A stretch of 64,000 nucleotides of DNA from Calditrichales bacterium (GTDB lineage: Bacteria > Calditrichota > Calditrichia > Calditrichales > J004). The notes below the pieces were generated by a model. It was not told where the DNA came from. It saw only the letters and a list, made by a program, of their open reading frames with translations, and did no database searches. The stretch covers positions 320,001-384,000 of the forward strand of contig OZ254086.1 of assembly GCA_965267575.1 (NCBI GenBank). Reading direction: 5' to 3'. The position numbers were made by a program, and so were the translations under genes. Below, one piece after another: positions 1 to 64,000 of this stretch (the stretch's first letter is position 1; each line of letters starts with the position of its first letter).

Positions 1-514
1 TGCGGCGGGCGATCTTATTCACCATATTACGGATGCGGATGGCACGGTTGAAGGCATCGGGATTAACGATGGACAGAATATCCACGATCATTTTGATGCT
101 GCCCTTAAGCGTCTGTTCCAGCAGCGTCTTTTCCGCGGTGATCAGTTCGTATTGGCGGATGGCGTCATTTAGCACATTTTCCAGCATTTCGGCGGGAGCC
201 GGTTTGGTCAGAAAGCGATAGATATGCCCGTCATTCACCGCCGCTATGGCATCCTGAAAATCGGCCTGGCCGGTTAGCAAAACGCGCACGGTTTCAGGCG
301 CCATCCCACGCGCTTTGGCCAGGAACTGCGCGCCGTTCATCCCAGGCATACGCATATCGGAAACAATAACCGGAAAGGGTCCTTTTTCTTCAATAACCTT
401 TAAACCTTCGTCACCGCTCAAAGCGGTATGTACTCTGAACGATTGGCGCAGACTTCTTTTTATACCCTGTAACAGGTTGGCATCATCGTCTACAAATAAT
501 ACATTCTTGTTCAA
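1..514 (-). CDS. Response regulator (REC plus probable HD-type output domain), runs off the window start
   Basis: Manual translation from TTG at 514: MNKNVLFVDDDANLLQGIKRSL...VIVSDMRMPGMNG...LLTGQAD...RFLTKP. The start overlaps the TGA of the upstream gene (TTGA). Not in the ORF track because it is truncated. Confidence 0.85.
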   Translation of the reverse strand, partial: MNKNVLFVDDDANLLQGIKRSLRQSFRVHTALSGDEGLKVIEEKGPFPVIVSDMRMPGMNGAQFLAKARGMAPETVRVLLTGQADFQDAIAAVNDGHIYRFLTKPAPAEMLENVLNDAIRQYELITAEKTLLEQTLKGSIKMIVDILSIVNPDAFNRAIRIRNMVNKIARR

Positions 515-1728
515 GATTCGATTTCCTCCGGGTTGGCATTCATACATAATTCAATCCACTGCTCCAGGCGGTCGTGTTTCCCGGTACCGCTTAAATAGTC
601 ATGATTAAGCCGTTGCGCACATTCCTGTGCCTCAAGCTCATCTTTGCAGTAGCTGATCGCGCTGGCCACGTAAACGGCCGTCAGCGGCCCAAACGTGCCA
701 TGAAAACATTTTGAAGGCTCATGATGAAAAGCCAGAGCCTCCACAATATGATTGGGGAAACCCCACAAACCGATCAGGTAAGCACCTACATGCGCATGGT
801 CGGCGCCGAACACGTCTTTTTCCGCCAGCCAGATATCGCGACCGTTTTGCTGAACATCTCTCATCACCTCGCTGTATTTTTCCGGCAGATGCTCGGCCAG
901 AACCAGCTTTCCCGCATCATGGATCATGCCGGCAATAAAGGCGCTGCCGGCAAGCAGCTTGTCATTACTTTCCGCTTCTACAATCAGCTTTGCAAAATGG
1001 GCTGTTTTCAGGCTGTGGCTGAAAATGGCGTCAAAAGAGAGGCCGTGGGCTTTTTTCTGGTCAAACTGTGAAAACAACTGTACCGATAAAACGAGGCTTT
1101 TTATAATGTCCAGCCCAAGATAGCTCACCGCCTCCGCGGCTGTGTTTATCTTGCGCGAAATACCGAAATAAGCCGAATTCACAACTTTGAGAATTTTCAG
1201 CGTCATCCCGATGTCTTTGGAAATTATTTTACCGATCGTATGGATCGAAACGTCGGGATCTTTGATGGCATCCATAAGCTCCATAAACAGACGCGGGGCG
1301 CTGGGCAACTGCCTAACCTGCGAGGTCAACCGCCGCAGGTTCTCGTCCGCCAAGTAATCGCGCAGCTTAAAGGCGCGGTCCAGGATAAGCTTCAGCGAAT
1401 CCGTATCGCAGGGTTTGCTCAGATACTGGTGCGAAGGCCCGATGGTTTTAAGGATATCTTCCTGGTCGGCCTGTCCGGAAAGAATAATCCGGACGGTTTC
1501 GGGATAGGTATTGGAAATGCTACGCAAAAGCTCGGCGCCATTCATGTTGGGCATACGCATATCCGATACGACAGCATCGAACGGTTTTTGCTGTAAAACA
1601 GCCAGCGCATCTTTTCCGCTTTCCACAAAATGCATATCCCACTTGTGGCGCATCGGCCGGAAGGTACGCTTAAGGCCTTCCAGCGTGTTGGGCTCGTCGT
1701 CCACAAAAAGAATCGACAAATTGCTCAT
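511..1728 (-). CDS. Response regulator with HDOD domain
   Basis: N-terminal REC (LFVDDE, SDMRMP, LSKP) followed by HDOD motifs (LPSAP, LKVVNSAYFG, IHDAGKLVL, DHAHVGAYLIGLWGFP, FHHEP). Confidence 0.92.
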   Translation of the reverse strand: MSNLSILFVDDEPNTLEGLKRTFRPMRHKWDMHFVESGKDALAVLQQKPFDAVVSDMRMPNMNGAELLRSISNTYPETVRIILSGQADQEDILKTIGPSHQYLSKPCDTDSLKLILDRAFKLRDYLADENLRRLTSQVRQLPSAPRLFMELMDAIKDPDVSIHTIGKIISKDIGMTLKILKVVNSAYFGISRKINTAAEAVSYLGLDIIKSLVLSVQLFSQFDQKKAHGLSFDAIFSHSLKTAHFAKLIVEAESNDKLLAGSAFIAGMIHDAGKLVLAEHLPEKYSEVMRDVQQNGRDIWLAEKDVFGADHAHVGAYLIGLWGFPNHIVEALAFHHEPSKCFHGTFGPLTAVYVASAISYCKDELEAQECAQRLNHDYLSGTGKHDRLEQWIELCMNANPEEIES

Positions 1729-2943
1729 TTACTTTCCTTCCAGTGGTAAACGAATTACAAAAGTAGATCCGGCACCCACCTTTGAATTGACCGTTAACTC
1801 ACCGCTATGTTTTTTTACAATAACATTATAGGAAATCGCCAGACCCTGGCCGGAACCACGGCCCACTTCCTTTGTCGTGAAAAAAGGGTTGAAAATTTTA
1901 TCCAGGTTTTGGACGGGAATGCCGCAGCCGTCATCGCTGATACGGATTTCAGCGTGCTTTCTTCTTACCGCGGTTTCAATGCGGATTTTCCCTTTTTCTT
2001 CCGACTTCTCGCCTTTTTTTGCGGCAATGGCATGGGCGGCGTTAACGATCATGTTTACAAATACCTGGTTCAGTTCGCCAATAAGCGCCGGTACGGGCGG
2101 CATATCATTCTTTAAATCCAGCTCCATATCTGCCACGTACTTCCATTCGTTGCGCGTAACGGTGACGGTATTTTCTATTGCCTTATTTATGTCGCTAAGC
2201 GTTTTTTCATTCGTACCCGGATGGGAAAACTCCTTCATTGCCTTTACGATATGGGCAACGCGATCCACGCCCTCCAGCGTCTGCTCAAGGGCAAGGGGTA
2301 TCTCTTCCATCAGGTAGCTCACATCCAGTTCTTCCCGCAAGGTTTCGATTTTTTCAACGGCGGCGGTGCAGTTTCCCTGCACGTCAAAATCCTCTTTTAG
2401 CCGGGTACAGGCGGAAATCAGTTTTGTCAGATCGCCAAAAGCATCCTTGATAAAACGCGTATTATCACCGACATATTGTATGGGCGTATTGATCTCGTGC
2501 GCTATGCCCGCTGCCAGTTCGCCAATTGATTCTAGCTTGCTGCTGGTATTAAGCTGGCTTTCAAGGTGTTTTTTCTGGGTAATATCCTGGGCCAGCAGAA
2601 AAAAGCCGTTATGGCCCTTGTCATCAATCTGCACCGGGTTGACCGTAACGATCAAGAAGCCGTCGGTGCCGGTAATGGCATTCTTAAAACGAATATCTTC
2701 CCAGCGCGTGGGCATGGCGAAATCGCGGCACTCATCAATGCGCGTTAATATTTCAACCCAGTTCCAGTCGATGCCGCAAGCCAGGAAAGGTTTTCCGATT
2801 GTTTTGCCGGCGGGAATTCCAAAAATATGTTCAGCCGCGGGATTCCAGCGCTGGATAATGTCATTTGCATCAACCCTGATCAGCGCTGAAGACAAGGAGG
2901 CAAGTAAAATGTCTAGTTCGTCAAAAGCCTGTGTAACAATCAT
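1729..2943 (-). CDS. Cytoplasmic PAS sensor histidine kinase
   Basis: PAS-like N-terminus (WNPAAEHIFG), H-box LAAGIAHEINTP, N-box NMIVNAAHA, DDGCGI, FNPFFTTK, GSGQGL. Confidence 0.93.
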   Translation of the reverse strand: MIVTQAFDELDILLASLSSALIRVDANDIIQRWNPAAEHIFGIPAGKTIGKPFLACGIDWNWVEILTRIDECRDFAMPTRWEDIRFKNAITGTDGFLIVTVNPVQIDDKGHNGFFLLAQDITQKKHLESQLNTSSKLESIGELAAGIAHEINTPIQYVGDNTRFIKDAFGDLTKLISACTRLKEDFDVQGNCTAAVEKIETLREELDVSYLMEEIPLALEQTLEGVDRVAHIVKAMKEFSHPGTNEKTLSDINKAIENTVTVTRNEWKYVADMELDLKNDMPPVPALIGELNQVFVNMIVNAAHAIAAKKGEKSEEKGKIRIETAVRRKHAEIRISDDGCGIPVQNLDKIFNPFFTTKEVGRGSGQGLAISYNVIVKKHSGELTVNSKVGAGSTFVIRLPLEGK

Positions 2944-3054
2944 AAAAGGCTGTCCTGTTTATAATTACTCCTTATAGGGTTATCGGACAGCCCGGATACA
3001 GATTAAAAGACACAAAAAAGTGTGTTAAGAATAGGCCAGATGTAGGTAAAATTC

Positions 3055-5592
3055 CTACTTGATATATATGAGTTTTTTGATTTGGGTAACCGGTGCCCGT
3101 GAACGGTCGTCGAATTGCATGTACAACCGGTAAAAGTAAACCCCTGCTGTTACATCCGAGCCGTGGGCGTCCACCGCATCCCAGCCAATGGTATAGCGCC
3201 CGGGATTTTGCTGGCGGTCAACAAGCTGGTTCAGACGATGTCCGAGGATATCGTAGATTTCCAGTTTTACACGTGCCAGCGCGGGTACCGTGTAGCTGAT
3301 TTGCGTGGTGGGGTTGAAAGGATTGGGCGATGCCGTCAATTCGACCATGTCGGGCAAAGACGCCGATGGTCTGGCTATAACCCGTGTCGGCAAAAGGCTG
3401 GTGATCCACTCGCTTATGACCGATGCCCCGGCGGTATCGACGCGGTTACTTGCCAGCGGCGGCATGCGGTATTCAGCCAGGTTGATCATGCGCAGATATA
3501 CGACGGAGCTGTCTGGGTGGCCGGGCTTGATCCGGTCCGCACCTTCCACGCCAAGGTCGCCTAACTCAGGCGTTTCGTTTATTGTATTGGTAGCTTCCAG
3601 CATGGTGGCGTAGCGCAGGTCCATGTTGCTGCGGCCGGTGCCCTCCGGCTGGTGGCAGTAAGCACAGTTGCTGGCCAGGTAGGAGCGCGCTCTTTTTTCC
3701 AGGGGCTCTTCCGGGTCAAACGGATTGGGCCATTTCGGGAAATCACTGTAATCTTCACCAATATCCATTGTAAACAAATCGATGTGATTGTAGCTGCGCA
3801 GTTGGTTATCGCTTACACCATTCTCGTACACATGTTGTTTGTTGATTTGGGCCGTGCGCACACCGAGCACATAACCGGCCGCAGGTGTATGGCACTTCGA
3901 ACACTCGTTGCGGCTGGGGTAGTAGTGGCTGTGCGTATAGGAACCGCCTTCCGCGCTGGAATCAATGATGGTGTAATCCTTGGTGAGGCTGGTTTCCAGC
4001 AAGGAGGCGTCGGTGCCCTCCTCGTTCCAGAGATAGCTGTAGCCGTCCCACAGCTCGCCTTCCGATTGCTTCACAAGAAAGCGCGTTTCAATCAGCTTTT
4101 TGCTTTCGGGATTACCGCGCTCCAACTCCAGGTAAAAATTCTTCACAATAATAGCTTCCTGGGGAAACTCCCAGTGACCGTCTTCCGAAAAAGCGATCTG
4201 CGTAGTGCCGGGCAGGGCCAGAACACGTTCCTTATCAGCGCCATCGGACCAGAAAGGTGAGTTTATGGAATAGGGTATCAGACCGGGCGAAAGCTCGCGG
4301 GTTTGCATATCTGTATATAAACCCGATTCGGAAATGGTCTGCGGAACTGATGATGTCGTATCACCAATGGCTTCCTGGATGAACTTATAAATCTCGCCGC
4401 TAAGACTGACAATGTAGAGTTCGCCCTCTTCGTCTTCGGCAAAACTGGCAATGGAGTTAGGCGCAGTCAGCACCTTTTCATTGCTCTTCACTTCTCCATC
4501 GCGATAGTCCAGCGCCCAGACACTGCGCGAAACATAATCGCCGTAAAAATAAATGCCGTAGAAATCCGTCAGGTCATCCCCGCGGTAGACGTAGCCCCCC
4601 GTGATGGACTGCCCCTCATCATGGTCGTATTCGACAATCGGATCGATCAGCGGCTCGCCGGTGTCCTGGCAGTCATCGGAATAATAATGGAATCCTTCGC
4701 GGTGGTTCCAGCCGTAGTTTTTGCCGCTTTCGATGATATTTACCTCTTCCCACTTGCTTTGGCCCACGTCCGCGGCCCACAGCGTACCACTCACTCGATC
4801 AAAACTGAAGCGCCAGGGGTTGCGCAATCCGTAAGCGTAAATCTCCTCACGCCATTCGTTCTGGTTATCCGCATAAGGATTGTCCTGCGGGATGGCGTAT
4901 TCCAGGTTGGCGTCTTTATTATTTACATCAATGCGCAAAATTGAGCCCAGCAGCGTTGTCCGGTCCTGCCCGTTGCAATCGGGGTCGCCGCCACTGCCAC
5001 CATCGCCCAGGGCGATATACAAATAGTCATCCTGCCCGAATGCGATCATGCCGCCATTGTGATTGCTGTAAGGCTGAGGTGTGGTAAGCAGCACGCGCTC
5101 GCTTTCGGGATCGGCGGAGTCGGGATTATTGGAAACGAGAAACTCTGAAATAATACTGATCAACGGGTCAGCGTCGATATTATAGTGTACATAAAATTTG
5201 CCATTTTCTTTAAAATCCGGATGAAATGCAAGACCGAGCAGGCCTGCTTCACTGGGACCGTCATCCACTTTTCCGCTTATATCAAGAAATTCGCTGGCTT
5301 CGCCTTCGGACACATCGGCTTTGTTGGGAAAAACAAGGATACGCCCTTCTTTAAGAACAACAAATAAACGATCGCTCCCATCCGAGGCATGGGTCATAAA
5401 AATGGGCCGGCGCAAGTCCAGGTCGGCGAAAACGCGCTCCACCTTTAGCTGCGTTTGCACATCGCCGCTGCTGCTGATGAGCAGCGAAGTATTGGCCACG
5501 CGCTCTTCCAGCCCGTATGGCTGTGCAGAAACACTGTTATATGAGAAAGATATAAAAAGAAATAGAATAAGGGCCGGTATCGTTTTTGTCAT
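3055..5592 (-). CDS. Secreted PQQ-dependent sugar dehydrogenase (GSDH beta-propeller) fused to a two-CxxCH domain and a C-terminal sorting tail
   Basis: Signal peptide; GLLGLAFHP, NHNGG, GDGG, GLRNPWRFSFD, DVGQ, SITGGYVY; CSKCH and CAYCH; tail PNPFNPTT...AGVYFYRL...KKLIYIK. Confidence 0.88.
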   Translation of the reverse strand: MTKTIPALILFLFISFSYNSVSAQPYGLEERVANTSLLISSSGDVQTQLKVERVFADLDLRRPIFMTHASDGSDRLFVVLKEGRILVFPNKADVSEGEASEFLDISGKVDDGPSEAGLLGLAFHPDFKENGKFYVHYNIDADPLISIISEFLVSNNPDSADPESERVLLTTPQPYSNHNGGMIAFGQDDYLYIALGDGGSGGDPDCNGQDRTTLLGSILRIDVNNKDANLEYAIPQDNPYADNQNEWREEIYAYGLRNPWRFSFDRVSGTLWAADVGQSKWEEVNIIESGKNYGWNHREGFHYYSDDCQDTGEPLIDPIVEYDHDEGQSITGGYVYRGDDLTDFYGIYFYGDYVSRSVWALDYRDGEVKSNEKVLTAPNSIASFAEDEEGELYIVSLSGEIYKFIQEAIGDTTSSVPQTISESGLYTDMQTRELSPGLIPYSINSPFWSDGADKERVLALPGTTQIAFSEDGHWEFPQEAIIVKNFYLELERGNPESKKLIETRFLVKQSEGELWDGYSYLWNEEGTDASLLETSLTKDYTIIDSSAEGGSYTHSHYYPSRNECSKCHTPAAGYVLGVRTAQINKQHVYENGVSDNQLRSYNHIDLFTMDIGEDYSDFPKWPNPFDPEEPLEKRARSYLASNCAYCHQPEGTGRSNMDLRYATMLEATNTINETPELGDLGVEGADRIKPGHPDSSVVYLRMINLAEYRMPPLASNRVDTAGASVISEWITSLLPTRVIARPSASLPDMVELTASPNPFNPTTQISYTVPALARVKLEIYDILGHRLNQLVDRQQNPGRYTIGWDAVDAHGSDVTAGVYFYRLYMQFDDRSRAPVTQIKKLIYIK

Positions 5593-5799
5593 ATATCCCC
5601 CTGATTGTTGTCCTTATCTTCGTAACAAAAAACATTCCATAAAAATTCGGGAAAGGAATTTGAGGAACAAAAGAATAGTGAAAGTGTACGTTGCAAATCA
5701 TCATAGCTCAACAACAATCCGCACAAAATAAAGCAAAGATTGTATTGCTAAACGAAAATGTCTATTATTGCACGTTTTATTTATAACGGAGGAACAAGG

Positions 5800-8511
5800 A
5801 TGTATATCCTTAGATTTTTTTTGCTGGGCCTTTTTCTGGCCGTTTCCGCTTACGCCACCTCCTCCCCCAAGGATGGCAAAGTCCCCGATCATGTAAAGAA
5901 ATTTCTCAAAGAAGCGCAGGAGGATTATGCCAAAGGCAACCTGCCGGAGCTGATGCGCGCCTATCGCGAGCAGCGCGTTCACAACACCTCGTTGCAGAAA
6001 GCATCTGCCGTCTCAATGCAATTTCCTGTTCTCGTGGGCAAGTTTTCCGATTCGGGTGCGGGTGAACCTTACCCGGTAAGCAATCTGCAAAAACAGCTTT
6101 TTGACGGCCCCTGGCCCACGGGCACTATGACCGACCATTACGCGGAAATGTCCTACGGCCAGTTTGACCTGTCCGGTGATGTACTGGGCTGGTACACGGC
6201 GCCCAAAACAAAGAGCTATTATGCCGGTGAATCCAACGGACTGGAGCGCTTTGACGCCAACACCGGTGAATTTATCCGTGAGCTTATCCTGGCCGCGGAT
6301 GACAGCGTCGACTTCAGCCAATATGACAATGATGGCGATGGCCGCCTGGAGACAATCTTTATTGTGCATGACGGTGAAGGCGGCGAATGCGGCAATAACC
6401 CCAATATCTGGTCGCACCGCTGGCGTCTTTCGGCCTGGCCCACCGGCTCCATCACCGTGGATGGCGTTACCATTGACGACTACATCATTCAGCCGGCCTG
6501 GAACTGCGACGAACGCGGTATGATCGAAATCGGCGTTTTCAGCCATGAATTTGGCCACGCGCTGGGCCTGCCCGACTTGTATGACCGCGACGGCAGCAGC
6601 GACGGCGTGGGGACCTGGTGCCTGATGGCTTCCGGCAGTTGGGGCGGCGACAACAGCCACCCGGCGCGGCCCAGCCACATGAACGCCTGGTGCAAAGAAC
6701 AGCTGGGTTGGGTGGTTCCGGAAGTGCTAACAGAACACCAATTCAATCGCGCTGTTCAGGCAGGCGCCCTGGCGGAGGATGTAATTAAGGTTTGGAAGAA
6801 TGCCGAGATCGCGCCCTGGACAAGCCGCTATGGCGAGGACCTGAGCGTGGGCCGAGAATATTTCCTGATAGAAAACCGTACGGCGCTGGGTTTTGACAAC
6901 TACCTGCATGGCGGCGGCGGCATGCTCATCTGGCATGTGGACAACAGCGTCTCCTCGCAAAACGACAACGAGGAGCACCCGCTGGTGGACCTGGAAGAAG
7001 CCGATGGCAGCATGAGTTCGCGTGGTGACGGCAGCGATCCTTTCCCGGGTTTCCTGGGCAAGCGCCTTTTTGACCACACAACATTCCCCTCCAGCCACGA
7101 TTATGACGGCATAAATACTTATGTCAGCGTCTCCAACATCAGTGACGCGGACAGCATTATGTATGCCGATTTTCAATTCAACGAACGCATTATCCTGAAG
7201 CTGCGCGGCAGCTGGTGGGAAGAAACTGCCGGTAACGGCAACAATGTCCCCGAAAGCGGCGAGACACATAATATTTATTTCTCATTCATCAATAGCGGCA
7301 AAGGCGAAACAGCGGGCACCGCCACATTAAGCTCGGGCAGTGAAGACGTGACCGTTGAAACGGCCGAAGTCCAGCTAAATGATCTGCAGAACGGCGTGGA
7401 TCTGACTGCCGCGGAGCCGTTTACAGTCTCCTTTGCGCCCGCTGCTATGTCTCAAATCGTGGATTTCGAGATTGTGATCCAGGCCGGTGAGACAGTTGAT
7501 TCACTGCTGTTCAGCGCCGGGCTAAACCCGGATTTGCTGCTTGTGGATGATGACTACGGCGCGGATGAAGAAGAAGTGACGATCGACGTGGAAGAGTACT
7601 ATTTTGATGTGGCAACGGCCAACGGTCATGTGTATCATCACCTGAACCTGGCTTCTCCCGCCAAATTTGACAGCAGCTTCGCCGATTACTTTCAAACCGT
7701 TGTCTGGTTCAGCGGCTCCCGTGAAAACACGCTGATTGACAGCAGCATGCTGGACGCGCTGACCTACTTTCTGGATAACGGCGGCCACCTGCTGCTGAGC
7801 GGACAAAATCTGCTGGGCAACCACGCCGATCATCCGCTGATGAGCGAATACGCCCGTGTTGCGCTTAAAAAAGAAGACAATAACAACTACCGCATCAACG
7901 GGATGGAAGAAGATATTATTGGCCAAAACTATCCTGAGTTCTATATCTCGGGCAAAGAGGGCGCGGATAACCAAAGCGTGCAAAATTCAATTACCCTGCT
8001 TTTTGGCGCTTCTCCAATCTTCCGTTACTGGAATCCCCGTTTTGACGACCTGTACGCGGCCTCGCGCATGGAAAGCAGCCAGAAGCAGTATAAGATGGTA
8101 TTGTTCGCCTTTGGGCTGGAGGCCATCACCGACCGCGACGAGCCGGAGAACAGCGCCAACCTGCGCCGTGAACTGCTGCATGACGTCATGAACTGGTTCG
8201 ATCTGCCCGTGGGTATTGAGGAATCGGAACCGGCTTTACAGCAACCGCGCAGCTACAGTCTGCAACATAACTATCCCAATCCGTTCAACCCGTCCACAAC
8301 CATAGAATACAATCTGGCGCAGGCCGGATTTACGGAGTTGACCGTATTTGACGCCAGCGGACGCAAGGTTGCCACACTTGTAAGTGGTCAGCAGCAGGCA
8401 GGTCCTCACAAGGCCACGTTCAATGCCGCGCAGCTTGCCTCAGGCGTCTACTACTACCGCCTGACCAGCGGCCGTTTCGAACAAACCCAAAAAATGTTGT
8501 TAATCAAGTAA
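5800..8511 (+). CDS. Secreted M6 (immune inhibitor A) family metalloprotease with C-terminal sorting tail
   Basis: [65 protein letters not shown] tail. Start moved to ATG 5800 after GGAGG. Confidence 0.92.
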   Translation: MYILRFFLLGLFLAVSAYATSSPKDGKVPDHVKKFLKEAQEDYAKGNLPELMRAYREQRVHNTSLQKASAVSMQFPVLVGKFSDSGAGEPYPVSNLQKQLFDGPWPTGTMTDHYAEMSYGQFDLSGDVLGWYTAPKTKSYYAGESNGLERFDANTGEFIRELILAADDSVDFSQYDNDGDGRLETIFIVHDGEGGECGNNPNIWSHRWRLSAWPTGSITVDGVTIDDYIIQPAWNCDERGMIEIGVFSHEFGHALGLPDLYDRDGSSDGVGTWCLMASGSWGGDNSHPARPSHMNAWCKEQLGWVVPEVLTEHQFNRAVQAGALAEDVIKVWKNAEIAPWTSRYGEDLSVGREYFLIENRTALGFDNYLHGGGGMLIWHVDNSVSSQNDNEEHPLVDLEEADGSMSSRGDGSDPFPGFLGKRLFDHTTFPSSHDYDGINTYVSVSNISDADSIMYADFQFNERIILKLRGSWWEETAGNGNNVPESGETHNIYFSFINSGKGETAGTATLSSGSEDVTVETAEVQLNDLQNGVDLTAAEPFTVSFAPAAMSQIVDFEIVIQAGETVDSLLFSAGLNPDLLLVDDDYGADEEEVTIDVEEYYFDVATANGHVYHHLNLASPAKFDSSFADYFQTVVWFSGSRENTLIDSSMLDALTYFLDNGGHLLLSGQNLLGNHADHPLMSEYARVALKKEDNNNYRINGMEEDIIGQNYPEFYISGKEGADNQSVQNSITLLFGASPIFRYWNPRFDDLYAASRMESSQKQYKMVLFAFGLEAITDRDEPENSANLRRELLHDVMNWFDLPVGIEESEPALQQPRSYSLQHNYPNPFNPSTTIEYNLAQAGFTELTVFDASGRKVATLVSGQQQAGPHKATFNAAQLASGVYYYRLTSGRFEQTQKMLLIK

Positions 8512-8526
8512 CCAAGAGGACAACGT

Positions 8527-11500
8527 ATGAGATATTCACGCTTTATTCTTATTTGCCTTTCTTTTCTGTTTCTGGTTTCGGCCACTGTGCAGGCTTCGGA
8601 CGCTTTTAAAGAAGCGCGTCTGCAATACATCAAAGACCGTGAACTGCCGGCGCAGATTGAGTTTAAGCAGCAGGCGCCCACGGCGGATACTTTTTTTGAT
8701 GGTTTCCGCAGCCGGTTTAAGGTTAGTGAGGAAAACAGTTTCAGGGTGACTGCTGAACAGCGGGACAACCTGGGCCAGACACACCTGCGTTACAAGCAGT
8801 ATTACAAAAATGTCGAAGTGGACGCGGTCCAATACATTCTTCACACGCAGAATGAGCGGGTCATGAAAGCCAACGGCCATCTTGTGCGCGGCCTTGATCT
8901 GGATGTGACGCCAAAGCTCAATGAGCAGCGGGCCCTGGAGCGGGCGCTGAATCATGTAAGCGCCGAGACCTACATGTGGGAAAGCAAAAAGAATGAAGCG
9001 GCGCTTAAGCGCGAACAAAACGATCCCCAGGCTACCTTTTACCCCAAAGCGCAGCTGCTGGTTAGTGCCGGACGCAATACCCTGAAAGCTGAAAACTTCC
9101 GCCTGGTTTACCGTTTTGACATCTATGCTCAAGAACCCTTTGGGCGCTATTACGTGGATGTGGACGCACACACAGGTGAAGTGGTCGATCAGCTTACGCG
9201 CATTCACACCGGCGATGTGGACCTGTTGGGTGAATCCCTTTACAACGGCCGCGTGGACATGACCGGTTCCGATGAGTCCTTTCCTTCGATTTTGCCGGCG
9301 GTGTGGCACCTGGATGACTTTAACGCCTACGGCGGCGAAGGCTTTAGCTGGTGGATGGGCGATGAAGGCATCGGCGGTTATGACAATGACTGGTATAAGG
9401 TGCTGGATACCGATCCCGTTTACCTGGAAAACGGCGGCACGCTGACCTTTGTGCACCGCTACGGTTTGGAAGAGCCGGGTGGCGAGCCCGCGGGCTATAA
9501 TGGCTGGGACGGCATCAACGTGCGCATCTCCACGGACGGCGGCTATACCTGGGAAGTTTTGACCAATCCTTCCGTGGCCTACAGCCGCAGCAGTTTGTAC
9601 AGCTTTGGATTCCAGCACGGTGAAGGCGAAGGCGTACCCGGCTGGACCGGCGTGCAAAACAGCTGGACCGAAGTATCGTTCGACCTCTCCGCTTATGCCA
9701 ACCAGAACGCGCGCATCCGCTTTGCGTTTGCTTCCGACCCGGGCTATGCCACGGCGGATAACAGCGCCCTGTTCGGCTGGCAGGTAGATAATATTGAGAT
9801 AAAGGATGGCAATGACGCTTCCGTTTTGAGCAACAGCGGCGTGGCCGATTTTGTCACCGCGCGCAATAAAGAAGAGATTGTACCCGGAAAATACCGCCTG
9901 CGTTCGGTGGCACGAAGCGGCGTTTACACCTTCGATGCCCTGAACGGCACTAGCTATTCCCTTGCCGTGGATGTGGTTGACAACGATTCGCTCTTTGCCG
10001 ACAGCCGTCACGGAGCAGGCGTAAGCGCGCACTGGGGCAGTGAGAAATCGTACGACTATTTTTATATTTACCACGGGCGTGACAGCTACGACGACAACGG
10101 CTCGCCGATCCTGAGCTATGTCCATTTCGACGACGGCTATTTCAACGCTTTTTGGGATGGACAGCGCATGACGTTTGGCGACGGCACCAGCAACGCTTCC
10201 CCGCTTACCAGCGTGGATGTGGTGGCCCATGAATTGACACACGGCGTTACCGGCAATTCGGCTGGCCTCATTTACCGTGATGAGTCCGGCGCCCTGAACG
10301 AATCATTCAGCGATATTTTTGGAACGGCGGTGGAGTGGTACGCGGAAGGCGAAAGCTTTGATTACCTCATAGGCGAGGATTTTCAGACATTGCGCAGCAT
10401 GAGCAGCCCCAACCAGTTTGGCGATCCCGATACATACCAGGGCCAGAACTGGAACTTTGATCCCAACTTTGACAACGGTGGCGTACACATCAACAGCGGC
10501 GTGCAGAACAAGTGGTTCCACCTGCTGGTTGAAGGGGGCAGCGGAACAGACGATAACGGACGGAGCTACACTGTTTCCGGCATCGGTATGGAAAAAGCGC
10601 TGCAAATCTCATATCGCAACCTTACCGTTTACCTGACGCCCTCATCCGAGTATTTTGACGCGCGGCTGGGCGCGATCAATTCAGCGGCCGATATTTACGG
10701 CGGCGATTCCCCTGAGTACCAGGCCGTGATCGATGCCTGGGATGCCGTGGGTGTTTACTATCCGACATTTGAGCCCAATATCGTGGCCGATGCCGATACG
10801 CTGAATTTCCTGGCAGAAGCCGGCGTAGGCGTGGACAACGGTAAAGTCTCCTTCACCAATTATGGTTTGGATACGCTTGAAATTACTTCGGTGGAGCTGG
10901 TGAATAACAACGGCTTTACAATTGAAGCCGAGCTGAACCTGCCGCTGGAACTGACCTACGAGCAGAGCCTGACGTTAAACCTGCTTTTCGCCCCGGTTGA
11001 AGCAGGCAGCCAGGTTACCGAGCTTACCATGCAAACAAACGATCCCGCCAATCCAACCATGGTGATTGCCCTGAACGGTAAAGGCTACGCCATCAGCGCC
11101 GCCCAGGAAGGAACAATCTACGCGGTCTCTTCTGCTTCGGCGGTTTACAACGTGGACGCAAGCGGCGCGGCGAGCAAGCTGGGCGACAGCGGCTTTGAAG
11201 AGATCACCGGGATGGCCGTGCGCACCTCCAACAAGGAGCTGATCGGCTTTATGCTGGATAACAGCAGCACGCGTCTTGTACGCATCAACAGTGCCGGTGG
11301 CGATGCCTACCTGTTCCGTGATGTGGATGAGACACAGCTGCGCGCCATGGCCTTTGATTCGGACAGCGATTCGTTGTTTGCCATGCGCTACACCAGCGGG
11401 CAGCTTTACCATGTGGACATCAACAGCGGCGCGGCAACGGCTATCGCTTCAACCGGCATACGCCGCGTGGAGAGCATGACGCTTGATCCGATATCCGGTA

Positions 11501-12060
11501 AACTGTATGCCGTAACGCAGCAAAACGCCCTGTATGTCATCGACCGCACGGATGGCTCCAACAGCAACATCGGCGCGATTAGCATGGACAACGTGCGCGC
11601 CCTGGCCATGGATGAAAACGGCCAGCTTTTGGGTATCGCCAGCGGCGAAAGCGAAGATCAGCTTGTGGTGATCAATCCGGCCAACGCGGTAGCCACGGTG
11701 ATTGGCGGCGCGGGTGTGAGCGGCTTAAACGGCCTGGCGGTTTATGGCACCAGCCCGGTCACTTCCCTTGAGGATGAAGCTTTGGCGCAACAGCCCAATG
11801 TATTTGCCCTGGAGCAGAATTATCCCAACCCGTTCAACCCGTCCACGGTGATAAGCTATGCCTTGCCCAAAGCCAGCACGGTATCGCTTTCCGTTTTTGA
11901 TGTAACGGGCCGTGAAGTGGCGCGACTTGCCGAAGGCAGCCAGCCGGCGGGCATCTACAGCGTCACCTTTGATGCGTCGGGTCTCTCCAGCGGACTCTAT
12001 TTCTACAAGCTGCAGGCCGGTAGTTTTGTGCAAACCCGCAAAATGTTGCTTGTACGATAA
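8527..12060 (+). CDS. Secreted M4 (thermolysin/bacillolysin) metalloprotease with inserted beta-sandwich module, Ig-like domain, beta-propeller and sorting tail
   Basis: FTP/PepSY-like propeptide ([19 protein letters not shown]), [42 protein letters not shown] tail. Confidence 0.92.
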
Positions 12061-12085
12061 ACGGACTTTAAAAAGTCCACTCTCG

Positions 12086-12113
12086 GAAGGCCGTCCATTG
12101 GGCGGCCTTTTTT
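12086..12113 (+). terminator. Rho-independent terminator after the M4 gene
   Basis: AAGGCCGTCC-ATT-GGGCGGCCTT hairpin followed by a T run. Confidence 0.8.
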
Positions 12114-12159
12114 GTTTGCGTGGAATAAAAGAAAGGTTTGAAGTTAATGGTCTTGGGGT

Positions 12160-12284
12160 TATTAACGACCTTCAGGATAAGCGGCGCAATGCGCTCTCCA
12201 TGTTAGTGATGAATTAAATGGTAACTCAAATCTATAAACCAAGCAAGGCCAGTGAGTTGCGTCCGCTTGATGCCGTGGTTATGC
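12160..12284 (-). other. attC site of cassette 3
   Basis: Minus strand: R'' GCATAAC ... AAGCGGACGCAA / TTGCGCCGCTT inner arms ... R' GTTAATA. Confidence 0.8.
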
Positions 12285-12353
12285 GACAATGAGTCGTGAT
12301 GGAAACACTTCCCTCTGTTTAGATTATTCAGTTCTAAAATTGCGACAAAGCGT

Positions 12354-13163
12354 TTAAAACTCAACAGTTGGTTCCGGTTGATACAAAACATTAGTGTATT
12401 CACCCATAGCTGCGAGGCCCTGATTAATCCATTCGACCAAGCCGCTGTTGACTTGCGGCAATAGCGAAACTTCCACGACAAGCATCGTAAAGAGGCCTAT
12501 CCAATATACCCGATGAACGGCTCCGTGAGAAAACCAGTCATATAGGATCCCGATAATTATAAATAAACTACAACTGAGGGCGCCTATTGGCAGGGACAAG
12601 GGATGAAAACCGCTTAGGAACAGAATCAATCGAAAGAAACCAGCTCCAAGACCTATTGCGCTGGCAATAATAATCAGTCTCTTGTGAGCCTGAAGACGGT
12701 TCTTTATGGCCATATAAATACCGGCAGAGTAGAATAAAACGAAAAGAACCAGATTCGAAAGTATCAGCGCACCATAAAGTAACCACACCTGGGGCTCTCC
12801 TGTACGCATTGCCTCTTCTACACGGACGGTCAGTACAAGGATGCCGGTCAGCGTCATTATAATAACTAACACAATACTAAACCGACCCAGGGTCATATGC
12901 AGGGTATCCTTTCCCTTGGCCATCAATATTGCTTGGAGGGGAAACAGCAGATACCAAAGAAAAAAGGACCAACCATGCAGGTGTAAGGGAAACCCCGCCG
13001 GTGCATATGTGCCACTAATAATTGGTCCAAAATACGTGAAAGAGAATCCCGCAAAACCGGTTATACTGATCAGAATGGCAAGCGCTGGATAAAAGAGGTA
13101 ATCTCTATTTGTTTGTATTGTGCTTAGATTCATTTTTCCCAGAATACTCATCCGTAATCCCAA
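12354..13163 (-). CDS. Cassette-encoded multi-pass membrane protein with several His residues in or near TM helices
   Basis: About seven hydrophobic segments; HLHG, LHMTLG, AHKRL. The start could be ATG 13151 or further downstream. Confidence 0.75.
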   Translation of the reverse strand: MGLRMSILGKMNLSTIQTNRDYLFYPALAILISITGFAGFSFTYFGPIISGTYAPAGFPLHLHGWSFFLWYLLFPLQAILMAKGKDTLHMTLGRFSIVLVIIMTLTGILVLTVRVEEAMRTGEPQVWLLYGALILSNLVLFVLFYSAGIYMAIKNRLQAHKRLIIIASAIGLGAGFFRLILFLSGFHPLSLPIGALSCSLFIIIGILYDWFSHGAVHRVYWIGLFTMLVVEVSLLPQVNSGLVEWINQGLAAMGEYTNVLYQPEPTVEF

Positions 13164-13199
13164 ATATCTTTAATATACTGATTTTGAATAGCATGAGCC

Positions 13200-13323
13200 G
13201 CATAACGCTGCATTTCAGCCGCCGCCTCGACGGACTATCGCGCATTAACTAACTTCATATTAACTACCTAATATTCCAAGACCACCATGCTTCGCTCGGT
13301 CGGCTGCAAATGTTTTGTTAGGG
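13200..13323 (-). other. attC site of cassette 2
   Basis: Minus strand: R'' CCCTAAC, CATTTGCAGCCGACCG ... GGCGGCTGAAATG, R' GTTATGC; one extra base on one arm, as expected for attC. Confidence 0.9.
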
Positions 13324-13334
13324 CCCTTGGATCT

Positions 13335-14447
13335 TTACGCATTTTTAAAACTAAAATAAAAATGTTTATCACCTATTGGTATACCACTTTTTTGAAGCAT
13401 CAATTCTTTCATTAATTCTGGGCTTATACCAAAAATATATTTTTTATCTTTTTTTAGCTGTATTTTAAAATATTTATTAGTAGGGGTTAAATTAGGATTC
13501 TTTATTAAAATACAATTTCCTTCTTTTTTAGAAATAAATGCAAAATACTTTGATTTGCACAAATTAAAATACTTTCTCAATTCATTATTCCACTTATTTT
13601 CCCACTCTTGACGCCCTAAAATCATACTTTCTGAATTCATCAATATTTTGGGATGTTTCGTTATACTAGATGAAGTAACCCAAACATTATCCCTAACTAA
13701 ACATGTTATAATATCAATAAATTCATATTCTTTTAAATCCCGTGTTATTTCTTCTTTGTTCGAAAATTGTATTGTAAAATTTGATAAATCAGGTGGATAT
13801 AAGATATAAGTTATATCTTTGTGCCAAAAAAATCCCTCCTTATCAATACCTGCTCCAAATATGCCCCCACCTACATTCGATTTCATTAAAGGATTATGAA
13901 TGCCTAAATATTGCATAAAGCATAGCATGGATTGTAGCAAATGTTCAGAATCTATATTGCCGCTCTTCATATAATTCAAAAGGCCTTCTATAATAATTCT
14001 TATCTCATTATTCAAACTTCCCATTGATGCTAAAGAATCAAAAGAATGAAAAATTTCTGGCTCCTTATTAAACCATCCCATAAGAAAGGAATCTTTTTCA
14101 CTATTATATCCCATTAATATAAATTTTGTGGGTTGTTCAATTAAGGTTGGATTTGATTTAGATATTTCTACTAATGATTCTTGAATGTCCATATAGGATA
14201 GTTTTATCTTTAATTCGGAAACAATTTTTTGTGCTGTAGTAACATCTCCACTATAGGATACAGCTATGTAATTTGTTAAAGGAATAATTTTTACGCCAGT
14301 TTCTTCGACAACTTCGCCTTTAATATTTCTCTCTTGGAGTTCTCCGAATGACGAGAATGACTCAGTTGGTTCTTTGTAGTGAGTTATAGCTGTATCGCTT
14401 ATACAGAATACTGAATTTTGATGTTTCCATGCCAAAACGTATGTCAT
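13335..14447 (-). CDS. Cassette-encoded hypothetical protein, probable Ntn-hydrolase (proteasome beta/Anbu-like) N-terminal domain
   Basis: Starts MTYVLAWK...ISDTAIT, later GVKII, SYSGD, MGS, VGGG; very AT-rich. Confidence 0.6.
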   Translation of the reverse strand: MTYVLAWKHQNSVFCISDTAITHYKEPTESFSSFGELQERNIKGEVVEETGVKIIPLTNYIAVSYSGDVTTAQKIVSELKIKLSYMDIQESLVEISKSNPTLIEQPTKFILMGYNSEKDSFLMGWFNKEPEIFHSFDSLASMGSLNNEIRIIIEGLLNYMKSGNIDSEHLLQSMLCFMQYLGIHNPLMKSNVGGGIFGAGIDKEGFFWHKDITYILYPPDLSNFTIQFSNKEEITRDLKEYEFIDIITCLVRDNVWVTSSSITKHPKILMNSESMILGRQEWENKWNNELRKYFNLCKSKYFAFISKKEGNCILIKNPNLTPTNKYFKIQLKKDKKYIFGISPELMKELMLQKSGIPIGDKHFYFSFKNA

Positions 14448-14471
14448 AATATTAACCTATTATATTATGTG

Positions 14472-14576
14472 CCCTAACGCTGGGCATAACGCGCTGGGCA
14501 ATACACTGTCTAAGCCCATGCACTTCTCGAATTGGCTAAAGGCGTGATCCAGTCGCCGTTGATGCCCTTGTTATAA
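14472..14576 (-). other. attC site of cassette 1
   Basis: Minus strand: R'' TTATAAC, GGGCATCAACGGCGACTGG ... CCAGCGCGTTATGCCC, R' GTTAGGG. Confidence 0.9.
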
Positions 14577-14591
14577 GCTACAAAAGTTAAA

Positions 14592-15095
14592 TTAAATGCC
14601 ACCATTTTCAGTTTTGTAGTATTTCCATTTTTTGGTTTTACAATTGAACTTAAAAAATATAGTAGTCCAATCACTTAAAGAAATGGAATAGTTAAGATTG
14701 ATCTGATTCTTGGAAACATTTTTAACTAATTTCCCATGATATGGAATAACAGTAATTTCAATCAGATCATTTTTGACTTTTAGTGGAAATATTTTCACTT
14801 GAATTAACGTGTTACCATTTTTATTGTAAATATATTCTTTATTTGTATCGGTTAAAATTGTGATCTCTTTTCCATTTACTAAGTCTGGTATATTTTTAAA
14901 AAGACTAGTTTCTTCAAGATAGATAGTTTCATATTTAAATGGATTGACAGAATATCTTGAATAAAATGAATCTATTTCGACTGTGTATTTTTCCAATGCA
15001 ATTAAATAAAGGGAATCATTTTCACTCACAGATTGTGCCTTGATGAAAATCATTGGCAGAAATATAATAACTAGTATTAATTGTGATTTTTTCAT
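14592..15095 (-). CDS. Cassette-encoded small secreted hypothetical protein
   Basis: Signal peptide MKKSQLILVIIFLPMIFIKA|Q; AT-rich; bounded by the attI-like site and an attC. Confidence 0.8.
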   Translation of the reverse strand: MKKSQLILVIIFLPMIFIKAQSVSENDSLYLIALEKYTVEIDSFYSRYSVNPFKYETIYLEETSLFKNIPDLVNGKEITILTDTNKEYIYNKNGNTLIQVKIFPLKVKNDLIEITVIPYHGKLVKNVSKNQINLNYSISLSDWTTIFFKFNCKTKKWKYYKTENGGI

Positions 15096-15115
15096 TCTAT
15101 CATTTCACAGTTAAA

Positions 15116-15242
15116 GCTTATAACAAGTATTAGACGTACTAAAATCCATGTTATAACATTCCTAATTATGAAAATTTATATGTGGAAAAAATTCCATATA
15201 AGACGCCTATAGCGTGGTATAGATGGAAAATTTTCCATATAA
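15116..15242 (-). promoter_or_regulatory. attI-like site with upstream repeated motifs
   Basis: Core GTTATAA (15124-15118) preceded by CGTCTAATACTT, with no attC-type long palindrome. Two 19-nt near-identical repeats (15183-15201, 15224-15242) lie upstream. Confidence 0.6.
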
Positions 15243-15387
15243 AAACACGGTTTTAGTAACCCTATTTTATTTTACACTAATATAACCACGAATATCTGAA
15301 ATAACAGCTTTTTCTGCACCGTTTAACAAATATCCCAGCCTTTAATATTGGCGTTTGATTTTGTCTTTCAGGCAACTTTGTTTGCGG

Positions 15388-15496
15388 AAACCGATGAATC
15401 GGTTTGGAGAGTATTATGTGCGTTTGTACCCACGTCTGAAGTCGTGGGATAAGGGTTTCAGAGGCAGATCATTAACCCATGACTTAAGTCATGGGT
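15388..15496. repeat. REP-like palindrome cluster
   Basis: AAACCGATGAATCGGTTT (15388-15405), CCCACGTCTGAAGTCGTGGG (15429-15448), perfect 22-bp ACCCATGACTTAAGTCATGGGT (15475-15496). Confidence 0.75.
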
Positions 15497-15518
15497 AGGA
15501 AAAAAAGACAAGACAGCA

Positions 15519-15707
15519 GGATGGGCAGGATTTATTATATGGCAAATTCGGCGCGAAATCATGTCCCCCTTAGAAAAGGGGGCAAGGGGGTTGTCCTTCA
15601 CCTATAATGGCAAAAGCCGCATTTACAACCCCTCAATCCCCTTTGTTAAGGGGAAAGCAGGTACTCAGGTTATTTATAAAACTTAATTTCTTTTATCCTG
15701 CCCATCC
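15519..15707. repeat. Nested miniature inverted-repeat elements
   Basis: Outer perfect 13-bp IR GGATGGGCAGGAT (15519-15531) / ATCCTGCCCATCC (15695-15707). Inner imperfect ~30-bp IR (15564-15594 / 15625-15654), each arm with a CCCCTT-Nn-AAGGGG hairpin. Confidence 0.75.
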
Positions 15708-15728
15708 CGTTAATCCTGTCAAAACATA

Positions 15729-18700
15729 CTACCTAAGCAAGATCATCTTGCGCACGGCGCGGTAGCCCTGGGCCTCTATGCGGTAGAAGTATGTGCCGGA
15801 AGCTACCTCTCGGCCCAGATGGTCACGGCCGTCCCAGACCACTTCATGCCTCACGCCGGCGGAGTATTTACGGGCATCCAGCAGACGCCGCACGATGGCG
15901 CCGCGGATATCGTAGATAGTCAGATTCACCGGCGCGTTTTCCGCCAGGCTAAAGGCGATCCGCGTAGTGGGGTTAAAGGGATTGGGGTAATTGGGCATAA
16001 GGTTAAACCGCGCGGGCCCCTTCACAAAGGATTTCTCCAGCGTGGTCAGCGTTCCCTGGATCTCGATATTGTCGATGGCCCAGCCCCAACCGTTCACAAA
16101 CGGGTCGGCAAAGAGACGGAAACGGATCAGGATCGTATCACCGGCGCTGAAATGATCCAGTAAATTCAGCTCGTGGTCCACGTAGAGATCAAATTCGCCA
16201 TCCTGGTCGTTTGTGTAGGCATCCAGCCAGGCCTGATCGTAACGGGCATCGTAGCCGTCGGCCAGCGGAATCCAGTCCGCCGCGTTCTTCGTGGCCTCCA
16301 CAACCACGTAATCCCAGAAATCTTCATCACCAAACTGGCTGCCGGATTCACCCGGTTCAATCAGCGCGATGTCGCGGTAGCGCATAAAGGCGTTATCGGC
16401 GCTAACCTTGATCGGGCTGGACAACGTATAGGTAATGCCGCGGTCGTTTTCATAAGGGTGATCGCTGTGAATGGCCCAGTCGCGGTTAAACTTATTGACC
16501 AGTTTGCGTTGAAAGCCCTCGCCGAAGAAATCCTCATCGCCGCCATCGCTGAAGTCATTGGTATAGGTATCGCGCGGGGCGGCCAGAATGTAAAATTCCG
16601 CGTCGCGTTCTTCACTGCGCAAAGGGCGATCGTCTTCATACGAAACCAGCTTCAGGGTGACCGTTTGCGATTCCTGCCCGTCAAAAGGCGCCACGAACGT
16701 GGTATCCCCTTCGGCGGAAGCGCCCAGCGAATAAATCCATACATCATTGGCATACACGCGCGTGGAGTCGTAATTGCCGCGCAGCGAAGCATTGATTTCA
16801 AAACCGGGTAGAGGGTTGTATTGCGCGCTGTTGAAGCGCGGAGATAAAGCTACTTTGGGAGGCTCATAACCGGAAAGCTGCCCCAGGCTGATCGTCCAGA
16901 TGCCGCGGCCGTGTGTCGCCGCCACCACCTGGTCATTGACAATCTTCAGCTCAAAAACCGAAACGTTGGGCAGGTTGCCGGCCAGCGGGTGCCAGCTCGC
17001 GCCATCATCGCTGGATTCAAAAATGCCGATATCCGTTCCCGCCCACAGGATGTCCGTATCGGGGATATCCACCAACGAATAGACCGCCACATCGGGGAAG
17101 CCATTGTTGCTGCTGCTGCCGGAGCCGAAGCCGCTGATGTCTTCCCAGCTGCCGCCCCAGTTGGTCGTGCGCAGAATTTTTGGCCCCTGGGCGTAAGAGA
17201 ATAAGGCATAGGCCGTCTGCTCATCCGTGGAGTGCGTGGCAATACCGCTGATGCGTCCCAGCGGGTTTTCGTTGTAGCCGCTTACCGTGCTAAAGGTGTA
17301 GCCGCCGTCCGTGGACAGATAGAGGCGATCGTTGCTGTTAAAGTTGCGCCCTGCCCAAATGGTTTGCGGGTTGGCCGTAGAGATTTCGATATGGGTAAAA
17401 CTGCTGGTGCCGACCCAGCCGGCGGGACTGGCCACAAGCTCCCAGCTGCTGCCAAAATCGGCCGAGCGGTAAATGCCGGAAGCCCCCGCCGCAAAAACCA
17501 CATCCGGGTCCTGCTGCGATCCGGCGATCTTGGTGTAAAAAGGCGCGTTGCCGCTGCCCGTTTCAAGGCCAATCGTGGCGGAACTAAACGACTGCCCGCC
17601 ATCGCTGGATTTGGAGATGCCGTTAAACTGGCTGGAGGCCAGGATCAGGTCGGGGTTCGTGTAATGCCAGACGGTCTGGAATCCATCGCCGCCTTTGCGC
17701 ACAATCCAGTTGGAGCCGGCATCCGCATCAACACCGGCCGGCGACTGGTACGTATTGTTGTCCTGCATGCCGCCAATGTATTCGCTGGCGCCGTTTTTCT
17801 TATCCACGCCGTAAAACTGCGAGGTGTTGTAGCCGTTTTCCGTGTGGCTGAATGTGCTGCCGCCATTATCCGAGTAAGAGACGCCACCGTCATTACAAAC
17901 AATCATGCGGTAGCTTTGCGATGCCGAATCGGTTACGACCATGACGATATTATGCTGGTCAACATGCACGCCCTTGCTGCTGCCGCCAAATTGCCCGTAT
18001 CCGTCGGTTACAACCGTTGTTTCAATTTTGTCATCATTCTCCACATCGATGCGCCACAGGTTTATGCCCCCAACAAAAACGATGTCTTCATCAAAGGGAT
18101 GCACATTGATGGTATTGTCGTACCAGCCCTGGCCGCCCAGCCAGTTGTAGGCGCTGCCGGTTTTTTCCGAGGCTGCCGCCCAGGTCTGACCATAGTCGCG
18201 CGAGATGTAGAGCGTAGCTCCGGTGCCTGACGCACCTCCATCAGCTGAAATATAAAGCCGTGATGGATCGGTGGGCGCCACAGCAATCTCCATCCGCCCA
18301 ACGCCGCTGAACGGCGCGGAAACGAGGCTCCAGCTTTCACCGCCGTCCTCAGAGCGCGCCACGCCCGTGCCCTTAACCGTGGCATATTGCCGGCTGAAAT
18401 CGGTCGGGTCGGCGATAAGGTGCTCTATGCGACTGCTGTTGCTGTATTCTTTGCTCCAGTTTGCACCGCCATCTGTGCTTTTCCAGATACCGGAAGAAGA
18501 GGCCGTGGAGCTGTTGTGGTTAAATCCGGCGGCCGTGGAAGCCAGAATGATATTTTCATTATCCGGGTCGATGGCCAGCCGCGTCACATTCTGGAAATCC
18601 AGATTGGAGGTGCTTTGCAGCAGTTGCCAGCTGGCGCCGCGATCCGTTGTTTTCCAGATGCCGCTGCCGTCAACCTGGTCCACGTTGCCAAAGCCCTCGC

Positions 18701-19292
18701 CTGTTCCCACGTACATCACATCGGGATTGGATGGCGCCTGCACGATCGCACTGGTGGCAAAATTGCCCAGATCCGGCGTCATTAGCGTCCAGCTTTGGCC
18801 GGCATCCGTTGTTTTCCACACCCCGCCGCCAACCGAACCGGCATAAAAGGTGCCGGCCGTCGGATCATCGGCATCCACAACCAGGCCGCGCGTGCGTCCC
18901 GAAACATTGCCCGGTCCGCGCTCCACCCACGTAGCCAATCCGCTGCTTTTTTGCAGTGTGCTTTTGCGCTGCTGCCACTCGGCGATGCTGCTCACATTAT
19001 AGGCCTTCAGCAACTCGCTAACGCGATAATTGAAAGGATATGCCGGCCCGCCCTCGCGGTAACGAATGCCATAAAGGTATTCATAAAATTTATCCGGGGC
19101 ATCCATCCGCAGCATGCCTTTTACGCGCTGCTTGCGTTGGGCAACTGCCTCATCCGCCTGCGCTTTCTTTTCGATCGCCGCCTTGCGGATAGTGGCATCA
19201 TCGCTAATAACCGGTGCTTTGGTCAGAATATGCTGCAGGCCGGTAAAAGCCGCGGCAAGGATGATCAGCGTGATAAACAGACGCTTGGCCAT
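15729..19292 (-). CDS. Large secreted Asp-box/BNR (VPS10/GH74-like) beta-propeller protein with beta-sandwich module and sorting tail
   Basis: WVERGPGNVSGRTR, many S/T-x-DGG-x-S/T-W repeats, [18 protein letters not shown] tail. Start at ATG 19292 (the ORF track uses TTG 19307). Confidence 0.85.
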   Translation of the reverse strand: MAKRLFITLIILAAAFTGLQHILTKAPVISDDATIRKAAIEKKAQADEAVAQRKQRVKGMLRMDAPDKFYEYLYGIRYREGGPAYPFNYRVSELLKAYNVSSIAEWQQRKSTLQKSSGLATWVERGPGNVSGRTRGLVVDADDPTAGTFYAGSVGGGVWKTTDAGQSWTLMTPDLGNFATSAIVQAPSNPDVMYVGTGEGFGNVDQVDGSGIWKTTDRGASWQLLQSTSNLDFQNVTRLAIDPDNENIILASTAAGFNHNSSTASSSGIWKSTDGGANWSKEYSNSSRIEHLIADPTDFSRQYATVKGTGVARSEDGGESWSLVSAPFSGVGRMEIAVAPTDPSRLYISADGGASGTGATLYISRDYGQTWAAASEKTGSAYNWLGGQGWYDNTINVHPFDEDIVFVGGINLWRIDVENDDKIETTVVTDGYGQFGGSSKGVHVDQHNIVMVVTDSASQSYRMIVCNDGGVSYSDNGGSTFSHTENGYNTSQFYGVDKKNGASEYIGGMQDNNTYQSPAGVDADAGSNWIVRKGGDGFQTVWHYTNPDLILASSQFNGISKSSDGGQSFSSATIGLETGSGNAPFYTKIAGSQQDPDVVFAAGASGIYRSADFGSSWELVASPAGWVGTSSFTHIEISTANPQTIWAGRNFNSNDRLYLSTDGGYTFSTVSGYNENPLGRISGIATHSTDEQTAYALFSYAQGPKILRTTNWGGSWEDISGFGSGSSSNNGFPDVAVYSLVDIPDTDILWAGTDIGIFESSDDGASWHPLAGNLPNVSVFELKIVNDQVVAATHGRGIWTISLGQLSGYEPPKVALSPRFNSAQYNPLPGFEINASLRGNYDSTRVYANDVWIYSLGASAEGDTTFVAPFDGQESQTVTLKLVSYEDDRPLRSEERDAEFYILAAPRDTYTNDFSDGGDEDFFGEGFQRKLVNKFNRDWAIHSDHPYENDRGITYTLSSPIKVSADNAFMRYRDIALIEPGESGSQFGDEDFWDYVVVEATKNAADWIPLADGYDARYDQAWLDAYTNDQDGEFDLYVDHELNLLDHFSAGDTILIRFRLFADPFVNGWGWAIDNIEIQGTLTTLEKSFVKGPARFNLMPNYPNPFNPTTRIAFSLAENAPVNLTIYDIRGAIVRRLLDARKYSAGVRHEVVWDGRDHLGREVASGTYFYRIEAQGYRAVRKMILLR

Positions 19293-19309
19293 GGTATGTC
19301 CTTTCAATG

Positions 19310-19711
19310 TTACAGGGATTTCTTTTTAAGACTATTGCAATCGAAAATATAGCCGTGGGCTTTTGACTCTTTTGCCTCAGATACAATGCCGGGCGTCGTG
19401 CTTACCCGCAGACGGGTGGCGTCAAGCCATTCGACGTTTGCGGAAGCCAGGTTGTCTTCAAAAATGACTTCTCCATTCTCGTGGCTGTAAACGAAAAACT
19501 TAAGAAACGGGTGTGGATTCATTGCGTCCGGTTGCGGCTGTTCAATCACGATGGAAAAGCTGCTGTCGGCATTGGGCATAATCGTGGTTGGCTGCATGGA
19601 GCGTGCCGCGGCTGATTGCTCAATAGCCCCGCGGGCATCTGTTTGGACCTGCCGCGTGCAGCAAGCGGCAATCACAAAAACGATGACAACAAAAAGCACA
19701 TGACGGTGCAT
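19310..19711 (-). CDS. Small putative lipoprotein
   Basis: MHRHVLFVVIVFVIAACC lipobox-like; GGAGA RBS before ATG 19711. Confidence 0.7.
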   Translation of the reverse strand: MHRHVLFVVIVFVIAACCTRQVQTDARGAIEQSAAARSMQPTTIMPNADSSFSIVIEQPQPDAMNPHPFLKFFVYSHENGEVIFEDNLASANVEWLDATRLRVSTTPGIVSEAKESKAHGYIFDCNSLKKKSL

Positions 19712-19805
19712 GATATCTTCTCCGTAAAAAAAGGCAATATCTTTAATTTTTAAGAATATGCCAATTCTTTTTATATTCTGCGCTTCGCCAAAAAAGGACC
19801 TGCTC

Positions 19806-20693
19806 ATGTTTCCCTATGCCGGAGAAATCGGCGCGCTCACATCGGCCCTGTTCTGGGCATCCGCTTCCGCTGTTTACGGCGTCTACGTGCGACGCATTCA
19901 CCCGCTGGTTTTAAATTTTGCCAAAGGCATGCTGGCAGCGCTTATGCTGGCCGCGACGGCCTGGCTGCTGGGTATGCCGCTGTACAGCTGGAACGATGCC
20001 TACCGTCCTGTTTTGCTGCTTATCAGCGGTATGCTTGGTCTTGGCATTGGCGATACCATTTACTTTGCGGCGCTTAAACACGTCAGCGCCCGAATTTCTT
20101 TATTGATCCAGATGCTGACCCCGCCGCTTACGGCTCTTATCGCCTGGATCTTTATCGGCGAAGCGCTGAGCTGGCAGGCGTGGCTGGGTATTTTCATCAC
20201 CATCGCCGGCATAAGCTGGGTGGTGAATGAACGCGCCCCGCAGCAGCAGCAACAGGGCTCAAAAGCCCGCGGGGTGGTTTACAACATCATCGCCTCGGTT
20301 GCCGCGGCCGTCGGCACCGTGCTGGCCCGCGTCGCCATGAGCGACATGAGCTCCGACCCGATGCAGGCCACGTTCCTGCGGCTGATCGGCGGCAATGTGT
20401 TTTTGGTTGCCGGTTTTGTCTGGTTGTGGCGCCGGAACAAGAGCGCGGCCTTTCCCGCCATCCCGGCCAAAACCGGCTGGATCATTACCGCCGCCGTCTT
20501 CTTTGGCACCTTCCTCAGCATTTGGTTGCAGCAGATTGCCCTGCAGCGTGTGGAAGCAGGCCTGGCCCAAACGTTGTTCAGCACCAGCCCGTTGTTTGTA
20601 ATACCTATAAGCGCGATGATGGGTGAAAAAGTGACCTGGCGCGCGGTAGCCGGAGCATTGGTCGCCATCGGTGGGATTGCGTTGCTTTTTTAG
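19806..20693 (+). CDS. DMT (EamA) family transporter
   Basis: About ten TM segments in two repeats; GIGDTIYFAAL, FIGEAL, MMGEKVT. Likely start MFPYAG at 19806. Confidence 0.9.
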   Translation: MFPYAGEIGALTSALFWASASAVYGVYVRRIHPLVLNFAKGMLAALMLAATAWLLGMPLYSWNDAYRPVLLLISGMLGLGIGDTIYFAALKHVSARISLLIQMLTPPLTALIAWIFIGEALSWQAWLGIFITIAGISWVVNERAPQQQQQGSKARGVVYNIIASVAAAVGTVLARVAMSDMSSDPMQATFLRLIGGNVFLVAGFVWLWRRNKSAAFPAIPAKTGWIITAAVFFGTFLSIWLQQIALQRVEAGLAQTLFSTSPLFVIPISAMMGEKVTWRAVAGALVAIGGIALLF

Positions 20694-20705
20694 AGATAGA
20701 AGATT

Positions 20706-20783
20706 GTGTTCAGGTGTTCAGGTGTTCAGGTGTTCAGGTAGAATTTGCAGCGGCTCAATTCCCAATTCCCAACTATCAATTCC
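20706..20783. repeat. Short tandem repeats between convergent genes
   Basis: (GTGTTCAG)x4 at 20706-20737 and (CAATTCC)x4 with one degenerate copy at 20756-20783. Confidence 0.9.
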
Positions 20784-20791
20784 AAATTTAG

Positions 20792-21880
20792 CTAAAGGCG
20801 CGTAAACATTTTGCCGGCCATTTGACGCACCAGTCCGTTCAGCTCCAGCATCAGCAAAGCGCTCAGGGCTTCGGATGTGGAGATGCCGGCTTTCAAGGCC
20901 AGCTGGTCAATGTGCAGGGCTTCGCCATCCAGAAGCCCGTAGAGGGTTTTGGCGGGTTCATCCAGTTTGGGTTTGGGCTTTACGGGTTCGCTGTTTTGCG
21001 CAATCCTGCCGGATAGTTCACTCATGATATCCGCGGGTCCCTGTACCAGTTTTGCCCCCTGCTTGATCAGTTCGTTGCAGCCGGCGCTTTTGCTGGCATG
21101 GATTGGACCGGGCACGGCAAAAATATCGCGGTTTTGGTCGAGGGCGTACATGGCCGTTAGCAGTGCGCCGCTTTTGGCGCCCGCTTCGGTGATCAGAATG
21201 CCCAGACTCAATCCGCTGATGATGCGGTTACGCTTGGGAAAGTTTCCGGCATCCGGCTTGGTGCCAAAGGGATACTCCGTTACAAACAGGCCGCGTTCCA
21301 GCACGCGCTCATAAAGCTTTTTGTTTTCCGCAGGATAAATGATGTCCAGCCCGTTGCCCAGCACGGCTAATGTTGCCCCGCCCGCATCAACAGTGGCCTG
21401 GTGCGCCAGCGTATCCACGCCCCGGGCAAACCCGCTGAAGACCGCCAGGCCGCCGGCCACCATCTCCCGCGCCATGGTTACGGTAACATTCTTGCCATAA
21501 GGTGAGGGCGTACGCGTGCCGACAATGCCAATGGCATCCAGCAGCATTGTGTTGTAGTGGCCCTTTACAAAAAGAAAAGCGGGCGGATCGTAAATGCTCT
21601 TAAGGCGTTCGGGATAGGCGTCATCCCAGTAGCTGATCAGGTCGGCGTCGTGCAGTTTCAGTAAATCGGTCTGCGATTTCACAAACGCCTCATTCACATC
21701 ATTCTTAATCTTTGAAGCGATTGTCTGGGTGACGCCCCGTATATCCATCAGCTGGCGGACGGGGGCATCCAGCACATTCTGCGCGCTGCCAAAGCGGGAG
21801 ATCAGGCTACGCATACGTGCCGGACCTATACCGGGAATAGAATAGAGAGAAAGTAGTGCTTCGCGATCGTTGGGGTTCAT
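20792..21880 (-). CDS. dprA: DNA-processing protein DprA
   Basis: IPGIGP, YPERL...DPP, IVGTR, SGFARGVD, FPKRNRIISGLS, EAGAKSGAL, FAVPG, C-terminal winged helix. Confidence 0.97.
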   Translation of the reverse strand: MNPNDREALLSLYSIPGIGPARMRSLISRFGSAQNVLDAPVRQLMDIRGVTQTIASKIKNDVNEAFVKSQTDLLKLHDADLISYWDDAYPERLKSIYDPPAFLFVKGHYNTMLLDAIGIVGTRTPSPYGKNVTVTMAREMVAGGLAVFSGFARGVDTLAHQATVDAGGATLAVLGNGLDIIYPAENKKLYERVLERGLFVTEYPFGTKPDAGNFPKRNRIISGLSLGILITEAGAKSGALLTAMYALDQNRDIFAVPGPIHASKSAGCNELIKQGAKLVQGPADIMSELSGRIAQNSEPVKPKPKLDEPAKTLYGLLDGEALHIDQLALKAGISTSEALSALLMLELNGLVRQMAGKMFTRL

Positions 21881-22884
21881 TCAGAATTTTCCGCTGTCGG
21901 TTCTTCCAGTGCTTCGGCCTTTTGGATCAGGCTGAACAAAGCGTCTTTAAGACGATCCAGATTGTGGCCCGTGGCGGCGGATATTTTTACAACCGTTTCC
22001 GCTTTGTCGTCTTTAATCTCAAGCTCATCGCCGGCGATATCGGTTTTGTTGAGAATAACCAACGAAGGTTTTTGCGCCAGTAGCGCGCTGTAGTTTTTAA
22101 GCTCATCACGCAGGGTTTCCAGCTGTTGCTGAGGCTCTTCTTCGGTTATGTCCAGAATAAAGGCCAGCGCGCGTGTTCTCTCGATGTGCCGCAAGAACTG
22201 GTGCCCTAGCCCCTTGCCCTCCGACGCGCCCTCAATAAGGCCGGGTATATCGGCCAGGATAAAGCTTTTAAAATCGCGGTAGCTGACGATGCCCAGGTTG
22301 GGTTCCAGCGTCGTGAACGGGTAGTCGGCAATTTTGGGCCGCGCCGCCGAGAGCCTTGAAAGCAGCGTTGATTTACCTGCGTTTGGAAAGCCTACCAACC
22401 CGATATCGGCGATGCTTTTCAGTTCCAGTTCCAGTTCGCGTTGCTGCCCCTCTTCGCCCACTTCCCATTCGCGCGGGCTGCGGTGTGTCGACGTGGCAAA
22501 ACGGGCATTTCCCCTGCCACCGCGGCCGCCCTTTGCCACAACGCAGCTCTGGCCGTCTTTTGTAAAATCAGCCAGGATTTCCCCACTCTCCGCGTCACGG
22601 AGAACGGTTCCTACGGGCACTTCCAGTTCGATATCCTCTCCTGATTTGCCGTGTCTGTTGGAGCCCATGCCGTGCTGGCCCCGTTTGGCTTTGTACTCAC
22701 GGCGATAGGTGAAATCGCGCAGGGTATGCAAATTCTTGTTGGCCTTTATAATAATGCTGCCGCCCCGGCCGCCGTCGCCACCGTCGGGACCGCCTTTTTC
22801 AACAAATTTTTCCCTGTGAAAACTCATGCAGCCGCTGCCGCCGTTTCCGGCGATCACACGTACTTTTACAAAATCTATAAACAT
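21877..22884 (-). CDS. obgE: GTPase ObgE/CgtA
   Basis: MFIDFVK...GGPDGGDGGRGG, VGFPNAGKS, YPFTTLEP, DIPG, NKTD. Confidence 0.98.
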   Translation of the reverse strand: MFIDFVKVRVIAGNGGSGCMSFHREKFVEKGGPDGGDGGRGGSIIIKANKNLHTLRDFTYRREYKAKRGQHGMGSNRHGKSGEDIELEVPVGTVLRDAESGEILADFTKDGQSCVVAKGGRGGRGNARFATSTHRSPREWEVGEEGQQRELELELKSIADIGLVGFPNAGKSTLLSRLSAARPKIADYPFTTLEPNLGIVSYRDFKSFILADIPGLIEGASEGKGLGHQFLRHIERTRALAFILDITEEEPQQQLETLRDELKNYSALLAQKPSLVILNKTDIAGDELEIKDDKAETVVKISAATGHNLDRLKDALFSLIQKAEALEEPTAENSE

Positions 22885-22970
22885 TGGAATGTCTCAAAAT
22901 GTCAGCGTTAAATAACCGGGGCTTAAGATACGATTTTCAAAAGCCCCGTCAAAGAGGAAGGAAGGAGCGT

Positions 22971-23915
22971 CTAGTTGATAGACCCCTGTAAACCAAAACG
23001 ATGCGTATTGCCTAGCAAGGTGTAATTGGAATAAGCATAGTCAAAACGGATATCACCAAATTCGATGCCCAGCCCGCCGGACAATCCGCCGAATTCACTT
23101 TCCTGCAACGTGCTTAAATCCTGGTGCAGTTTATTATCATAACCCAGCCGCAAACGCAGCGATTCGCTGAGCCGGAATTCCCCGCCTATGGAAAAGCGCT
23201 TTAAACGGTCGATTTCATTCTCGGCGTCGATGTTTATGTCGGTTAAACTGAGGCTGATTTCCAGCGGCAGATGCGCCAGCTGCTTGGAAACACCCAGACG
23301 CATGCTCAGCGGCAGGCTCTCTTTGGTGCTGTTGTAGTAGCTTACCATTTGGCCCACGTTCTGCAAGGCGAAACCAAAATAGAGATCTTCCTGGAAGGGG
23401 GCCTTGTAAAGCAGACCAAAGTCGAAAGCAACCGCCGAAGCGTTGACGTTTTCTATTTTGGAGAAGGCATACTTGAGCGTAACACCATAGCTGAATTGTT
23501 CACTCAGGTGGCTGCCGAGACTTACGGACAACGCCACGTCATTGGCGCTGAAAGATCCCGTTTCCTGGGCATACTCGTCGGTGGCCTTAAAATTCCCATA
23601 GTCAACGTAGGTAATGGCGCCGGTCAGATAGCCGTCGAAAAAAGGCAGCCTTTGGCCATAGGCCACATAGCCACCAGAGATATCCAGCAGGTAGCTGGTG
23701 TAATTGGCCACATAGCGCCGGCCTTCGGCATAGGCCATCCCCGCGGGATTAACGTGGATTGAGCCAATATCGCCGCGCAGCGTGGTGAAAGCATTGGAAG
23801 CGCCTGCCGTACGCGGGTTAAAGTCGGTTTGTAAAAACGGAAAAGCACTTGTTAGTCCGTTTACGGCCCACAGCGGGCAACTGGCTAAAAGTAGCAGGAA
23901 AATAGCTTTTCTCAT
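22971..23915 (-). CDS. PorV/PorQ-family outer-membrane beta-barrel protein
   Basis: Signal peptide, FPFLQTDFNPRTAG, NPAGMA, YVDYG, LRLRLGY, GLSGGLG, RFDYAY, GNTHRFGL. Likely start MRKAIF at 23915. Confidence 0.8.
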   Translation of the reverse strand: MRKAIFLLLLASCPLWAVNGLTSAFPFLQTDFNPRTAGASNAFTTLRGDIGSIHVNPAGMAYAEGRRYVANYTSYLLDISGGYVAYGQRLPFFDGYLTGAITYVDYGNFKATDEYAQETGSFSANDVALSVSLGSHLSEQFSYGVTLKYAFSKIENVNASAVAFDFGLLYKAPFQEDLYFGFALQNVGQMVSYYNSTKESLPLSMRLGVSKQLAHLPLEISLSLTDINIDAENEIDRLKRFSIGGEFRLSESLRLRLGYDNKLHQDLSTLQESEFGGLSGGLGIEFGDIRFDYAYSNYTLLGNTHRFGLQGSIN

Positions 23916-23926
23916 ATTCCCTTCCA

Positions 23927-24778
23927 TTAAAAAGATGGTCCCGGTGCAGCGCTGTGCTGAACCAGAAACTGCTCAAAGTCAACGCGCTGGACGCTGCTAA
24001 GTTTCTCACCCAGAAAACGCGATCCTATCTCGGCAAATTTCTGCGGGATGTCGCTGACGAAGAAGTAATCGTCAGCAAGGCGCGGACCTTTATGTAACAG
24101 GTCATGCTGTTGCAGCGCTTCCTTAACATAAACGGCGGTTTCATGCCCGGAATCGATCAGCGCCACCTGCTCCCCGGCCAGCTTGCGTATGGCCGGTTTA
24201 AGCAAGGGATAGTGCGTACAGCCAAGAACCAGCGTATCCACCGGTATGTTTAGCAAATCACCCAGATAGCGTTTCAGTGTGAGATCGGTTATGTCGTCTT
24301 CCAACCAGCCTTCTTCCACTAGCGGCACAAGCAACGGGCAGGCCTGCTGGTCCACCAGTACATCACGGCCTGCGGCTTTTTCAACGATCGTTTTTTTGTA
24401 AGCCTTGCTGTTAATGGTAGCCGTAGTGCCGATAACGCCGATCTTGCCGCTGCGGCTTTCACGCAGGGCGGCCAGCGCACCGGGCAGAACAACGCCTACA
24501 ACCGGAACGGGCAGCTCTTTTTGCAGGGTATCGATGGCCAGGGCTGAGGCCGTGTTACAGGCAACAACGATCAGCTTTACCTTGTACTGCATCAGGAAAG
24601 CGGCATCTTCCAGGGCGTACTGCGTTACCAGTGCCGCCGATTTTGTGCCATAGGGAATGCGCGCCGTGTCGCCGAAGTAGATAAGCTGCTCATCGGGTAA
24701 AACGCGGCGCAGCTCTTTTAAAACGGTCAATCCGCCAATGCCCGAATCAAAAATACCAATGGGTTTATCCTTATTCAT
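23927..24778 (-). CDS. murI: Glutamate racemase
   Basis: IGIFDSGIGGLTV, GDTARIPYG, VACNTAS, LGCTHYP. Confidence 0.97.
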   Translation of the reverse strand: MNKDKPIGIFDSGIGGLTVLKELRRVLPDEQLIYFGDTARIPYGTKSAALVTQYALEDAAFLMQYKVKLIVVACNTASALAIDTLQKELPVPVVGVVLPGALAALRESRSGKIGVIGTTATINSKAYKKTIVEKAAGRDVLVDQQACPLLVPLVEEGWLEDDITDLTLKRYLGDLLNIPVDTLVLGCTHYPLLKPAIRKLAGEQVALIDSGHETAVYVKEALQQHDLLHKGPRLADDYFFVSDIPQKFAEIGSRFLGEKLSSVQRVDFEQFLVQHSAAPGPSF

Positions 24779-26331
24779 CAAATGGCCGCCTCAATATCGG
24801 CTTTGTATTTCTTTATGCCTTCAAAAACTGCCTGGGCCACCTTTTGCTGCGTGCTTGTTTTCTTAAGCAGATTGGCTTCAATCTTGTTTGAGATAAATCC
24901 CATTTCCACGAGGATGTTGGGCATGGTCGCTCCCACCATCACCCAGAAACGGCCCTGCTTAACGCCACGATCCTTCATCCCCAGCGGTTTTAGTGTGCGG
25001 GCAAAGGAGTTCTGTACCGTGGACGCCAGGTACTGGCTTTGCCGAATGAACGCACTTTGCGCCATCGTGGCAAGGATAAAATTTATACCCTCATACCGCT
25101 TCTGGTCTTGTTCATCCTCGAAACGGATGGAGGCGTTTTCCTTAAGCACCACTTCCTGGGCCTGCTGATTTTTATCTTTATCGGCACTCAGGAAATAGGT
25201 CTCAAATCCTTTGGCGGAGCGGCTTTTGTTGCTGTTACAATGCAGGCTGATAAAAAGCTTGCCTTTTTGCTCATTGGCAATCTTGGTGCGCTGCCACAGC
25301 GGGATAAACTTGTCTGTCCGGCGTGTAAACACGACTTTTACGTCAGGCATCTGTTTGGCCATTATTTTTTCCAGCAGCAAGCCTACGGACAAAACGATTT
25401 CCTTTTCTTTTAAACCGCCATAACCGACGGCACCGGGGTCTTTACCGCCATGGCCGGGATCAATAACGATGGTGTCGATCAGCCATTCCTTTTTCTGCTC
25501 GGCCAGCTCTTCCTGCACATCTTCGCGGTCATGGTCGATTTTATCATCCGTGCGCAGGTTTACGTAGAAATCATTGGAAGAAGGATCAAAAACCAGGTCG
25601 CGCGAGAGGATACTGGTGCGCAGGCGAAACGCCAGCGAGATGAGCTGGTCAAATTCGATCACTTGAATATCGGAGACGATGCCGGCCGTCTGTACCGCTT
25701 CAATGGCCGACTTATCGGCTTTTCCGCCAAACACATCGATATGCAGCCAGCCGTTGGCGACTTTTAACGACACATCCTGTTTGCGGAATTTTTTATTGCT
25801 GTTTACCCGGATGAGCGTCCCGTTCTCCATGGTATCCACCTTGACGCCGGTGATATTCACATTTTTCATGCCCAGCGTCAGGATCATCTCTTTTTCGTCA
25901 AAGCTGAAGGAGTGCGATGTAAAGCTGTTGAAAAGCGCCATCAAAGTCTGCGGCGTTATCAGCAGCTCATTGTGTTCCCAACGGGGAAGGTGTGTTAGCT
26001 GATAAGTGCGATCGTTTAATACCACGAACGGGTTGCCCGCGGTAAAAGTGGCTTTGTCGGATCCGATATAAAGCACGCTTTTCTGCCGCGCTTCGTTGGT
26101 GTAAATGCCCAGGCCGATAGCGTTGACAAAATCCGCCATCGAAAAATAAACCGATCCGTCTATTCTTTTAAAAGTAATCTCTTTCAGAATAGACTGGCCG
26201 CCACGATAGCTTTCAACCATCAGGCCACGGGTCTGCGGCAGAAGGCGCGTTGAAGCAGGCAGCATTATGGGGAGGCTGATGATGCTACCAAAGGTGCTTA
26301 ACAGCAGATCAATGAATTTTCTACGCTGCAT
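24778..26331 (-). CDS. N-acetylmuramoyl-L-alanine amidase (Amidase_3), possible Tat signal
   Basis: IDPGHGGKDPGA, EKE, ISLHCNS, GFETY, ILVEMGFISN; N-terminus QRRKFI. Confidence 0.93.
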   Translation of the reverse strand: MQRRKFIDLLLSTFGSIISLPIMLPASTRLLPQTRGLMVESYRGGQSILKEITFKRIDGSVYFSMADFVNAIGLGIYTNEARQKSVLYIGSDKATFTAGNPFVVLNDRTYQLTHLPRWEHNELLITPQTLMALFNSFTSHSFSFDEKEMILTLGMKNVNITGVKVDTMENGTLIRVNSNKKFRKQDVSLKVANGWLHIDVFGGKADKSAIEAVQTAGIVSDIQVIEFDQLISLAFRLRTSILSRDLVFDPSSNDFYVNLRTDDKIDHDREDVQEELAEQKKEWLIDTIVIDPGHGGKDPGAVGYGGLKEKEIVLSVGLLLEKIMAKQMPDVKVVFTRRTDKFIPLWQRTKIANEQKGKLFISLHCNSNKSRSAKGFETYFLSADKDKNQQAQEVVLKENASIRFEDEQDQKRYEGINFILATMAQSAFIRQSQYLASTVQNSFARTLKPLGMKDRGVKQGRFWVMVGATMPNILVEMGFISNKIEANLLKKTSTQQKVAQAVFEGIKKYKADIEAAI

Positions 26332-26450
26332 AGGGTGCTATAAATGCTTAATTTACGTACTTTTAAATATTGCTGCTGAAATTAACAAAACAGCCTGTTT
26401 TATTCAACTTTTGACAGCGGTAAAAGCACAAACCATAAATAGGAGAATAG

Positions 26451-27359
26451 ATGGCCGTTTTAGAAGTCAGCCATATCACCAAACGGTATGGCGATTATGT
26501 CGCGGTAGATGATGTCTCTTTTCAGGTAGAAAGCGGACATATTTACGGCATGCTCGGGCCAAATGGCGCGGGCAAAACCACAACAATCCGTATGATCATG
26601 AATATCCTGGCCCCCGATGAGGGACATATCGCTCTGTTCGGATCAACCATGTCCGACGAGCTAAAGGCAAAAATCGGGTATTTGCCGGAGGAAAGGGGCC
26701 TTTATCCCAAAATGAACGTCACTGATATGCTTGTCTTTCTCGGCGAACTGCATGGTATGAAGGCGGCGGACGCGCGCCAAAAGGCCAATGAATGGATGCA
26801 GCGGCTCAAAATAGCTGAGAAGGCCGGGAACAAGGTGGAAGAGCTATCCAAGGGTATGCAGCAAAAACTGCAGATCATCGGCACCATTCTGCACAATCCC
26901 GATCTGATCATTCTGGACGAGCCTTTTTCAGGACTGGATCCGGTTAACGTAAATCTTATTAAAAACCTGATGATTGAACTGAAGGAATCCGGCAAATCGA
27001 TCATGCTTTCCACGCACATGATGGACGCCGCCGAAAAGCTGTGCGATGAAGTGCTGATGATAAACAAAGGCGTAAAGGTGCTGGACGGGAACCTGAACGA
27101 TGTGCTGAGCGAGTACGGCAAAAACAAGGTACATATCGAGTTTTCCGGCAACGGCCGTGTTCTGGAAAACATGGACGCCGTGAAGCGTGCCGACATCTAT
27201 GCCAACTATGCCGAACTTGAGCTGAATGACGGCCAGAAGCCTGCACAGTTATTAAAGGATGCGGTACAGCAGTTGGAAGTACATGGACTGCGCAGCCACC
27301 GCTCCAGCCTGAATGATATCTTTATAGCTCACGCGGGAGAGGAGGCCGAACATGCATAA
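26451..27359 (+). CDS. ABC-2 transporter ATP-binding protein (YhaQ/NatA-like)
   Basis: GPNGAGKTT, LSKGMQQK, ILDEPFSGLDP, STH. Confidence 0.95.
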   Translation: MAVLEVSHITKRYGDYVAVDDVSFQVESGHIYGMLGPNGAGKTTTIRMIMNILAPDEGHIALFGSTMSDELKAKIGYLPEERGLYPKMNVTDMLVFLGELHGMKAADARQKANEWMQRLKIAEKAGNKVEELSKGMQQKLQIIGTILHNPDLIILDEPFSGLDPVNVNLIKNLMIELKESGKSIMLSTHMMDAAEKLCDEVLMINKGVKVLDGNLNDVLSEYGKNKVHIEFSGNGRVLENMDAVKRADIYANYAELELNDGQKPAQLLKDAVQQLEVHGLRSHRSSLNDIFIAHAGEEAEHA

Positions 27360-28608
27360 GATATGGACTATCATAAAACGCGAATACAAAGAGACCGTTT
27401 TTAAAAAGAGCTTTATTATTCTGACATTGCTGACGCCTTTACTGATGGTAGCCATTGGCATTGTACCCTCGCTTCTGATCATGATGGAGAGCGAGGAGCC
27501 GAGCGTTATTTCCGTATATGACGAAAGCGGGGTTGTTAAAGGTAATCTTGAAGAGGCGCTGAGCGACACACTCAAAAACGGCCAGCCACGTTTTATCGTC
27601 AGTATTGTACAAGGCGCTTCAGGCGATGAGGCTGTAGAAAATCAAAAAAGCCAGGTTGAACAAGAGGTGGTGGACGGGTTTCTGTACATCCCGGAAAATA
27701 TCGCTTCCGAAGGCGAGCTGACTTTCTATTCTAAAAACGTGGCCAATTTTGACCTTAACAGGCGCATAAGGTCTGCCGTTAACGATATTGTTGTGGAGCA
27801 GCGTATCCAGGAATCCGGTTTGGACCCCGATAAAATAAAAGCGCTTACCGCGCGGGTAGGTCTGAAAACGGTGAAAATAAGTGCCGGCGGCCAGGAATCG
27901 GAAAGGGATTTTGGTGATGAGTACTTTTCCACTTTTATATTCGTGCTCATTCTTTACGTCACGCTGATCATTTACGGCAATGCCATCATGCGCAGCATCA
28001 TACAGGAGAAAACCAGCCGCATCATTGAAGTTATGCTTTCGTCGGTCAACCCTTTTCAAATGATGGCAGGTAAAATCCTGGGGCAGGGATCGGTTGGTCT
28101 TACGCAGTACGTTTTGTGGGCGCTTATTGGTATTGGCTTTTTTGTATACGGCGTAAAAGCGCTGCCGGTAAACGAAGATGCTTTCAGCTTTGGTCCGTCA
28201 ATTTTCGTTTATTTCGTGCTGTTCTATATCCTGGGTTATTTCCTGTTTGCCACGCTTTACGCGGCTATCGGTGCCGTAACCAACAACGATCAGGAAGCGC
28301 AGCAGATGTCAACGCCGCTGGTGCTTATGCTGGTTGTACCCCTGTTAATGCTTGGTTTTCTGGTCAAAAACCCGGACAGCACCGTGGTTGCGGTCATTTC
28401 GCAGATTCCCTTTTTCTCGCCGATTATCATGTTTGCCCGGATCAATCTGGCCACACCGCCATTCTGGGAAATCGCTTTATCGATTGTCATTCTGGTGGTA
28501 TCGATTATTGCTTCGATTGCTCTGGTAGCAAAGATCTACCGTGTGGGGATTTTGATGTACGGTAAGAGGCCGACACTTCCGGAAATACTCACCTGGATTA
28601 GAAAATAA
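27352..28608 (+). CDS. ABC-2 transporter permease (YhaP/NatB-like)
   Basis: IKREY, EKTSRIIEVMLSS, GKILG, IPFFSP, IYRVGILMYG. Confidence 0.92.
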   Translation: MHKIWTIIKREYKETVFKKSFIILTLLTPLLMVAIGIVPSLLIMMESEEPSVISVYDESGVVKGNLEEALSDTLKNGQPRFIVSIVQGASGDEAVENQKSQVEQEVVDGFLYIPENIASEGELTFYSKNVANFDLNRRIRSAVNDIVVEQRIQESGLDPDKIKALTARVGLKTVKISAGGQESERDFGDEYFSTFIFVLILYVTLIIYGNAIMRSIIQEKTSRIIEVMLSSVNPFQMMAGKILGQGSVGLTQYVLWALIGIGFFVYGVKALPVNEDAFSFGPSIFVYFVLFYILGYFLFATLYAAIGAVTNNDQEAQQMSTPLVLMLVVPLLMLGFLVKNPDSTVVAVISQIPFFSPIIMFARINLATPPFWEIALSIVILVVSIIASIALVAKIYRVGILMYGKRPTLPEILTWIRK

Positions 28609-28640
28609 AAAAAAGCCCCGGCATAACCGGGGCTTTCTGT
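28609..28640. terminator. Bidirectional rho-independent terminator
   Basis: A-run, AAAGCCCCGG-CATAA-CCGGGGCTTT, T-rich flank; lies between convergent genes. Confidence 0.85.
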
Positions 28641-28641
28641 T

Positions 28642-31600
28642 TTACTTAATAAAAAGCATCTTTTTCGTAAACACCCTTTCGCCTCCGCTGTTCAGTACAG
28701 CGGTCATCCTGTAAATATAGAACCCGCTGGACAGCACAACGCCATTTCCGTTCTGTGCCTGCCAGTCGATCTTATATGTACCCGGTGCGTGATTCTCGTT
28801 TTTCATCAGTGTAACTACTTTCTGCCCCAGCGTGTTGAATACTTCCAGGGTCAGTTCGGCAGTTTCCGCCACGCTGTATTCAATGCGCGTAGACGGGTTA
28901 AACGGATTGGGATAATTCTGAGCCAGGCTGAATTTGCGCGGAACAGCATCGGCAAAATCTTCCAGATCAGACACGACGTCTTCGCTAACATGCAGCGAGA
29001 TGTCGTCTATGTTCATCCCGGATTTATCTCCGCTTGCATCCGTGATCATTCGGAAGCGAAAGGTGAAGGTGCTGTTGCCGGCATACTCATTCAGATAAAC
29101 CGTTTCTTTTTTGAAACGAGGCAGTTCCGTACCGGTATAAGACTTTATTTGCTTCCACGTTTCACCTTCATCAACAGACACCTCGAGGAGGCAGCTGTCT
29201 TTATTCTCTTCGATATTATAACGCACATAATACTCCAGCCACATCGACTTATACGGCTCAAGATCAAAGTTATATTCGTATGTCAACGGGTTATTGGCGT
29301 TATTTTCGTAGTTGCCGGACGGACTGTCATCGATGGACGCGTCGCCGCTATTTTTGAGGCCGGAAAGTCCCCAACCCTGTCCGAGGTCCCACTTGAACGT
29401 CCCGGTTTCAAAACCATCAACAACTTCAACGGTATCGATCATAAAAGAGAAAGTGTCTGAAAGAGTCGTGTTTGACATGCTGGAAGAATCTGCCACGCTA
29501 AAGAAATAAGACACCTTATCACCTTTGTCCAGCAGATTTTCGCCCGAGGCATATTCAAAACTTCCGGCATAATTGTCATCGCCCTCCGGGTTTAGCACAA
29601 CGGGCATAAAAGCGCCGTCATTTACACTGTAATTGATTGTAACGTCGTCACTGCGAATACCAATGTTATCCTGTGCTTTTACCCGGAATTGGTAGCCTTC
29701 AGGGCGCTGGCGGTTCACCGTGTTCCAATACGGTTCGCTCAAAACGGTTAACGAAGGCGGCACGGCATCCGCTCCGCTGTAGAAAGAGACGGTGCCGAAA
29801 GGTGCGGCAGAACCGTCGGCCAGCAGAGCCTGGATGAAATAGTATATTCTCTGCTCATCCTCGCGCGCCGGAATCTGTCCGGTGTAGGTATCGGTTTCGA
29901 CGCCCGGCTCCATCGTCACCGGCTGGAAAGGATGGAGGCTATCGCTGTTCCAGTATAGCGTAACGCCGGCCAGATCGCTTTCGCTGCTAACGGTAACGTT
30001 TACATCAATTGGATCAAGACTCTCTGTATCCGTAAGCGTTTCATGCTGTACGTTAAGGCCGATAAGCCAGGCAAGTGTGCGCTCCGCCAGAACTTTGCGC
30101 GGATCATCTTCCACGACTGATTCCAGGCCGCCAAAGGCGAAATAAACCAACTTATATTCGCCATCATAACGAACGGCGCCGCTCCGGCCATTACCATAAC
30201 GCAGCAGGGATTCTGATCCGTCACGCGGGATAACTTCATCCGGATATTGTTGGTCACCGGCCCGCAGATTCAGGAAAACGCTAAATTCAAGACCATCTCC
30301 AATTGGGTCACCTTCAACGCCTGTTAAGGTATTAAATGAAGAAACGTCAGCCTGGTAATCGGCTTTAAGATAGTTCTGGTAAAATGTTCTGGACGCTCCA
30401 CCGGATTCCTGGAATTCACCGCCGCCATCATCGGCGAGGTCCCAACCGATATCCTGGCCGGATATAAAAAGACGTCCACCGGCATCAAGGTAGTTGGAAA
30501 TCAATGTACGGTCCAGGCCATTAAGCGAAGGGAATGTCCATTCGCAGCTCCAGATAACAGCCGCAAATCGTTGCATTTCGCTTAAAGACAATGTGTCCAA
30601 GGACGTCTTGTTAATAAGCTTGTACGCCACATTGCCTTGTTGTAAAAAGTCTGTATAAAAACTCAGATTGCTATTCGCAATAGGGTCGCCTTCATGGTCT
30701 GCCACAACCAACACAGACGGTGAAACTGCAAAATCAAACATTATTGGTTGATTATACCCGTTGCCGTCTGAAAAAGTAACTTCAAGCTTTGTGTTGTAAG
30801 CATAGGCAGACTCATCCGCGGAAATAGTAAAATCCACAGATGTCGTATTGTTTTCCTGGTTTAAAATACCACCAACGGACGTGATCATATCCGTATTATC
30901 GTCAAGGTTAATGGGCCAATTTTCGGTCGTATTCAGGGTTGCGATAACGTTCTCCGCGTCAGCCCAGTTATTTTTCAAATAGACGCGCAGGATTGCGGTT
31001 TCACCTGGATCCAGTTTGCCGTTGTCTAAAGTTTTTCCAGCCAAATCAGTGTCAATAACACTGATGCTGTCAATGACAAATTCCGGATAACTCTGCACTG
31101 TTTCGGTTACTGCCCGGAAAGCATTTACGCGACCGGTGCCCAGTTTCTCGCGATACTGGAAATTAATACCATCTATATCATCGGCCGTTTTGCGCACTTG
31201 ATCAAACAATTCGATCACACCCAGCTCTGGCATGTGCGCCTTGACCAATCCCGCCACACTGGCCACCAGCGGTGCAGCCATGGAAGTACCCTGAAATTCT
31301 ACATACTTGTTATCGCTGTAAAAATCCGAAGGATGTACTACACTGCTCAAAATTCCTTCCTGATTCCCGTTTTGAAAATCGCCGCCGGGAGCCGATACGG
31401 TTACAAAATCTCCATATGTTGAATAATATGCCTTCTTATCTTCATTGCTTAGCGAAGCGACCGTCATAACCCACGGTTGTATGCCAAGGGCGCTCGGATT
31501 TTCATTATCACCGTTCCCAGCCGACTCAACAATAAGGACGCCTTTCAGAAAGGCATAAAAGGCCGCGTCAACGATTGCCCTGCCGGAATTGCCGGAGCTT

Positions 31601-32496
31601 TGGTTTGTAATATCGGCGCCATTGTCGGCCGCATAAACGTAAGCCTCGGCGGCAAAATCGCTTCTTACAAAACCAGTGCCCCCGGAAGAACGCCAGCCAA
31701 TGCGCAAAGGCATAACCCGCGCACCGGAAGAAACGGAAGCAATACCAAGATTGTTATTGGTATGTCCCGCGGCAATACCGGCCACATGCGTACCATGACC
31801 GCCAAAATCCATGGGGTCATTGTCCTGCTCATCAGCATCTTCCTTCGGATCTGCGCCGCTAATACCACGCACAAAGTCCCAGCCTCGAATATCATCAACG
31901 AAACCGTTTTCATCATCATCAATGCCGTTCCCGGCGATTTCATCATCGTTTACCCAAATGACGCCGCTCAAATCTTCATGGTCCCAATCGACCCCGGAAT
32001 CAATTATGCCGATTACCACATCCGACGAGCCGAAACCGCTATCCCAGGCTTCTGGCGCTTTTACCTGTGGCAGGTGAAACAGCGAAGAATATCGCGTATC
32101 GTTCGGCTCGGCATCGAATTCGTCAATGTAAACAGGTTCCGCATATTCAACATCAGGCCGCTTGTTCAAATCATTTACGATTCTTTCAATATCCTCAGTC
32201 TCAGAGACAGTCATCACTTTTACATTTTCGAGGTTAAGACGAAAAGCCAGCTCTTTATCTTTAACATCCTTAAATACTTGTTCCGTTTGCTGTACGCCAT
32301 ATTGTGCCTGAACTTCACTCTGGGCCTGATTGTTACTTTTCTGCAGAAAATGGTCTCGCTTAAATTTTACAATAAATTTGCCCGGCACGTACTTCTTACC
32401 GTCTGCCGTAACACCCGCATCTGAGTTTTGTGCGGAAGCACCAAAAACAAACAAAGGCAGCATTAAAACGATAAAGTAAAGAACTAACTTTCTCAT
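28642..32496 (-). CDS. Secreted S8 (subtilisin-like) serine protease, multidomain, with sorting tail
   Basis: Catalytic triad motifs [31 protein letters not shown] tail. Start moved to MRKLVLY at 32496 after AAGGAG. Confidence 0.93.
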   Translation of the reverse strand: MRKLVLYFIVLMLPLFVFGASAQNSDAGVTADGKKYVPGKFIVKFKRDHFLQKSNNQAQSEVQAQYGVQQTEQVFKDVKDKELAFRLNLENVKVMTVSETEDIERIVNDLNKRPDVEYAEPVYIDEFDAEPNDTRYSSLFHLPQVKAPEAWDSGFGSSDVVIGIIDSGVDWDHEDLSGVIWVNDDEIAGNGIDDDENGFVDDIRGWDFVRGISGADPKEDADEQDNDPMDFGGHGTHVAGIAAGHTNNNLGIASVSSGARVMPLRIGWRSSGGTGFVRSDFAAEAYVYAADNGADITNQSSGNSGRAIVDAAFYAFLKGVLIVESAGNGDNENPSALGIQPWVMTVASLSNEDKKAYYSTYGDFVTVSAPGGDFQNGNQEGILSSVVHPSDFYSDNKYVEFQGTSMAAPLVASVAGLVKAHMPELGVIELFDQVRKTADDIDGINFQYREKLGTGRVNAFRAVTETVQSYPEFVIDSISVIDTDLAGKTLDNGKLDPGETAILRVYLKNNWADAENVIATLNTTENWPINLDDNTDMITSVGGILNQENNTTSVDFTISADESAYAYNTKLEVTFSDGNGYNQPIMFDFAVSPSVLVVADHEGDPIANSNLSFYTDFLQQGNVAYKLINKTSLDTLSLSEMQRFAAVIWSCEWTFPSLNGLDRTLISNYLDAGGRLFISGQDIGWDLADDGGGEFQESGGASRTFYQNYLKADYQADVSSFNTLTGVEGDPIGDGLEFSVFLNLRAGDQQYPDEVIPRDGSESLLRYGNGRSGAVRYDGEYKLVYFAFGGLESVVEDDPRKVLAERTLAWLIGLNVQHETLTDTESLDPIDVNVTVSSESDLAGVTLYWNSDSLHPFQPVTMEPGVETDTYTGQIPAREDEQRIYYFIQALLADGSAAPFGTVSFYSGADAVPPSLTVLSEPYWNTVNRQRPEGYQFRVKAQDNIGIRSDDVTINYSVNDGAFMPVVLNPEGDDNYAGSFEYASGENLLDKGDKVSYFFSVADSSSMSNTTLSDTFSFMIDTVEVVDGFETGTFKWDLGQGWGLSGLKNSGDASIDDSPSGNYENNANNPLTYEYNFDLEPYKSMWLEYYVRYNIEENKDSCLLEVSVDEGETWKQIKSYTGTELPRFKKETVYLNEYAGNSTFTFRFRMITDASGDKSGMNIDDISLHVSEDVVSDLEDFADAVPRKFSLAQNYPNPFNPSTRIEYSVAETAELTLEVFNTLGQKVVTLMKNENHAPGTYKIDWQAQNGNGVVLSSGFYIYRMTAVLNSGGERVFTKKMLFIK

Positions 32497-32506
32497 AAGG
32501 GACTCC

Positions 32507-33868
32507 TTATCTATGAACCTGAATTTTTTCTTCCCACGAGGGATCCTGTAATTCACCTATCTTTGTTGAGTGCAGAAGTGTCATTTCGGAGTAGCTATAT
32601 AGTTCGGCAAATACAAAAATAACACCGCCTTCGATATTGAAATAATTCCATATCTCATATGGCTTTCTAAATGAACGATTGGGATATCTTTCAACTTCAT
32701 TGGGCTCACCATAGATGCAAAAAACGCGTCCACGATCTGTTTGCCAACCCTCTTTACCCATGGTGTTAAACCGTTTATTAGCGATTTCTATTCTCTGAAA
32801 ATATTCATATTTAAACCTGTTAATCGCAGGATCGCCGTCATTATCTCTTCTTTTCCAGAATTCGTCTAGAAAAGATCGCTTAGCCTCGACGCCTTGCAAT
32901 CCTTTCCACACTGAAATTTCAGCAGAAGTGGCGATATAAACGCACATACTAAAAACTTCATCAAGCTGGTTTTCCGTCATTTGTGAATATTCAGAATGGA
33001 AGGCGTATTTTTGTTGGTTTCCCGTCGTGTCAACAACGCCGGGATTATAGATGGTAAAACGCTTAAAGCTCGTAGCCTGTTTGTTTGCTTCTTCGTCTTT
33101 TAACGATATCTTCATTTGGTAGCTGCCGGTTTCAAAACCGGAAACGTTAATGGCCTGCACAAACGGAACGGCCGTCAGTTTTGATGACACCTTTCTTTCG
33201 CGTTTGTAAACACTTATCCCAAACTGATTTTCAATACTGTAGCCGACCGTAAGATACTCGGATTTGCTGCCGCGACTGAGGTTATAAAGCTCCGTATAAA
33301 AATAGAGGACAGGCAGGTCCTGCCCGTAAATACCACTGGTATTGGGAACTACTTCATAATTGTTTTTACTAAAGATCGTTTTACTGGCTGGATTGGATTT
33401 GTCCAGGGATGAGGCAAATTGAATGTCACTTACAGAAAAGAGCTTTTCGTTAAGACCATCGATATTAAATACAAAAGAAATACTATCTGTTGCCCCTTTT
33501 GAATTTAAGTCTTCCGCCCTGAGCTCACAGATATACTGCCCTTCGGGAAAAGAAAACTTCAGAATCCCGGTTAGAGCATCGCTTTCATTCTTCGACTGTG
33601 AAAAAACATATTTTTTATTAAGAAGAGCGATTTTGTCATTTCTGGAAAAAAACTTTACCAGAAGACCACCCTCAATAAGTGTATCATTTTCGGAAATTTC
33701 GGAAGTCATTCCTTCATGGTAAAACGTAAAGTATAATTCCAGTCTGCCGGTCGAATCACTCTCCCCAAAGCGGGCAGCATCAAAATCCGCATCAAAATTC
33801 TGAGCGCTAAGCTGATGCGCAAACAATGATAGCATGCAAGCTATTATACAATAAGACAGTTTATTCAT
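32507..33868 (-). CDS. GWxTD domain-containing exported protein
   Basis: Signal peptide; FWKRRD, RIEIANKRF, EGWQTDRGRVFCIYGEP, YEIWNY. Start moved to ATG 33868, downstream of the terminator hairpin. Confidence 0.9.
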   Translation of the reverse strand: MNKLSYCIIACMLSLFAHQLSAQNFDADFDAARFGESDSTGRLELYFTFYHEGMTSEISENDTLIEGGLLVKFFSRNDKIALLNKKYVFSQSKNESDALTGILKFSFPEGQYICELRAEDLNSKGATDSISFVFNIDGLNEKLFSVSDIQFASSLDKSNPASKTIFSKNNYEVVPNTSGIYGQDLPVLYFYTELYNLSRGSKSEYLTVGYSIENQFGISVYKRERKVSSKLTAVPFVQAINVSGFETGSYQMKISLKDEEANKQATSFKRFTIYNPGVVDTTGNQQKYAFHSEYSQMTENQLDEVFSMCVYIATSAEISVWKGLQGVEAKRSFLDEFWKRRDNDGDPAINRFKYEYFQRIEIANKRFNTMGKEGWQTDRGRVFCIYGEPNEVERYPNRSFRKPYEIWNYFNIEGGVIFVFAELYSYSEMTLLHSTKIGELQDPSWEEKIQVHR

Positions 33869-33892
33869 CGTGCTTTCGTTAAAGTAATCCCT

Positions 33893-33924
33893 AAAAAAAA
33901 ATAGCCCCACGTGGGGGCTATTTT
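33893..33924 (-). terminator. Rho-independent terminator between the PorV-family gene and the GWxTD gene
   Basis: Minus strand AAAATAGCCCC-CACGT-GGGGCTATTTTTTTTT. Confidence 0.85.
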
Positions 33925-33940
33925 CAATATCACCAATAGA

Positions 33941-34966
33941 TTAATATGATAATTTCAACGAAAAGATGTTGTTATTATCAAAATAATCCGTAACCTGGCG
34001 GAAGGCGTAATCGATATAAAGATTGAAATCGCCTATACCGTATTTAATACCGGCACCGGCCGAGAAACCGTAAATACTTTCTGCATCAAGATCGGTAACC
34101 GTATTGTAACCGGCTCTTAAAAAGACCATATCATTATAGCCAAATTCTAAGCCACCCAGAATCTCATCATAATAATCATTATTATTTGAAAACGCTGCGT
34201 TTGCCCGTACGTTGGCTACTTCAGACAGGTCATACTTATAGCTAAGGCCGAATCCAAACACGGACGGTATCTCAGAGTCTTGTGCTATTGCACGGAAATA
34301 ACCATTCTCCGCATTAGGTCCCGCGTTGGGTATGCGAGCTTCCCTTTCAAGGTTGCGGCCGTCATACTGAAGCTTGGTACCAACGTTTTTCATGGCTACG
34401 CCAAAACGGAAATTCTCGTTAAAGATATACTGAACCCCAAAATCGATGGCCATTGCCGTACCGCCTGTCTGCATGATTTCTTCACTGACATACTTACCGG
34501 TAACACCAGCGATAATCCTGTCAGTAAGGAATCTTGAGTAGGTCAAACCAACAACAAAAAACGTTGGTGAATATGTACGGCCTGTTCCATCGGGCTGATC
34601 AACGGTCGTTTCTTCAATATCTCCGAAGTCGAGACTTTGGATATGAAAACCGAATGTTCCTAATCCCGTTGAAGCAAGTGTAGCACCCAGGTAGTTTTGC
34701 TTAATGTCCGCAATATACGCGGTATTACTAAACATCACTTCAGAGTTGGTAGAAGCTGCAATACCCGCGGGATTCCAGTGAATGGCCTCAACACCTTGTG
34801 CAGAGGCTATAGCGCTGTTACCCATAGAGATAGAACGGGCGCCAATTGGCAAAAGCAACTGGGTCGCCGCGGTCGTACCAACGCGGTCAATGTCTCCGGC
34901 ATGGCCAACAGCTATCATTAAAAATGATAACGAAAGGCACGCCAATACTTTTTTATACTTTTTCAT
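33941..34966 (-). CDS. PorV/PorQ-family outer-membrane beta-barrel protein
   Basis: GTTAATQLLLPIGARSISMG, HWNPAGIA, FLRAGY, GFSAGAG, IDYAF, terminal SLKLSY. Likely start MKKYKK at 34966. Confidence 0.85.
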   Translation of the reverse strand: MKKYKKVLACLSLSFLMIAVGHAGDIDRVGTTAATQLLLPIGARSISMGNSAIASAQGVEAIHWNPAGIAASTNSEVMFSNTAYIADIKQNYLGATLASTGLGTFGFHIQSLDFGDIEETTVDQPDGTGRTYSPTFFVVGLTYSRFLTDRIIAGVTGKYVSEEIMQTGGTAMAIDFGVQYIFNENFRFGVAMKNVGTKLQYDGRNLEREARIPNAGPNAENGYFRAIAQDSEIPSVFGFGLSYKYDLSEVANVRANAAFSNNNDYYDEILGGLEFGYNDMVFLRAGYNTVTDLDAESIYGFSAGAGIKYGIGDFNLYIDYAFRQVTDYFDNNNIFSLKLSY

Positions 34967-35007
34967 AGTCTTTCCCTCACATATATGACTTATGTAGATG
35001 TTCATGA

Positions 35008-38000
35008 TTAGTAACGATCGATTCGTTCTTCTCTTTGAACAATACCGAACTTAAGAACCTTGTTACCTACTCCCGGTACTTCAATATGCGCAATATACAT
35101 GCCCGACGATACTTTCAGTCCGGCTTCATTGCGAAGATCCCAGGAGACCTCATTACGTTCACCGTTTTTCTTGATCGTTTTAACCAACTGACCGGCCAGG
35201 TTAAATATCCGGATCGTGGCGACCTGATCAATATGAGTGAATTTGATTACAGGTGTGTCATAGCTCGATTCATAAGAACTGTATGCGAAATAAGGATTAG
35301 GAACTACTCGAGCGCTCTCAAGAACATCTTTTCTTTGCTGAACCGACAATTCTTCGCCAAGGACAGCAGATGAAAAGCTGAATACATCAGCATCTGAATT
35401 AACGAAAGTAGGAGTAATCGTTAATTCGTTTACGTTCGTTTGTGGTTCCTTACCCTCTGCAGCTACAAGGTTAAGAGCAAGATAGGCATCGTTAATACCA
35501 TTGCTTGCGTAATCAATAGTCGTATCATAGCTGGTGGTCGTTAAAAGCATTACAGTATTATTACCGGAAGAGAAAGGTATATCTCCCCTGATAGAGTTGA
35601 AAATGATATTCAACTTGCGAGGATTGTCCGGATCAGATATGTCAAAAGCGCTGACAGGAATCTGAGCAATATCCTGGAATCTGTTATAGTTCGGAGAAGC
35701 AGACCTATACCAGAATCCTTTGGATGTTAACGAGGTGTCGATAACAACCCGTACTGGGAAATAATCGTCACGCATGACAGAGTCTGCCAGATCAGGAAAG
35801 GCATATTTGGCATAGTTTACGCCACCATTAAAGGTTTTAAACTCACCAAGCGGACTTGTATCAGCCCCACGACCTTCAACCCAAACCGAGTCTGCTGCAG
35901 AGGCTTCAACATTTTTGATGCTGTCTATCTGGTTATAAACGCGAACAGACATTCCATCAACGATTGGGAAGTTCCACTCATCACCTTCCGTACCTTGTAC
36001 AAAGATGCTGTCGAGAACAACCATATTGTCCGTGGTATTTGTAATTTTCCAGAATTCGCCGTTACCGAAGAATGAAATTTCATAATTATCACCGGTTAGC
36101 GCTTCATGGTCGACAACAGATACCTGAACAAATCCTTCACTATTACCGGAAGGATGATCTATACCAGCCTGACTGCTATTGATATCGCGGAAAGGCTTGA
36201 ACGTTGACCCACCAGGTCTTGCGGTGAAGAACCCGGAAGTTCTGCTGGGCTGTAAGAAGCCACCTGCTAATGTAAAATACCAATCATTTTCAACACTGGT
36301 AGTAAGCGTATTCTTCGCAACGTGATTTACATCCATACTAAATGGAATAACGGCAAAATAATACTCTTTGCCATTTACCAGCGGACCGCCATCCGGATCA
36401 AATGCGTCTGTTTCAACCGTGTAACGGAAGTTTCGCGAATTTTCGTCTGCATATTTCGCAGGATCCAGATTATTCTGACCTGTCCATACACGAATCCGGC
36501 CCTGCTTGGTATCCTCGTATAAATCACCATACTGGTTCTTAAGGTCAAACTGAGCAATAGCTTTAGCGTTTTCGATACCATTCACCTGGTTACTTACGTT
36601 GGGTGAGTTAAACTGGTAGATCGTAAAACCTTCCCAAACCTGACGATTTAAGAGCTTATCTGTTACATCATAATCAAACCAGGGTTTAAGGTCGAGAACG
36701 ATATCAACTTTATTATCCAGATTACGCACTTCGTAGCTTGCTGCTGGCGGCGGACCTGCAACAAAGAAGTTAGCATTATATGCTGTTTGAGCAATAAGGT
36801 CTTCTTCTTTAAGCAAACTAACACTATTAAGAGCGTTATTACCCTGTGCAACGATATAAGCAATAACGACGTCTTGTGTATCATTAGCAGCCAACTGGAA
36901 AGGGCCGGAGTTGACCATAAAGCGCTTGTCATCAGGCGGATCATCAAGCCAACCGGTACCAGTTACAGGGTCACCGCTGTAAAGAAATCTCGGATCCGTA
37001 TCGGCTGTAGCACCCGTTCCGAAACCAAAGGTTACAGGATTAATACGCGCCCCGGTACGATCAACACCACCAACCTGGTAGTTACGCGCTTCAGAGGCAT
37101 CATTCGGGTCACCAATTGTTGGGTGACTTTGAATGTAATACATGAAAGACGTCAAGCCCAGGTTACGCATATCAGGAAGCGTGTCGATACCCAGGAAAGG
37201 TCCACGATACAAAAAGGCTGTATCACCAGGAGCGTCAACAACAGGACCCTGGAAAAAGTCCAGCCCAAAAGCGGGTGGGTTAGGGCCGTAGTTGCCATCG
37301 TCACCATCATTATAAATAAAGCCAAGGCTAAGCAACGTATCGCAGCCAATTAGATCATCACGATAGTCGCCGAGGTCAGGGTCCATAACGGCGGAAAAGA
37401 TAAAATCTTCGATATCAGTTCCACCCTGGTTAATTAAGCGGTAACGAATAAACACTACATCACCAAGGGCATCACCTCGGTCAAAACCCCAAAGCTGCTG
37501 ATGAACTTCAATACCCATTGGTTGTGTTTGCAACCGCTGACGTTCGTTAGCTGTACTTCCGTCATTAAAAACAGTCCAAATTATCTTATCACCAATCAAG
37601 TCAGGGCGGTCGACATTAGGATCATATTGTCCGTCACCATTCAGATCCTGAAAATCCGCGCCAAGCTCAACGGCGGTCGCCCAGTCCTGATAGGCAGCGC
37701 TGCCAAAATCATCATCCTTAGTAACGATGTAGAATTTCGCCCTGGCATCATCAGGATCCATGCCCCATTTACCAGGCACAAACTCTTCGATCCTTGAAGC
37801 CGAAATGGTCCAAGCGGTACGCAAGTCACCATCAACGTAACCGGACGCACCAATACCACCGGCAAAAAGGAAGGAGAGGCCTGAGCCTTTGGGATAAAAG
37901 CTATCTCCATCCTGGCCCGTGCTTCCTGCGTTATTCAAGGCCAAGTCTACTTTATTCACATCCATCCTTGTCACCAGGCCGATTGTACCTGGCTTTTGCA

Positions 38001-38091
38001 AAGCCACAACGTTATCGATAACAGCATCTGCGCCGAAACCGAAATGCAGCAATAGCAATGTTACCACAATTGATTTTAAAAAGTTTTTCAT
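35008..38091 (-). CDS. Large secreted protein of unknown function with variant sorting tail (TBDR partner)
   Basis: Signal peptide; DPDLGD..DDLIGCD, GPF-L, tail VVPNPY...IRIFNLAGQLV...WDLRNEAG..VSSGMYI. ATG 38091 follows GAGGTGA. Confidence 0.8.
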   Translation of the reverse strand: MKNFLKSIVVTLLLLHFGFGADAVIDNVVALQKPGTIGLVTRMDVNKVDLALNNAGSTGQDGDSFYPKGSGLSFLFAGGIGASGYVDGDLRTAWTISASRIEEFVPGKWGMDPDDARAKFYIVTKDDDFGSAAYQDWATAVELGADFQDLNGDGQYDPNVDRPDLIGDKIIWTVFNDGSTANERQRLQTQPMGIEVHQQLWGFDRGDALGDVVFIRYRLINQGGTDIEDFIFSAVMDPDLGDYRDDLIGCDTLLSLGFIYNDGDDGNYGPNPPAFGLDFFQGPVVDAPGDTAFLYRGPFLGIDTLPDMRNLGLTSFMYYIQSHPTIGDPNDASEARNYQVGGVDRTGARINPVTFGFGTGATADTDPRFLYSGDPVTGTGWLDDPPDDKRFMVNSGPFQLAANDTQDVVIAYIVAQGNNALNSVSLLKEEDLIAQTAYNANFFVAGPPPAASYEVRNLDNKVDIVLDLKPWFDYDVTDKLLNRQVWEGFTIYQFNSPNVSNQVNGIENAKAIAQFDLKNQYGDLYEDTKQGRIRVWTGQNNLDPAKYADENSRNFRYTVETDAFDPDGGPLVNGKEYYFAVIPFSMDVNHVAKNTLTTSVENDWYFTLAGGFLQPSRTSGFFTARPGGSTFKPFRDINSSQAGIDHPSGNSEGFVQVSVVDHEALTGDNYEISFFGNGEFWKITNTTDNMVVLDSIFVQGTEGDEWNFPIVDGMSVRVYNQIDSIKNVEASAADSVWVEGRGADTSPLGEFKTFNGGVNYAKYAFPDLADSVMRDDYFPVRVVIDTSLTSKGFWYRSASPNYNRFQDIAQIPVSAFDISDPDNPRKLNIIFNSIRGDIPFSSGNNTVMLLTTTSYDTTIDYASNGINDAYLALNLVAAEGKEPQTNVNELTITPTFVNSDADVFSFSSAVLGEELSVQQRKDVLESARVVPNPYFAYSSYESSYDTPVIKFTHIDQVATIRIFNLAGQLVKTIKKNGERNEVSWDLRNEAGLKVSSGMYIAHIEVPGVGNKVLKFGIVQREERIDRY

Positions 38092-38121
38092 GAATATCAC
38101 CTCTTCAAGATTCGACTAAAT

Positions 38122-41001
38122 TTAGAACCTTACCTTCATACCCAAACGAATAATCCTGGGAAGGCCGTATTGACCCGGATTTCTTTCGAAAGCCTCGTAG
38201 TCTGAAGCAAAAGCTTCGGGATCGCTGGAGCTGTTGGTAAACGCTTCACCAACCGGTGTATCAAGGAAGCCCGAGTCACCGGCTTTACCAGTAGAAGCGT
38301 AAACCGCGTTGCTGTTTTCCCTGTCAAACAGGTTTTGTACAACGAGATAAGGCTGCAGCGATATACCCTGGGTTATATTAACATTTCTTTCCAGTTTAAG
38401 GTCAACACGAAACACCCCGTCGCCACGCGCGGAATTTATATACTGCGTCAAGTCACCAAGGTTCGAACCGGCACCCGGCAGCACATTTACAAATTCCAGC
38501 GGTGTATAAGGACGTCCACTGTTATATGTAACAAGCATATTCAAACCGGTATTTTCAAAAAGGTAAAAATTGCCGAGTTGAGGACCTTCGTTTTCAAACG
38601 CTCTAATATCGATAGAAGCTGTCAACGTATGACGTTGATCGAAACTCAGAGGAGCGATTGACTTCGGTGTTTCACCGTCCGTATTTCTGAAGGCAGCGGT
38701 AAATGAGCTCGTTTGGCTTGAACCGGTACCCTGAGCATCAGACAGTGTATAATCCAAACGTGCGCTCAATGGTCCTAAGCGACGCAGGTTAAAACTAAAC
38801 GCCAATCCTTTTACCGTACCAAAGTCAGTATTTGCAGTGGTAAGATAAGGAATGGTATCCTGGCCAAGCTTTGTCAGTTCACGAACGATATTGGTAAGGC
38901 CCTTGACGTTCTTATAAAAAGCGGTCACATCGAGGCTGGCAAAATCACCAATCTGGTGCTTTAAGCCAAACTCATACTGTGTTGTAGTTTCAGACTGCAG
39001 ATTTGAATGGTATGCGGTTCTGTTATCATCTGTTTCCAGAGTCTCAAGCGCAAACCAGTCGGTATAAATATCAAATAACCTGGGTGACTGACGGAAAACA
39101 CCATATTGAGCATGGAAAACCGTTTTTTCTGATACGGGAAAAGCAAAGCCAAAACGTGGGCTAAAATACGTTTCTGCCGGAGCGTCTTCCCAATCTTCGG
39201 GATCTAATCTATTCGGATTAGGCCCAAAACGAAACATATCATTCACGTCACGAATCCGCTTTGTGTTCGGGTCAAAATAATCCCAGCGTATACCAAAATT
39301 CAAGATAAAATCTTCAAATTCGTATTTGTCCTGAATATAGAAGGCGGCTGTAATCGGGCTTTTAGGCCCATCATTTCTCCAGAAATTACCATCATAAGCT
39401 GTCAGGCCCTGATCGGAGTCAATCTCATTACCACGATTATCATAACCAAACATAAATGGTCGTACATCATAATAAGGATCAGTCAGCGAAGGAATTTGGA
39501 GCCCAACGGGTGCGATATTATAGTAGCGAACGGAACTTTGCTCCGCCGTAGCGCCCATTTCGATAAAGTGGTTATCCCACTGTTTCGAGAAATTCAGGTC
39601 CAAACCATAGGTCATAACATTGGATTTTGTATAACCGTTATTTACGCGGCCTTGATCATAAAAAACACCAATTTCATCCTGCAGTACTCGATTACCTTGT
39701 CTCCAATAACCATCTCTGGTAAACATGGGATCACTCGGGTCAACGCGGCCACGATAATAATTTAAATTCGCAGTGGTATCACCGTAAGCTTCCAGGTTAT
39801 CAAACCACACGCCGTCACCGGATTCTGTATCCGTATTACGTACTCGGGCCGTGACATCCCAGAAAGTGTTTTCATCAAGGAAATGAGTAAAGCGCAGAGA
39901 ACCGCCTAAAACGTCTTCCGTATTTAGGGTATTATGCTCACTGTTATTTTTGGCATAAGAGTGAACATAACCATTCCACTCGCGCAGAGAACCATTTGCA
40001 CTAAGCGTTACCTTAAAGTCATCATAGTTAGCATCAAATTTACTGCTAAAACGGATAACTTCACCACCGGTATTCGGCAATGACCTCGAGTCAATACCAA
40101 CAGTAGGTATTTTTAACCCGATTGCACGAGGATTCTCGTCACCTGTGGAGATATATTCACCGGATAAGAAGAAGGACAGGTTTTTACTATCCGGCACGAT
40201 AGGTCCGCTTACATAGCCACTAACCGAATTATAGCCGAAATCGTCGGTAAGTTCGGAGCTTACACCTTCAAAACCACCTGTATATTCACGAGCACCGCTC
40301 TTTGTAACAATATTTACGATACCGGACTGAGCACTACCGTATTTGGCAGAAAAACCACCGAGCTGTGTGGATATCTGTTCAATAGCGTTATCAGGAATAG
40401 TACCCTGAGCGCCACCGCCCAGCAAGTCGTTATAAGGAATACCATCAACGACAACCAGCGTCTCATTTCCACGACCGCCACGAACGTTAATTGTGGCGTT
40501 ACCCGTTTCACCACCGCTACCATCCGCCATTACAACACCGGCGTTCAAGGAAACAACCTGATTAACACCTTTTACAGGAATCCGCTCAATTTCCTCAGAG
40601 TCGATTACCTTTACGGTGTTTGTAGCAGATACTTCGAAAAACGGCTTTTCAGCCACAATGACGATTTGCTCGTCCAGTTCCAGCGTACTGGGCGTCATTT
40701 GCATATCAAGACGCTTGGTGATGTCAGGTACAATCCGCACGTTTTCTACCTTCACTTCACCATAACCAATATAGCTAAAGACAACGTTATACGTACCGGC
40801 CGGTACGTGAAGAATAACATACGAACCGTCAAGGTCCGTAGAGGCACCTAGCAGGGTTCCTTCTACAATAACGTTAACACCCGGCAAGGGATCACCAGTT
40901 TCGCTGTCAGTAATCACACCACTGATCTTACCGGTAGTACCGGCAGACGCAAAGAAAACTGACAACAGAACAAGTGACAGTATTTTGACTAACTTAAACA
41001 T
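38122..41001 (-). CDS. TonB-dependent receptor with N-terminal carboxypeptidase-regulatory-like domain (Oar-like)
   Basis: GTTGKISG..TD..TGDPLPGVNV, plug NVRGGR, GGFSAKYG..QSGIVNIVTKSG, SPRFGFAFP, C-terminal RLGMKVRF. Confidence 0.93.
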   Translation of the reverse strand: MFKLVKILSLVLLSVFFASAGTTGKISGVITDSETGDPLPGVNVIVEGTLLGASTDLDGSYVILHVPAGTYNVVFSYIGYGEVKVENVRIVPDITKRLDMQMTPSTLELDEQIVIVAEKPFFEVSATNTVKVIDSEEIERIPVKGVNQVVSLNAGVVMADGSGGETGNATINVRGGRGNETLVVVDGIPYNDLLGGGAQGTIPDNAIEQISTQLGGFSAKYGSAQSGIVNIVTKSGAREYTGGFEGVSSELTDDFGYNSVSGYVSGPIVPDSKNLSFFLSGEYISTGDENPRAIGLKIPTVGIDSRSLPNTGGEVIRFSSKFDANYDDFKVTLSANGSLREWNGYVHSYAKNNSEHNTLNTEDVLGGSLRFTHFLDENTFWDVTARVRNTDTESGDGVWFDNLEAYGDTTANLNYYRGRVDPSDPMFTRDGYWRQGNRVLQDEIGVFYDQGRVNNGYTKSNVMTYGLDLNFSKQWDNHFIEMGATAEQSSVRYYNIAPVGLQIPSLTDPYYDVRPFMFGYDNRGNEIDSDQGLTAYDGNFWRNDGPKSPITAAFYIQDKYEFEDFILNFGIRWDYFDPNTKRIRDVNDMFRFGPNPNRLDPEDWEDAPAETYFSPRFGFAFPVSEKTVFHAQYGVFRQSPRLFDIYTDWFALETLETDDNRTAYHSNLQSETTTQYEFGLKHQIGDFASLDVTAFYKNVKGLTNIVRELTKLGQDTIPYLTTANTDFGTVKGLAFSFNLRRLGPLSARLDYTLSDAQGTGSSQTSSFTAAFRNTDGETPKSIAPLSFDQRHTLTASIDIRAFENEGPQLGNFYLFENTGLNMLVTYNSGRPYTPLEFVNVLPGAGSNLGDLTQYINSARGDGVFRVDLKLERNVNITQGISLQPYLVVQNLFDRENSNAVYASTGKAGDSGFLDTPVGEAFTNSSSDPEAFASDYEAFERNPGQYGLPRIIRLGMKVRF

Positions 41002-41151
41002 GTAAATCCTCCTGAGCCATGTAATGTTAAGTGAGTTAATAACGATTTTTGAAGTTCTTTTCAGGCTTCCCCCTAAACGTAAAAGAAAACTCTCTTAACA
41101 CGAGGCCAATTTATCTAACTGACACTTCTTCTACTTTATAGAATAATAAAA

Positions 41152-41180
41152 TAAAGAGGGGGAAATTCACCCCCTCTTTA
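41152..41180 (-). terminator. Rho-independent terminator after the Asp-box CTD gene
   Basis: Minus strand TAAAGAGGGGG-TGAATTT-CCCCCTCTTTA followed by a T-rich tail. Confidence 0.75.
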
Positions 41181-41192
41181 GTAACAAATCAA

Positions 41193-42965
41193 TTACTTAA
41201 CAAGAAGCATTTTCTTGGTTGCTTCAAAACCATCAGCATTGAGCTTGTAGAAATAAACACCGGAAGCCAGATTTTCAGCGTTGAATTCAACTGTCTGAGG
41301 ACCGGCACTCATTTTCTTACCATCAATCAGCGTGGCTACTTTCTGACCCAGAGCATTGAATACTTCAACATTTACAGTAGCAGCTTTTTTCAAATTAAAA
41401 GCAATTTGCGTACTTGGGTTGAAAGGATTCGGATAATTCTGGAACAGTTCAAAAGAAGTAGCTGCTTGCAGATCGTCTTCGATCGAAGTGGCAATATCTA
41501 CCTGAACGCGCTGATATACCCATGGAATAAGAGGCGTGCTGCCTTCACCGAACAGACTTACGCCCGGTGCATAATCAACGAGATAAGCAACATCAATATA
41601 GTACATGCCATTATCTTCAAGAAGGTTCTGGCTCATCTGCGGATGAACATCGGAGTAACTTGGCATACCCGCTACTTTAAAAGGCTCACCCCAGGTTGCA
41701 CCACCGTCACCGGAAGTTGCACCATAAATATCAGTAGCATACAGACCGGAAACAGAGTCGCCGGTAGCATCATATGCACCAACCAGGGCGTTGCCTTCAA
41801 CTTCAGGCTGCTGCCAGATAGCGGCCAGCTTCATGCCATCTGCACTTACAGCAATGTTCGGATAAGCGCTGCCTATACCGTTGCCAGGATAACCGGCAGA
41901 GATTGCATCGGACAGATCTGCGTTGCGGCCTACATCTGCGCTCGTCAGGTCAATCAACTGACCATCAGCCTCATTCCAGTAAACAACAGGGAAAATCAGG
42001 TGCGTAATTGAGTCAGGATCGGCTGCATCCACAACACCACCATAGCCGTTAAATACCAGGTGTACATTGTCATTGTTGTCAAGAACAAAGTTTACCTGAC
42101 CAAAGTTTTCCGGCCAATGGAAGCTGTTATCTCCCAGAATAGTAGCATCAGCATAAAGCAGCGTGTTTGTCCAGGAAGCGCCGTTGTCCGAAGAACGTGC
42201 CAGCCACATACCTTCCTGATCGCCACCGGCACCCATATAAACAGAAACGAGATTACCGTTGCTGTCATACATGACTACGTTTTCAGCGTTTCCAAGAGCA
42301 AGAGCTGTATCCGGGTTCTGCGGATAATCATTGTGGATCGGGAAAGTAGCACCGAGATCGCTGGAAATAGAAACACCATACGTTCCAGGACCCTGGTCAC
42401 CGGAAACAACTACATTATTTCCACTTGCATCTACACGCGGAAAAACGCCGGCGAGCTCAGCAATGGCTGTTTCAGTAAAGCTATAGAATGCTTCGCCATC
42501 ATCTTTCCAGAATGCGATACCGCCACCGTGCATAACACCGAGTACTTCATCATTCGGGCCATTGGCAACGTTACCCCAACCTGTGGAGCGCTCTTCCGTA
42601 ACCGACTGGTTACCAAAGAAACCAAAAGGCTCCTGGCTGAAGTCAAAGAAGTCATAAGTAACAAAACGGGCTCCACCGGCTTCCTGGCGATTCATGTAAG
42701 TAATATGAACACCATTGGCGCTATTAACGAGCTGACGGCCGGTTACACTGTTTGTTGAATAGTCATAAACAGTTACACCAAGTGTATCACCCGCTTCAGC
42801 AGCTACTTTATTCATTTGCGGCAGCTGATAGATAGGACCCGTGTAGGGCTTTACGTCGATATTTTCGTCACCGGTGATAACGCGAGCTTTTTGCTCGGTA
42901 ATCTTGCCCGCAAACGAAAGCGCGACGAAAGCAAGAAGTAAAGTAGCAGTAAGGAATTTTGACAT
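41193..42965 (-). CDS. Secreted acidic Asp-box (BNR) protein with sorting tail
   Basis: Signal peptide [45 protein letters not shown]...KKMLLVK. ATG 42965 after GGAGG. Confidence 0.85.
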   Translation of the reverse strand: MSKFLTATLLLAFVALSFAGKITEQKARVITGDENIDVKPYTGPIYQLPQMNKVAAEAGDTLGVTVYDYSTNSVTGRQLVNSANGVHITYMNRQEAGGARFVTYDFFDFSQEPFGFFGNQSVTEERSTGWGNVANGPNDEVLGVMHGGGIAFWKDDGEAFYSFTETAIAELAGVFPRVDASGNNVVVSGDQGPGTYGVSISSDLGATFPIHNDYPQNPDTALALGNAENVVMYDSNGNLVSVYMGAGGDQEGMWLARSSDNGASWTNTLLYADATILGDNSFHWPENFGQVNFVLDNNDNVHLVFNGYGGVVDAADPDSITHLIFPVVYWNEADGQLIDLTSADVGRNADLSDAISAGYPGNGIGSAYPNIAVSADGMKLAAIWQQPEVEGNALVGAYDATGDSVSGLYATDIYGATSGDGGATWGEPFKVAGMPSYSDVHPQMSQNLLEDNGMYYIDVAYLVDYAPGVSLFGEGSTPLIPWVYQRVQVDIATSIEDDLQAATSFELFQNYPNPFNPSTQIAFNLKKAATVNVEVFNALGQKVATLIDGKKMSAGPQTVEFNAENLASGVYFYKLNADGFEATKKMLLVK

Positions 42966-43037
42966 AACAAAAACCTCCAAATAGGTAAAACGTGAGAGTT
43001 AAACAGTTAGACGACGAAAGTGCGAGAGTTTCTGCGC

Positions 43038-43050
43038 CACCTCCTTTCTA
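43038..43050 (-). promoter_or_regulatory. Start-less extended Shine-Dalgarno-like element in the 5' UTR
   Basis: Minus strand TAGAAAGGAGGTG about 72 nt upstream of the ATG, with no start codon at normal spacing behind it. Confidence 0.55.
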
Positions 43051-43116
43051 AGTTTCGCTATGTGTAAGTTTTACAAAGATGAACAAATTAAAGGTACTTT
43101 CCCGGGCTCGGTTTCA

Positions 43117-43145
43117 AGTATAATACTTTGATAAAAATGTGTCAA
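43117..43145 (-). promoter_or_regulatory. Near-consensus sigma70 promoter
   Basis: Minus strand TTGACA-N17-TATACT with AT-rich upstream sequence. Confidence 0.75.
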
Positions 43146-43228
43146 GTGTTTTTAATTAAAGCATTTACGAGCAAAATAAGCTGTAGATTTTGGCACTTTA
43201 AAGGTAATCCCTTTCGGGATAAACAGGA

Positions 43229-45427
43229 TTAACGCAACAATAAAAGCCTGCTAAATATAGCCTTTTTACCCGCCTTCACCCTCACAATATAGACACCGGA
43301 AGCAACCCTTTCGCCGAAACTGGATTGACCGTCCCACTGGAAAAGACCGTTTAACGATGAGGACGCGGAATACACCTTGCGGCCGCTTATATCGAAAATA
43401 TCAAGTTCTGCAATACCGCTTCCCAGCGCGGAATATTCTATATTAAACATTGTACCGTTGCCCGCGGGATACGGATTGGGAAAAAGGGCCAGGCTGCTGA
43501 TTGCCGGTTCCTGCGGCACTTTACTGCCACCGGGAGCGCTAACCTCCACGTTCATCATCCAGACACCATTTAAGGTATTGCCACCCGACGTAAACTGCGT
43601 CAATGGCCTGAAACGTCCGTTGGTTATCGTGCCCTTAATAAACGACCGGCCACTGTTCCCATCGTCGCTGTCATAGCCCATTGCGCCTTCGGTTAAGAAT
43701 TCAACGCCGACGGCAATCTCGTCATCCTCATCATAGCTGATTTCAAAATCCTCCAGGTCAAAACGCACCCATCCCGAGGCTACAACGTTGGGCACCGTAA
43801 TCGCGACGGAAGAAGGTACAGAACCGTCACTTAGCCTGGAAGTGTACACATGCAAGCGAATATCCGAGCTTGATGTCGATTTGTAAAATGAAAGAGATTT
43901 CAGAATAACCGCGTTCTCCGGGGCAAAATATTTAATAGCATTTGTGTTATTGTCCGATGTCAGGGAAACGTCTGGTTCACCGCCGGCGTAGCTAAGTTCT
44001 AAAATACGCCCGGCAGGAGATGCATCAAATGTAAGCCCGTAGGATTCATTACGTGATGTGTTGTTAGCGAAGAAAATCTGCCGCGTATGGTGCGTACGGC
44101 CAAAATCATTATCGCTAAACATGGTTGTGGAAAGCGGCACAAGCCTCTCGGACAACCCAAAACCCAGCCTGGACTGCCAGACATTTCCGGCAAAAGAACT
44201 GTTAGAGGAAAAAATAAGCGAGTCGCCGTTCGTCACCTCGATAAAGGTGAGTGAATATGGTTTTACGCTATAGCTCTTGGAAAATGGGAAAGTTGTAACG
44301 CGTGACAGGGGTTGTGGCTGTATATACTGCAAAGCCTCCCAGGTAAAAACATTGCCGTCACTTTCCCCGGGAACATTCGAAGACAATATTTTAAAAAACT
44401 CCCTCACCAGATCTGAAAAGGCTTTATTAACACCCGCGCTCTGCAACCCCTGGTTAAAACCGCTTATGCCCGGCTGCGGTGCCCGGACGATCTGCCGAAC
44501 GGCCTCCAAACCATATTTCTCATATACAAAATATTGCCATAGCGCGACACGCGCATAATGCGGCAATGAATTATCCCGGTCCCAGTCGGTAAGCGAAAGC
44601 GATATGCTTTGCAGATAACGGTCCGGCGAGCGCAACCCATAGCCGCAGAAAAAAGAAGCGACTTCAGAGAAACCCTCATTGGCCCAGGTTTCTTCATCGG
44701 GGTCATTGCGAAATTGGATCAAATGCTGAAATTCGTGGGCAACCGTTCCCAGTACACCGTTTACGTTATAAGTAGGATCGCCGTTCTGGTCTTCGCCGTA
44801 AATACCGGGATAGGTGTCCATGTAAATGATATCGGAGCGGTTAGAGCCCGGCTGCGTGGTCTGGTCGTGTTCATAGAAAAATCCGCCTATGAATGTATCC
44901 CCGGCATCTTCCCAGCCATCCTGGATGTCAGTGAGCAGGAAATTAACATGGCCGTTTCCATCCACGTCCGGTGGAGCACCAAAAATATCTACGCTGATTT
45001 CATAAATGCCCCGCGAAGGATCAAGGCTTGAAGCGGGCGTCGACTCAATGATGGCGTCATATACCTGATCAATAACGGCATCCGTCACATGATTATTGTC
45101 AATCTCCGCCTTCTCCACCCAGATATTTACGCGGCTGTCCTGCTTTTTTAATACAAACACCTTTTCGTCAAAGCTCATCTTATCGGGGTTTACAAGATTC
45201 AGCACCTGGAATGTGCGCTCTTCCAAAAGCCCTGCCGGTTTGCGCAGCGGCGAAAGCTGCAATTGCCTGTAGCGTTCAGGATTGTTTTTGCGCAGGTTTT
45301 CAATGTATGCTTCAAACTGCTCCTGTGTGGGCGTAAGCGGTGTACCGGAAACACGCGGTTCATGAAACAAGTACTGGGCGTTTACGATTTGGGCAGAAAG
45401 GAATAAAAAAAGAAATAGTTGCCGCAT
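43229..45427 (-). CDS. Secreted M30-like (gluzincin) metallopeptidase with sorting tail
   Basis: PPDVDGNG, VAHEFQHLIQ, WANEGFSE; tail FPNPY...IFDISGRKV...ASGVYIVRV. Start moved to MRQLFL at 45427. Confidence 0.8.
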   Translation of the reverse strand: MRQLFLFLFLSAQIVNAQYLFHEPRVSGTPLTPTQEQFEAYIENLRKNNPERYRQLQLSPLRKPAGLLEERTFQVLNLVNPDKMSFDEKVFVLKKQDSRVNIWVEKAEIDNNHVTDAVIDQVYDAIIESTPASSLDPSRGIYEISVDIFGAPPDVDGNGHVNFLLTDIQDGWEDAGDTFIGGFFYEHDQTTQPGSNRSDIIYMDTYPGIYGEDQNGDPTYNVNGVLGTVAHEFQHLIQFRNDPDEETWANEGFSEVASFFCGYGLRSPDRYLQSISLSLTDWDRDNSLPHYARVALWQYFVYEKYGLEAVRQIVRAPQPGISGFNQGLQSAGVNKAFSDLVREFFKILSSNVPGESDGNVFTWEALQYIQPQPLSRVTTFPFSKSYSVKPYSLTFIEVTNGDSLIFSSNSSFAGNVWQSRLGFGLSERLVPLSTTMFSDNDFGRTHHTRQIFFANNTSRNESYGLTFDASPAGRILELSYAGGEPDVSLTSDNNTNAIKYFAPENAVILKSLSFYKSTSSSDIRLHVYTSRLSDGSVPSSVAITVPNVVASGWVRFDLEDFEISYDEDDEIAVGVEFLTEGAMGYDSDDGNSGRSFIKGTITNGRFRPLTQFTSGGNTLNGVWMMNVEVSAPGGSKVPQEPAISSLALFPNPYPAGNGTMFNIEYSALGSGIAELDIFDISGRKVYSASSSLNGLFQWDGQSSFGERVASGVYIVRVKAGKKAIFSRLLLLR

Positions 45428-45428
45428 A

Positions 45429-45767
45429 TTATTTTGCGATATCCGGATAAACAGTTGCCAGCTTATCCAGGTCTTCATCGGAAAGGAAATCGAACTCAAT
45501 GCCTACCTGGTAATCTGTGTCGCTGTTTTTTTTCTGGTTTCGCACTTTGCCGATCGTCTTAACCAGTTCATCACCAACGGCAACCGATAGCTCAATTTTC
45601 AGGCCCGTCTCCATCGGCCTGGATGAACGGATCGCCGTCCCCGTACGGCTGATATCGAGTGTGGTGACCATTCCCTCGTCAAAAACGCGTCCTTCGGCAT
45701 CGTACAAACGGTAGGAAATAAAATTTTCCGTGTCGATTCTTTTTGACTCACGGCCTTCGAATTCCAT
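45429..45767 (-). CDS. Stand-alone PilZ domain protein
   Basis: RESKR (RxxxR) and DISRTG (DxSxxG); YQVGIEF. Confidence 0.85.
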   Translation of the reverse strand: MEFEGRESKRIDTENFISYRLYDAEGRVFDEGMVTTLDISRTGTAIRSSRPMETGLKIELSVAVGDELVKTIGKVRNQKKNSDTDYQVGIEFDFLSDEDLDKLATVYPDIAK

Positions 45768-45781
45768 AACGTTTCCCTTTA

Positions 45782-46063
45782 TTAATGTGCGCTTTCGCTC
45801 TTTTTATACTCGGCGAGGATTTCGCTGATTTCCTCATCGATGTCGGCGGGGTCGAGATCCAGTTTCGAAATTTCTTCCAAAATCAGGTTGATTCGTGCTT
45901 CAATATCAAGACGGCGGTTCAGATAAAAATAGTGGTCATCGTAATATCTTACCAAACCGCCCTTAAAATTACCGCGGTCCGATTTTACCGAAACACCGCG
46001 AGCCTCCAAAAAAGCAATCAGCTTTTGCAGCTTCTTTTCACTCTCTTTATCTGCTTTGTTCAC
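45782..46063 (-). CDS. Small hypothetical protein
   Basis: 93-aa ORF tightly packed in the operon; DRGNFKGG. Confidence 0.7.
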   Translation of the reverse strand: MNKADKESEKKLQKLIAFLEARGVSVKSDRGNFKGGLVRYYDDHYFYLNRRLDIEARINLILEEISKLDLDPADIDEEISEILAEYKKSESAH

Positions 46064-46067
46064 GGCT

Positions 46068-47150
46068 TTATAAATACTCTTCCATATTTCTCAAACGCAA
46101 TTTATCCACAACCTCTTTCACGCGCTGCGATTTGTCTTTGCGGCAGACAAGGATCGTATCGTCCGTCTCCACAACAATAAGGTCATCCACATCAACGGCA
46201 GCTATCAGCTTGCCGGACCTGGAATGAAAATAATTATTCGTAGCATCTATGACAATAGAACGATCACATAACAGGGCGTTCTGGTATTTGTCTTTTTCGG
46301 ACAGGTTGTACACAGCCTCCCAGGAGCCTACATCGCTCCAGCGGAAATCCGCTTCGATAACTTTTACATTTCGCGCACCTTCCATAACCGCATAATCAAT
46401 CGATATGGAACGCGTCGACGAGTAGGCTTTGAGGATTGCTTCCGTCATGTCCGGCGTGTCGATCTTTTCTTTTAGCGCGGGCAGTAAATAGTATAAATCC
46501 GAAACCTGGCGCTCAAATTCCGACAAAATACTCTGGACGGTCCAGATGAAGATGCCGCTGTTCCAATAGAAATCGCCGCTTTTCAGAAAACGGTCCGCCG
46601 TTTCCAGGTTGGGTTTTTCAGCAAATGTTTTCACCTTATGGATCTTATGCTGCTCCACCACTTCGCCAATCTCGGCGCGCTGTATGTAACCGTAACCCGT
46701 TTCGGGGTAAGACGGTGTAATGCCAAGCGTGATCAGTGCGTCGGTTTGTCTGGCGTGTCCGGCAGCCACGTTCAGCGTTTCACGAAATTTTTCCTCGTCA
46801 TAAACCAGGTGGTCGGCGGGTAAAACGGCCATAACCTCGTCGCGTCCTTTTTCCCTTTTTTCAATAATCGTCGATGCCAGGGCAATGCACGGCGCTGTAT
46901 TGCGGGCAATCGGTTCGGCAATGATGTTTTCCGCGGGAATTTCAGGAAGCTGTTGGGCAACAGCATCCACCAGGTTTTCACCGGTTATTATAAGAACTTT
47001 TTCGGGAGAAGTAAGCTCGCGTATTCTCTCGTATGTCAGTTGCAGCATCGTTTTATCTGTAAACAGGTTCAGCAATTGTTTGGGAGAATCTTTACGGCTT
47101 AGCGGCCAGAATCGCGTACCGGCACCTCCGGCCATCAAAACAATATACAT
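46068..47150 (-). CDS. manC: Mannose-1-phosphate guanylyltransferase
   Basis: MAGGAGTRFWPLSR, EPIARNTAPCI, PADH, ETGYGYI, FAEKP, WNSGIF, SIDYAVME, WSDVGSW. Confidence 0.93.
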   Translation of the reverse strand: MYIVLMAGGAGTRFWPLSRKDSPKQLLNLFTDKTMLQLTYERIRELTSPEKVLIITGENLVDAVAQQLPEIPAENIIAEPIARNTAPCIALASTIIEKREKGRDEVMAVLPADHLVYDEEKFRETLNVAAGHARQTDALITLGITPSYPETGYGYIQRAEIGEVVEQHKIHKVKTFAEKPNLETADRFLKSGDFYWNSGIFIWTVQSILSEFERQVSDLYYLLPALKEKIDTPDMTEAILKAYSSTRSISIDYAVMEGARNVKVIEADFRWSDVGSWEAVYNLSEKDKYQNALLCDRSIVIDATNNYFHSRSGKLIAAVDVDDLIVVETDDTILVCRKDKSQRVKEVVDKLRLRNMEEYL

Positions 47151-48082
47151 CAATTTTCCTTTTCGTTAGCAGGTATCAGGTTTAAATACTTCCCGGCGTA
47201 GGCATTATCCTCGTCTAAATGTTTCAATGCGAGAAACACACGGCGCGCGTTCACTTCGTCGCCGGCCAGATAATAGGTTTCACCGAGATTTTGCAATGCG
47301 ATCACATAGCGGGGTTTCAGGCTTAACGCCCTTATAAAAAACCGGATCGCCGGATCGTAATCTCCGGCAATTTTATACAAATAACCCATGTTATGCAGGG
47401 CTTCGGGATAATCCGGATCGATGCGCAACGCCTGTTCCAAGTGAAAACTGGCACTGTCGTTGCGGCCTTCAAAATACAAAGCTACGGCCAGATTGTTGTG
47501 CGCCTTGGCATAGCCGGGGTCCAGATTCAGCGCCCTTTGGTACACCGGGATCTGTTCGCTGTAATCCTCTTTTTCGGCCGCCTGTTCGGACAGTTCAAAG
47601 GCGCGGATATCCAGGCTGCCGCCCATTATTTCACGTACAAGCTGCAGGTTTTTTTGCGCCGCCTCATATTCACCGTAAACGTCCAGCGCGCGCAGGAAAG
47701 ATTTCTCGGCCTCGGGATAGCGCTTTTCCAGAAAATACATATAGCCAAGATTATTGGCCGCCTGGTAGTAGAGCGAATCCAGCTGCAGCGCCTTGCTGAA
47801 ATAGCGGATGGCCTTGCCTGTTTCGCCCTGCCTGTACAGAGCCAGTCCGATAAAATTATGGACCTCCGCATCATCGGGTATAATCGTCAGCGCCTGTCGC
47901 CACTGTTCGATCGCCAGGCTGTCCCGTCCGGCATCAAAATGATCTATGCCGCGCGTTACCATATTTTCAGCGACGAGGTATTTATCAATCTCTTTTTCCT
48001 CTTTGCCAAGCCCCAGCCAGGCGCAGCTTTGAAGCAACAGCAAAAGGAAAAGAAAAAACAGTTTTTTTACGATTGTATTCAT
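47150..48082 (-). CDS. TPR-repeat lipoprotein
   Basis: LLQSC lipobox; repeated HNNLA/NNLG/HNMG TPR helices. Confidence 0.88.
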   Translation of the reverse strand: MNTIVKKLFFLFLLLLLQSCAWLGLGKEEKEIDKYLVAENMVTRGIDHFDAGRDSLAIEQWRQALTIIPDDAEVHNFIGLALYRQGETGKAIRYFSKALQLDSLYYQAANNLGYMYFLEKRYPEAEKSFLRALDVYGEYEAAQKNLQLVREIMGGSLDIRAFELSEQAAEKEDYSEQIPVYQRALNLDPGYAKAHNNLAVALYFEGRNDSASFHLEQALRIDPDYPEALHNMGYLYKIAGDYDPAIRFFIRALSLKPRYVIALQNLGETYYLAGDEVNARRVFLALKHLDEDNAYAGKYLNLIPANEKEN

Positions 48083-48870
48083 GGTAGTTCTATTTCTCCC
48101 CTAAAAACGAATCGTGCAGGTCCTGTAATATATAAAGATTTATTCTTTTTGCGAATGTTTACGCGCCCCCCGGCACTGATAACATTGATGCCATCCCGCG
48201 TCATGTCGGAATCGGCGGCAAAGACATAAGCCGAGGCGCACATACCTGTTCCGCAGGACAAAGTTTCAGCCTCAACACCCCGTTCATATGTACGTATTTC
48301 GATTGTATCCCCGGCAACGCGCTTAAGCAGGTTAACATTCGTGCCCTTTGGAAAGTGCTGTTTGTCATAACGGATTTTGCGGGCCCATTCAATGAAGTCC
48401 GGCTTGTTAAGGTCGTCGCTAAAAAAGACGACGTGCGGCACGCCCGTATTTATGGCATAACCCGCCGTTAATTCACCTGAAATATCCAGCGTAATTGGTT
48501 GAGGCTTGCTGTTAACATGCACTTCCACGCGAATGGTGTCGCCCTCGATATAGCCCTCGTGCGCTCCGTCATCGGCGAGAAAAGTAAACGGCTTACCAGG
48601 CGCAACCCAGCCCCGCCGTGATGCAAATAAGACGGCGGCACGGCAACCGTTGGCGCACATCTCACCGCGCGAACCGTCACTGTTAAAATAATTGAAGCGG
48701 AAAGCGTGTGAACCGGCATCAGGCTGCAGGACAATCACCCCGTCTGCGCCAATGCCCAGATGGCGGTCGCAAAGGCGCTTAATCTGCGTGCTGTCCGGAC
48801 CGATCGTGTTACTGTAAATAATAAAATCGTTGCCCGTGGCCTCGATTTTTTCAAATTGCAGGGTTGTCAT
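48079..48870 (-). CDS. dapF: Diaminopimelate epimerase
   Basis: GNDF, GIGADG, EMCANG, NTGVPH, RTYERGVE.ETLSCGTG. Confidence 0.96.
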   Translation of the reverse strand: MTTLQFEKIEATGNDFIIYSNTIGPDSTQIKRLCDRHLGIGADGVIVLQPDAGSHAFRFNYFNSDGSRGEMCANGCRAAVLFASRRGWVAPGKPFTFLADDGAHEGYIEGDTIRVEVHVNSKPQPITLDISGELTAGYAINTGVPHVVFFSDDLNKPDFIEWARKIRYDKQHFPKGTNVNLLKRVAGDTIEIRTYERGVEAETLSCGTGMCASAYVFAADSDMTRDGINVISAGGRVNIRKKNKSLYITGPARFVFRGEIELP

Positions 48871-50567
48871 GGCTGGATGATCTGCACTCCCGACGTTTCC
48901 CAGCGTTTGCGCACCGTCAGCGTATCCGTTGAAACGGCAAATGGTTCGCTGAAGCGGAAAGGGTTTAAAGAGCCATGACTGAAAACGGCGTTGCTGTCCT
49001 GATCCCAGAAGGCGCGCCAGGTGTATTGGCCGTCGGGGATGTTTTGAATTGTGAAGTTGTTGTTGTTTGTCGTTTGCGTGCGGTAGTTGCGGGCGCCGCG
49101 TCCCAGGGAAGAAAAGGTGATATAAACGGGATACAAGGTTGTATCTGTACCGGAAACGCTACCGCTGATTGAACCATACTCGTCGCCGTTGTGGATTTTG
49201 AAACGTGCCCGTGTAATGGAATCGCCCAGCGCGCTGCCCCACACATCGGTCAGCAAGTTCCAGGAAAGGGTGAAGTAATACTCTTTGTCTAAAATTAATT
49301 GCCGTTTCGGTCGCACCGAAAATTCATAGACACTTGGTCGCTCGGTGACCGTTTGCAGCGTATCGCCTTCTTTTGAATATAGCCCGAAAGCCTTTTTAAA
49401 AACGGTGGAATCGACAGGTCGGGTAAACTCAAAATAAAGCTCCGTTAAAGGATGCTCGTTCCAACTGCTGTCTCGCGGTGTAAATGTCTTTAGTTGAAAA
49501 CTGTCGAGCTTGGTCTCACCACGGACGCTAAAAAACTGTCCTGCCTGCTCCAGAACGTTGCCGCTGCTGTCTCGCATGGAATTAATATTCAGACCGTAGA
49601 CGCGATCCACATCCAGGGGCGGCGTAAACAATTCCACGTTGTTCTCTTCTTCACTGCCCGGTGATACGGCCAATATCTCAAGCCCCTCATTGTTCAGGCT
49701 GTCGAACAGGAATATCTGCTCACGCGAAGGCAAGACGACTTTCTCGGTAAAGCGCATATCGACGCGCCGGTTACCGACAGCCCGTGCATTGATCAGTTCG
49801 GGAGCCGTCGTATCGAAACTGGTGAAGCGGAAATTCAAGCCCTGGTAAGCCAGAGAAGCTGAATCCAGCACAACATCGCGCAGCGGCAGGCCAACGCGCT
49901 CATTCTGCGCATCAATCGTACCATTGTTATTCTGATCAATGAGAGCAAAAACGCGGTACGTATCCGGCCGCAGGTAGTTAAGAAGGTAACTGCCGTCATC
50001 GCCGCTTTGTGAAATGTAGGAAGCCCTTTTCTGCAGATCGATGGCCGGCGTATCTGCGGGCACGCGGTAGGCCAGCAATGTAGCAGCTTTGTTCCGCGAC
50101 ACGCCAAATACGCGTCCGGCAATCCGTCCGCGATCGATCACATCGCCGCTGGAAAAAGCCAGCTGAAAACTTTGCTTGAGATTATTGCCCGCGCGCAGGT
50201 CTTTAATTTCACTGCCCAGAACCAGCACATACGTCTGTGCCGCTTCCAGCGTATCTTTTAAGATTATATGCAGCTCATCGGAGCTTTCCCATTCCTGCTC
50301 GTACTCCAGCGGAGGAGAAAAAAAGATATTACCGCCGGATGATCCCTCATTCATCCTTTCGGAAAAACGGATCCTGATACGATCAAGTTTTTTAACACCA
50401 GTGGAATCGGGAGGAGGGTAACTATAGACTATCTCCGGAGGTGTGCGATCGATCGGACCGCCACCCGGAGGCGCCTGCACAGCGCAGGAAAAAAGAAAAA
50501 AAAGGACCGCCGGCAGAAATCGTTTTAAGCGCGGACGGTCCTTAACAGAGGAGAAAAGGTACGCCAC
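48867..50567 (-). CDS. Lipoprotein with Ig-like (Big_5-type) domains
   Basis: LFSC lipobox followed by PPGGGPIDRTPP, FSERM, YRVFALIDQNNNG, FWDQDSN. Confidence 0.8.
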   Translation of the reverse strand: MAYLFSSVKDRPRLKRFLPAVLFFLFSCAVQAPPGGGPIDRTPPEIVYSYPPPDSTGVKKLDRIRIRFSERMNEGSSGGNIFFSPPLEYEQEWESSDELHIILKDTLEAAQTYVLVLGSEIKDLRAGNNLKQSFQLAFSSGDVIDRGRIAGRVFGVSRNKAATLLAYRVPADTPAIDLQKRASYISQSGDDGSYLLNYLRPDTYRVFALIDQNNNGTIDAQNERVGLPLRDVVLDSASLAYQGLNFRFTSFDTTAPELINARAVGNRRVDMRFTEKVVLPSREQIFLFDSLNNEGLEILAVSPGSEEENNVELFTPPLDVDRVYGLNINSMRDSSGNVLEQAGQFFSVRGETKLDSFQLKTFTPRDSSWNEHPLTELYFEFTRPVDSTVFKKAFGLYSKEGDTLQTVTERPSVYEFSVRPKRQLILDKEYYFTLSWNLLTDVWGSALGDSITRARFKIHNGDEYGSISGSVSGTDTTLYPVYITFSSLGRGARNYRTQTTNNNNFTIQNIPDGQYTWRAFWDQDSNAVFSHGSLNPFRFSEPFAVSTDTLTVRKRWETSGVQIIQP

Positions 50568-50918
50568 TTAGCGGGTGACGGCTTTTTCCTTAATACGTGC
50601 AGCTTTTCCGCGCAGGTCGCGCAGATAGTAAAGCTTGGATCGGCGAATATGTCCTTTGCGAACCAGCTTCAATTCGGCGATGCGCGGTGAGTGAAACGGG
50701 AAAATACGCTCAACACCAACGCCATGCGTTACTTTACGGACGGTAAATGTCTTACTGATACCGGAACCGTTGAATTTGATGCAAACGCCTTCAAAAACCT
50801 GAATACGCTCTTTGTCACCTTCGATAACGCGTACATGCACAGCGACTGTATCACCAACGCGGAACTCAGGAATTTCAGAGACGAATTGTTCTGCCGTTGC
50901 CTGATGTACTATGTCCAT
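50568..50918 (-). CDS. rplS: 50S ribosomal protein L19
   Basis: [41 protein letters not shown]. Confidence 0.99.
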
Positions 50919-50929
50919 TTTTTCCAGCC

Positions 50930-51631
50930 TTATTTTATTGATTTCAAATACTTTTTATACAGATCGGGTCTGTTGTTTTTTGTTACTTCGATTTTTTCCT
51001 GCTCACGCCAGGCATTTATTTTTTCATGATTACCTGTCAGCAAAACGTCCGGCACTTTGCTACCCTTGTATTCATCGGGCCTCGTGTAATACGGCGCGTC
51101 GAGCAGGTGTTCGGAAAACGAATCGGTCCAGGCCGAATCGATATCCCGGATAACGCCGGGCATCAATCTTACCAGCGAATCAATTATCACCAAAGCGCCG
51201 ATTTCTCCCGAGCTGATGATGTAATCACCAATCGAGATTTCCTGCACGTCATAAAATTCTTTAATGCGCTCATCAATGCCTTTGTAGTGTCCGCACAAAA
51301 AAACCAGGTGATCAACCAGGCTTAGCTTTGTGGCCATCTCCTGGCTGTATGTTTGGCCCCGGGGAGAAGGCATTACGATGCGTGCTTCATCCAGGCGACT
51401 TTGCGCATCAATGTGCCGCAGGCACCGGTCAAAAGGCTCGATCTTTAAAACCATGCCCGGTCCGCCGCCATACGGATAATCGTCGATTGTCTTATGCTTG
51501 TCATCCGTATAATCACGCAGATTATGCAGGAAGACATCAACGGCTCCCTTTTCCCGCCCTTTGCGGATGATGCTCTGCTGCAAAGGCAGATCGAGAATAT
51601 CAGGAAACCCGGTGACTATATCGATTCGCAT
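50930..51631 (-). CDS. trmD: tRNA (guanine37-N1)-methyltransferase
   Basis: [36 protein letters not shown]. Confidence 0.98.
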
Positions 51632-51643
51632 GTCATAGAACGT

Positions 51644-52141
51644 TTAATCAAAAAGGCCATCCATCACTCGGATGACGATTTTTCTGTTTTCAACATCAAC
51701 CTGCCGTACAAACTCTTTTACCGCCGGGACCATCTGCTCTTTTCCAAACCGGTCCTCAACAACAAGTATGTCGTTGGCAGGATAATTTTCTACGCGTTTT
51801 ACTACTCCGAGCAATACACCCTGCTCGTCAAACACCTGCAACCCCTCCAGCTCATGCTGGTAGAATTCATCTTCTTCCAGCTCATACAGCTCGTCTTCGG
51901 GGATACACAGATCATGACCTCGCAAAAGCTCGGCCTGGTTTCTGTCGTTAATCTCGGAGAATTTTATAAAAGCAAAACGGTTCGAAAAGCGGGTCGCTTC
52001 GACGGTAAGAGCCTTGTAATCTTCGCCTTTAAGATAAAGCGTTTCAATTTCTTCCAGGTGCTCGGGGAAAGATGTCAGCACTTCAACCTTCACTTCTCCC
52101 TTTATGCCCTGGGGCTTTAAAACCGTTGCTACCGCATACAT
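51644..52141 (-). CDS. rimM: Ribosome maturation factor RimM
   Basis: PQGIKGEVKV, DRNQAE.LRG, EFYQHELEG; canonical gene context. Confidence 0.95.
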   Translation of the reverse strand: MYAVATVLKPQGIKGEVKVEVLTSFPEHLEEIETLYLKGEDYKALTVEATRFSNRFAFIKFSEINDRNQAELLRGHDLCIPEDELYELEEDEFYQHELEGLQVFDEQGVLLGVVKRVENYPANDILVVEDRFGKEQMVPAVKEFVRQVDVENRKIVIRVMDGLFD

Positions 52142-52151
52142 ACCGGGTGAC

Positions 52152-52382
52152 TTATTCCAGGATCTCCAGAACGGCGCGTTTGCCCGCTTTGGCAGAAGCA
52201 GCGGCCAACAGCGTCCGTATGGATTTTGCCGTTTGTCCGCGTTTACCGATCACCTTGCCCAGATCACCATCTCCCACGCGCAGTTCATATACTGTCACGC
52301 GCTCACCTTCAACTTCGGTGACTTCCACCTCTTCAGGCTTATCCACAAGATGCTTGGCGATGAATTCGACAAATTCCTTCAT
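52152..52382 (-). CDS. khpA: KH-domain RNA-binding protein
   Basis: [25 protein letters not shown]; between rpsP and rimM. Confidence 0.95.
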
Positions 52383-52440
52383 ATCGGTGCCTCCCGTTAG
52401 TTAGTAGTAACCGTATTCGCTTAGAACACCCGAAGGGAGC

Positions 52441-52968
52441 TTATTCGTCCTTGGAATCGTCACTGGAAGCGGCGTCAGCCTGTTCTTCAGCCGGCTCTTC
52501 CGCTTCTGCTTCAGCAGCGGGAGCAGCAGCTTTTTTAGGCTCCTCGGCCTCTTCAGCTTTCGCTTCCTCTTTTTGCTTCTCTTCAGCCTTCTTCTTGGCT
52601 TCTTCGGCAGCTTTTTTCTCTTTTTCAACTAAGCGCTTGGATTTCTCTTCCTGCGCTTTTTGCCAGTTTTCCATCTCCTGGGCAATTTTTGCTTCATCAG
52701 CGCCCTGTTTAATCAGGGTCCACTTAAGCCAAAGCCCTTCGCGACGCAGCAGACTGCGCACCGTATCCGACGGCTGGGCTCCGTTATTCAGCCAGTAAAA
52801 CACACGCTCCTCTTCACAATTAACCAGATGCGGTGAAGCGATGGGATCGTATGTACCTACCATTTCGATAAAACGTCCATCACGTGGTGACCGACTATCG
52901 GCCGCTACTATACGATAATAGGGACGTTTTTTGCGACCCATGCGGCGAAGTCTCAACTTAACAGCCAA
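52441..52968 (-). CDS. rpsP: 30S ribosomal protein S16 with long Ala/Glu/Lys-rich C-terminal extension
   Basis: [38 protein letters not shown] start after GGAGG. Confidence 0.98.
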
Positions 52969-52997
52969 AATTTACCTCCAACTTAATTCTCAGCATT

Positions 52998-54317
52998 TTA
53001 ATTAAACGGTAAGCCACGCATACCCTTCATCGGTTTTCCGCGCAGCTGTTTTATCATCTTTTTCATCTGATCGTATTGCTTGATCAGTTGGTTTACATCC
53101 TGAACACGGGTTCCACTGCCACGTGCAATACGCTTGCGCCGGCTCCCGTTTAAAATCTGCGGCTTGCGCCTCTCTTCGCGCGTCATCGAATGGATGATCG
53201 CTTCCGTGCGGGTGAACGCACCCTGATCCACTTTGGCGTTCTTAAGCTGACCCCCCATGCCGGGAATCATGCCCAGCAGATTTTCAAGCGGCCCCATCTT
53301 CTTGATCTGTTGCAACTGGTCAAGAAAATCTTCCAGCGAAAACTCGTTCTTTCTGAGCCGCTCTTCAAGTTTCGCCGCTTTGTCCTCATCGTATGACTCC
53401 TGCGCCTTCTCCACAAAGCTGACAATGTCACCCATGCCCAATATACGCGAAGCCATGCGATCAGGAAAAAATTGTTCAAGGGCTTCCGGTTTTTCTCCCG
53501 TGCCGATAAACTTGATCGGCTTGCCTGTCACAGCACGCACCGAAAGCGCAGCACCGCCGCGGGTATCGCCGTCCATTTTGGTAAGGACGACGCCATCATA
53601 CTCCAGGCGCTCACGGAAGGCCTGCGCCGTATTGACAGCATCCTGGCCCGTCATCCCGTCCGCAACAAACAGAATTTCGTGCGGCCGCACACGATTCTTG
53701 ACATTTGCCAGTTCACGCATCATTTCTTCATCGACGTGCAGGCGGCCGGCCGTGTCAAGTATTACCGTGTCGCACATTTTGCGGCGCGATTCGGCAACAG
53801 CATTTAAACCAATTTTCAATGGGTCGCCAATGCCCTCTTCGTAAACGGGCACATTGAGATTCTGACCCAACACTTTAAGCTGCTGAATGGCAGCCGGACG
53901 ATAGACGTCCAGGGCGGCCAGCATCGGTTTGCGGCCGCGCTTTTGCAGAAAATAAGCCAGCTTGGCTGCGAATGTCGTTTTACCCGAACCCTGAAGCCCG
54001 GCAATCATAATGATTGTGGGGGGTATTCCGGCAGTCTTTAACTGCGTAGTTGATGTGCCCAGCAATTTGATGAGCTCATCATTAACGATTTTAACGATCA
54101 GCTGGCCGGGGGTTACGCTCTTGAGCACTTCCTCGCCAATGGCCTTTTCGCGAACCGATTCGATAAAATCTTTAGCAACCTTATAGTTAACGTCCGCTTC
54201 CAGCAAGGCCCGTCTGATCTCTTTCAAAGAATCAGCGATATTCTCTTCGGTAAGCTTTCCGTAACCGCGCAGTTTCCGTAATGTCGATTCCAGCCTGGAG
54301 CTTAATTCTTCAAGCAT
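52998..54317 (-). CDS. ffh: Signal recognition particle protein
   Basis: GLQGSGKTT, DVYRPAA, DTAGR, TKMDGD, M domain SRRKRIARGSG. Likely start MLEELS at 54317. Confidence 0.98.
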   Translation of the reverse strand: MLEELSSRLESTLRKLRGYGKLTEENIADSLKEIRRALLEADVNYKVAKDFIESVREKAIGEEVLKSVTPGQLIVKIVNDELIKLLGTSTTQLKTAGIPPTIIMIAGLQGSGKTTFAAKLAYFLQKRGRKPMLAALDVYRPAAIQQLKVLGQNLNVPVYEEGIGDPLKIGLNAVAESRRKMCDTVILDTAGRLHVDEEMMRELANVKNRVRPHEILFVADGMTGQDAVNTAQAFRERLEYDGVVLTKMDGDTRGGAALSVRAVTGKPIKFIGTGEKPEALEQFFPDRMASRILGMGDIVSFVEKAQESYDEDKAAKLEERLRKNEFSLEDFLDQLQQIKKMGPLENLLGMIPGMGGQLKNAKVDQGAFTRTEAIIHSMTREERRKPQILNGSRRKRIARGSGTRVQDVNQLIKQYDQMKKMIKQLRGKPMKGMRGLPFN

Positions 54318-54401
54318 CTCTTTGTCATTCCGATACAAAAGGTTATGACCGGCAAATTTACAACCCGCCTATTGTTTTAGCAAATTTATAATATAAGGCT
54401 T

Positions 54402-55715
54402 TTACACTCTCTTAAGCAAGGCGTAAAAGCCCCCATCACAGTTATTTAAATGTGAAAAAGTACGTATAAATTTCTCTCCGGCACTATAGAACGGAAAGTC
54501 ATTTGGCGGCTCCTTAAGTTCAAGCCCGGCATTCTCGTTTATAAGCGCTGTAATCGTCTCCTCATTTTCCAGCGGATCGATCGTACAGGTGCTATAGACC
54601 ATGCGTCCGCCCGGCTTGAGTGTTTTACTCAGACTGCTAACAATCTCAATTTGAAGCTTGCTGAATTTCTTTACGTCTTCAAAGGTCCTGCGCCACTTTA
54701 TATCCGGATGCTTCTGTATAACGCCGAGACCGCTGCAGGGCGCGTCGCACAAAACCGCATCAAAAGATTTTCGGAAAGGCAAATGCCGGGCATCGCCGAT
54801 GATCACGTGGGCCTTCAGGCCCAGCCTGCGCAGATTGGCCTGAATCGTTATTGCCCGCGTTGCATCACTTTCCAGGGCCAGTGCGTTGCAGGATGGCTGT
54901 TGCTCGAGAACATGCGTTAGTTTGCCACCCGGGGCGGCGCAGGCGTCCAGAAACCAATCATCCGCCTCCACGTCAAGAAGCAGCCCGGGCAGGGCCGCCG
55001 ACTCATCCTGAATGCTGCACAGGCCCTGCTCAAATAAACCCGCCGCCAGCAACGGCTGAACCTGCTTCAGGCGGACAAAACTCTCGCCCAGCCGCGACTC
55101 TTCAAACTCGACGTTTTCTTGACTCAGACGTTCCCTGAAGTCCCGCGGACTTATTTTTGTAAGATTGATGCGCACATCGAAATCGGGTAGTTTATTCAGC
55201 GCGACACACAGCGCTTCGCAAAACTCGCCGCCCCACAACTTCATCCAGCGCTTTACCATCCACAACGGCATCGACTGTTCCGTGGCTATACGTTCTTCAA
55301 TCGAATTGTACTTTTCCGGCAACTTGTTTCCGGGCAAGCGCAGAAAGCTGCGCAGAATGGCGTTCACCAGCCCGGCACTGCGCCTGTTCAGCAACGTGCG
55401 CGTGAGGTTGACGTAGGCGTTTACAGGACCGTGCGGCGCGCTTTGCATGAAATCCAGCTCATAAAGCCCCATGCGCAGCAGAACGCGTGTTTTGCCCTGC
55501 ATTTTTTTGAAATTGCCATCATATAGTTTTTTTATATACGCGTCCAGGCGGGCTTGCCAGCGCACCACACCGGCGTAAAGGTTTTTAAGATGACGCTGTT
55601 GCTGCGGGTCCAGCGCCATGTTTTTAAAATGGCGCCTTTCCAGAACATCAAGTCGTTCTCGATTTTGCTCAAAATCCCACAGGATTTTGAAAGCGATGTG
55701 GCGTTCGGTGCTCAT
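54402..55715 (-). CDS. rsmB: 16S rRNA m5C967 methyltransferase
   Basis: NusB-like N-terminus (VNAILR), QDESA, DACAAPGGK, DAPCSGLG, YSTCT. Likely start MSTERH at 55715. Confidence 0.92.
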   Translation of the reverse strand: MSTERHIAFKILWDFEQNRERLDVLERRHFKNMALDPQQQRHLKNLYAGVVRWQARLDAYIKKLYDGNFKKMQGKTRVLLRMGLYELDFMQSAPHGPVNAYVNLTRTLLNRRSAGLVNAILRSFLRLPGNKLPEKYNSIEERIATEQSMPLWMVKRWMKLWGGEFCEALCVALNKLPDFDVRINLTKISPRDFRERLSQENVEFEESRLGESFVRLKQVQPLLAAGLFEQGLCSIQDESAALPGLLLDVEADDWFLDACAAPGGKLTHVLEQQPSCNALALESDATRAITIQANLRRLGLKAHVIIGDARHLPFRKSFDAVLCDAPCSGLGVIQKHPDIKWRRTFEDVKKFSKLQIEIVSSLSKTLKPGGRMVYSTCTIDPLENEETITALINENAGLELKEPPNDFPFYSAGEKFIRTFSHLNNCDGGFYALLKRV

Positions 55716-55746
55716 TGTTGAATTGTTGAATTGTTGAATTGTTGAA
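55715..55746. repeat. 8-bp tandem repeat at the rsmB start
   Basis: (TTGTTGAA)x4, perfect. Confidence 0.9.
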
Positions 55747-55803
55747 AATAGCCAATTTTTTGGGGTGCCGGCAATGATGGACGATGATTTAATCACGCTT
55801 CAA

Positions 55804-56679
55804 TTATCCCGGGTTCAATATTTGCGCGATCGTTTTGCTAATGGCCGGAAGTATGAGTGCGCGGTGAATTTCTTCGCGGCGGCTTATCATGGTTGTGTCC
55901 GCCGGACGCGCCGGGCCACCAACATCTTTTAGCGAGATCGCCTTTAACCTGTCCCGACTGTATTGCAAAGTATCGCATATTTTTTGGCCCAATTGCAGAC
56001 GGTTGATCCGCTCTCCGCCGGGCAAATGCAAGATGCCTGTTGTATTTTTATCTGCCAGATCCCAAATAGCCCCGGCAGCAAAAGAGGCAGCCAGTGGTGT
56101 GCGCCATTCATCAATAAAGAGCGGCACCTCCTGATTGCTTTTCAGCCGTGTGATGAGCCAATCTACAAAATTTTTATGCCTGCCGAGACCGGCGCACAGC
56201 AAAAGCGGCAATCGAACGACCAGCACATTGTCCTGTGTTTGAAGAACTTCCCTCTCTGCTTCCAGTTTTGAGCGGCCGTAAACGTTGACGGGCATACAAA
56301 CGCTACCTTCGGAATAAGGGGCGTTGTCCCCGTCAAAAACGATGTCCGTGGAGAGAAAAACGAAACGAGCTCCCTGTACTGCGGCCCAGCCGGCCAGTTC
56401 AGCGGAGGCATCGCGGTTGATTTGAAAGGCCTGTCGTGGGTGCTTTTCACATTCGGCCAGGGATGACATGGCAGCGGTGTGTATCACAAGGTCGAAGCGG
56501 AGTGTTTTTAGCTGCGGCGCAATCTCACTTGCCAAATCAAGGTTGACCAGGCGCTCTGGTGCAAGATTGGTTGAATGAGGTTTTGCGCGGACGGTCCCGA
56601 AAAGCTCCGCACCGGGCGGTACATGCTTTTGAAGGTATTGAGCCAGGTAGCCGTCAGCGCCGGTAAGCAGGACGCGCAT
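55804..56679 (-). CDS. dTDP-4-dehydrorhamnose reductase-like SDR oxidoreductase
   Basis: LTGADGYLA, HTAA, STDIVFDG, YGRSK. Confidence 0.88.
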   Translation of the reverse strand: MRVLLTGADGYLAQYLQKHVPPGAELFGTVRAKPHSTNLAPERLVNLDLASEIAPQLKTLRFDLVIHTAAMSSLAECEKHPRQAFQINRDASAELAGWAAVQGARFVFLSTDIVFDGDNAPYSEGSVCMPVNVYGRSKLEAEREVLQTQDNVLVVRLPLLLCAGLGRHKNFVDWLITRLKSNQEVPLFIDEWRTPLAASFAAGAIWDLADKNTTGILHLPGGERINRLQLGQKICDTLQYSRDRLKAISLKDVGGPARPADTTMISRREEIHRALILPAISKTIAQILNPG

Positions 56680-56680
56680 G

Positions 56681-57442
56681 TTAAAAGCGGTGGCTTAAAC
56701 GCAGACCCCAGACCGGGGCATTATAATAATCATCCACGAAAAAGCGGTATTCTGTTTTGGCGGCAAGCGCTTTGTTGTGTTTTCGCGCCAGACGCATAGC
56801 GTTAATACCGCTGACCAGGTGATTGACCAGAATACCCGTGATAATATAGACTTCACGGCTTTCCACGTTAACCGCATCAAGCCTTTTGGCATCGTACTTC
56901 AGGCGGTTTTGGCGACTGTCCCATTCCCAGTAAAACGCTTCGGTGTTGGTGTAAAGCGCGTCCACATTGCGGTCGCGCAATCGCTGTTCATTATAGGCAT
57001 AAATGTCATCAAACTTGCCGATGTTGATCCAGTACTGCTTGTCCTTGCCCGCCCGGCTTACGTCGGCATGCTGGGCGGCAAAGGTGCGGTAATTATCGCG
57101 CAGATTGTTAAAGTGGTAATCGTTTAAAATAAGCGCGGACCAGGCCAGCACTTCCATGCCCAGAAAAAAACCGGCGTGGCCTTTTTCGCCAACATAGTAT
57201 TCTCCTGCCCCGGGCAGCAGCAGGCTAAAAAGCAAGGCGCGGCCTACAGATTTTTTTTCGGCAGCCACATCGAAGCTATAAGGAGACGGAATCCCGTTTT
57301 CCGTTTGCAGATTGTATTCACTGTTCAACATATCGCGGCCCTCGCTAAAAGGCAGCACCTGCACATCCTGGGCCTGCAATGAAGCAAAAGTCAGAAAAAA
57401 AGCAATCGCAAAAAAACGTATTAAAAAAGCCGAATTTACCAT
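56681..57442 (-). CDS. Exported/membrane hypothetical protein (paralog B)
   Basis: Signal peptide; KKSVGRALLFSLLLPGAGEYY, NHLVSGINA..LAR..N. Confidence 0.8.
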   Translation of the reverse strand: MVNSAFLIRFFAIAFFLTFASLQAQDVQVLPFSEGRDMLNSEYNLQTENGIPSPYSFDVAAEKKSVGRALLFSLLLPGAGEYYVGEKGHAGFFLGMEVLAWSALILNDYHFNNLRDNYRTFAAQHADVSRAGKDKQYWINIGKFDDIYAYNEQRLRDRNVDALYTNTEAFYWEWDSRQNRLKYDAKRLDAVNVESREVYIITGILVNHLVSGINAMRLARKHNKALAAKTEYRFFVDDYYNAPVWGLRLSHRF

Positions 57443-58314
57443 GCCACACTCACTCCCAGGGTGTTTACCGCCTCGCCGGCGTAGATCTTCTGCCCGCCGT
57501 AAAAAGAAGCCTGTACCCTTTTGTTGTAGCTGCGCGCTGTGAACGCGGCGTCAAAAGCGCTGACCAGGTGATTGAGCATGATGACGGTGGCCATGTTTGT
57601 AGCCATTTGATAAAGATCGTTGCTCTTGTTGCGCAGACTGCGGTAGTGCTGAATATTGGGCGTAAGATTGCCGCTGTTGGCACCGGCATCATAGTAGGTC
57701 CAGCTCGGCACATCATCCCAGCCGGAGCCGAACTGACTGAGGTATTTGTAAATCATCTCGTAATATTGCTGGGTTTTGGTATTGGGCAGCGTGTGGGTAA
57801 AACCGGGGTATCCGGCGCTGCTTTCCAGGTCGCGCAGGCGGTTGATATTCGTGCTGGTATAGTCAGCATCGCTGATAACGCCGCTGCCTTGAGTTTGCAG
57901 CTGATCGTATTGCCAGTCATCGTTTTCCAGGGCCAGCATATAAACCTTGCTCCAATAGCGCTGTTCGCTCCAGTGCTCGTCACCGAAGTCTCTCATCTGC
58001 GCGTCCTTGTCGTCTCCGCGTGCATCGTAGCTGAAATAACCGGCGATGGCAGCCACTTCCACCACGGCGAACAGCGCGGCTTTCCAGTAGCTCTCGGCGT
58101 AGAATTCACCGGCACCCGGTATCACGGCGGAAAAGAGCGCGGCCTTTAGCGGCGATTTCTCCTGCGCGCGGGCTTCTTCCTGCGTCTGCAGTCGCACGTC
58201 GTTAAGCAGCTTCTGTTTCTCGGCGTTAAACATATGCCGGGAAACTGCAGCGGGCTCTCCGGCCCAGGATGTTGCAGCCAGTAATAAAACGATCAAAATT
58301 AAATTACGCATCAT
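57436..58314 (-). CDS. Exported/membrane hypothetical protein (paralog A)
   Basis: Signal peptide; KSPLKAALFSAVIPGAGEFY, QQYYEMIYKY..F..GWDD, NHLVSAFDAAFTAR.YN. Confidence 0.8.
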   Translation of the reverse strand: MMRNLILIVLLLAATSWAGEPAAVSRHMFNAEKQKLLNDVRLQTQEEARAQEKSPLKAALFSAVIPGAGEFYAESYWKAALFAVVEVAAIAGYFSYDARGDDKDAQMRDFGDEHWSEQRYWSKVYMLALENDDWQYDQLQTQGSGVISDADYTSTNINRLRDLESSAGYPGFTHTLPNTKTQQYYEMIYKYLSQFGSGWDDVPSWTYYDAGANSGNLTPNIQHYRSLRNKSNDLYQMATNMATVIMLNHLVSAFDAAFTARSYNKRVQASFYGGQKIYAGEAVNTLGVSVAW

Positions 58315-58380
58315 ACATCAAACCTCTTTTTAGGCAAAGATAAGGCGGCGGCGCAAAAATAAAAGCACCAATTTGCGACC

Positions 58381-61300
58381 CTACCGGCGAATCGTCCTCA
58401 AAAGGGCCGAGGGCGACAGCCTTTCGCGCAGATCAAACTCAAACAGAACGCCGCCATAAAAACGCCACTCCTTGGGATAAACTACGTCGGCATTGGTCAC
58501 CTCATCCAGCGGATAGGCAGCCTGCACAAAAATGCGCGTCGGGAACAGGTTATACGAAAACGTATCCAGTCGCAGTTCCACGCCGACGTCTCTCTTAAAT
58601 TCCGCGGGATCAATATCGGAAAATTTTGAGGCATTAAAAGCGTTGCCGATTTCATAAAAAGCGCCCAGATAGGCTTTGTCAAAAATGATATGCCCCAACT
58701 TCCAGTCCAGATTCCGGCTCAACGGAAGGCGGTAAGTCAATCCACCGATCAGCATCTGGCGCCCTTCGATGCTGTAGTAGGGATAGCCGCGCAATCCAAG
58801 CAGACCGCCGGCGAAAAAGTTGAAGAAGCTGTCCACCGGCTTATCGATGAAACCGCCGCTGAGCTTAAGACCCAGCGCGTGCGAAGAAAAAAGCGGATTC
58901 TTGAAGTAGGCTTCTCCGCTGAATTCAAGCTGGTGGTATTCGTATAATTTGAAATCTTCCAGCCCAAGCTGGCGGTCCGTGGCAAAGCCCTGGATAAAAT
59001 CGTTGCGCTGATAGCGGTAGCGCGCGAAATAGTAATAACCGCCGGAGGGGCTGATCTCCCTGAATCGGTCCAGGCGCAAAGCATCCTGTGAAATCGTTGC
59101 CTGAATCTCATGGCCGCGCAGATAGTCGTAGCGAATCGTCGGGATCTGGACAATGTCACCGTTTGTATCGCGCGATGTGGCAGGGTCCAGCTTTGCACTG
59201 TACAGGCTGCGCACGTAGGACAAAGAGACGTCCCATGCATTCCAAAGCTTAAAAGCCGCCCCGGCACGGAATTGCAGCAGGTTAAAATTCACGTTTCGCT
59301 TAAAGCGCAAAAACCTGTTTTCCCCGCGCTTGATGCTCAGCGTATCGCTGATATTGGCGGTGGAATTATACGCTTCCAGAAACAACTCAGGACCCAACTC
59401 GCGGTAGGAAAAATAACCGTAGAGATCGTAATCCAGGTCGCTGTTGACCGCTGCTCCGGCCACCAGGCTCATTTCATCCAGCACATCGGAAGAGACAACG
59501 TAAAAGCCGGGCTTGATCGTGCCATAATCGATCAGCAGGCGCGGCAGAATTTGGGTGCCGGTAAATGTGCGTTGATGCGGGCGTGTATCAAATTGTTTGA
59601 TCGTGCTGTCATCAAAGTTTTTGTCGGGTACATTGTCGGGATAAGCGGGATCGTATTGCGCCAGTTGCGGATCGACCGGCTGCGGGTTTTCCAGCAGGTA
59701 AATGTGGTAACCGATGCTGTCATAACAGCTATAGACGATCTCGCCGTTGGAGGCAATCGCAGGCATGAAAGCGCCGCCGGTCACGTTGGTCAGCAGTTCT
59801 GTCTGGCCGCTGTTTAAATCGCGCTTATACAGATTGTAGATGCCTGTGCTGCTGGCGCTGTAATAAAGCGTATTAGGCTCGTCCTTGCGGAATGCCGGGT
59901 AGCGCAGTTCCTCTTCGCCTTCCAGGAGCAGGTCGAATGTACCGCTCTCCAGGCTGTAACGGCCGATGTTGCGGCCATACTCGGTGCTGGTATCAAAAAC
60001 GATTTCCATATCTCCGGGTCGCCAGCGCGGGTGGTATACCTGCCGGCCATCCTGAAAGGCGACCAGCTGCGAAAAGCTGCTGCCCAGGTACGATGCTGGA
60101 CGCAGGGTGTTTTTGCTTTTGTTTGTCACAACGCCGGTTTCAATATCGAATTTTATCTCCGTTTTGTTTTCATCGTCAGAGGGGTTTTCCGGCAATGTCA
60201 AAATATTTAGGGCGTGCAGGCCGTTTGTTGAGCTTACAAACACCAGCTTTTTACCGTCGTTGCTGAATGCAGGATTGGAAGCGCGCATGCCCCAGGTGAT
60301 GCGATGCGTCTCATCTGCCTGCGTATCAAGCAGATAAAGATCATTTCTCAAAGACCTGTTTTTATTGTAATCCTGTTTGGAAAATGCAATGTACCGACCA
60401 TCGGGCGACCAGCTCAGGCTGGATGAAATCTTTGAAGCGAATTCTTTTGTTTCGCCCGTGCCACGATCGTAAACCAGCAAAAAATTCTGACCGAAATAAT
60501 CTTCGCCGCGGTTGGAGACATAGGCAATCTTGCGCGCGTCCGGCGAAAAGACCGGGTAGAGATTACCAAAACCCTCTTTCTCAATCGCCGTACCTTTCAC
60601 TGGATTGGCGCGGATCGTTTCCGTGCGGTTGAGATAAACGGTTGTCAGAGAATCTTTCCAATTGGCGTAAAGAGTATCCGTCGGCACACCACTGGCTTCC
60701 TCCAGCACACCGTCAAAAGTATAGCTGTTCCAGCGGCCGGAGATAGCCGTGATATCGGAAAATATCTTTTCGCCAAAACGGTCGGCCAGGTATTTGCTGA
60801 AGGAAAACCCCAGGTTGTAGCTGGATTCGTTGCCGTGGCTGGTTTTGCCGAATACGGACATTTCGTTGTAGGTCAGCATCTGCTCATTCAAAATGCGGTC
60901 GCGGATGATCATCTCGCGGTGCGGATCGCGGTAATCGAAACGTTTGGCGTCACTCTGATATTGGGAAACACCTTCGGCAAACCACACCGGCATATTGATA
61001 GAGCTGACCGGGTAAGAGACCAGCACGTTGGGAAAACCACGCACCACATCCTTGCGGCGTTCTTCTTCATAACCAAAAAGCTGGAAAAAGCCATAGGGAA
61101 AAGTGAGATTAGATTTCACCGTTTTCTGGATCGAAACCATGTGCACAAATTCGTGGGTGATCACATCGCGCAGCCAGTTTTTGGTTCCGCGCATTACATA
61201 ATCCAGGTTGGTGGCCCAGATCTCCATCTTGTTGTTGAAAAAATAAGCGGCGCCGTTGGAGTAATCGTCCGTATCCTTGATGATCACGTGGATGCGCTCG

Positions 61301-61524
61301 ACCGGCTCGTAATCATAAAGGCCGGTAACCGCGGGATAGATATCTTCGATGATTTGGGCAGCCAAAAAGGCGGTGCGCTCCGTGCCCTGGTGGAAATGAA
61401 AGGTAAAGTGCTCGGTATCGAAGCTTTTCCACTCCAGTTCGGGGTGGCTGTAATCAAAATATTGCGCAAATACCGTATGGGCCGACAGGAAAAGCAGCGC
61501 CGTAAAAATCCATTTTTTCATCAA
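58381..61524 (-). CDS. Outer-membrane fusion protein: gluzincin (peptidase MA-like) domain, PD40/TolB-like propeller and Omp85/BamA-like barrel
   Basis: THEFVH plus WFAEG; FSPDARKIAY, WSPDGRYIAF, FSNDGKKLVF; C-terminal GGLLGLRGY and amphipathic beta strands. Confidence 0.8.
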   Translation of the reverse strand: MMKKWIFTALLFLSAHTVFAQYFDYSHPELEWKSFDTEHFTFHFHQGTERTAFLAAQIIEDIYPAVTGLYDYEPVERIHVIIKDTDDYSNGAAYFFNNKMEIWATNLDYVMRGTKNWLRDVITHEFVHMVSIQKTVKSNLTFPYGFFQLFGYEEERRKDVVRGFPNVLVSYPVSSINMPVWFAEGVSQYQSDAKRFDYRDPHREMIIRDRILNEQMLTYNEMSVFGKTSHGNESSYNLGFSFSKYLADRFGEKIFSDITAISGRWNSYTFDGVLEEASGVPTDTLYANWKDSLTTVYLNRTETIRANPVKGTAIEKEGFGNLYPVFSPDARKIAYVSNRGEDYFGQNFLLVYDRGTGETKEFASKISSSLSWSPDGRYIAFSKQDYNKNRSLRNDLYLLDTQADETHRITWGMRASNPAFSNDGKKLVFVSSTNGLHALNILTLPENPSDDENKTEIKFDIETGVVTNKSKNTLRPASYLGSSFSQLVAFQDGRQVYHPRWRPGDMEIVFDTSTEYGRNIGRYSLESGTFDLLLEGEEELRYPAFRKDEPNTLYYSASSTGIYNLYKRDLNSGQTELLTNVTGGAFMPAIASNGEIVYSCYDSIGYHIYLLENPQPVDPQLAQYDPAYPDNVPDKNFDDSTIKQFDTRPHQRTFTGTQILPRLLIDYGTIKPGFYVVSSDVLDEMSLVAGAAVNSDLDYDLYGYFSYRELGPELFLEAYNSTANISDTLSIKRGENRFLRFKRNVNFNLLQFRAGAAFKLWNAWDVSLSYVRSLYSAKLDPATSRDTNGDIVQIPTIRYDYLRGHEIQATISQDALRLDRFREISPSGGYYYFARYRYQRNDFIQGFATDRQLGLEDFKLYEYHQLEFSGEAYFKNPLFSSHALGLKLSGGFIDKPVDSFFNFFAGGLLGLRGYPYYSIEGRQMLIGGLTYRLPLSRNLDWKLGHIIFDKAYLGAFYEIGNAFNASKFSDIDPAEFKRDVGVELRLDTFSYNLFPTRIFVQAAYPLDEVTNADVVYPKEWRFYGGVLFEFDLRERLSPSALLRTIRR

Positions 61525-64000
61525 TGCACAACCAGTATCTTAATCCGTTTACGTTCCGTTGTTTGCGCCGATTTGGCTTCGATCTGGCACAGGTAAATAC
61601 CCGATGCGATGTCGTTCAGGTCCAGCCGCACTTCATTATCGGCATCGCCCTGCCCCGGCCCGCTGAATGTCTTGACCAGATCGCCCGCCGCGTCAAAGAG
61701 GCGCAGCGTCACCTTGGCGTCATCATTCAGGTAGTAGCGGATGATGGTAAAGTCTTCCGTGTTGGGATTGGGATAGTTGTAAAAGCGCTTGTTCGCGAGC
61801 AGGCCCCCGCCAAGATCCATGGATTCCAATACCTGCGGATTATAGTTGTAATTGTCAGCCGTGGGCATGCCCCACACTTTCGCGCCGATAAAGTCAATAG
61901 TAGCCGGCCAGGCGCTAACCCTGCCGCTGTTGGATACAACCGCCCAATCCGGCGCAACGCGGGTATCATCTCCACTCAGGGTAATCAAAACAGGCCCCGC
62001 GCTGTGGTTGCCCCCTGCCGCCAGGGGAAAGCCATCCACAATCTCACCATTTTGGTTAAGCAACAGCAGGCGCCCCAGGTTTGTGCTGATGGCGACAAAC
62101 AAATCATCCCGGTTATTTTTGATTACAGTGGGGGAACCGGTAAAAGCTTCGTCAATTTCCAGGTGTGGCGTAAAAGGAAAGGCGTCCAAAAGAAACCCCT
62201 GCTGATTCCGGGCTACAATTTTTTCCCCGGTATTATAAATAATGTCATACGATCCGTTTTGATCAAAGTCGGTCAAAGTAAACGGTGCGATAAGGCTGTT
62301 TTTAGCCTGGAACAGCTTGGATACGCTGCTGCCATCGTAAATGCTGAAGGTGTTGCTCCCGGCGGAATAGATAATTTCACGCGGTCCGGCGGCGGTCAGA
62401 AAGCCGGCGCTGTAGGTTTGCTCTATGCCGCTGAAAGACGCAAAAAGACCCGGCACAAAACGGTGTACAGGTTCGGACAATTCTTCGGTAGACAAAACCG
62501 CGCCGTCAAAAGACATGTTGATCAGTCGCGTGTCATCAACGGTAAACCACAAGGTGCCGCCGCTTACCACCAACGGTGATGACACCGTGCCACCTGCGGG
62601 CACAGCAAAAACTTCGCTGTAAAAAGCGGGGCCCGCATAAAAACTGAAAAGGGAGTCCTGCCCCGAGACAAAAAGCTGCTCATAGCGGTCGTCCTCATCA
62701 ACAGCCGCAAAGGCCATGGAAGGGAGCCCTGCTCCACCCGGCTGCACTTTCGCAAGCAAGGTCTGGTTGTCCGACAGAAGGCTCGTGGCGTTTGCCCCGA
62801 CGGCATGCACTTCGCCATTGGCGCTAAGGGCAAAAAGAAACCCCGGAAGACCGCCCGGGAAAGAGGAACGCCATACAGCGGGACCATTCCAATTCGATAA
62901 TTGCGCCGGAAAACCGGGCAGGTAAAAATTACGGCTATAATTAAAGGTAATCTGGCTGCCGGCATCGCGGCTAAAATTGCTGATGTTGATGCCGCTGCGC
63001 GCGCGGCCGCGGTTGGACCGGGCGTTGGGGATGGTGGAATCGGAAAAAGTGTTTTTATAAAGTGGTGTGGGATTGTCACGATGCCAGAAGTCAAAAATAG
63101 TGCCCAGCTCGGAATTGAATCCGGCCTGCAGAATGCTGTACTCCTCTCCGATGTCCTGGCTGCCATCCGCTTCCTCGAGGTCAACAGCGCGATGTTCCGG
63201 ATCGTTGTTGATGTTGCGGCCGCCCGTTTCACGGATCACGCCCTCGTCAATATGCCAGATCAGAACACCGGATCCGGGTAGTCCCCAGTCATAATTCTCC
63301 ACGCTCAACAATACGCCGCTGGAATCGGAAATCTCAATGCGGTCCGGCAGATAAGTCTTTAGCACCTCCATGTAAGATGGCACCTGCTGGCGCCCTTCGG
63401 ACAGTTCAAACAGCAGGCTGTCGATGTACACGTCGGGGTCACCGCGGTACTCCAGCAGGAAATGCTCATCCTCGTTCAACGGCGCCTTAAATACCTGGCG
63501 GCCGGACGCCCCGGCGGGATTAAAACGATCCAGCGTGACAGACATGTTATCGGCGCTTGGGAGTAACGGTGCTTCCCAGCCTAATTGCAGCCGGTGGAAG
63601 GCGTTGGGCGGCGCCGGTATCAAACCGCTTAGGTTAAACAAACCCGCGTCCATCAGCGAAAAACGGCCCGTACCGGAGCGCTGCTCTTCCGCGCTGAACA
63701 GATCGTACAGTCCCAGATAGCTGCCGATGTTTGACACGAAAATCCCGGTTAAAGCGGCCTCAAAACCGGCCTGGTTTTCCGTCTCCGGCAAAACAATCGC
63801 CTTATTGATGGGCACACCATCCAAAACGATATTCTGCAGCGAATCCGGGGCGTTCAGTTCAAGGAATTCCTCTGAAATATAAAGAGATGGGATGTCCTGC
63901 GGCGTCTCGTCAAAGCCAACGTTGATATCACCGCCCACCCCGGCGTGAAAAATCACCACCAGGTCATACTTGCTAAAATCGAGAGCCGGGTCTTCGTCTG
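61521..64000 (-). CDS. M6-like secreted protein lacking HExxH, with FG-GAP-like repeats and sorting tail (5' end outside the window)
   Basis: Frame open to the window edge (DFSKYDLVVIFHAG); SNIGSYLGLYDLF, FSLMDAG, LIWHIDE, VDLEEADG; DFDQNG, GFP repeats; YNYPNP...ASGIYL tail. Confidence 0.8.
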   Translation of the reverse strand, partial: DEDPALDFSKYDLVVIFHAGVGGDINVGFDETPQDIPSLYISEEFLELNAPDSLQNIVLDGVPINKAIVLPETENQAGFEAALTGIFVSNIGSYLGLYDLFSAEEQRSGTGRFSLMDAGLFNLSGLIPAPPNAFHRLQLGWEAPLLPSADNMSVTLDRFNPAGASGRQVFKAPLNEDEHFLLEYRGDPDVYIDSLLFELSEGRQQVPSYMEVLKTYLPDRIEISDSSGVLLSVENYDWGLPGSGVLIWHIDEGVIRETGGRNINNDPEHRAVDLEEADGSQDIGEEYSILQAGFNSELGTIFDFWHRDNPTPLYKNTFSDSTIPNARSNRGRARSGINISNFSRDAGSQITFNYSRNFYLPGFPAQLSNWNGPAVWRSSFPGGLPGFLFALSANGEVHAVGANATSLLSDNQTLLAKVQPGGAGLPSMAFAAVDEDDRYEQLFVSGQDSLFSFYAGPAFYSEVFAVPAGGTVSSPLVVSGGTLWFTVDDTRLINMSFDGAVLSTEELSEPVHRFVPGLFASFSGIEQTYSAGFLTAAGPREIIYSAGSNTFSIYDGSSVSKLFQAKNSLIAPFTLTDFDQNGSYDIIYNTGEKIVARNQQGFLLDAFPFTPHLEIDEAFTGSPTVIKNNRDDLFVAISTNLGRLLLLNQNGEIVDGFPLAAGGNHSAGPVLITLSGDDTRVAPDWAVVSNSGRVSAWPATIDFIGAKVWGMPTADNYNYNPQVLESMDLGGGLLANKRFYNYPNPNTEDFTIIRYYLNDDAKVTLRLFDAAGDLVKTFSGPGQGDADNEVRLDLNDIASGIYLCQIEAKSAQTTERKRIKILVVH

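Follow-up and report, generated by a model that had tools for sequence, protein, structure and literature searches.

Between two exoprotein genes of a Calditrichales bacterium, within the 64,000-nt stretch of DNA that was analysed (the window), lie three minus-strand genes that a first-pass annotation had read as the cassettes of an integron without an integrase. The locus raises three questions: whether these are genuine cassettes, whether the attI site at which they would have been inserted is still present, and which recombinase could have put them there.

Read on the minus strand, positions 15123-12166 of the window comprise three integron cassettes, each with an attC-type site at its 3′ end. 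Cassette 3 spans 15123-14478 (646 bp) and encodes a protein of 167 aa (14592-15095), cassette 2 spans 14477-13206 (1272 bp) and encodes 370 aa (13335-14447), and cassette 1 spans 13205-12166 (1040 bp) and encodes 269 aa (12354-13163). Their sites attC3 (14472..14576), attC2 (13200..13323) and attC1 (12160..12284), all on the minus strand and spaced 1.0-1.3 kb apart, lie where the annotation had placed a hairpin after each gene. Its description of the genes as AT-rich held strongly for cassettes 3 and 2 (GC 0.25-0.33, with the host flanks at 0.52-0.60) and only mildly for cassette 1 (0.43-0.47). Cassette 3 itself is at about 0.25. This uneven cassette GC, 26-30% against 45%, and the differing sequences of the three attC sites are compatible with the diverse donors that had been proposed, but do not prove donor diversity.

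The R″ box of each attC matches the 5′ end of its own cassette, as would follow from the insertion of circles by attC × attI recombination at G|TT. Written on the plus strand, GCTTATAAC at 15116 pairs with GTTATAAGC at 14570 in cassette 3, a match that extends to 10 bp (15115-15124); GCCCTAAC at 14471 pairs with GTTAGGGC at 13317 in cassette 2 (8 bp), and CGCATAAC at 13199 with GTTATGCG at 12278 in cassette 1 (8 bp). Self complementarity was thus 10, 8 and 8 bp, close to the 9, 8 and 8 bp first reported, as against 4-5 bp for non-self pairs. An automatic chain search recovered all three links. Among GTTA-8-mers on the minus strand of the window, 3 of 212 had their reverse complement 300-1500 nt downstream, and these were exactly the three array links; genome-wide the count was 515 of 26,452. 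Two-link chains occurred at two loci in the genome, the three-cassette array and a locus near 4252.5 kb, which sits in host-GC coding DNA and was set aside as a chance chain.

At the ends of all three attC sites lie outer boxes TAAC … GTTA in inverted orientation. The R″ and R′ boxes are (AGC)TTATAAC and GTTAGGG in attC3, the best of the three, GCCCTAAC and GTTATGC in attC2, and CGCATAAC and GTTAATA in attC1, the array-terminal site and the weakest. The annotation had expected the bottom (plus) strands to fold with extrahelical bases, and for two sites they did. In the folds of attC3 and attC2 the R box is followed by a short unpaired spacer and then by the L stem. Single-base bulges (G14561, C14556 and T14553 in attC3; C13307 and T13300 in attC2) are confined to the 3′ arm of the bottom strand, and the 5′ arm of the L stem has none. 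The fold of attC1 was less canonical, with an 8-nt spacer on the R′ side and two G bulges that could be picked out by eye only and are absent from the minimum-energy fold. None of the three hairpins was significantly more stable than its shuffles (bottom-strand z of −1.77, −1.09 and +0.33).

Covariance models gave a similarly graded result. Rfam at its gathering thresholds had no match in the window, and no consensus structure emerged from seven attCs aligned with MAFFT and folded with RNAalifold, owing to misalignment of the spacers. A lineage attC model was therefore built from four consistently aligned sites, with its structure written by hand. Model R1 had attC3 among its training sequences, while model R2 was trained only on 35 attCs that lie beside intI in a relative, G003; covariation is seen at 7 of the 9 L-stem pairs of that training set, where 93% of cells are paired, compared with 21-40% when the partners are slid. 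The top R2 match of the whole window was attC3, at 25.1 bits (E=0.0065; E=0.00046 locally). R1 found attC2 with exact bounds at a marginal 16.7 bits (E=0.06), and R2 only partially, at 9.5 bits. For attC1, R1 again gave the exact bounds without significance (11.1 bits, E=2.4) and R2 gave no match. The lineage-specific models thus recovered attC3 clearly, attC2 marginally and attC1 not significantly. Elsewhere in the genome, an attC-like match at C1:3826104-3826197 (E=0.06), next to tyrosine recombinases, was judged a false positive; the region around it is phage-like and encodes a DnaB-type helicase. Single-attC islands are also present elsewhere in the genome.

The cassette genes are ordinary ORFans. 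The cassette 1 protein is a multi-pass membrane protein that matched PF10067 (DUF2306) at E=1.5e-4 and 22.4 bits, under the 31.6-bit cut-off, and had no NCBIfam match. The cassette 2 protein belongs to no Pfam family. A search of 5.8 billion proteins gave four homologues of it (71-74% identity), of which none has a functional name and one is called ‘hypothetical protein’. It matched TIGR03634 at E=0.0023 and 17.5 bits (cut-off 224), and one Atlas cluster carried PF00227 in 13% of its members; together these give a faint lead towards a proteasome-like or Ntn-hydrolase protein. The cassette 3 protein has a hydrophobic N-terminus, which suggests export; its sole Pfam match was sub-threshold and probably spurious, and its look-alikes in the Atlas were unnamed Bacteroidota clusters. 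PADLOC assigned none of the three proteins to a defence family.

The end of the array at cassette 3 had been called attI-like. A 33-nt core lies there at 15121..15153, with the crossover between 15123 and 15124 on the plus strand (G|TT on the minus strand). The search for further copies that the annotation had proposed was productive: the genome holds exactly four exact copies of the core, each heading its own low-GC island with attC sites. When the copies were aligned, the cassette DNA preceding the crossover AAC was variable and similarity set in at the AAC itself; the core was identical at 33 of 33 positions while the rest of the leader was 83-90% identical. Perfect conservation of the core in four copies, in a genome without IntI, is odd for a dead site. 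Three of the copies (A, described here, B and C) share an AT-rich attI and leader of 205 bp, at 15124..15328 in A; blastn placed the counterparts at C1:1226192-1226403 (88%) and C1:4680150-4680357 (86%). Copy D retains only ~60 bp. As read from the sequence, the leader holds two near-palindromic boxes, 15177-15201 and 15218-15242. A sigma-70 promoter scan found 11 sites, compared with 15.0 ± 3.5 in shuffles, and no sigma-70-like site inside the leader on the cassette (minus) strand.

The identity of this end was clarified by a related Calditrichaceae genome, G035. There 135 bp separate a homologue of the attI core (C165:4354-4432) from a full intI downstream (C165:4567-5508; 472.5 bits, cut-off 265), the first cassette by intI shows the same link between R″ and its 5′ end, and the attI-to-intI-start interval of this complete integron corresponds to the 205-bp leader. 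A second core homologue in G035, on C13, lies beside a broken intI. G035 was also the only match, a Calditrichaceae MAG, when genome contigs were scanned with the core, and metagenome contigs had no match to the core or to a degenerate core pattern. Sequence homology to the intI-linked site of G035 makes the attI-like end a true homologue of attI. IntI was found above the cut-off in 21 of the 40 relatives searched, and orphan attI copies occur both in G035 and in G003, each of which has a resident intI; the orphan copies of G003 keep ~95-115 bp.

These observations bear on the alternative that there is no integron at all and that three horizontally acquired genes happen to have inverted repeats or terminators between them. 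The unremarkable hairpin stabilities would fit this, as would the failure of two of the three sites with the independent model R2 and the two-link chain that arises elsewhere in the genome by chance. However, it would have to produce three consecutive self-specific links in a chain anchored on a block homologous to an intI-adjacent attI, with attC3 matching the attC family of the G003 integron and the same architecture repeated at three further loci, and we consider its probability vanishingly small.

On the left the array adjoins a secreted M4 (thermolysin-type) metallopeptidase gene with a T9SS C-terminal sorting domain (8527..12060, plus strand; PF02868, PF01447, PF18962), for which a terminator scan found a terminator at 12085-12111. 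On the right, upstream of the cassettes and in the same orientation, is a gene for a BNR/sortilin-repeat protein with a T9SS sorting domain (15729..19307, minus strand; PF15902, PF18962). The spacer between this gene and the leader (15329..15728) is made of multi-copy, REP-like hairpin repeats, with 15387-15452 and 15547-15659 each recurring at many further genomic positions (69-82% identity), and is not part of the integron. A comparison with related genomes, suggested by the annotation as a way to see variable cassette content, yielded orthologues of the flanks but neither a syntenic locus nor cassette variability. Orthologues of the genes flanking arrays A and B are present in family relatives but not adjacent there; those of the BNR/sortilin gene in G003, G004 and G007 (54-55% identity), for instance, do not adjoin the M4 peptidase orthologue. 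No empty site or variant cassette content was found in the nearest genomes, all of different genera, because synteny is not conserved in them.

Which recombinase serves, or served, this attI? The observation that no tyrosine recombinase ORF lies beside it was upheld: among ORFs of at least 40 aa between 15125 and 15729 none encodes a recombinase, and the array lacks the intI adjoining attI that defines a complete integron. The further, hedged suggestion that an intI elsewhere in the genome might act in trans was not borne out for this assembly, since neither the TIGR02249 profile nor tblastn found an IntI or IntI remnant in the single 4.73-Mb contig, which is 98% complete. The best TIGR02249 match in the genome reached 127.6 bits (cut-off 265) and left model positions 180-237 unmatched, and tblastn with the G035 IntI returned only Xer-like genes at up to 32% identity.

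The nearest tyrosine recombinase to the array, 45 kb away, is Xer-like. Could such an enzyme act on these sites instead of IntI? The candidate is a 283/298-aa recombinase at C1:286556-287374, which comes closest to IntI in this genome (TIGR02249 at 127.6 + 99.7 bits; E=1.4e-43 against the IntI4 structure 2a3v). However, it aligns end-to-end with XerA (E=9.7e-48) and with IntI4 only in two pieces, leaving approximately residues 179-244 of IntI4 unaligned. A segment of this type, ~35 residues near patch III, is described in the available text of PMC4889954 as distinguishing integron integrases and as absent from other tyrosine recombinases, and it is missing from the candidate. Furthermore, several relatives, including some with a true IntI, have 298-aa frames that match the IntI profile in a similarly split way and below the cut-off; this suggests that these frames are a conserved Xer-type gene. 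Together with the 45-kb distance from the array, these points make a role for the candidate very improbable.

With three clustered attCs, no intI nearby and an attI homologous to the intI-proximal site of G035, the locus bears out the earlier reading of a CALIN or orphan attI platform. A CALIN is defined by at least two attC sites with no intI nearby (PMC4889954, available text), and the array is a CALIN retaining attI. We conclude that it is very probably a genuine array of cassettes in which attI and the leader persist and the integrase is absent. Its three cassettes would have been inserted one by one, as circles, by an integron integrase, presumably IntI, each folded attC bottom strand recombining with attI at the G|TT crossover (15124|15123). 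The genome has four attI-headed arrays, this platform among them, and may have lost every intI or never had its own; its order, Calditrichales, commonly carries complete integrons together with extra integrase-less attI copies. With no IntI to act on it, the array is most likely frozen, and its cassettes would depend for transcription solely on the leader or on read-through from the BNR gene, which lies upstream in the same orientation.

A frozen array contrasts with a platform that is still alive, in which an IntI carried by a plasmid, by an unassembled element or by incoming mobile DNA, in the organism or its community, would serve the four attI sites in trans and the cassettes would turn over. 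An intI outside the contig, plasmid-borne or unassembled and unbinned, may exist: runs with array DNA contain millions of assembled contigs each, which points to a mixed sample as the probable source of the genome assembly. The identity of the core in all four copies, set against 83-90% in the rest of the leader, suggests ongoing constraint; the coexistence of orphan attIs with a resident intI in G035 and G003 fits one integrase with several docking sites, and CALINs can reportedly be mobilised in trans (10.1101/2025.06.18.660453, available text). Against this stand the lack of an IntI in the 98%-complete contig and the uniformity of the array itself. Contigs of four runs from one sample, probably the source, covered 11500-15149 with no differences and no joints inside the array, although such contigs drop rare variants, cannot show rare excision and break in the leader repeat. 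Among the matches listed, at least three contigs carried the right part of the leader, matching copies A-C, and none of the runs listed that contain the array stretch was an RNA run. On this evidence we regard a living platform as improbable, and a frozen array as the preferred reading.

How the attI and leader came to lie at several places is a separate matter. One possibility is that leader, attI and cassettes moved as a composite circle, formed by recombination of an attC with a GTT-type attG at the intI-proximal edge of the leader and reinserted at GTT sites. This would explain why the right-hand end of the block falls on one and the same base in all three copies A-C and why the block lies between unrelated host genes. 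On the minus strand the first two bases of the constant block are TT, and the base before them is a G in copies A and C and an A in copy B; at its distal end, too, the array joins host DNA at G|TT, and two orphan leaders in G035 end 2 nt apart within the first intI codons, each at G|TT on the minus strand. Insertion and excision by IntI at GWT genomic sites are documented in the available text of 10.1101/2022.09.11.507474. However, blastn found no second copy of attC1, the terminal attC of array A, in the genome. A terminal attC shared by arrays A-C is therefore rejected, and the three units lack the common attC that should have carried them. Copy D and the G003 orphans end at places without the G|TT pattern, the boundaries of the unit are ambiguous by 1-2 nt, and no empty target site was seen in the relatives compared, whose flanks are not syntenic. 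Movement as a composite circle is thus conceivable but rather unlikely, and we put forward with equal reserve the corresponding idea that attI, leader and cassettes together form a docking module, a copy-and-move unit that an integrase would carry to GTT-type sites, seeding several integrase-less platforms per genome.

More than one origin of integrase-less cassette clusters has been proposed: Cury et al. 2016 list a number of routes, to which attG insertion is added by Loot et al., as far as the available texts go. According to the available text of PMC4889954, the attI of most integrons is unknown and cannot be searched for, and attI-bearing CALINs are not set apart there; stranded platforms and stray insertions are therefore normally indistinguishable. 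Here attI could be recognised by its homology to an intI-linked copy, which shows that the arrays have kept their docking site. Moreover, that site is multiplied (four copies here and orphans in two relatives) and perfectly conserved in a genome without an integrase. If the docking module does copy and move, it would give many CALINs a concrete origin, with platforms outliving their integrase, and a single integrase, resident or visiting, could load cassettes at many chromosomal sites. A defined attI, defined attCs and a relative's IntI as the candidate cognate enzyme make the origin of CALINs and their possible activation in trans directly testable.

The array resembles the CALINs of Cury et al. 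2016 (PMC4889954, available text) in its three attC sites within 3 kb, the lack of a nearby intI and its ORFan cassettes. Its genome is without any IntI, like about half of the CALIN-bearing genomes there, and the locus has no recognisable intI pseudogene, like 95% of those CALINs. It differs from them in having kept attI and a 205-bp leader, and in that attI is present four times. With the complete integrons of Calditrichales (G035:C165 and G003:C1) it shares its geometry of one-strand cassettes followed by attI, a homologous attI core (G035), the attC family of attC3 (G003) and the G|TT crossover. In those integrons a diverging intI comes next, whereas none follows the leader here, and the array has three cassettes where G003:C1 has at least 17 model matches.

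Cassette insertions at attG sites and SALINs (10.1101/2022.09.11.507474, available text) are similar in that integron DNA lies between host genes, far from an integrase, with outer junctions of the GTT type. Unlike attG insertions, which consist of a cassette only, the insert here includes attI and the leader, which would not be predicted unless a composite circle had formed. In Xanthomonas, as described in the available text of 10.1101/2025.06.18.660453, integrons whose intI is inactivated or lost likewise have arrays that outlast integrase activity, and CALINs at fixed loci are interpreted as stabilised cassette sets. The Xanthomonas platform occupies one ancestral locus, whereas the four attI copies here lie at unrelated loci. 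No paper on dispersed attI copies without an integrase was found in the literature searched, a limited search that is not proof of absence. Complex class 1 integrons, such as the SGI1 integron, have two attI1 sites through partial duplication within one mobile integron that keeps intI1. They share with the present genome the presence of more than one attI-headed array per replicon, but here the copies, none of them with an integrase, are dispersed over 4.7 Mb.

Three open reading frames on the minus strand, ORF1 (12354–13163, 269 aa), ORF2 (13335–14447, 370 aa) and ORF3 (14592–15095, 167 aa), are each followed on their own strand by an imperfect inverted repeat with the ends TAAC ... GTTA (attC1, 12160–12284; attC2, 13200–13323; attC3, 14472–14576). 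The first-pass annotation had proposed that a box in each repeat pairs with the 5′ end of its own cassette; the pairs were recovered at the coordinates claimed, and every word is unique or nearly so within the 64-kb window. A chain search was run from the junction at 15124, taking the reverse complement of the cassette's first bases and then the next GTT past the hairpin. It returned all three minus-strand cassettes automatically: cassette 3 (15123–14478, 646 bp, 10-bp link), cassette 2 (14477–13206, 1272 bp, 8-bp link) and cassette 1 (13205–12166, 1040 bp, 8-bp link). The links are self-specific, with non-self pairings reaching just 4–5 bp, the common GTTA/TAAC. On the minus strand of the window, 3 of 212 GTTA 8-mers have their reverse complement 300–1500 nt downstream, and these three are the links; the rate across the genome is 515 of 26,452. 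Two-link chains occur genome-wide at two loci, this array and a chance locus in coding DNA of host GC content. GC content is 0.52–0.60 in the flanks, 0.25–0.33 in cassettes 3 and 2, and 0.43–0.47 in cassette 1, so that the base composition of the cassettes is consistent with a foreign origin.

The cassette products are typical of chromosomal-cassette content. ORF1 encodes a multi-pass membrane protein with a sub-threshold match to DUF2306. ORF2 has four homologues among 5.8 billion proteins (71–74% identity) and faint proteasome-like hints, while ORF3 appears to encode an exported protein similar to unnamed Bacteroidota clusters. None of the three proteins matched a defence-system family.

The attC sites were examined by folding their bottom strand, which is the plus strand of the window. 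In attC3 and attC2 alike, the fold consists of a short R helix and an L stem separated by a small unpaired spacer. Their single-base bulges (G14561, C14556 and T14553 in attC3; C13307 and T13300 in attC2) are all in the 3′ arm, an asymmetry that attC sites should show. attC1 makes a weaker candidate: it has an 8-nt spacer on the R′ side, and its minimum-energy fold omits two G bulges by which the L stem would be lengthened. None of the three hairpins was significantly more stable than its dinucleotide shuffles (z = −1.77, −1.09 and +0.33), and Rfam gave no match in the window.

Two lineage covariance models were then applied. R1, trained on four sites of this genome including attC3, found 44 sites in the relative G003, some of which form a dense array on the minus strand (G003 C1:520–12939) beside intI (G003 C1:15530–16468). 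Because R1 matches this intI-side array, our genome shares its attC family with real integrons of the family. The second model, R2, was trained solely on 35 sites of G003; covariation is seen in 7 of the 9 L-stem pairs of its training set, where pairing holds for 93% of cells, vs 21–40% in slid controls, figures that are favoured by an alignment fitted to the model. With R2 on both strands of the window and filters off, attC3 was the top match (25.1 bits, E = 0.0065; E = 0.00046 locally), attC2 gave just a partial match (9.5 bits), and attC1 was not found. R1 placed attC2 (16.7 bits, E = 0.06) and attC1 (11.1 bits, E = 2.4) at their exact bounds. As judged by these models, support is clear for attC3 and marginal for attC2, and attC1 is unsupported. 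The case for attC2 and attC1 rests on the link signature, their location between ORFs, and structure.

By blastn, the 215 bases on the right-hand side of the first junction are non-unique in the genome. Besides the window's own leader (copy A, 15124–15328), copies lie on the same single contig, C1, at C1:1226192–1226403 (B, 88% identity) and C1:4680150–4680357 (C, 86%), with a short inverted copy at about C1:2470175 (D). A 33-nt core (window 15121–15153) has exactly four exact copies. In copies A–C the core is identical at 33 of 33 positions, whereas the remaining leader is 83–90% identical. Similarity starts exactly at the crossover AAC and the sequence before it differs in each copy, the pattern expected where one fixed attI has been joined to varying first cassettes. 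Each of the four copies has a low-GC island on its cassette side. Locus B carries several attCs (1225401–1225312, 1224463–1224375) and, at 1224733, an exact 9-bp link; at locus C the R″ of an attC (4671416–4671328) agrees over 9 bp with the junction, which is 8.7 kb distant; and locus D holds one cassette, with an 8-bp link and a 370-aa lipoprotein-like product.

The 8.7 kb that separate attI copy C from its matching attC (C1:4671324–4680153; L010 7325–16154) contain a czc-like efflux set (outer-membrane factor, CusB/HlyD-type adaptor and AcrB-family pump), a T9SS-tailed protein and a cation-diffusion transporter, all encoded opposite to the normal cassette strand. Either this is one giant cassette, or other DNA later invaded a cassette here.

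We searched for the attI/leader block in 40 relatives. It matched four places in G035, a genome of the same order but another family (73–78% identity), one in G034, and weakly in G004. Two of the four G035 copies lead straight into intI. On G035 contig C165 the core (4354–4432) precedes an intI at 4567–5508 that covers model positions 1–314 with 472.5 bits (cut-off 265), and the first cassette beside this intact gene shows the same link between R″ and 5′ end; on contig C13 the core adjoins an intI interrupted by a TAG. A scan of a genome collection assigned these contigs to a MAG of the Calditrichaceae. Since these cores lead into intI, the window block is homologous to a bona fide attI together with the stretch up to the intI start, and the array end previously called attI-like is an attI homologue. 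The window's leader is 205 bp long; in G035 the distance between crossover and ATG is about 213 bp.

Some further features of these regions were noted. The broken intI of G035 (C13:1649–2519) is in two pieces that overlap at about 2016–2020, with one TAG and an intact attI and leader. Within the window's leader, two similar near-palindromic boxes (15177–15201 and 15218–15242, GGAAAA..TTCC flanked by ATAT/TATAA) are partly conserved in G035 and could be operators or accessory sites for integrase binding. The second box stops at 15242, the end coordinate given in the first-pass annotation. The space between the leader and the upstream BNR gene (15729–19307, minus strand) is filled by hairpin-rich repeats (15387–15452, 15547–15659) with many diverged genomic copies (69–82% identity), which resemble REP-type intergenic repeats.

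The reported absence of a tyrosine recombinase beside the attI-like end was confirmed, there being no recombinase or transposase on the attI side of any of the four copies. The suggestion of an intI elsewhere in the genome found no support in this assembly. A TIGR02249 profile search of the 4.73-Mb, single-contig, 98%-complete assembly gave 10 tyrosine-recombinase matches, all below cut-off, and tblastn of the G035 IntI against the genome gave nothing above 32% identity. The best profile match (C1:286556–287374; 127.6 + 99.7 bits) lacks model positions 180–237; its protein aligns end to end with XerA, and with solved IntI4 in two pieces that leave the integron-specific segment unaligned. Several relatives have 298-aa frames with similarly split, sub-cut-off matches, which suggests a conserved Xer-type gene. 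IntI above the cut-off was found in 21 of the 40 relatives and in 6 of 9 in the same family.

A low-GC island (0.32–0.47) begins right beside the Xer-like gene (C1:287000–296000). Read by eye, its genes seem to include one for an ArsR-type regulator and others for small proteins that bear CxxC metal-binding motifs, which would make it a possible mercury or heavy-metal element; a GC-rich 70-nt hairpin lies at C1:288687–288760.

In all, the genome has at least four attI-headed arrays, plus attC islands at about 1234.3–1236.7 kb and 4458.7–4476 kb, with no IntI in the assembly. The two islands are low in GC and lack an attI copy. The first (C1:1234250–1236750) has model matches at 1235797–1235894 and 1236581–1236678 with an exact 9-bp link between them, and the second (C1:4458700–4476000) has matches at 4460416, 4463917 and 4474477; both look like CALIN/SALIN-type insertions. 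Another match (E = 0.06), in C1:3822000–3831000, is probably spurious; that region, where two tyrosine recombinases (243 and 365 aa) accompany a DnaB-type helicase, resembles a phage or integrative element.

Integrase-less attI copies are a habit of the lineage. G035 has two more leader copies without intI, which end inside intI's first codons, 2 nt apart, and one of these heads a cassette with a 10-bp link. G003 has its own attI segment, in one intI-linked copy (G003 C1:15165–15278) and four orphans (C9:1202–1314, C9:14571–14663, C2:243785–243865 and C13:77805–77898). Similarity among all these copies begins at TAAC, and at all but one of the four orphans, model attC matches lie no more than 1.3 kb away, with side and strand as expected. 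A short motif just past the crossover is common to the attI cores of our genome, G035 and G003.

The best-supported reading is the classical one, in which IntI would have put each circular cassette into attI via its folded bottom strand. Array order would then record three insertions, the newest adjoining attI; the integrase would since have been lost, and the array would therefore be static. The cassettes run in the same direction as the upstream BNR gene, and no sigma-70-like promoter was found in the leader. Two observations are left unexplained: the attI core is perfectly conserved despite the lack of an integrase in the assembly, and copies A–C end at an identical base. The shared end point, where the constant block starts with TT preceded by G, A and G, and a G|TT junction at the far end of array A would fit movement of leader, attI and cassettes as one unit by secondary-site (attG, GWT) recombination, a process described by Loot et al. 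(10.1101/2022.09.11.507474). We regard such movement as unlikely, as array A's terminal attC occurs nowhere else in the genome, and copy D and the G003 orphans have other end points; the nearest genomes, which are of other genera, lack the synteny that would reveal an empty site.

As an array the locus is ordinary, and it agrees with the definition of a CALIN in PMC4889954, an attC cluster without a nearby intI. No description of dispersed integrase-less attI copies was found in the literature searched, and our claim is limited to those searches. With a multiplied orphan attI, CALIN origin and trans-activation become testable. According to PMC4889954, attI is unknown for most integrons and hence not searchable; unlike the CALINs described there, this locus retains a recognisable, multiplied attI.

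Follow-up and report, generated by a model that had tools for sequence, protein, structure and literature searches.

A predicted proteasome-like Ntn hydrolase with an additional C-terminal domain, encoded in a three-cassette array of a Calditrichales bacterium

Within the 64,000-nucleotide stretch of Calditrichales DNA analyzed here (the window), an island of 31-32% GC is set in sequence of roughly 51-58% GC (10 kb on each side), and its minus strand carries a frame of 370 codons whose product, P0001, begins with MTYVLAW. The locus raises the question of what kind of enzyme this is, how its gene came to lie in the island and which role it could play in the cell. A sequence-only reading had taken the frame for an integron cassette encoding a protein with an N-terminal threonine, similar to proteasome beta subunits, and had proposed a possible function in defence or stress.

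The reading frame and the cassette array around it

All motifs named in that reading were present in the minus-strand translation of the ORF, namely ISDTAIT (residues 16-22), GVKII (51-55), SYSGD (64-68), MGS (142-144) and VGGG (192-195). The 370-codon frame is intact, and four homologs with 71-74% identity have the same length as P0001. Since the frame is open in AT-rich DNA, same-length homologs exist and the motifs fall on conserved columns, the ORF with its motifs is, judged from the sequence, more than a product of chance.

The island consists of three cassettes on the same strand, each with a terminal attC-like hairpin (Table 1). An attC site has the form R''(RYYYAAC)-L''...L'-R'(GTTRRRY) and folds into an imperfect hairpin with bulged bases, and the 5' end of a cassette, TTRRRY, is the complement of the R'' of its own attC. 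In all three cassettes, the 5' end was found to be complementary to the cassette's own R'' over 8-9 of 8-9 bases. The attC of cassette B, which carries the P0001 ORF, has the R'' GCCCTAAC (13324 to 13317) and the R' GTTATGC (13206 to 13200), with two bulged bases in the L''/L' stem; that of the upstream cassette A has the R'' GCTTATAAC (14578 to 14570) and the R' GTTAGGGC (14478 to 14471), and the last seven bases of this R' open cassette B and are the exact complement of the cassette B R''. Cassette A starts with GTTATAAGC (15126 to 15118), complementary to its own R'' (inverted repeat I3), and the R'' of the less canonical site of cassette C, GCATAAC, is complementary to the GTTATGC at the 5' end of that cassette. 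As limits of cassette B we took the G|TT crossover point of the upstream R' and the G in the R' of cassette B itself, and we infer the crossover position from established knowledge of attC sites.

The attC hairpins were seen in DNA folds, with weak fold z-scores (-0.08 to -1.78). Because a MAFFT alignment of the three attC sites of the window was too poor, a covariance model (R1) was built from the sites of a relative, the training set being only the eight attC sites beside intI in its integron. This model gave nine matches in the window, among which the two sites flanking P0001 ranked first (attC of cassette B, 19.2 bits, E 0.24) and second (attC of cassette A, 13.9 bits, E 2.9), both on the correct strand and with E-values that are not significant alone; the third site was missed by the model in the window. 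A regular-expression/stem scanner for attC sites was dropped as unspecific, as it returned 171 matches in the genome and found one of the three sites in the window.

The attC boundaries, the R'' complementarity and the R1 ranks bore out the assignment of the P0001 gene to an integron cassette, with the qualification that an integrase is missing. No match to the integron integrase model TIGR02249 exceeded the cut-off (265 bits) across the 4.73-Mb genome, the best one (127.6 bits) being a 298-aa frame at a distance of about 46 kb, in which model positions 180-237 are missing; an integrase above the cut-off was detected in 41 of the 86 genomes of the phylum, the source genome not among them. Since the genome is without an integron integrase, the three-cassette array is, as far as its sequence tells, a CALIN.

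In the interval 12000-15800, 11 promoter-like sites were counted (shuffled mean, 15.0), and the promoter and terminator scan revealed nothing above shuffled expectation and no recognizable Pc promoter. The 167-aa protein of cassette A belongs to no family and has a signal-like hydrophobic stretch at its N terminus, which gives it a secreted look, and the 269-aa product of cassette C is a membrane protein with a weak DUF2306 match; neither of these two neighboring cassette proteins matched an ATPase or protease family. Contigs from one of four sequencing runs span the whole of 9000-19000, and those from the other three, which share a species label, touch neither the island nor its flanks; this says nothing about expression or about presence or absence in strains.

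Table 1. Positions of the features in the window
Feature	Position	Strand	Basis or content
P0001 ORF, proteasome-like Ntn hydrolase with C-terminal domain (predicted)	13335..14447	minus	370 aa, counting the stop codon
Residues 1-217, proteasome-beta/HslV-type alpha-beta-beta-alpha core	13797..14447	minus	AF2, Foldseek, VIA, profile
Residues 245-370, C-terminal domain without fold match	13338..13715	minus	AF2 full model; modelled alone
Cassette B, P0001 ORF and its attC (1272 bp)	13206..14477	minus	Boundaries read from sequence
attC of cassette B	13200..13324	minus	Sequence, DNA-fold hairpin, covariance model
attC of upstream cassette (A)	14471..14578	minus	Sequence, DNA-fold hairpin, covariance model
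Cassette A	14478..15125	minus	ORF 14592-15095, 167 aa
Cassette C	12166..13205	minus	ORF 12354-13163, 269 aa
Less canonical attC-like site of cassette C	12160-12284	minus	By eye

Fold and catalytic-type residues of P0001

By sequence, P0001 matched no Pfam family at E<=0.1 and passed no Pfam, NCBIfam or PADLOC threshold; the NCBIfam model for the archaeal proteasome beta subunit aligned with residues 46-91 at E 0.0023. The AlphaFold (AF2) model was of high confidence (pLDDT 94.4, pTM 0.93) and contained the four-layer alpha-beta-beta-alpha sandwich of Ntn proteins, with strands S1-S10 and helices H1-H4, including H1 (residues 69-82) and H2 (88-104). Foldseek yielded at least 500 PDB matches at E<=1e-3 (best E, 3.8e-9), all 41 of the matches listed were proteasome entries, and the TM score to 20S beta subunits was 0.65-0.70 on the target. 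VIA superimposed 179 residues of the model on a 20S beta subunit with a Z of 17.4 and an rmsd of 2.6 A, followed by Anbu (15.0), HslV (14.1), BPH (12.0) and connectase (10.5). Sequence identity to the 20S beta, Anbu and BPH structures was only 12-17%. When the P0001 family profile was compared with the PDB, HslV was matched at E 3e-7, along with dozens of proteasome subunits. The proteasome-beta-like nature of the protein, proposed from the letters alone, was thus borne out by the AF2 fold, Foldseek, VIA and the profile match to HslV, and P0001 clearly falls into the class of proteasome/HslV-like threonine hydrolases.

Conservation was evaluated on an alignment of 82 sequences picked from 154, the selection passing over fragments, calls with an extended N terminus and the majority of the long forms. 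M1, D18, K53, G67, G194 and W208 are invariant (82/82), T2, T22, G143, S144 and G193 are conserved in at least 90%, and Asp211 is counted among the invariant residues of the family. The conserved Asp18, Lys53, Gly67 and Ser144 lie in positions matching Asp17, Lys33, Gly47 and Ser129 of the proteasome, and Thr2 matches Thr1; the spacing of 14 between K53 and G67 is that between Lys33 and Gly47. The profile alignment with HslV pairs Lys53 with Lys33 of that protein and Gly143-Ser144 with its GS(G). This HMM alignment starts at family position 34, past Thr2 and Asp18, and the equivalence of these two residues is drawn from structural superposition ranges and spacing rather than from sequences aligned residue by residue. 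For proteasome Asp166 and Ser169, no clear conserved counterpart was found in the 82 sequences, the loop keeping only its GG.

The N termini of all 154 family proteins were classified by eye. Thr occupies position 2 in 127 of them (MT in 125, an alternative start codon followed by T in 2) and is replaced by Ser in 5; in 10 with a longer called N terminus, an internal M/V-T aligns at the Thr2 position, and the remaining 12 are fragments or have no Thr2 equivalent. These data agree with the Thr1/Asp17/Lys33-like layout and the conserved threonine after Met1 that the sequence-only reading had assumed, and they make Thr2 the candidate nucleophile of P0001. The name hydrolase is not guaranteed by this likeness, given that the homologous connectase, which has its insertion between S3 and S4 as well, acts as a ligase. 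In P0001, this insertion comprises about 20 residues (about 24-45, between Asp18 and Lys53) and carries a conserved SSFGE, which is invariant within the close subfamily; its Gly35 is conserved in at least 90% of sequences overall.

The C-terminal region had been described as unrecognized and roughly 170 aa long; it did prove to be unrecognized, and its length was revised to about 150 aa (residues about 220-370). The C-terminal domain comprises three strands and a helix followed by four strands, a second helix and one last strand, includes the nearly invariant Arg252 and is confident in the full AF2 model; modelled alone, it reached a pLDDT of 86.5 with fragment residues 1-17 disordered. No match was obtained with Foldseek against the PDB (best E, 0.059), with VIA against 48,161 chains (best Z, 5.7 over 51 residues) or against BFVD (best E, 6.9e-3; TM, 0.14), and in PHROGs and the Atlas nothing rose above chance level. 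The Atlas lead for residues 225-370, a connectase cluster with a score of 0.78, is within the range of shuffled sequences. These missing matches do not prove a new fold.

Distribution, acquisition and possible function

P0001 matched 450 cluster representatives at E<=1e-3, 172 at E<=1e-10 and 14 at E<=1e-30, and the family they form is an unnamed one; looking up the clusters of 10 members yielded neither names nor accessions. PF00227 matches 14 of the 82 aligned members at E<=0.05; its gathering cut-off of 22.4 bits is not reached by P0001, and one long form scores 25.3. The proteasome domain is the sole Pfam domain of these long forms (569-605 aa), and no fused domain was found in them by the PHROGs and PADLOC scans. 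A word-based search with the profile of the full family alignment returned only close homologs plus one other. The commonest phylum of the family clusters in the Atlas is Pseudomonadota; among 86 genomes of the phylum of the source organism, a full-length match was present in one, the source genome itself (382 bits). No relatives were found in genome contigs (searched with P0001 and with the subfamily alignment) or in viral contigs (searched with a further alignment, A3), and tblastn was likewise negative with P0001 against plasmids and phages and with P0063 and P0010 against plasmids. A metagenome scan for relatives retrieved a single locus, L029, at which the homolog lies in a low-GC island within a high-GC contig and adjoins an IS110 transposase gene and a gene for a DUF559 endonuclease, the latter with weak PADLOC matches to DpdF and mREase_II. 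The genomic contexts seen for the family are two, the window and L029. An HslV-sized match is located elsewhere in the source genome (C1:4333654-4334028, a 185-aa frame).

The analysis shows the fold, the family, the structure of the cassette and the conservation of catalytic-type residues. P0001 is most likely a stand-alone Thr-nucleophile peptidase acquired by horizontal transfer. Our preferred reading, to which we assign a probability of about 0.6, is that of a propeptide-less cytoplasmic proteasome-family Ntn hydrolase, gained horizontally as a single-gene cassette and now residing in a three-cassette CALIN. As signs of transfer we count the low GC, the occurrence in 1 of 86 genomes of the phylum and the location of the L029 homolog, also in a low-GC island. 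Methionine aminopeptidase, which tolerates Thr in second place, would take off Met1, as in HslV. The Thr, with its hydroxyl and its freed amino group, would act together with Lys53, Asp18 and the Gly67 oxyanion position and cleave peptide or amide bonds. The S3/S4 insertion with SSFGE and the C-terminal domain may set substrate access, specificity or assembly. Since no ATPase partner is encoded alongside, P0001 probably works alone or with housekeeping factors. Ring assembly could be required for its activity, as in proteasome subunits; a homodimer prediction gave a score of 0.00, which is no answer and uninformative on the oligomeric state. The cellular role would be accessory and niche-specific.

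The proposed defence function would make P0001 a single-gene anti-phage effector of the abortive-infection type: on sensing a phage cue, the C-terminal domain would free the Thr protease, otherwise kept in check, to destroy proteins of the host or of the phage. We regard this as unlikely. In its favor, P0001 is encoded on a single-gene, AT-rich integron cassette, a 2024 preprint (10.1101/2024.07.02.601686) reports defence systems in many cassettes of chromosomal integrons, and the sporadic distribution in the phylum, the variable region with endonuclease and IS110 genes at L029 and the extra domain as a conceivable sensor fit this idea as well. However, PADLOC-DB 2.0.0 showed no match for P0001, the L029 homolog, P0010, P0044, P0063, P0080 or P0073, and the search for a defence-family match was equally negative for family members and for the proteins of cassettes A and C, which look secreted and membrane-bound, respectively, rather than like defence genes. 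The terms proteasome, Ntn, HslV and protease do not appear in the available portions of two papers on integron-cassette screens, and a full-text literature search returned no paper combining a proteasome homolog with anti-phage activity; among the best-ranked matches on proteasome-like or Ntn proteins and phage defence, none concerned a proteasome homolog in defence, as far as titles and abstracts tell. The defence idea is without direct support, neither supported nor refuted, its sole basis being that cassettes in general are enriched in defence genes. A broader version, also unlikely and held slightly more tentatively, is that the family is an unrecognized single-gene immune or conflict module, i.e., a propeptide-less proteasome-type protease restrained by its own C-terminal domain, which would be of a new fold, and by an SSFGE lid, set free upon infection or stress and passed from phylum to phylum on an integron cassette.

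A different specialization, which we consider improbable, is that of a sequence-specific transpeptidase/ligase or a narrow processing peptidase, monomeric like connectase. The insertion of about 20 residues sits where connectase has its specificity element, according to the available text of PMC8665760, which also describes a C-terminal extra domain for that enzyme; the conservation of SSFGE and Gly35, the VIA match to connectase and the low-scoring Atlas lead point in the same direction. Yet the model has the helices H1 and H2 that connectase lacks (same text), 20S beta, Anbu, HslV and BPH all outscore connectase in VIA, the Atlas score is no higher than those of shuffled sequences, and none of the 82 members scanned matches the Pfam connectase families at E<=0.05. 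Just as improbable is a self-compartmentalizing ring protease of the HslV/BPH/Anbu kind that degrades unfolded proteins under stress and carries its C-terminal domains outside the ring: all closest folds in VIA do form rings, but an HslV-sized match is already present at another place in the genome, and a cassette location with presence in 1 of 86 genomes is unlike a housekeeping stress role. A silent or decaying passenger gene, currently without function in its host, would agree with the missing integrase and Pc promoter and the unremarkable count of promoter-like sites (11 against 15.0), and is nonetheless very improbable in view of the intact 370-codon frame in AT-rich DNA, the retained catalytic-type residues and the four full-length homologs.

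If the immune-module reading were true, the family would be without precedent among proteasome homologs, both for its role in defence and for its known movement by attC recombination, and a function in defence or as a specific ligase or peptidase would widen the known roles of bacterial proteasome-type enzymes; should P0001 be a general peptidase, its gene would join the other accessory genes carried on cassettes. Because the gene would work without its neighbors, P0001 lends itself to a direct test through expression in a laboratory host. The two-domain model is confident, with the C-terminal fold unmatched, and the residues for mutagenesis are Thr2, Asp18, Lys53, Gly67, Ser144, SSFGE, Trp208, Asp211 and Arg252.

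Comparison with known systems

HslV (ClpQ) is the best sequence-profile match of P0001 and has the same alpha-beta-beta-alpha Ntn core, a Met-Thr start without a propeptide and the D-x-x-x-T, K and G(S) motifs in equal order. The HslV subunit is a single domain of about 175 aa, whereas P0001 has 370 aa in two domains, adding the S3/S4 insertion and a C-terminal domain of 150 residues; moreover, the gene for the HslU-type partner ATPase is absent beside P0001, and P0001 is cassette-borne and sporadic, whereas the HslV-sized match sits elsewhere in the genome. An identity with HslV was rejected on account of the size, the second domain and the neighbors (167 aa and 269 aa), which have no ATPase family. 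The 20S beta subunits, Anbu and BPH gave the highest structural scores, with conserved equivalents of Thr1, Asp17, Lys33, Gly47 and Ser129, and P0001 differs from them in having no propeptide, an extra C-terminal domain and no recognizably conserved Asp166/Ser169. Connectase (the MJ0548 family), an archaeal ligase, has in common with P0001 the proteasome-like fold, the S3/S4 insertion and a C-terminal domain; it was rejected as an identity for P0001 because H1 and H2 are present in the model and PF09894 gave no match among the 82 members.

Like the CALINs, as defined and traced to their origin in the available part of Cury et al. 2016 (PMC4889954), the array has two or more attC sites on the same strand, no intI nearby and a single promoterless-looking ORF in each cassette. 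Relative to the CALINs of that text it is small, with three cassettes, and its third attC is atypical; it is flanked by two convergent genes of housekeeping type.

Beyond HslV, Anbu, BPH and connectase, new classes of proteasome homologs, none with a known function, have been catalogued by Fuchs, Alva and Lupas in 2021 (PMC8665760, available part), including the uncharacterized RPC, DAH, GPH/'DGH' and FC4 with C-terminal domains. These classes were described as having conserved active-site residues, no propeptide and a C-terminal domain without a match to known structures, as occurring mostly in Proteobacteria and as lying in uninformative gene contexts; among the literature matches listed for them, no title or abstract reported a function. 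P0001 resembles the RPC/DAH/GPH/FC4-type homologs in its conserved active site, the lack of a propeptide, the unmatched C-terminal domain and the commonest phylum of its family clusters (Pseudomonadota), and it may be one of them. The RPC class was excluded, since RPC has no helix H2 according to the same text and the P0001 model has one. In contrast to the setting of P0001, integron cassettes go unmentioned in the available part of that catalogue, and P0001 places one such family of proteasome homologs in a definite mobile setting, that of an attC cassette with a single gene.

Reading frame, family and predicted fold

Translation of the ORF gave a 370-aa protein (P0001) that begins with MTYVLAWKHQNSVFCISDTAIT, and the motifs listed for it by the earlier sequence-only reading were all present exactly as given (GVKII at 51-55, SYSGD at 64-68, MGS at 142-144 and VGGG at 192-195). 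GC content at the ORF was 31-32% over a 2.5-kb stretch, against mostly 51-58% in the 10 kb on either side; because the frame is so long in such AT-rich DNA, it is not a chance frame. Searched exhaustively with HMMER, 1.84 billion cluster representatives yielded 450 relatives at E<=1e-3, of which 172 reached E<=1e-10 and 14 reached E<=1e-30, typically of about 350 aa and most of them aligned from residue 1, and four metagenomic homologs of the same length were 71-74% identical to P0001. The nearest Atlas clusters were annotated 'hypothetical protein', with Pseudomonadota the commonest source. P0001 matched no Pfam or PADLOC family at E<=0.1, and archaeal proteasome beta alone in NCBIfam, below threshold (E 0.0023, residues 46-91). 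Long relatives (569-605 aa) had the Ntn domain alone in common with P0001 or carried a further C-terminal extension, and their extra parts matched no recognisable family in Pfam, PHROGs or PADLOC; one 605-aa relative passed the curated cut-off of Pfam PF00227. Three long forms carried 230-380 additional C-terminal residues (P0073, ~350-589; P0080 and P0095, ~220-600), and in P0080 and P0095 the usual C-terminal domain was wholly replaced.

The AlphaFold2 model of P0001, built with the family alignment, was of very high confidence (pLDDT 94.4, pTM 0.93). Foldseek returned at least 500 PDB matches at E<=1e-3 (best E 3.8e-9, TM 0.65-0.70 on target), and the 41 matches listed were all proteasome entries. 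With VIA, an aligner independent of Foldseek, a scan of 48,161 PDB representatives placed a 20S beta subunit at Z 17.4 (rmsd 2.6 Å over 179 residues), followed by Anbu (15.0), HslV (14.1), BPH (12.0) and connectase (10.5), with Z below 10 for other Ntn hydrolases (acid ceramidase, NAAA and penicillin acylases). In the model, residues 1-217 reproduced all of S1-S5, H1, H2, the H2-H3 strands, H3, H4 and S9-S10, and P0001 has no propeptide. These predictions, of an Ntn sandwich, showed a proteasome-type fold in the modelled protein and bore out the proteasome-beta-like assignment of the earlier reading.

We aligned 82 of the 154 family proteins, full-length and aligned from residue 1, leaving out fragments, most long forms and proteins whose called N-terminus is extended. 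M1, D18, K53, G67, G194 and W208 were invariant, and T2, T22, G35, E49, G143, S144, G193, G198, D211 and R252 were conserved at 90% or more. The Thr after Met, a feature of the earlier assignment, was kept in homologs: among all 154 proteins, without selection, 125 began with MT and 2 with an alternative start codon plus T, 5 had Ser in its place (MSY/MSF), 10 had a longer called N-terminus with an internal M/V-T aligned with Thr2, and 12 were fragments or had no Thr2 counterpart. Numbered from Thr as 1, the key residues are Thr1, Asp17, Thr21, Lys52 and Gly66; the Lys-Gly spacing of 14 equals that of Lys33-Gly47, and an S3-S4 insertion adds 19-20 residues (~24-45) with a conserved SSFGE motif. 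Searched against solved structures, the 82-sequence profile hit HslV (E 3e-7), with dozens of further chains, from HslV and from 20S alpha and beta subunits, behind it, and 14 of the 82 members matched PF00227 at E<=0.05. In the profile alignment Lys53 coincides with Lys33, and G143-S144 with the GS(G) motif, which holds Ser124/129. Since the HMM alignment with HslV begins only at family position 34, the equivalence of Thr2 and Asp18 comes from structural ranges (model 2.. superposed on chain 1..), strand order and spacing. Together, these data showed that the catalytic-type constellation of P0001 is intact and under purifying selection.

The model places a second, tightly packed domain at residues 245-370, in which three strands and a long helix precede four strands, a short helix and a last strand; it was still predicted with confidence when modelled by itself (pLDDT 86.5). 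No match to this domain was convincing: Foldseek reached E 0.059 at best in the PDB, the scan of all PDB representatives Z 5.7 at best, over 51 residues, and BFVD E 6.9e-3 at best, at TM 0.14; PHROGs returned no match, and the Atlas offered leads of 0.78-0.81 only. Absence of a match is no proof of a new fold.

Cassette array and horizontal transfer

Three minus-strand ORFs, of cassettes A, B (P0001) and C, fill a low-GC island between convergent genes for large secreted proteins, the M4 peptidase and the sortilin/BNR protein, each of which carries a type IX secretion tail. Very large proteins with type IX sorting domains around the island number three. DNA folds and reading of the sequence placed, 3' of each cassette ORF, an imperfect hairpin of 110-125 nt with attC-type terminal boxes (see the table). 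Bulged bases lie on the L'' side of the inner L''/L' stems, and the 3' spacer of attC_A and attC_B has CAGC ahead of GTTA. The strongest internal evidence for cassettes is that each one opens with the closing bases of the preceding R', and that these are exactly complementary to the same cassette's R'' (GTTATAAGC/GCTTATAAC, GTTAGGGC/GCCCTAAC and GTTATGC/GCATAAC), over 8-9 of 8-9 bases including a flanking base in three consecutive cassettes, as expected if each unit once circularised via its attC.

Features of the window and attC-model sites in the rest of the genome
Feature	Coordinates	Strand	Description
M6 immune-inhibitor-A-like peptidase	5758-8511		type IX secretion C-terminal sorting domain
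M4 thermolysin-like peptidase	8527-12060		propeptide domains; type IX secretion C-terminal sorting domain
attC_C	12284->12160	-	GCATAAC...GTTAATA; least canonical
Cassette C ORF	12354-13163	-	269 aa; membrane protein, weak DUF2306 match
attC_B	13324->13200	-	GCCCTAAC...GTTATGC
P0001 ORF	13335-14447	-	ATG start, 370 codons, uninterrupted
attC_A	14578->14471	-	GCTTATAAC...GTTAGGGC
Cassette A ORF	14592-15095	-	167 aa; signal-like N-terminus
Sortilin/BNR repeat protein	15729-19307		type IX secretion C-terminal sorting domain
R1 site, G000:C1	181465-181570	+	
R1 site, G000:C1	1224371-1224467	-	
R1 site, G000:C1	1225308-1225405	-	
R1 site, G000:C1	1235797-1235894	+	
R1 site, G000:C1	1236581-1236678	+	
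R1 site, G000:C1	2471320-2471413	+	
R1 site, G000:C1	3834134-3834224	-	
R1 site, G000:C1	4463917-4464013	+	
R1 site, G000:C1	4671324-4671420	-	

Just upstream of cassette A, a short palindrome at 15118-15156 (TTATAACAA...GTTATAA) matched the attC model R1 (below) on both strands, and adjoining it, at 15175-15245, stand two copies, 41 nt apart, of a 26-nt palindrome, ATATGGAAAA(A/T)TTTTCCATAT; these palindromes may be a remnant attI, a secondary insertion site or an operator. In one public run, contigs break and variant letters occur at 15149-15258, exactly at the palindromes. The 600-nt non-coding stretch that separates array and sortilin-like gene holds a perfect 20-nt palindrome (15477-15496) and a 29-nt inverted repeat (15566-15653; CCCCTTAGAAAAGGGGGCAAGGGGGTTGT and partner).

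The curated cut-off of TIGR02249 (integron integrase) was passed in 41 of the 86 genomes of the phylum, including 6 of the 9 others of the same family, and in 0 of 14 control genomes; the phylum is an unusually integron-rich lineage. Integron integrases in it often stand at contig ends; integron arrays break assemblies. No match in the source genome (G000) passed the cut-off; the best, to a 298-aa frame some 46 kb away from the cassettes, fell into two pieces (127.6 and 99.7 bits) and missed model positions 180-237.

Locus L035, from a same-family genome, holds beside its intI match a classic integron array in which attC sites stand between minus-strand ORFs, and eight of these sites, aligned, were used to train the covariance model R1 (RNAalifold consensus of 18 pairs, 8 with compensatory changes), which recovered non-training sites of L035 at 76.4, 60.0 and 20.2 bits. 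That intI match has one internal TGA. Two 389-aa minus-strand ORFs of L035 (G034:C1:4000-16600; 3144-4313 and 9871-11040) are followed by 260 identical nt, in which the attC shares its R''/L part between the two copies but differs in R'; this suggests that a cassette was duplicated or an element inserted within the array.

Scanned with R1 on both strands (filters off, E<=10), the 64-kb window gave nine matches, the best two at 13200-13323 (19.2 bits, E 0.24) and 14472-14576 (13.9 bits, E 2.9), weak scores that are not significant by themselves; attC_C was not among the nine. Both are minus-strand matches whose ends agree with the boundaries read by eye, and it is unlikely that the top two flank the P0001 ORF on the right strand by chance. 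The rest of G000 contained nine R1 sites, three at 64-74 bits, so that this genome carries dispersed lineage-type attC sites without an integrase; they resemble further small CALINs, or lone cassettes, dispersed over the chromosome. Two pairs are about 0.8-0.9 kb apart. Thus, the cassette context proposed earlier held, with attC-type sites on both sides and the 5' end/R'' complement, and is refined to a CALIN without integrase: with sites from eye reading and R1, the array is one by the Cury et al. definition (PMC4889954).

Among the 86 genomes, only G000 had a full-length match to the family profile (382 bits, positions 1-349), which, with the GC deviation, shows that the P0001 gene was horizontally acquired. 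Partial matches in 22 other genomes and at a second place in G000 (E 1e-4 to 1e-7, positions ~35-170, frames of 184-235 aa) are taken to be HslV, judging from length and profile cross-match. No P0001 relatives were found in plasmid records, phage records or viral contigs with the queries used, or in species genomes in two scans with close-subfamily patterns. A homolog of 32% identity lies on a 13.6-kb metagenome contig (L029), in a low-GC island (33-40% versus 50-66%) adjoining a DUF559 endonuclease and an IS110 transposase; R1 detected no attC there. Next to the IS110-family transposase gene, a 63-nt unit is tandemly repeated at 9893-10036, with two complete copies and the beginning of another.

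Proposed activity and rival roles

The P0001 cassette holds no partner gene, and we favor, at a probability of roughly 0.6, an active Thr-Ntn hydrolase working without a dedicated partner. By analogy with HslV and the proteasome, Met1 would be cleaved off, since Thr in second place permits this, and the exposed Thr1 would act as nucleophile on a peptide or amide bond, the proton being relayed by Lys and Asp and the oxyanion position occupied by Gly67. Since it sits at the place of the connectase specificity lid (PMC8665760), the S3/S4 insertion is likely to restrict or select substrates, and the C-terminal domain may bind substrate, signal or neighbouring subunits.

The rival readings concern role and are in part compatible with this enzymology. 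The defence effector suggested earlier is unlikely, even though a single-gene cassette, a sporadic family distribution and the variable-region neighbour of the L029 homolog offer it a general context: against it, the PADLOC check found no match for six family members, and the two neighbouring cassettes hold no defence genes. Moreover, by term search, the main text of two papers that screened integron cassettes mentions no proteasome, Ntn, HslV or protease, and among the matches listed from the literature searched, proteasome homologs are nowhere tied to anti-phage function. A connectase-like specific ligase or processing enzyme is less probable again, and a ring-shaped stress protease equally so; a silent passenger gene is very improbable.

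Comparison with known proteasome homologs

Fuchs, Alva and Lupas 2021 (PMC8665760) describe 22 new proteasome-like subfamilies, for which they report no informative gene context, and additional C-terminal domains in RPC, DAH, 'DGH' and FC4, with no known structure matching those of RPC, DAH and DGH. The P0001 family may be one of these classes, with GPH/'DGH' or DAH as candidates. RPC, described there as lacking H2, was ruled out by the H2 of the P0001 model. P0001 differs from connectase in having H1/H2 in its model, and from HslV in its second domain and in having no hslU beside the gene, and both identities were rejected on these grounds, that of HslV also on an HslV-sized match elsewhere in the genome. 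By its predicted fold, P0001 is a proteasome-like Ntn hydrolase that has an S3/S4 insertion and a C-terminal domain without a match and that travels as an attC cassette, and it gives an uncharacterised family a clean single-gene case that can be tested directly.

Follow-up and report, generated by a model that had tools for sequence, protein, structure and literature searches.

Polymer uptake in the Bacteroidota and related groups is, in the textbook model, the work of SusC/SusD. To our knowledge, however, many of the FCB phyla abundant in sediments and soils (Calditrichota, Ignavibacteriota, Marinimicrobia, Zixibacteria and Latescibacterota) carry few or no SusD genes. A 64,000-nucleotide stretch of a Calditrichales bacterium genome (GCA_965267575.1, OZ254086.1:320001-384000; hereafter the window) holds a TonB-dependent transporter (TBDT) gene followed by genes for a large secreted protein and a PorV/PorQ-family barrel, and raises the question of what might take the place of SusD beside such a transporter. 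No SusD family was matched among the nine locus proteins scanned, in line with the initial annotation, which had reported that no SusD-like lipoprotein follows the receptor; the whole genome gave one SusD match (PF07980), at 4696593, away from the locus.

All genes of the locus (window positions 28642-45499) were called on the minus strand (Table 1), and the genes, both terminators and the promoter-like site listed in the initial annotation were recovered. The promoter-like site is the top-scoring of 28 in the region, a number that represents no excess over the 29.3 expected from shuffles. The hairpin between the barrel and GWxTD genes is absent from the output of the terminator scan; it was spotted by reading the sequence and was then folded. 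The core of the locus is the triad in the order TBDT, 1027-aa secreted protein (hereafter the partner) and PorV/PorQ-family barrel. The ATG of the S8 protease gene lies 10 nt past the GWxTD stop codon, and because of this short gap the two genes are probably co-transcribed; we propose that they form a separate downstream transcription unit, linked to the triad in some lineages only. The internal terminators might, as the initial annotation suggested, tune the stoichiometry of the products.

Table 1. Features of the locus, in order of transcription (window coordinates).
Feature	Position	Strand	Remarks
HExxH protein, 756 aa, motif HEFQH, type A CTD	43229-45499	-	just beyond the range of the initial annotation
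Promoter-like site TTGACA-17-TATACT, sigma-70-like	43145-43117	-	11/12 positions match
Asp-box (BNR-like) protein, type A CTD	41193-42980	-	PF18962 49.5 bits, Asp-box motifs
Intrinsic-terminator-like hairpin 3' of Asp-box gene	41180-41152	-	11 pairs, 6 G-C, then T-run
Oar-like TonB-dependent transporter (TBDT), 959 aa	38122-41001	-	CarboxypepD_reg, Plug, OMP_b-brl_4
Partner protein (Big1030), 1030/1027 aa, variant CTD	35008-38100	-	VVPNPY; C-terminal end REERIDRY
PorV/PorQ-family barrel, 14-strand type	33941-35005	-	NF033709 170 bits, cut-off 90
Terminator-like hairpin and U-run between barrel and GWxTD genes	33925-33891	-	-19 kcal/mol, z = -3.16
GWxTD protein, 453 aa	32507-33868	-	TIGR04514 103.5 bits
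S8 subtilase with type A CTD	28642-32496	-	PF00082 149.5 bits
Terminator-like hairpin at locus end	28638-28610	-	13 pairs, 7 G-C

The genome contains nine tightly packed triads of TBDT, middle protein and PorV-like barrel, including the one described here. When the nine copies are compared in pairs, the identity values of the three genes are correlated (r = 0.74-0.89), and thus the triad has been inherited as a unit. Several triads lie amid genes for glycan enzymes with ordinary C-terminal domains (CTDs), namely GH16 with malectin and CBM9/11, CBM20, heparinase II/III and GHL10. Exceptions to the arrangement are a group of three paralogues, full-length or partial, that have a similar tail and lie at 793-800 kb of the genome with no PorV-family gene nearby, and a TBDT at 4387504-4390323 whose next gene is a barrel, the middle gene being absent.

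The gene order is also kept in relatives, and the loss of order that the initial annotation would have taken as a refutation was not observed. A synteny survey covered 80 related loci spread over several FCB phyla (Ignavibacteriota, Bacteroidota, Latescibacterota, Zixibacteria, Marinimicrobia, Fidelibacterota, Calditrichia and others), with different denominators for the two neighbours: a TBDT gene is the immediate upstream neighbour of the middle gene in 56 of 61 loci, and its immediate downstream neighbour is a PorV-like gene in 66 of 73. Neither TBDT nor barrel is present in five of the 80 loci (L050, L071, L088, L095 and L099, the last within the limits of its flank). Within the phylum, every one of the 18 orthologous loci carries the triad. 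Given nine repeats in one genome and conservation in other phyla, the arrangement is far beyond chance. Receptor, variant-CTD protein and PorV paralogue are therefore conserved without SusD as had been claimed, whereas the proteases that the initial annotation included in the same unit are not part of it (the S8 gene occurs in 1 of 15 phylum loci). A literature search found no paper on a module of TBDT, partner and PorV-like barrel, and this widely conserved module is apparently undescribed.

The TBDT is identified by its Plug domain (53.3 bits, cut-off 23.9) and its beta-barrel domain (OMP_b-brl_4, 49.9 bits, cut-off 30), together with CarbopepD_reg_2 (74.1 bits) and the presence of TonB in the genome (five TonB_C matches over cut-off). 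The barrel domain model, PF25183, is one that we take to cover Oar-type barrels. Membership of the SusC/RagA family (TIGR04056) was rejected, at 87.8 bits against a curated cut-off of 368.25, and the match is confined to residues 25-238, i.e., the N-terminal domain and plug. The transporter has five full-length paralogues in the genome (28-30% identity) and gave partial matches to the TBDTs of the remaining triads.

The barrel, with a probable start at ATG 34966, matches the PorV/PorQ-family model NF033709 over positions 1-325 of 326. It is neither PorV proper (NF033710, 73.1 bits against an equivalog cut-off of 250) nor PorQ proper (NF033711, 84 bits against 220), and the triad barrels form one group apart from canonical PorV and PorQ (support 84/77). 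To relate the barrel to the tail of the middle protein, tail-profile matches of at least 60 bits were counted in three complete genomes outside the set from which the profile was built: a co-oriented PorV-family gene comes within 1 kb after 41 of 47 variant tails, compared with 1 of the 15 weaker tail matches that were checked. The barrel is private to its triad. Some barrel paralogues have weak Toluene_X and UPF0164 matches, which would suit a channel of the FadL type that passes a small hydrophobic product and bears no relation to the partner tail; we consider this highly improbable, given the far better PorV/PorQ-family score (170 bits) and the way in which the presence of a barrel follows the variant tail. 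The BamG-BamH pair of the Bacteroidota BAM complex is also different, in that BamH is a lipoprotein, BamG belongs to a distinct family (NF053685), and there is no link to a TBDT or a CTD.

The partner (1027 aa if started at ATG 38091) comprises a signal peptide, a super-sandwich domain (residues ~36-445), several beta-sandwich domains, a CTD (~915-1019) and the terminal QREERIDRY; a Pfam scan gave no domain over cut-off. In the structural model (pLDDT 89, pTM 0.79), the N-domain is predicted to adopt the galactose-mutarotase-like super-sandwich fold, which is typical of carbohydrate enzymes, with matches to the N-domains of glucoamylase, GH94 and GH116 (Z 19.4-17; best match 251 aa, rmsd 3.3). 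Super-sandwiches are likewise known from non-carbohydrate proteins; the periplasmic domain of YidC is one such match to the partner N-domain (Z 13.1). The shared fold alone does not give the function of the domain, and glycan binding is a candidate role based on the model.

Across the triads the middle proteins are 600-1200 aa long and composed of beta domains; their bodies differ, and what they have in common is a tail with the motif D.I.VVPNPY and then an insertion of 10-20 aa, at a position that in ordinary CTDs reads [10 protein letters not shown]. The subfamily at this locus has in addition a conserved end of eight to nine residues, usually finishing in an aromatic residue (here QREERIDRY). 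The modelled partner CTD superimposes on that of PorZ (5m11; Z 12.7, rmsd 2.1, 93 aa, 22% identity), the C-terminus of PorZ is the sole PDB sequence match of the Big1030-family profile A1, and in NCBIfam the tails of five of the nine triad middle proteins, that of the present locus included, match the same PorZ region. The partner itself is not PorZ (NF052228, 27.3 bits against a cut-off of 260, over CTD residues 922-1006 only). Type A CTD models gave marginal scores (TIGR04183, 23.5 against 23; PF18962, 18 against 27), and no match to the type B model PF13585 (CHU_C) was obtained at E up to 0.01. The tail of the middle proteins is thus a distinct CTD subtype, with the retained CTD of PorZ as its one relative of solved structure. 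The partner family comprises 1758 clusters at 50% identity (E up to 1e-30).

Export of the partner can be considered against the secretion genes to which the initial annotation had pointed. The core of a type IX secretion system (T9SS) is present, with SprA (826.6 bits), PorU (845.1 bits) and a canonical PorV (257.3 bits, cut-off 250; genome 384494-385585), whereas the matches to GldK (89.8 bits) and GldM (69.3 bits) are weak and both under cut-off. A PorQ-like gene is located at window 22971-23927 (219.5 bits against a cut-off of 220), and about 174 proteins in the genome match the profile of ordinary CTDs built for this analysis. The barrel could be a private shuttle or export chaperone that receives the partner at the SprA translocon; the partner CTD would then be cleaved and the partner released or linked to LPS, with no lasting complex. 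Such a role would accord with the homology of the barrel to PorV (4e-24 for the barrel profile against F. johnsoniae PorV, 6h3i), with the presence of PorU, and with the description of PorV as a shuttle in the available text of PMC10202324. We nevertheless regard it as unlikely: canonical PorV already serves the ~174 ordinary-CTD proteins, the tails resemble the retained PorZ CTD and not ordinary CTDs, and strict co-inheritance with a TBDT would be left unexplained.

For the anchoring step, PorZ-PorQ is by analogy a better precedent than the shuttle PorV. As at this locus, a T9SS substrate with a PorZ-like CTD is encoded beside a PorV/PorQ-family barrel; in the known pairs PorZ-PorQ and PorU-PorV the CTD is retained and barrel-bound, with the PorZ CTD binding PorQ, and cognate PorV-like barrels may shield CTDs from cleavage (PMC10202324, in the portion available), a state that we infer here for the partner. 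The triads differ from these pairs in that the partner body is unrelated to PorZ and PorU, the barrels form their own subgroup, nine pairs occur in one genome, each with a TBDT, and the proposed function is not secretion housekeeping. The type B CTD protein SprB and its PorP/SprF-type barrel SprF likewise combine a substrate gene with the gene of a private outer-membrane barrel, proposed to anchor the uncleaved substrate (PMC10202324, same portion). On this precedent the partner, being large, built of several beta domains and equipped with a private barrel and a tail of the uncleaved type, could be a barrel-anchored adhesin or surface-layer protein, the TBDT being co-regulated with it and not fed by it. 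This is improbable in our view, since Big1030 lacks a CHU_C/type B match, its barrel is of the PorV/PorQ and not the PorP/SprF family, the TBDT gene stands directly upstream in most loci and shares the history of the cassette, and the partner N-domain has a fold typical of carbohydrate enzymes.

Considering the gene content, the repeated cassette, the cross-phylum synteny, the linkage of the CTD subtype to PorV-family genes, the T9SS and TonB genes and the predicted folds, we judge, with moderate confidence, that the three genes of the triad make up an outer-membrane module that captures and imports nutrients, in which a barrel-docked partner feeds the TBDT. The partner CTD, as a member of the PorZ-like subclass, would escape cleavage and stay docked on the adjacent private barrel, and docking would keep the partner on the cell surface beside the TBDT. 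The super-sandwich N-domain would bind a polymer, for which a glycan or the glycan portion of a glycoprotein is the most likely candidate, and the partner would hand fragments to the TBDT for TonB-driven uptake. Binding among barrel, partner and TBDT is proposed on the basis of gene linkage and shared history, neither of which shows contact.

The functional place of the partner would be that of SusD and of SusE/F-type surface proteins in Bacteroidota, and the module probably does in this genome the job of SusC/SusD in Bacteroides. As in SusC/SusD (RagA/RagB) and the utilisomes, a TBDT with a carboxypeptidase-regulatory-like N-domain is paired with a surface partner, and the pair occurs in multiple copies in the genome, set among secreted polymer-degrading enzymes. 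Unlike in those systems, the transporter falls outside SusC/RagA (87.8 against 368 bits), SusD is missing, and the partner (600-1200 aa), in place of a lipoprotein, is a T9SS substrate that comes with a PorV-like barrel of its own.

The genes flanking the triad bear on the substrate and on the direction of transport. The Asp-box protein (probable start ATG 42965) has three SxDxGxT(W/F) motifs read in translation; BNR_2 was matched only at E = 0.005, and an atlas lead pointed to BNR clusters at 0.86. A homologue is directly upstream of the TBDT gene in 13 of the 14 phylum loci with flank, and the Asp-box propeller is thus a conserved fourth gene, or accessory, of this triad subfamily within the phylum; we propose that its CTD is of the ordinary, cleavable type. 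The suggestion in the initial annotation that proteases supply peptides to the receptor was not upheld, the conserved fourth gene being this propeller and the partner N-domain having a carbohydrate-enzyme fold. Because of the flanking proteases, a peptide or glycoprotein substrate may also be conceivable at this copy.

The S8 protease (DSGVD, HGTHVAG and GTSMAAP motifs, read in translation, in addition to PF00082) combines a type A CTD with a prodomain like that of fervidolysin and a domain of MAM/reelin type. An orthologue occupies this place in only one of 15 phylum loci (L107), and among the 80 cross-phylum loci there is a single weak match beside a triad (L044); the protease is therefore a lineage-specific neighbour outside the conserved unit. 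The HExxH protein (NF045524, 34.1 bits, under the cut-off of 140; TIGR04183, 33.9 bits) has a homologue at the same position, among the phylum loci, in L107 only, and is a neighbour conserved within the family only and outside the core. The Oar-like barrel architecture of the TBDT, including its PF25183 match, and a subtilisin-type protease in the neighbourhood recall Oar of Myxococcus xanthus, which is needed for secretion of PopC (PMC6434023, in the portion available), and the TBDT might by analogy work outwards, exporting the partner or the adjacent S8 protease. We find this very unlikely: partner and protease both have T9SS CTDs in a genome with a T9SS, the protease is a non-conserved neighbour, and other triads lie amid glycan enzymes, as in polysaccharide utilisation loci; no sign of outward transport was seen.

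The GWxTD protein has a signal peptide and a TIGR04514 score far over the domain cut-off of 28, and no CTD was found in the domain scan. Its model (pLDDT 89.4) shows two Ig/FnIII-like beta-sandwiches and then an alpha/beta GWxTD domain; the fold matches cover only the sandwiches. In Ignavibacteria, 24 of 37 genomes have a GWxTD gene after a PorV-like gene, and a GWxTD gene follows the barrel gene in 14 of 60 loci of the cross-phylum set and in 1 of 15 phylum loci; the linkage is real in Ignavibacteria and rare in Calditrichota. A full-text literature search on the GWxTD domain found no paper. More speculatively, and as a reading that we hold less likely than not, the import module proposed above could be one instance of an FCB-wide, T9SS-dependent and SusD-independent mode of uptake, in which a private, PorQ-like barrel would keep the uncleaved PorZ-type tail of a protein that binds glycans permanently beside or over an Oar-like TBDT, the QREERIDRY-type end could lock into the barrel, and a fourth component that varies between lineages would be a periplasmic GWxTD protein.

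The link to the barrel is a first lead on the GWxTD domain and, if true, would give it a first functional context, and the partner proteins constitute a large, unnamed family. The triad could serve as an annotation marker for utilisation loci outside Bacteroidota. If the proposed function is true, the type IX secretion system would be tied directly to nutrient import, and the triad module would explain how SusD-poor FCB phyla feed.

All genes of the locus lie on the minus strand of the window (bases 320001-384000 of a 4.73-Mb single-contig genome, which the names given to its nearest protein relatives assign to Calditrichota), and the contents reported in the initial annotation were all confirmed: the genes, the hairpins, the promoter-like site and the absence of any encoded SusD-like protein. 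Promoter-like sites in the region number 28, against 29.3 expected from shuffles, and are thus not in excess. The only match to SusD (PF07980) in the whole genome lies away from the locus. The Oar-like TonB-dependent transporter (TBDT) scored only 87.8 bits against the SusC/RagA family (cut-off 368), and its matches among PDB sequences were confined to the plug region; that it serves as an exporter, as reported of Oar for PopC (PMC6434023), we consider very unlikely. The barrel encoded two genes downstream of the TBDT falls far short of the equivalog cut-offs for both PorV and PorQ. A protein-cluster atlas search gave no named family for the protein between them (hereafter the partner) and, for the Asp-box protein, no more than a lead to BNR (0.86); this protein also had no useful match among PDB sequences. 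The G+C content of the locus region (window 32001-44000) is 0.40-0.47, below most of the window; elsewhere, window 12001-16000 has a G+C content of 0.37-0.39 vs about 0.50-0.56 around it, and may be foreign DNA.

Features of the triad locus and other genes discussed (W, window coordinates; G, genome coordinates; gene calls are longest-ORF approximations)
Feature	Coordinates	Strand	Details
Two adjoining T9SS-tailed metalloproteases	W 5758-12060	+	M6 domain protein, 917 aa; M4 thermolysin-like protein, 1177 aa
Three ORFs in low-G+C stretch	W 12354-13163, 13335-14447, 14592-15095		no NCBIfam match
PorQ-like gene	W 22971-23927	-	NF033711, 219.5 bits (cut-off 220)
Terminator	W 28638-28610	-	
S8 protease with CTD	W 28642-32496	-	ATG 10 nt past GWxTD stop
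GWxTD protein	W 32507-33868	-	TIGR04514, 103.5 bits
Hairpin with U-run	W 33925-33891	-	-19 kcal/mol, z = -3.2; not called by terminator scan
PorV/PorQ-family barrel	W 33941-35005	-	NF033709, 170 bits
Partner, 1030 aa	W 35008-38100	-	1027 aa from ATG at 38091; no Pfam domain above cut-off
Extra end of partner (QREERIDRY)	W 35008-35037	-	
TBDT, 959 aa	W 38122-41001	-	CarboxypepD_reg, Plug, OMP_b-brl_4 domains
Terminator	W 41180-41152	-	
Asp-box protein, 595 aa	W 41193-42980	-	type A CTD, 49.5 bits; three SxDxGxT(W/F) motifs
Promoter-like site TTGACA-17-TATACT	W 43145-43117	-	11/12 positions match
HExxH protein with CTD	W 43229-45499	-	just beyond range of initial annotation
TolB-like propeller protein, 1047 aa	W 58381-61524		next after M6-like protein
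T9SS-dependent M6-like inactivated metalloprotease	W 61521-64000	-	directly downstream of PorV; 535.7 bits (cut-off 600)
Canonical PorV	G 384494-385585		just past window end; NF033710, 257.3 bits (cut-off 250)
Second PorU-like protein, 1664 aa	G 405477-416418		outside window; NF033707, 281.6 bits (cut-off 420); adjoins PorV-family gene and another protein, 1637 aa
Four tandem genes with partner-like N-domain (577-584 kb)	G 575000-586000, genes 1575-9375	-	630-683 aa; ordinary type A CTDs
Three tandem paralogues with PorZ-like tails	G 790000-802000, genes at 2958-9805	-	949, 669, 673 aa; 41-50 bits to NF052228

The same cassette recurs across the genome. Searches with the locus proteins (tblastn, followed by a simple ORF map) recovered nine compact triads, each running from a TBDT through a middle protein to a PorV-like barrel, as well as a tenth TBDT that is directly followed by a barrel gene without a middle gene. 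The middle proteins (626-1205 aa) match no Pfam family, and triad neighbours often bear ordinary (type A) T9SS C-terminal domains (CTDs) and glycan-active domains, including GH16 with malectin, CBM9/CBM11, CBM20, heparinase II/III with a beta-helix protein, and GHL10. Across the nine triads, the pairwise identity values for TBDT, tail, middle-protein body and barrel correlate with one another (Mantel r = 0.74-0.89), which indicates duplication of the cassette as a unit, a sign of shared history rather than of binding. The PorV/PorQ family has 24 matches in the genome (17 over cut-off); a tree built from 19 of the genome's PorV-family proteins places the nine triad barrels in one cluster with the TBDT-only barrel (support 84/77), separate from canonical PorV and the PorQ-like protein. 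That the barrel of the present locus is instead a FadL-type channel appears extremely improbable.

A scan with the partner-family alignment, using one genome per species, returned 80 loci from Ignavibacteriota, Bacteroidota (including Flavobacteriales and Chitinophagales), Latescibacterota, Zixibacteria, Marinimicrobia/Neomarinimicrobiota, Fidelibacterota, Calditrichia, Chlorobiaceae and other groups, which were scored with TBDT, barrel and tail profiles built from this genome's paralogues. A co-oriented TBDT gene lies directly upstream in 56/61 loci and a PorV-like gene directly downstream in 66/73, where the denominators are loci with enough flank and related genomes are not independent. Among the exceptions, four loci (L050, L071, L088, L095) have neither TBDT nor barrel, two (L039, L072) lack only the barrel, one (L099) lacks the barrel and has an upstream flank too short to judge the TBDT, and in another (L052) the TBDT is slightly farther off. 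Within the phylum, 48/86 genomes matched at E up to 1e-50; apart from the window itself, the 20 best places, each from a different genome, cover nearly the whole query, and all 18 of these that were retrieved and scored contain the triad. Among the 14 phylum loci whose flank reaches 1.9 kb or more, the gene directly preceding the TBDT encodes an Asp-box homologue in 13. Clustered at 50% identity, the partner family amounts to 1758 clusters at an E threshold of 1e-30 and to 4752 at 1e-10. Triad order is conserved both across phyla and within the phylum, and this synteny supports the central proposal of the initial annotation, that a dedicated PorV paralogue may keep a protein with a variant CTD next to a receptor that has no SusD. 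The initial annotation also suggests that the internal terminators may tune the stoichiometry of the products. An alternative in which the partner is an adhesin without functional coupling to the adjacent TBDT is, in our assessment, quite unlikely.

Alignment with ordinary CTDs of this genome shows that the tails of the middle proteins have D.I.VVPNPY in common, with an insertion of 10-20 residues after it; at that position the ordinary CTDs have [10 protein letters not shown]. Five of the nine tails, including that of the partner, match the PorZ C-terminus in NCBIfam, and the sole match of the partner-family profile among all PDB sequences is likewise the PorZ C-terminus (5m11, E = 3e-4); the predicted CTD of the partner superposes on the PorZ CTD with Z 12.7 and rmsd 2.1 Å over 93 residues (22% identity). 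A match to PorU spans only the CTD, and a true PorU is encoded elsewhere in the genome, so the partner was rejected as a PorU-like sortase. Because a count of variant-CTD HMM matches in this genome is circular (the nine top matches are the training set), the nine-tail profile and NF033709 were run separately on three other complete genomes of the phylum. There, a co-oriented PorV-family gene occurs within 1 kb downstream of 41/47 tail matches of at least 60 bits, and of 1/15 weaker matches entered; conversely, 42 of the 67 PorV-family genes entered, each over cut-off alone, are preceded by a variant tail. Three tandem paralogues of the present genome, with PorZ-like tails and no PorV-family gene within 23 kb, are an exception to this rule. 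In the subfamily of the partner the CTD extends a further eight to nine residues, with the consensus QRE(E/D)(R/K)(I/L)D(R/Q)(F/Y) in the 18 phylum orthologues; a related extra end, most often with F or Y last, is present in nearly all of 98 loci read from several phyla, and the tails of the other eight triads of this genome end in ...KFA(V/I)IK.

The association of the GWxTD protein with the triad proved lineage-dependent. In the 80-locus survey a GWxTD gene lies within 6 kb downstream in 14 of the 60 loci with enough flank. In the class to which the Ignavibacteria loci belong, 41 of 61 sampled genomes encode a GWxTD orthologue at E up to 1e-50; upstream DNA was retrieved for 40, of which 37 had at least 1.7 kb. 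In 24/37, the 3.4 kb ahead of the GWxTD gene contains a co-oriented PorV-like gene, itself preceded by a variant-tail gene in 22 of the 24. Only one of the 15 phylum loci with at least 3 kb downstream has a GWxTD gene and S8 orthologue (L107, from a same-family genome, which has the HExxH protein too). Thus, the link of GWxTD to the locus is real in Ignavibacteria, where this subfamily (~450 aa) is a frequent fourth neighbour of the triad, but rare in Calditrichota; none of the five other GWxTD paralogues of this genome adjoins a triad. On this synteny, the idea that proteases help to define the module was rejected, and the role in it ascribed to them was not supported. Secreted proteases (M6, M4, S8 and HExxH proteins) are abundant in the window. 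The GWxTD protein carries a signal peptide, lacks a CTD and had no useful match among PDB sequences. In its model (pLDDT 89.4) an alpha/beta domain comes after two Ig/FnIII-like sandwiches, and fold matches of the full model cover only the two N-terminal beta-sandwiches, not the GWxTD domain (residues 281-437 in the 442-aa form).

Of the T9SS components checked, the genome encodes SprA (826.6 bits summed) and PorU (845.1 bits) in addition to canonical PorV, with GldM and GldK (69.3 and 89.8 bits) both below cut-off. It also has five TonB_C matches. The PorQ-like gene is located among the housekeeping genes murI, obg and dprA and probably encodes canonical PorQ, a member of the T9SS attachment complex.

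The partner was modeled with pLDDT 89.0 and pTM 0.79. Residues about 36-445 are predicted to form a beta super-sandwich, followed by several beta-sandwich domains and the CTD. The best fold matches of this N-domain are N-terminal domains of carbohydrate-active enzymes: dextran dextrinase (Z 19.4, 251 aa, rmsd 3.3 Å), glucodextranase (Z 19.1) and bacterial glucoamylase (Z 18.8), then GH94, GH116 and GH65 enzymes and galactose mutarotases (Z 12-18). The YidC periplasmic domain also matches (Z 13.1), and the fold is therefore no proof of sugar binding. The N-domain also occurs with ordinary CTDs elsewhere in the genome, including in the four tandem genes at 577-584 kb (42-54% identity to partner residues about 2-445), so that one putative binding domain is used in both ordinary-CTD and barrel-linked forms. 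The N-domain fold and the Asp-box protein favor a substrate that is probably a glycan or glycoprotein; it may instead be a peptide, since proteases flank the triad.

Full-text searches of openly available papers turned up no account of the triad and none of GWxTD, and in the matching passages of the Caldithrix abyssi genome paper the only receptors named are of the BtuB and thiamine types (PMC5317091). Each component of the triad comes from a known family, and there are precedents for tethering of this kind. In the T9SS attachment complex, the PorZ CTD is reported to be retained to bind PorQ and the PorU CTD to remain bound to PorV, and the authors propose that cognate PorV-like barrels shield CTDs from cleavage (PMC10202324); type B CTD proteins, with their PorP/SprF barrels, offer a parallel. 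The barrel could act solely as a shuttle for the partner, which we regard as unlikely. We consider it somewhat probable, on balance, that the partner is held by the barrel at the TBDT and feeds import: the T9SS would export the partner, its PorZ-type CTD would escape cleavage and dock on the private barrel, and the barrel-partner pair would contact the TBDT and supply it with substrate for inward transport.
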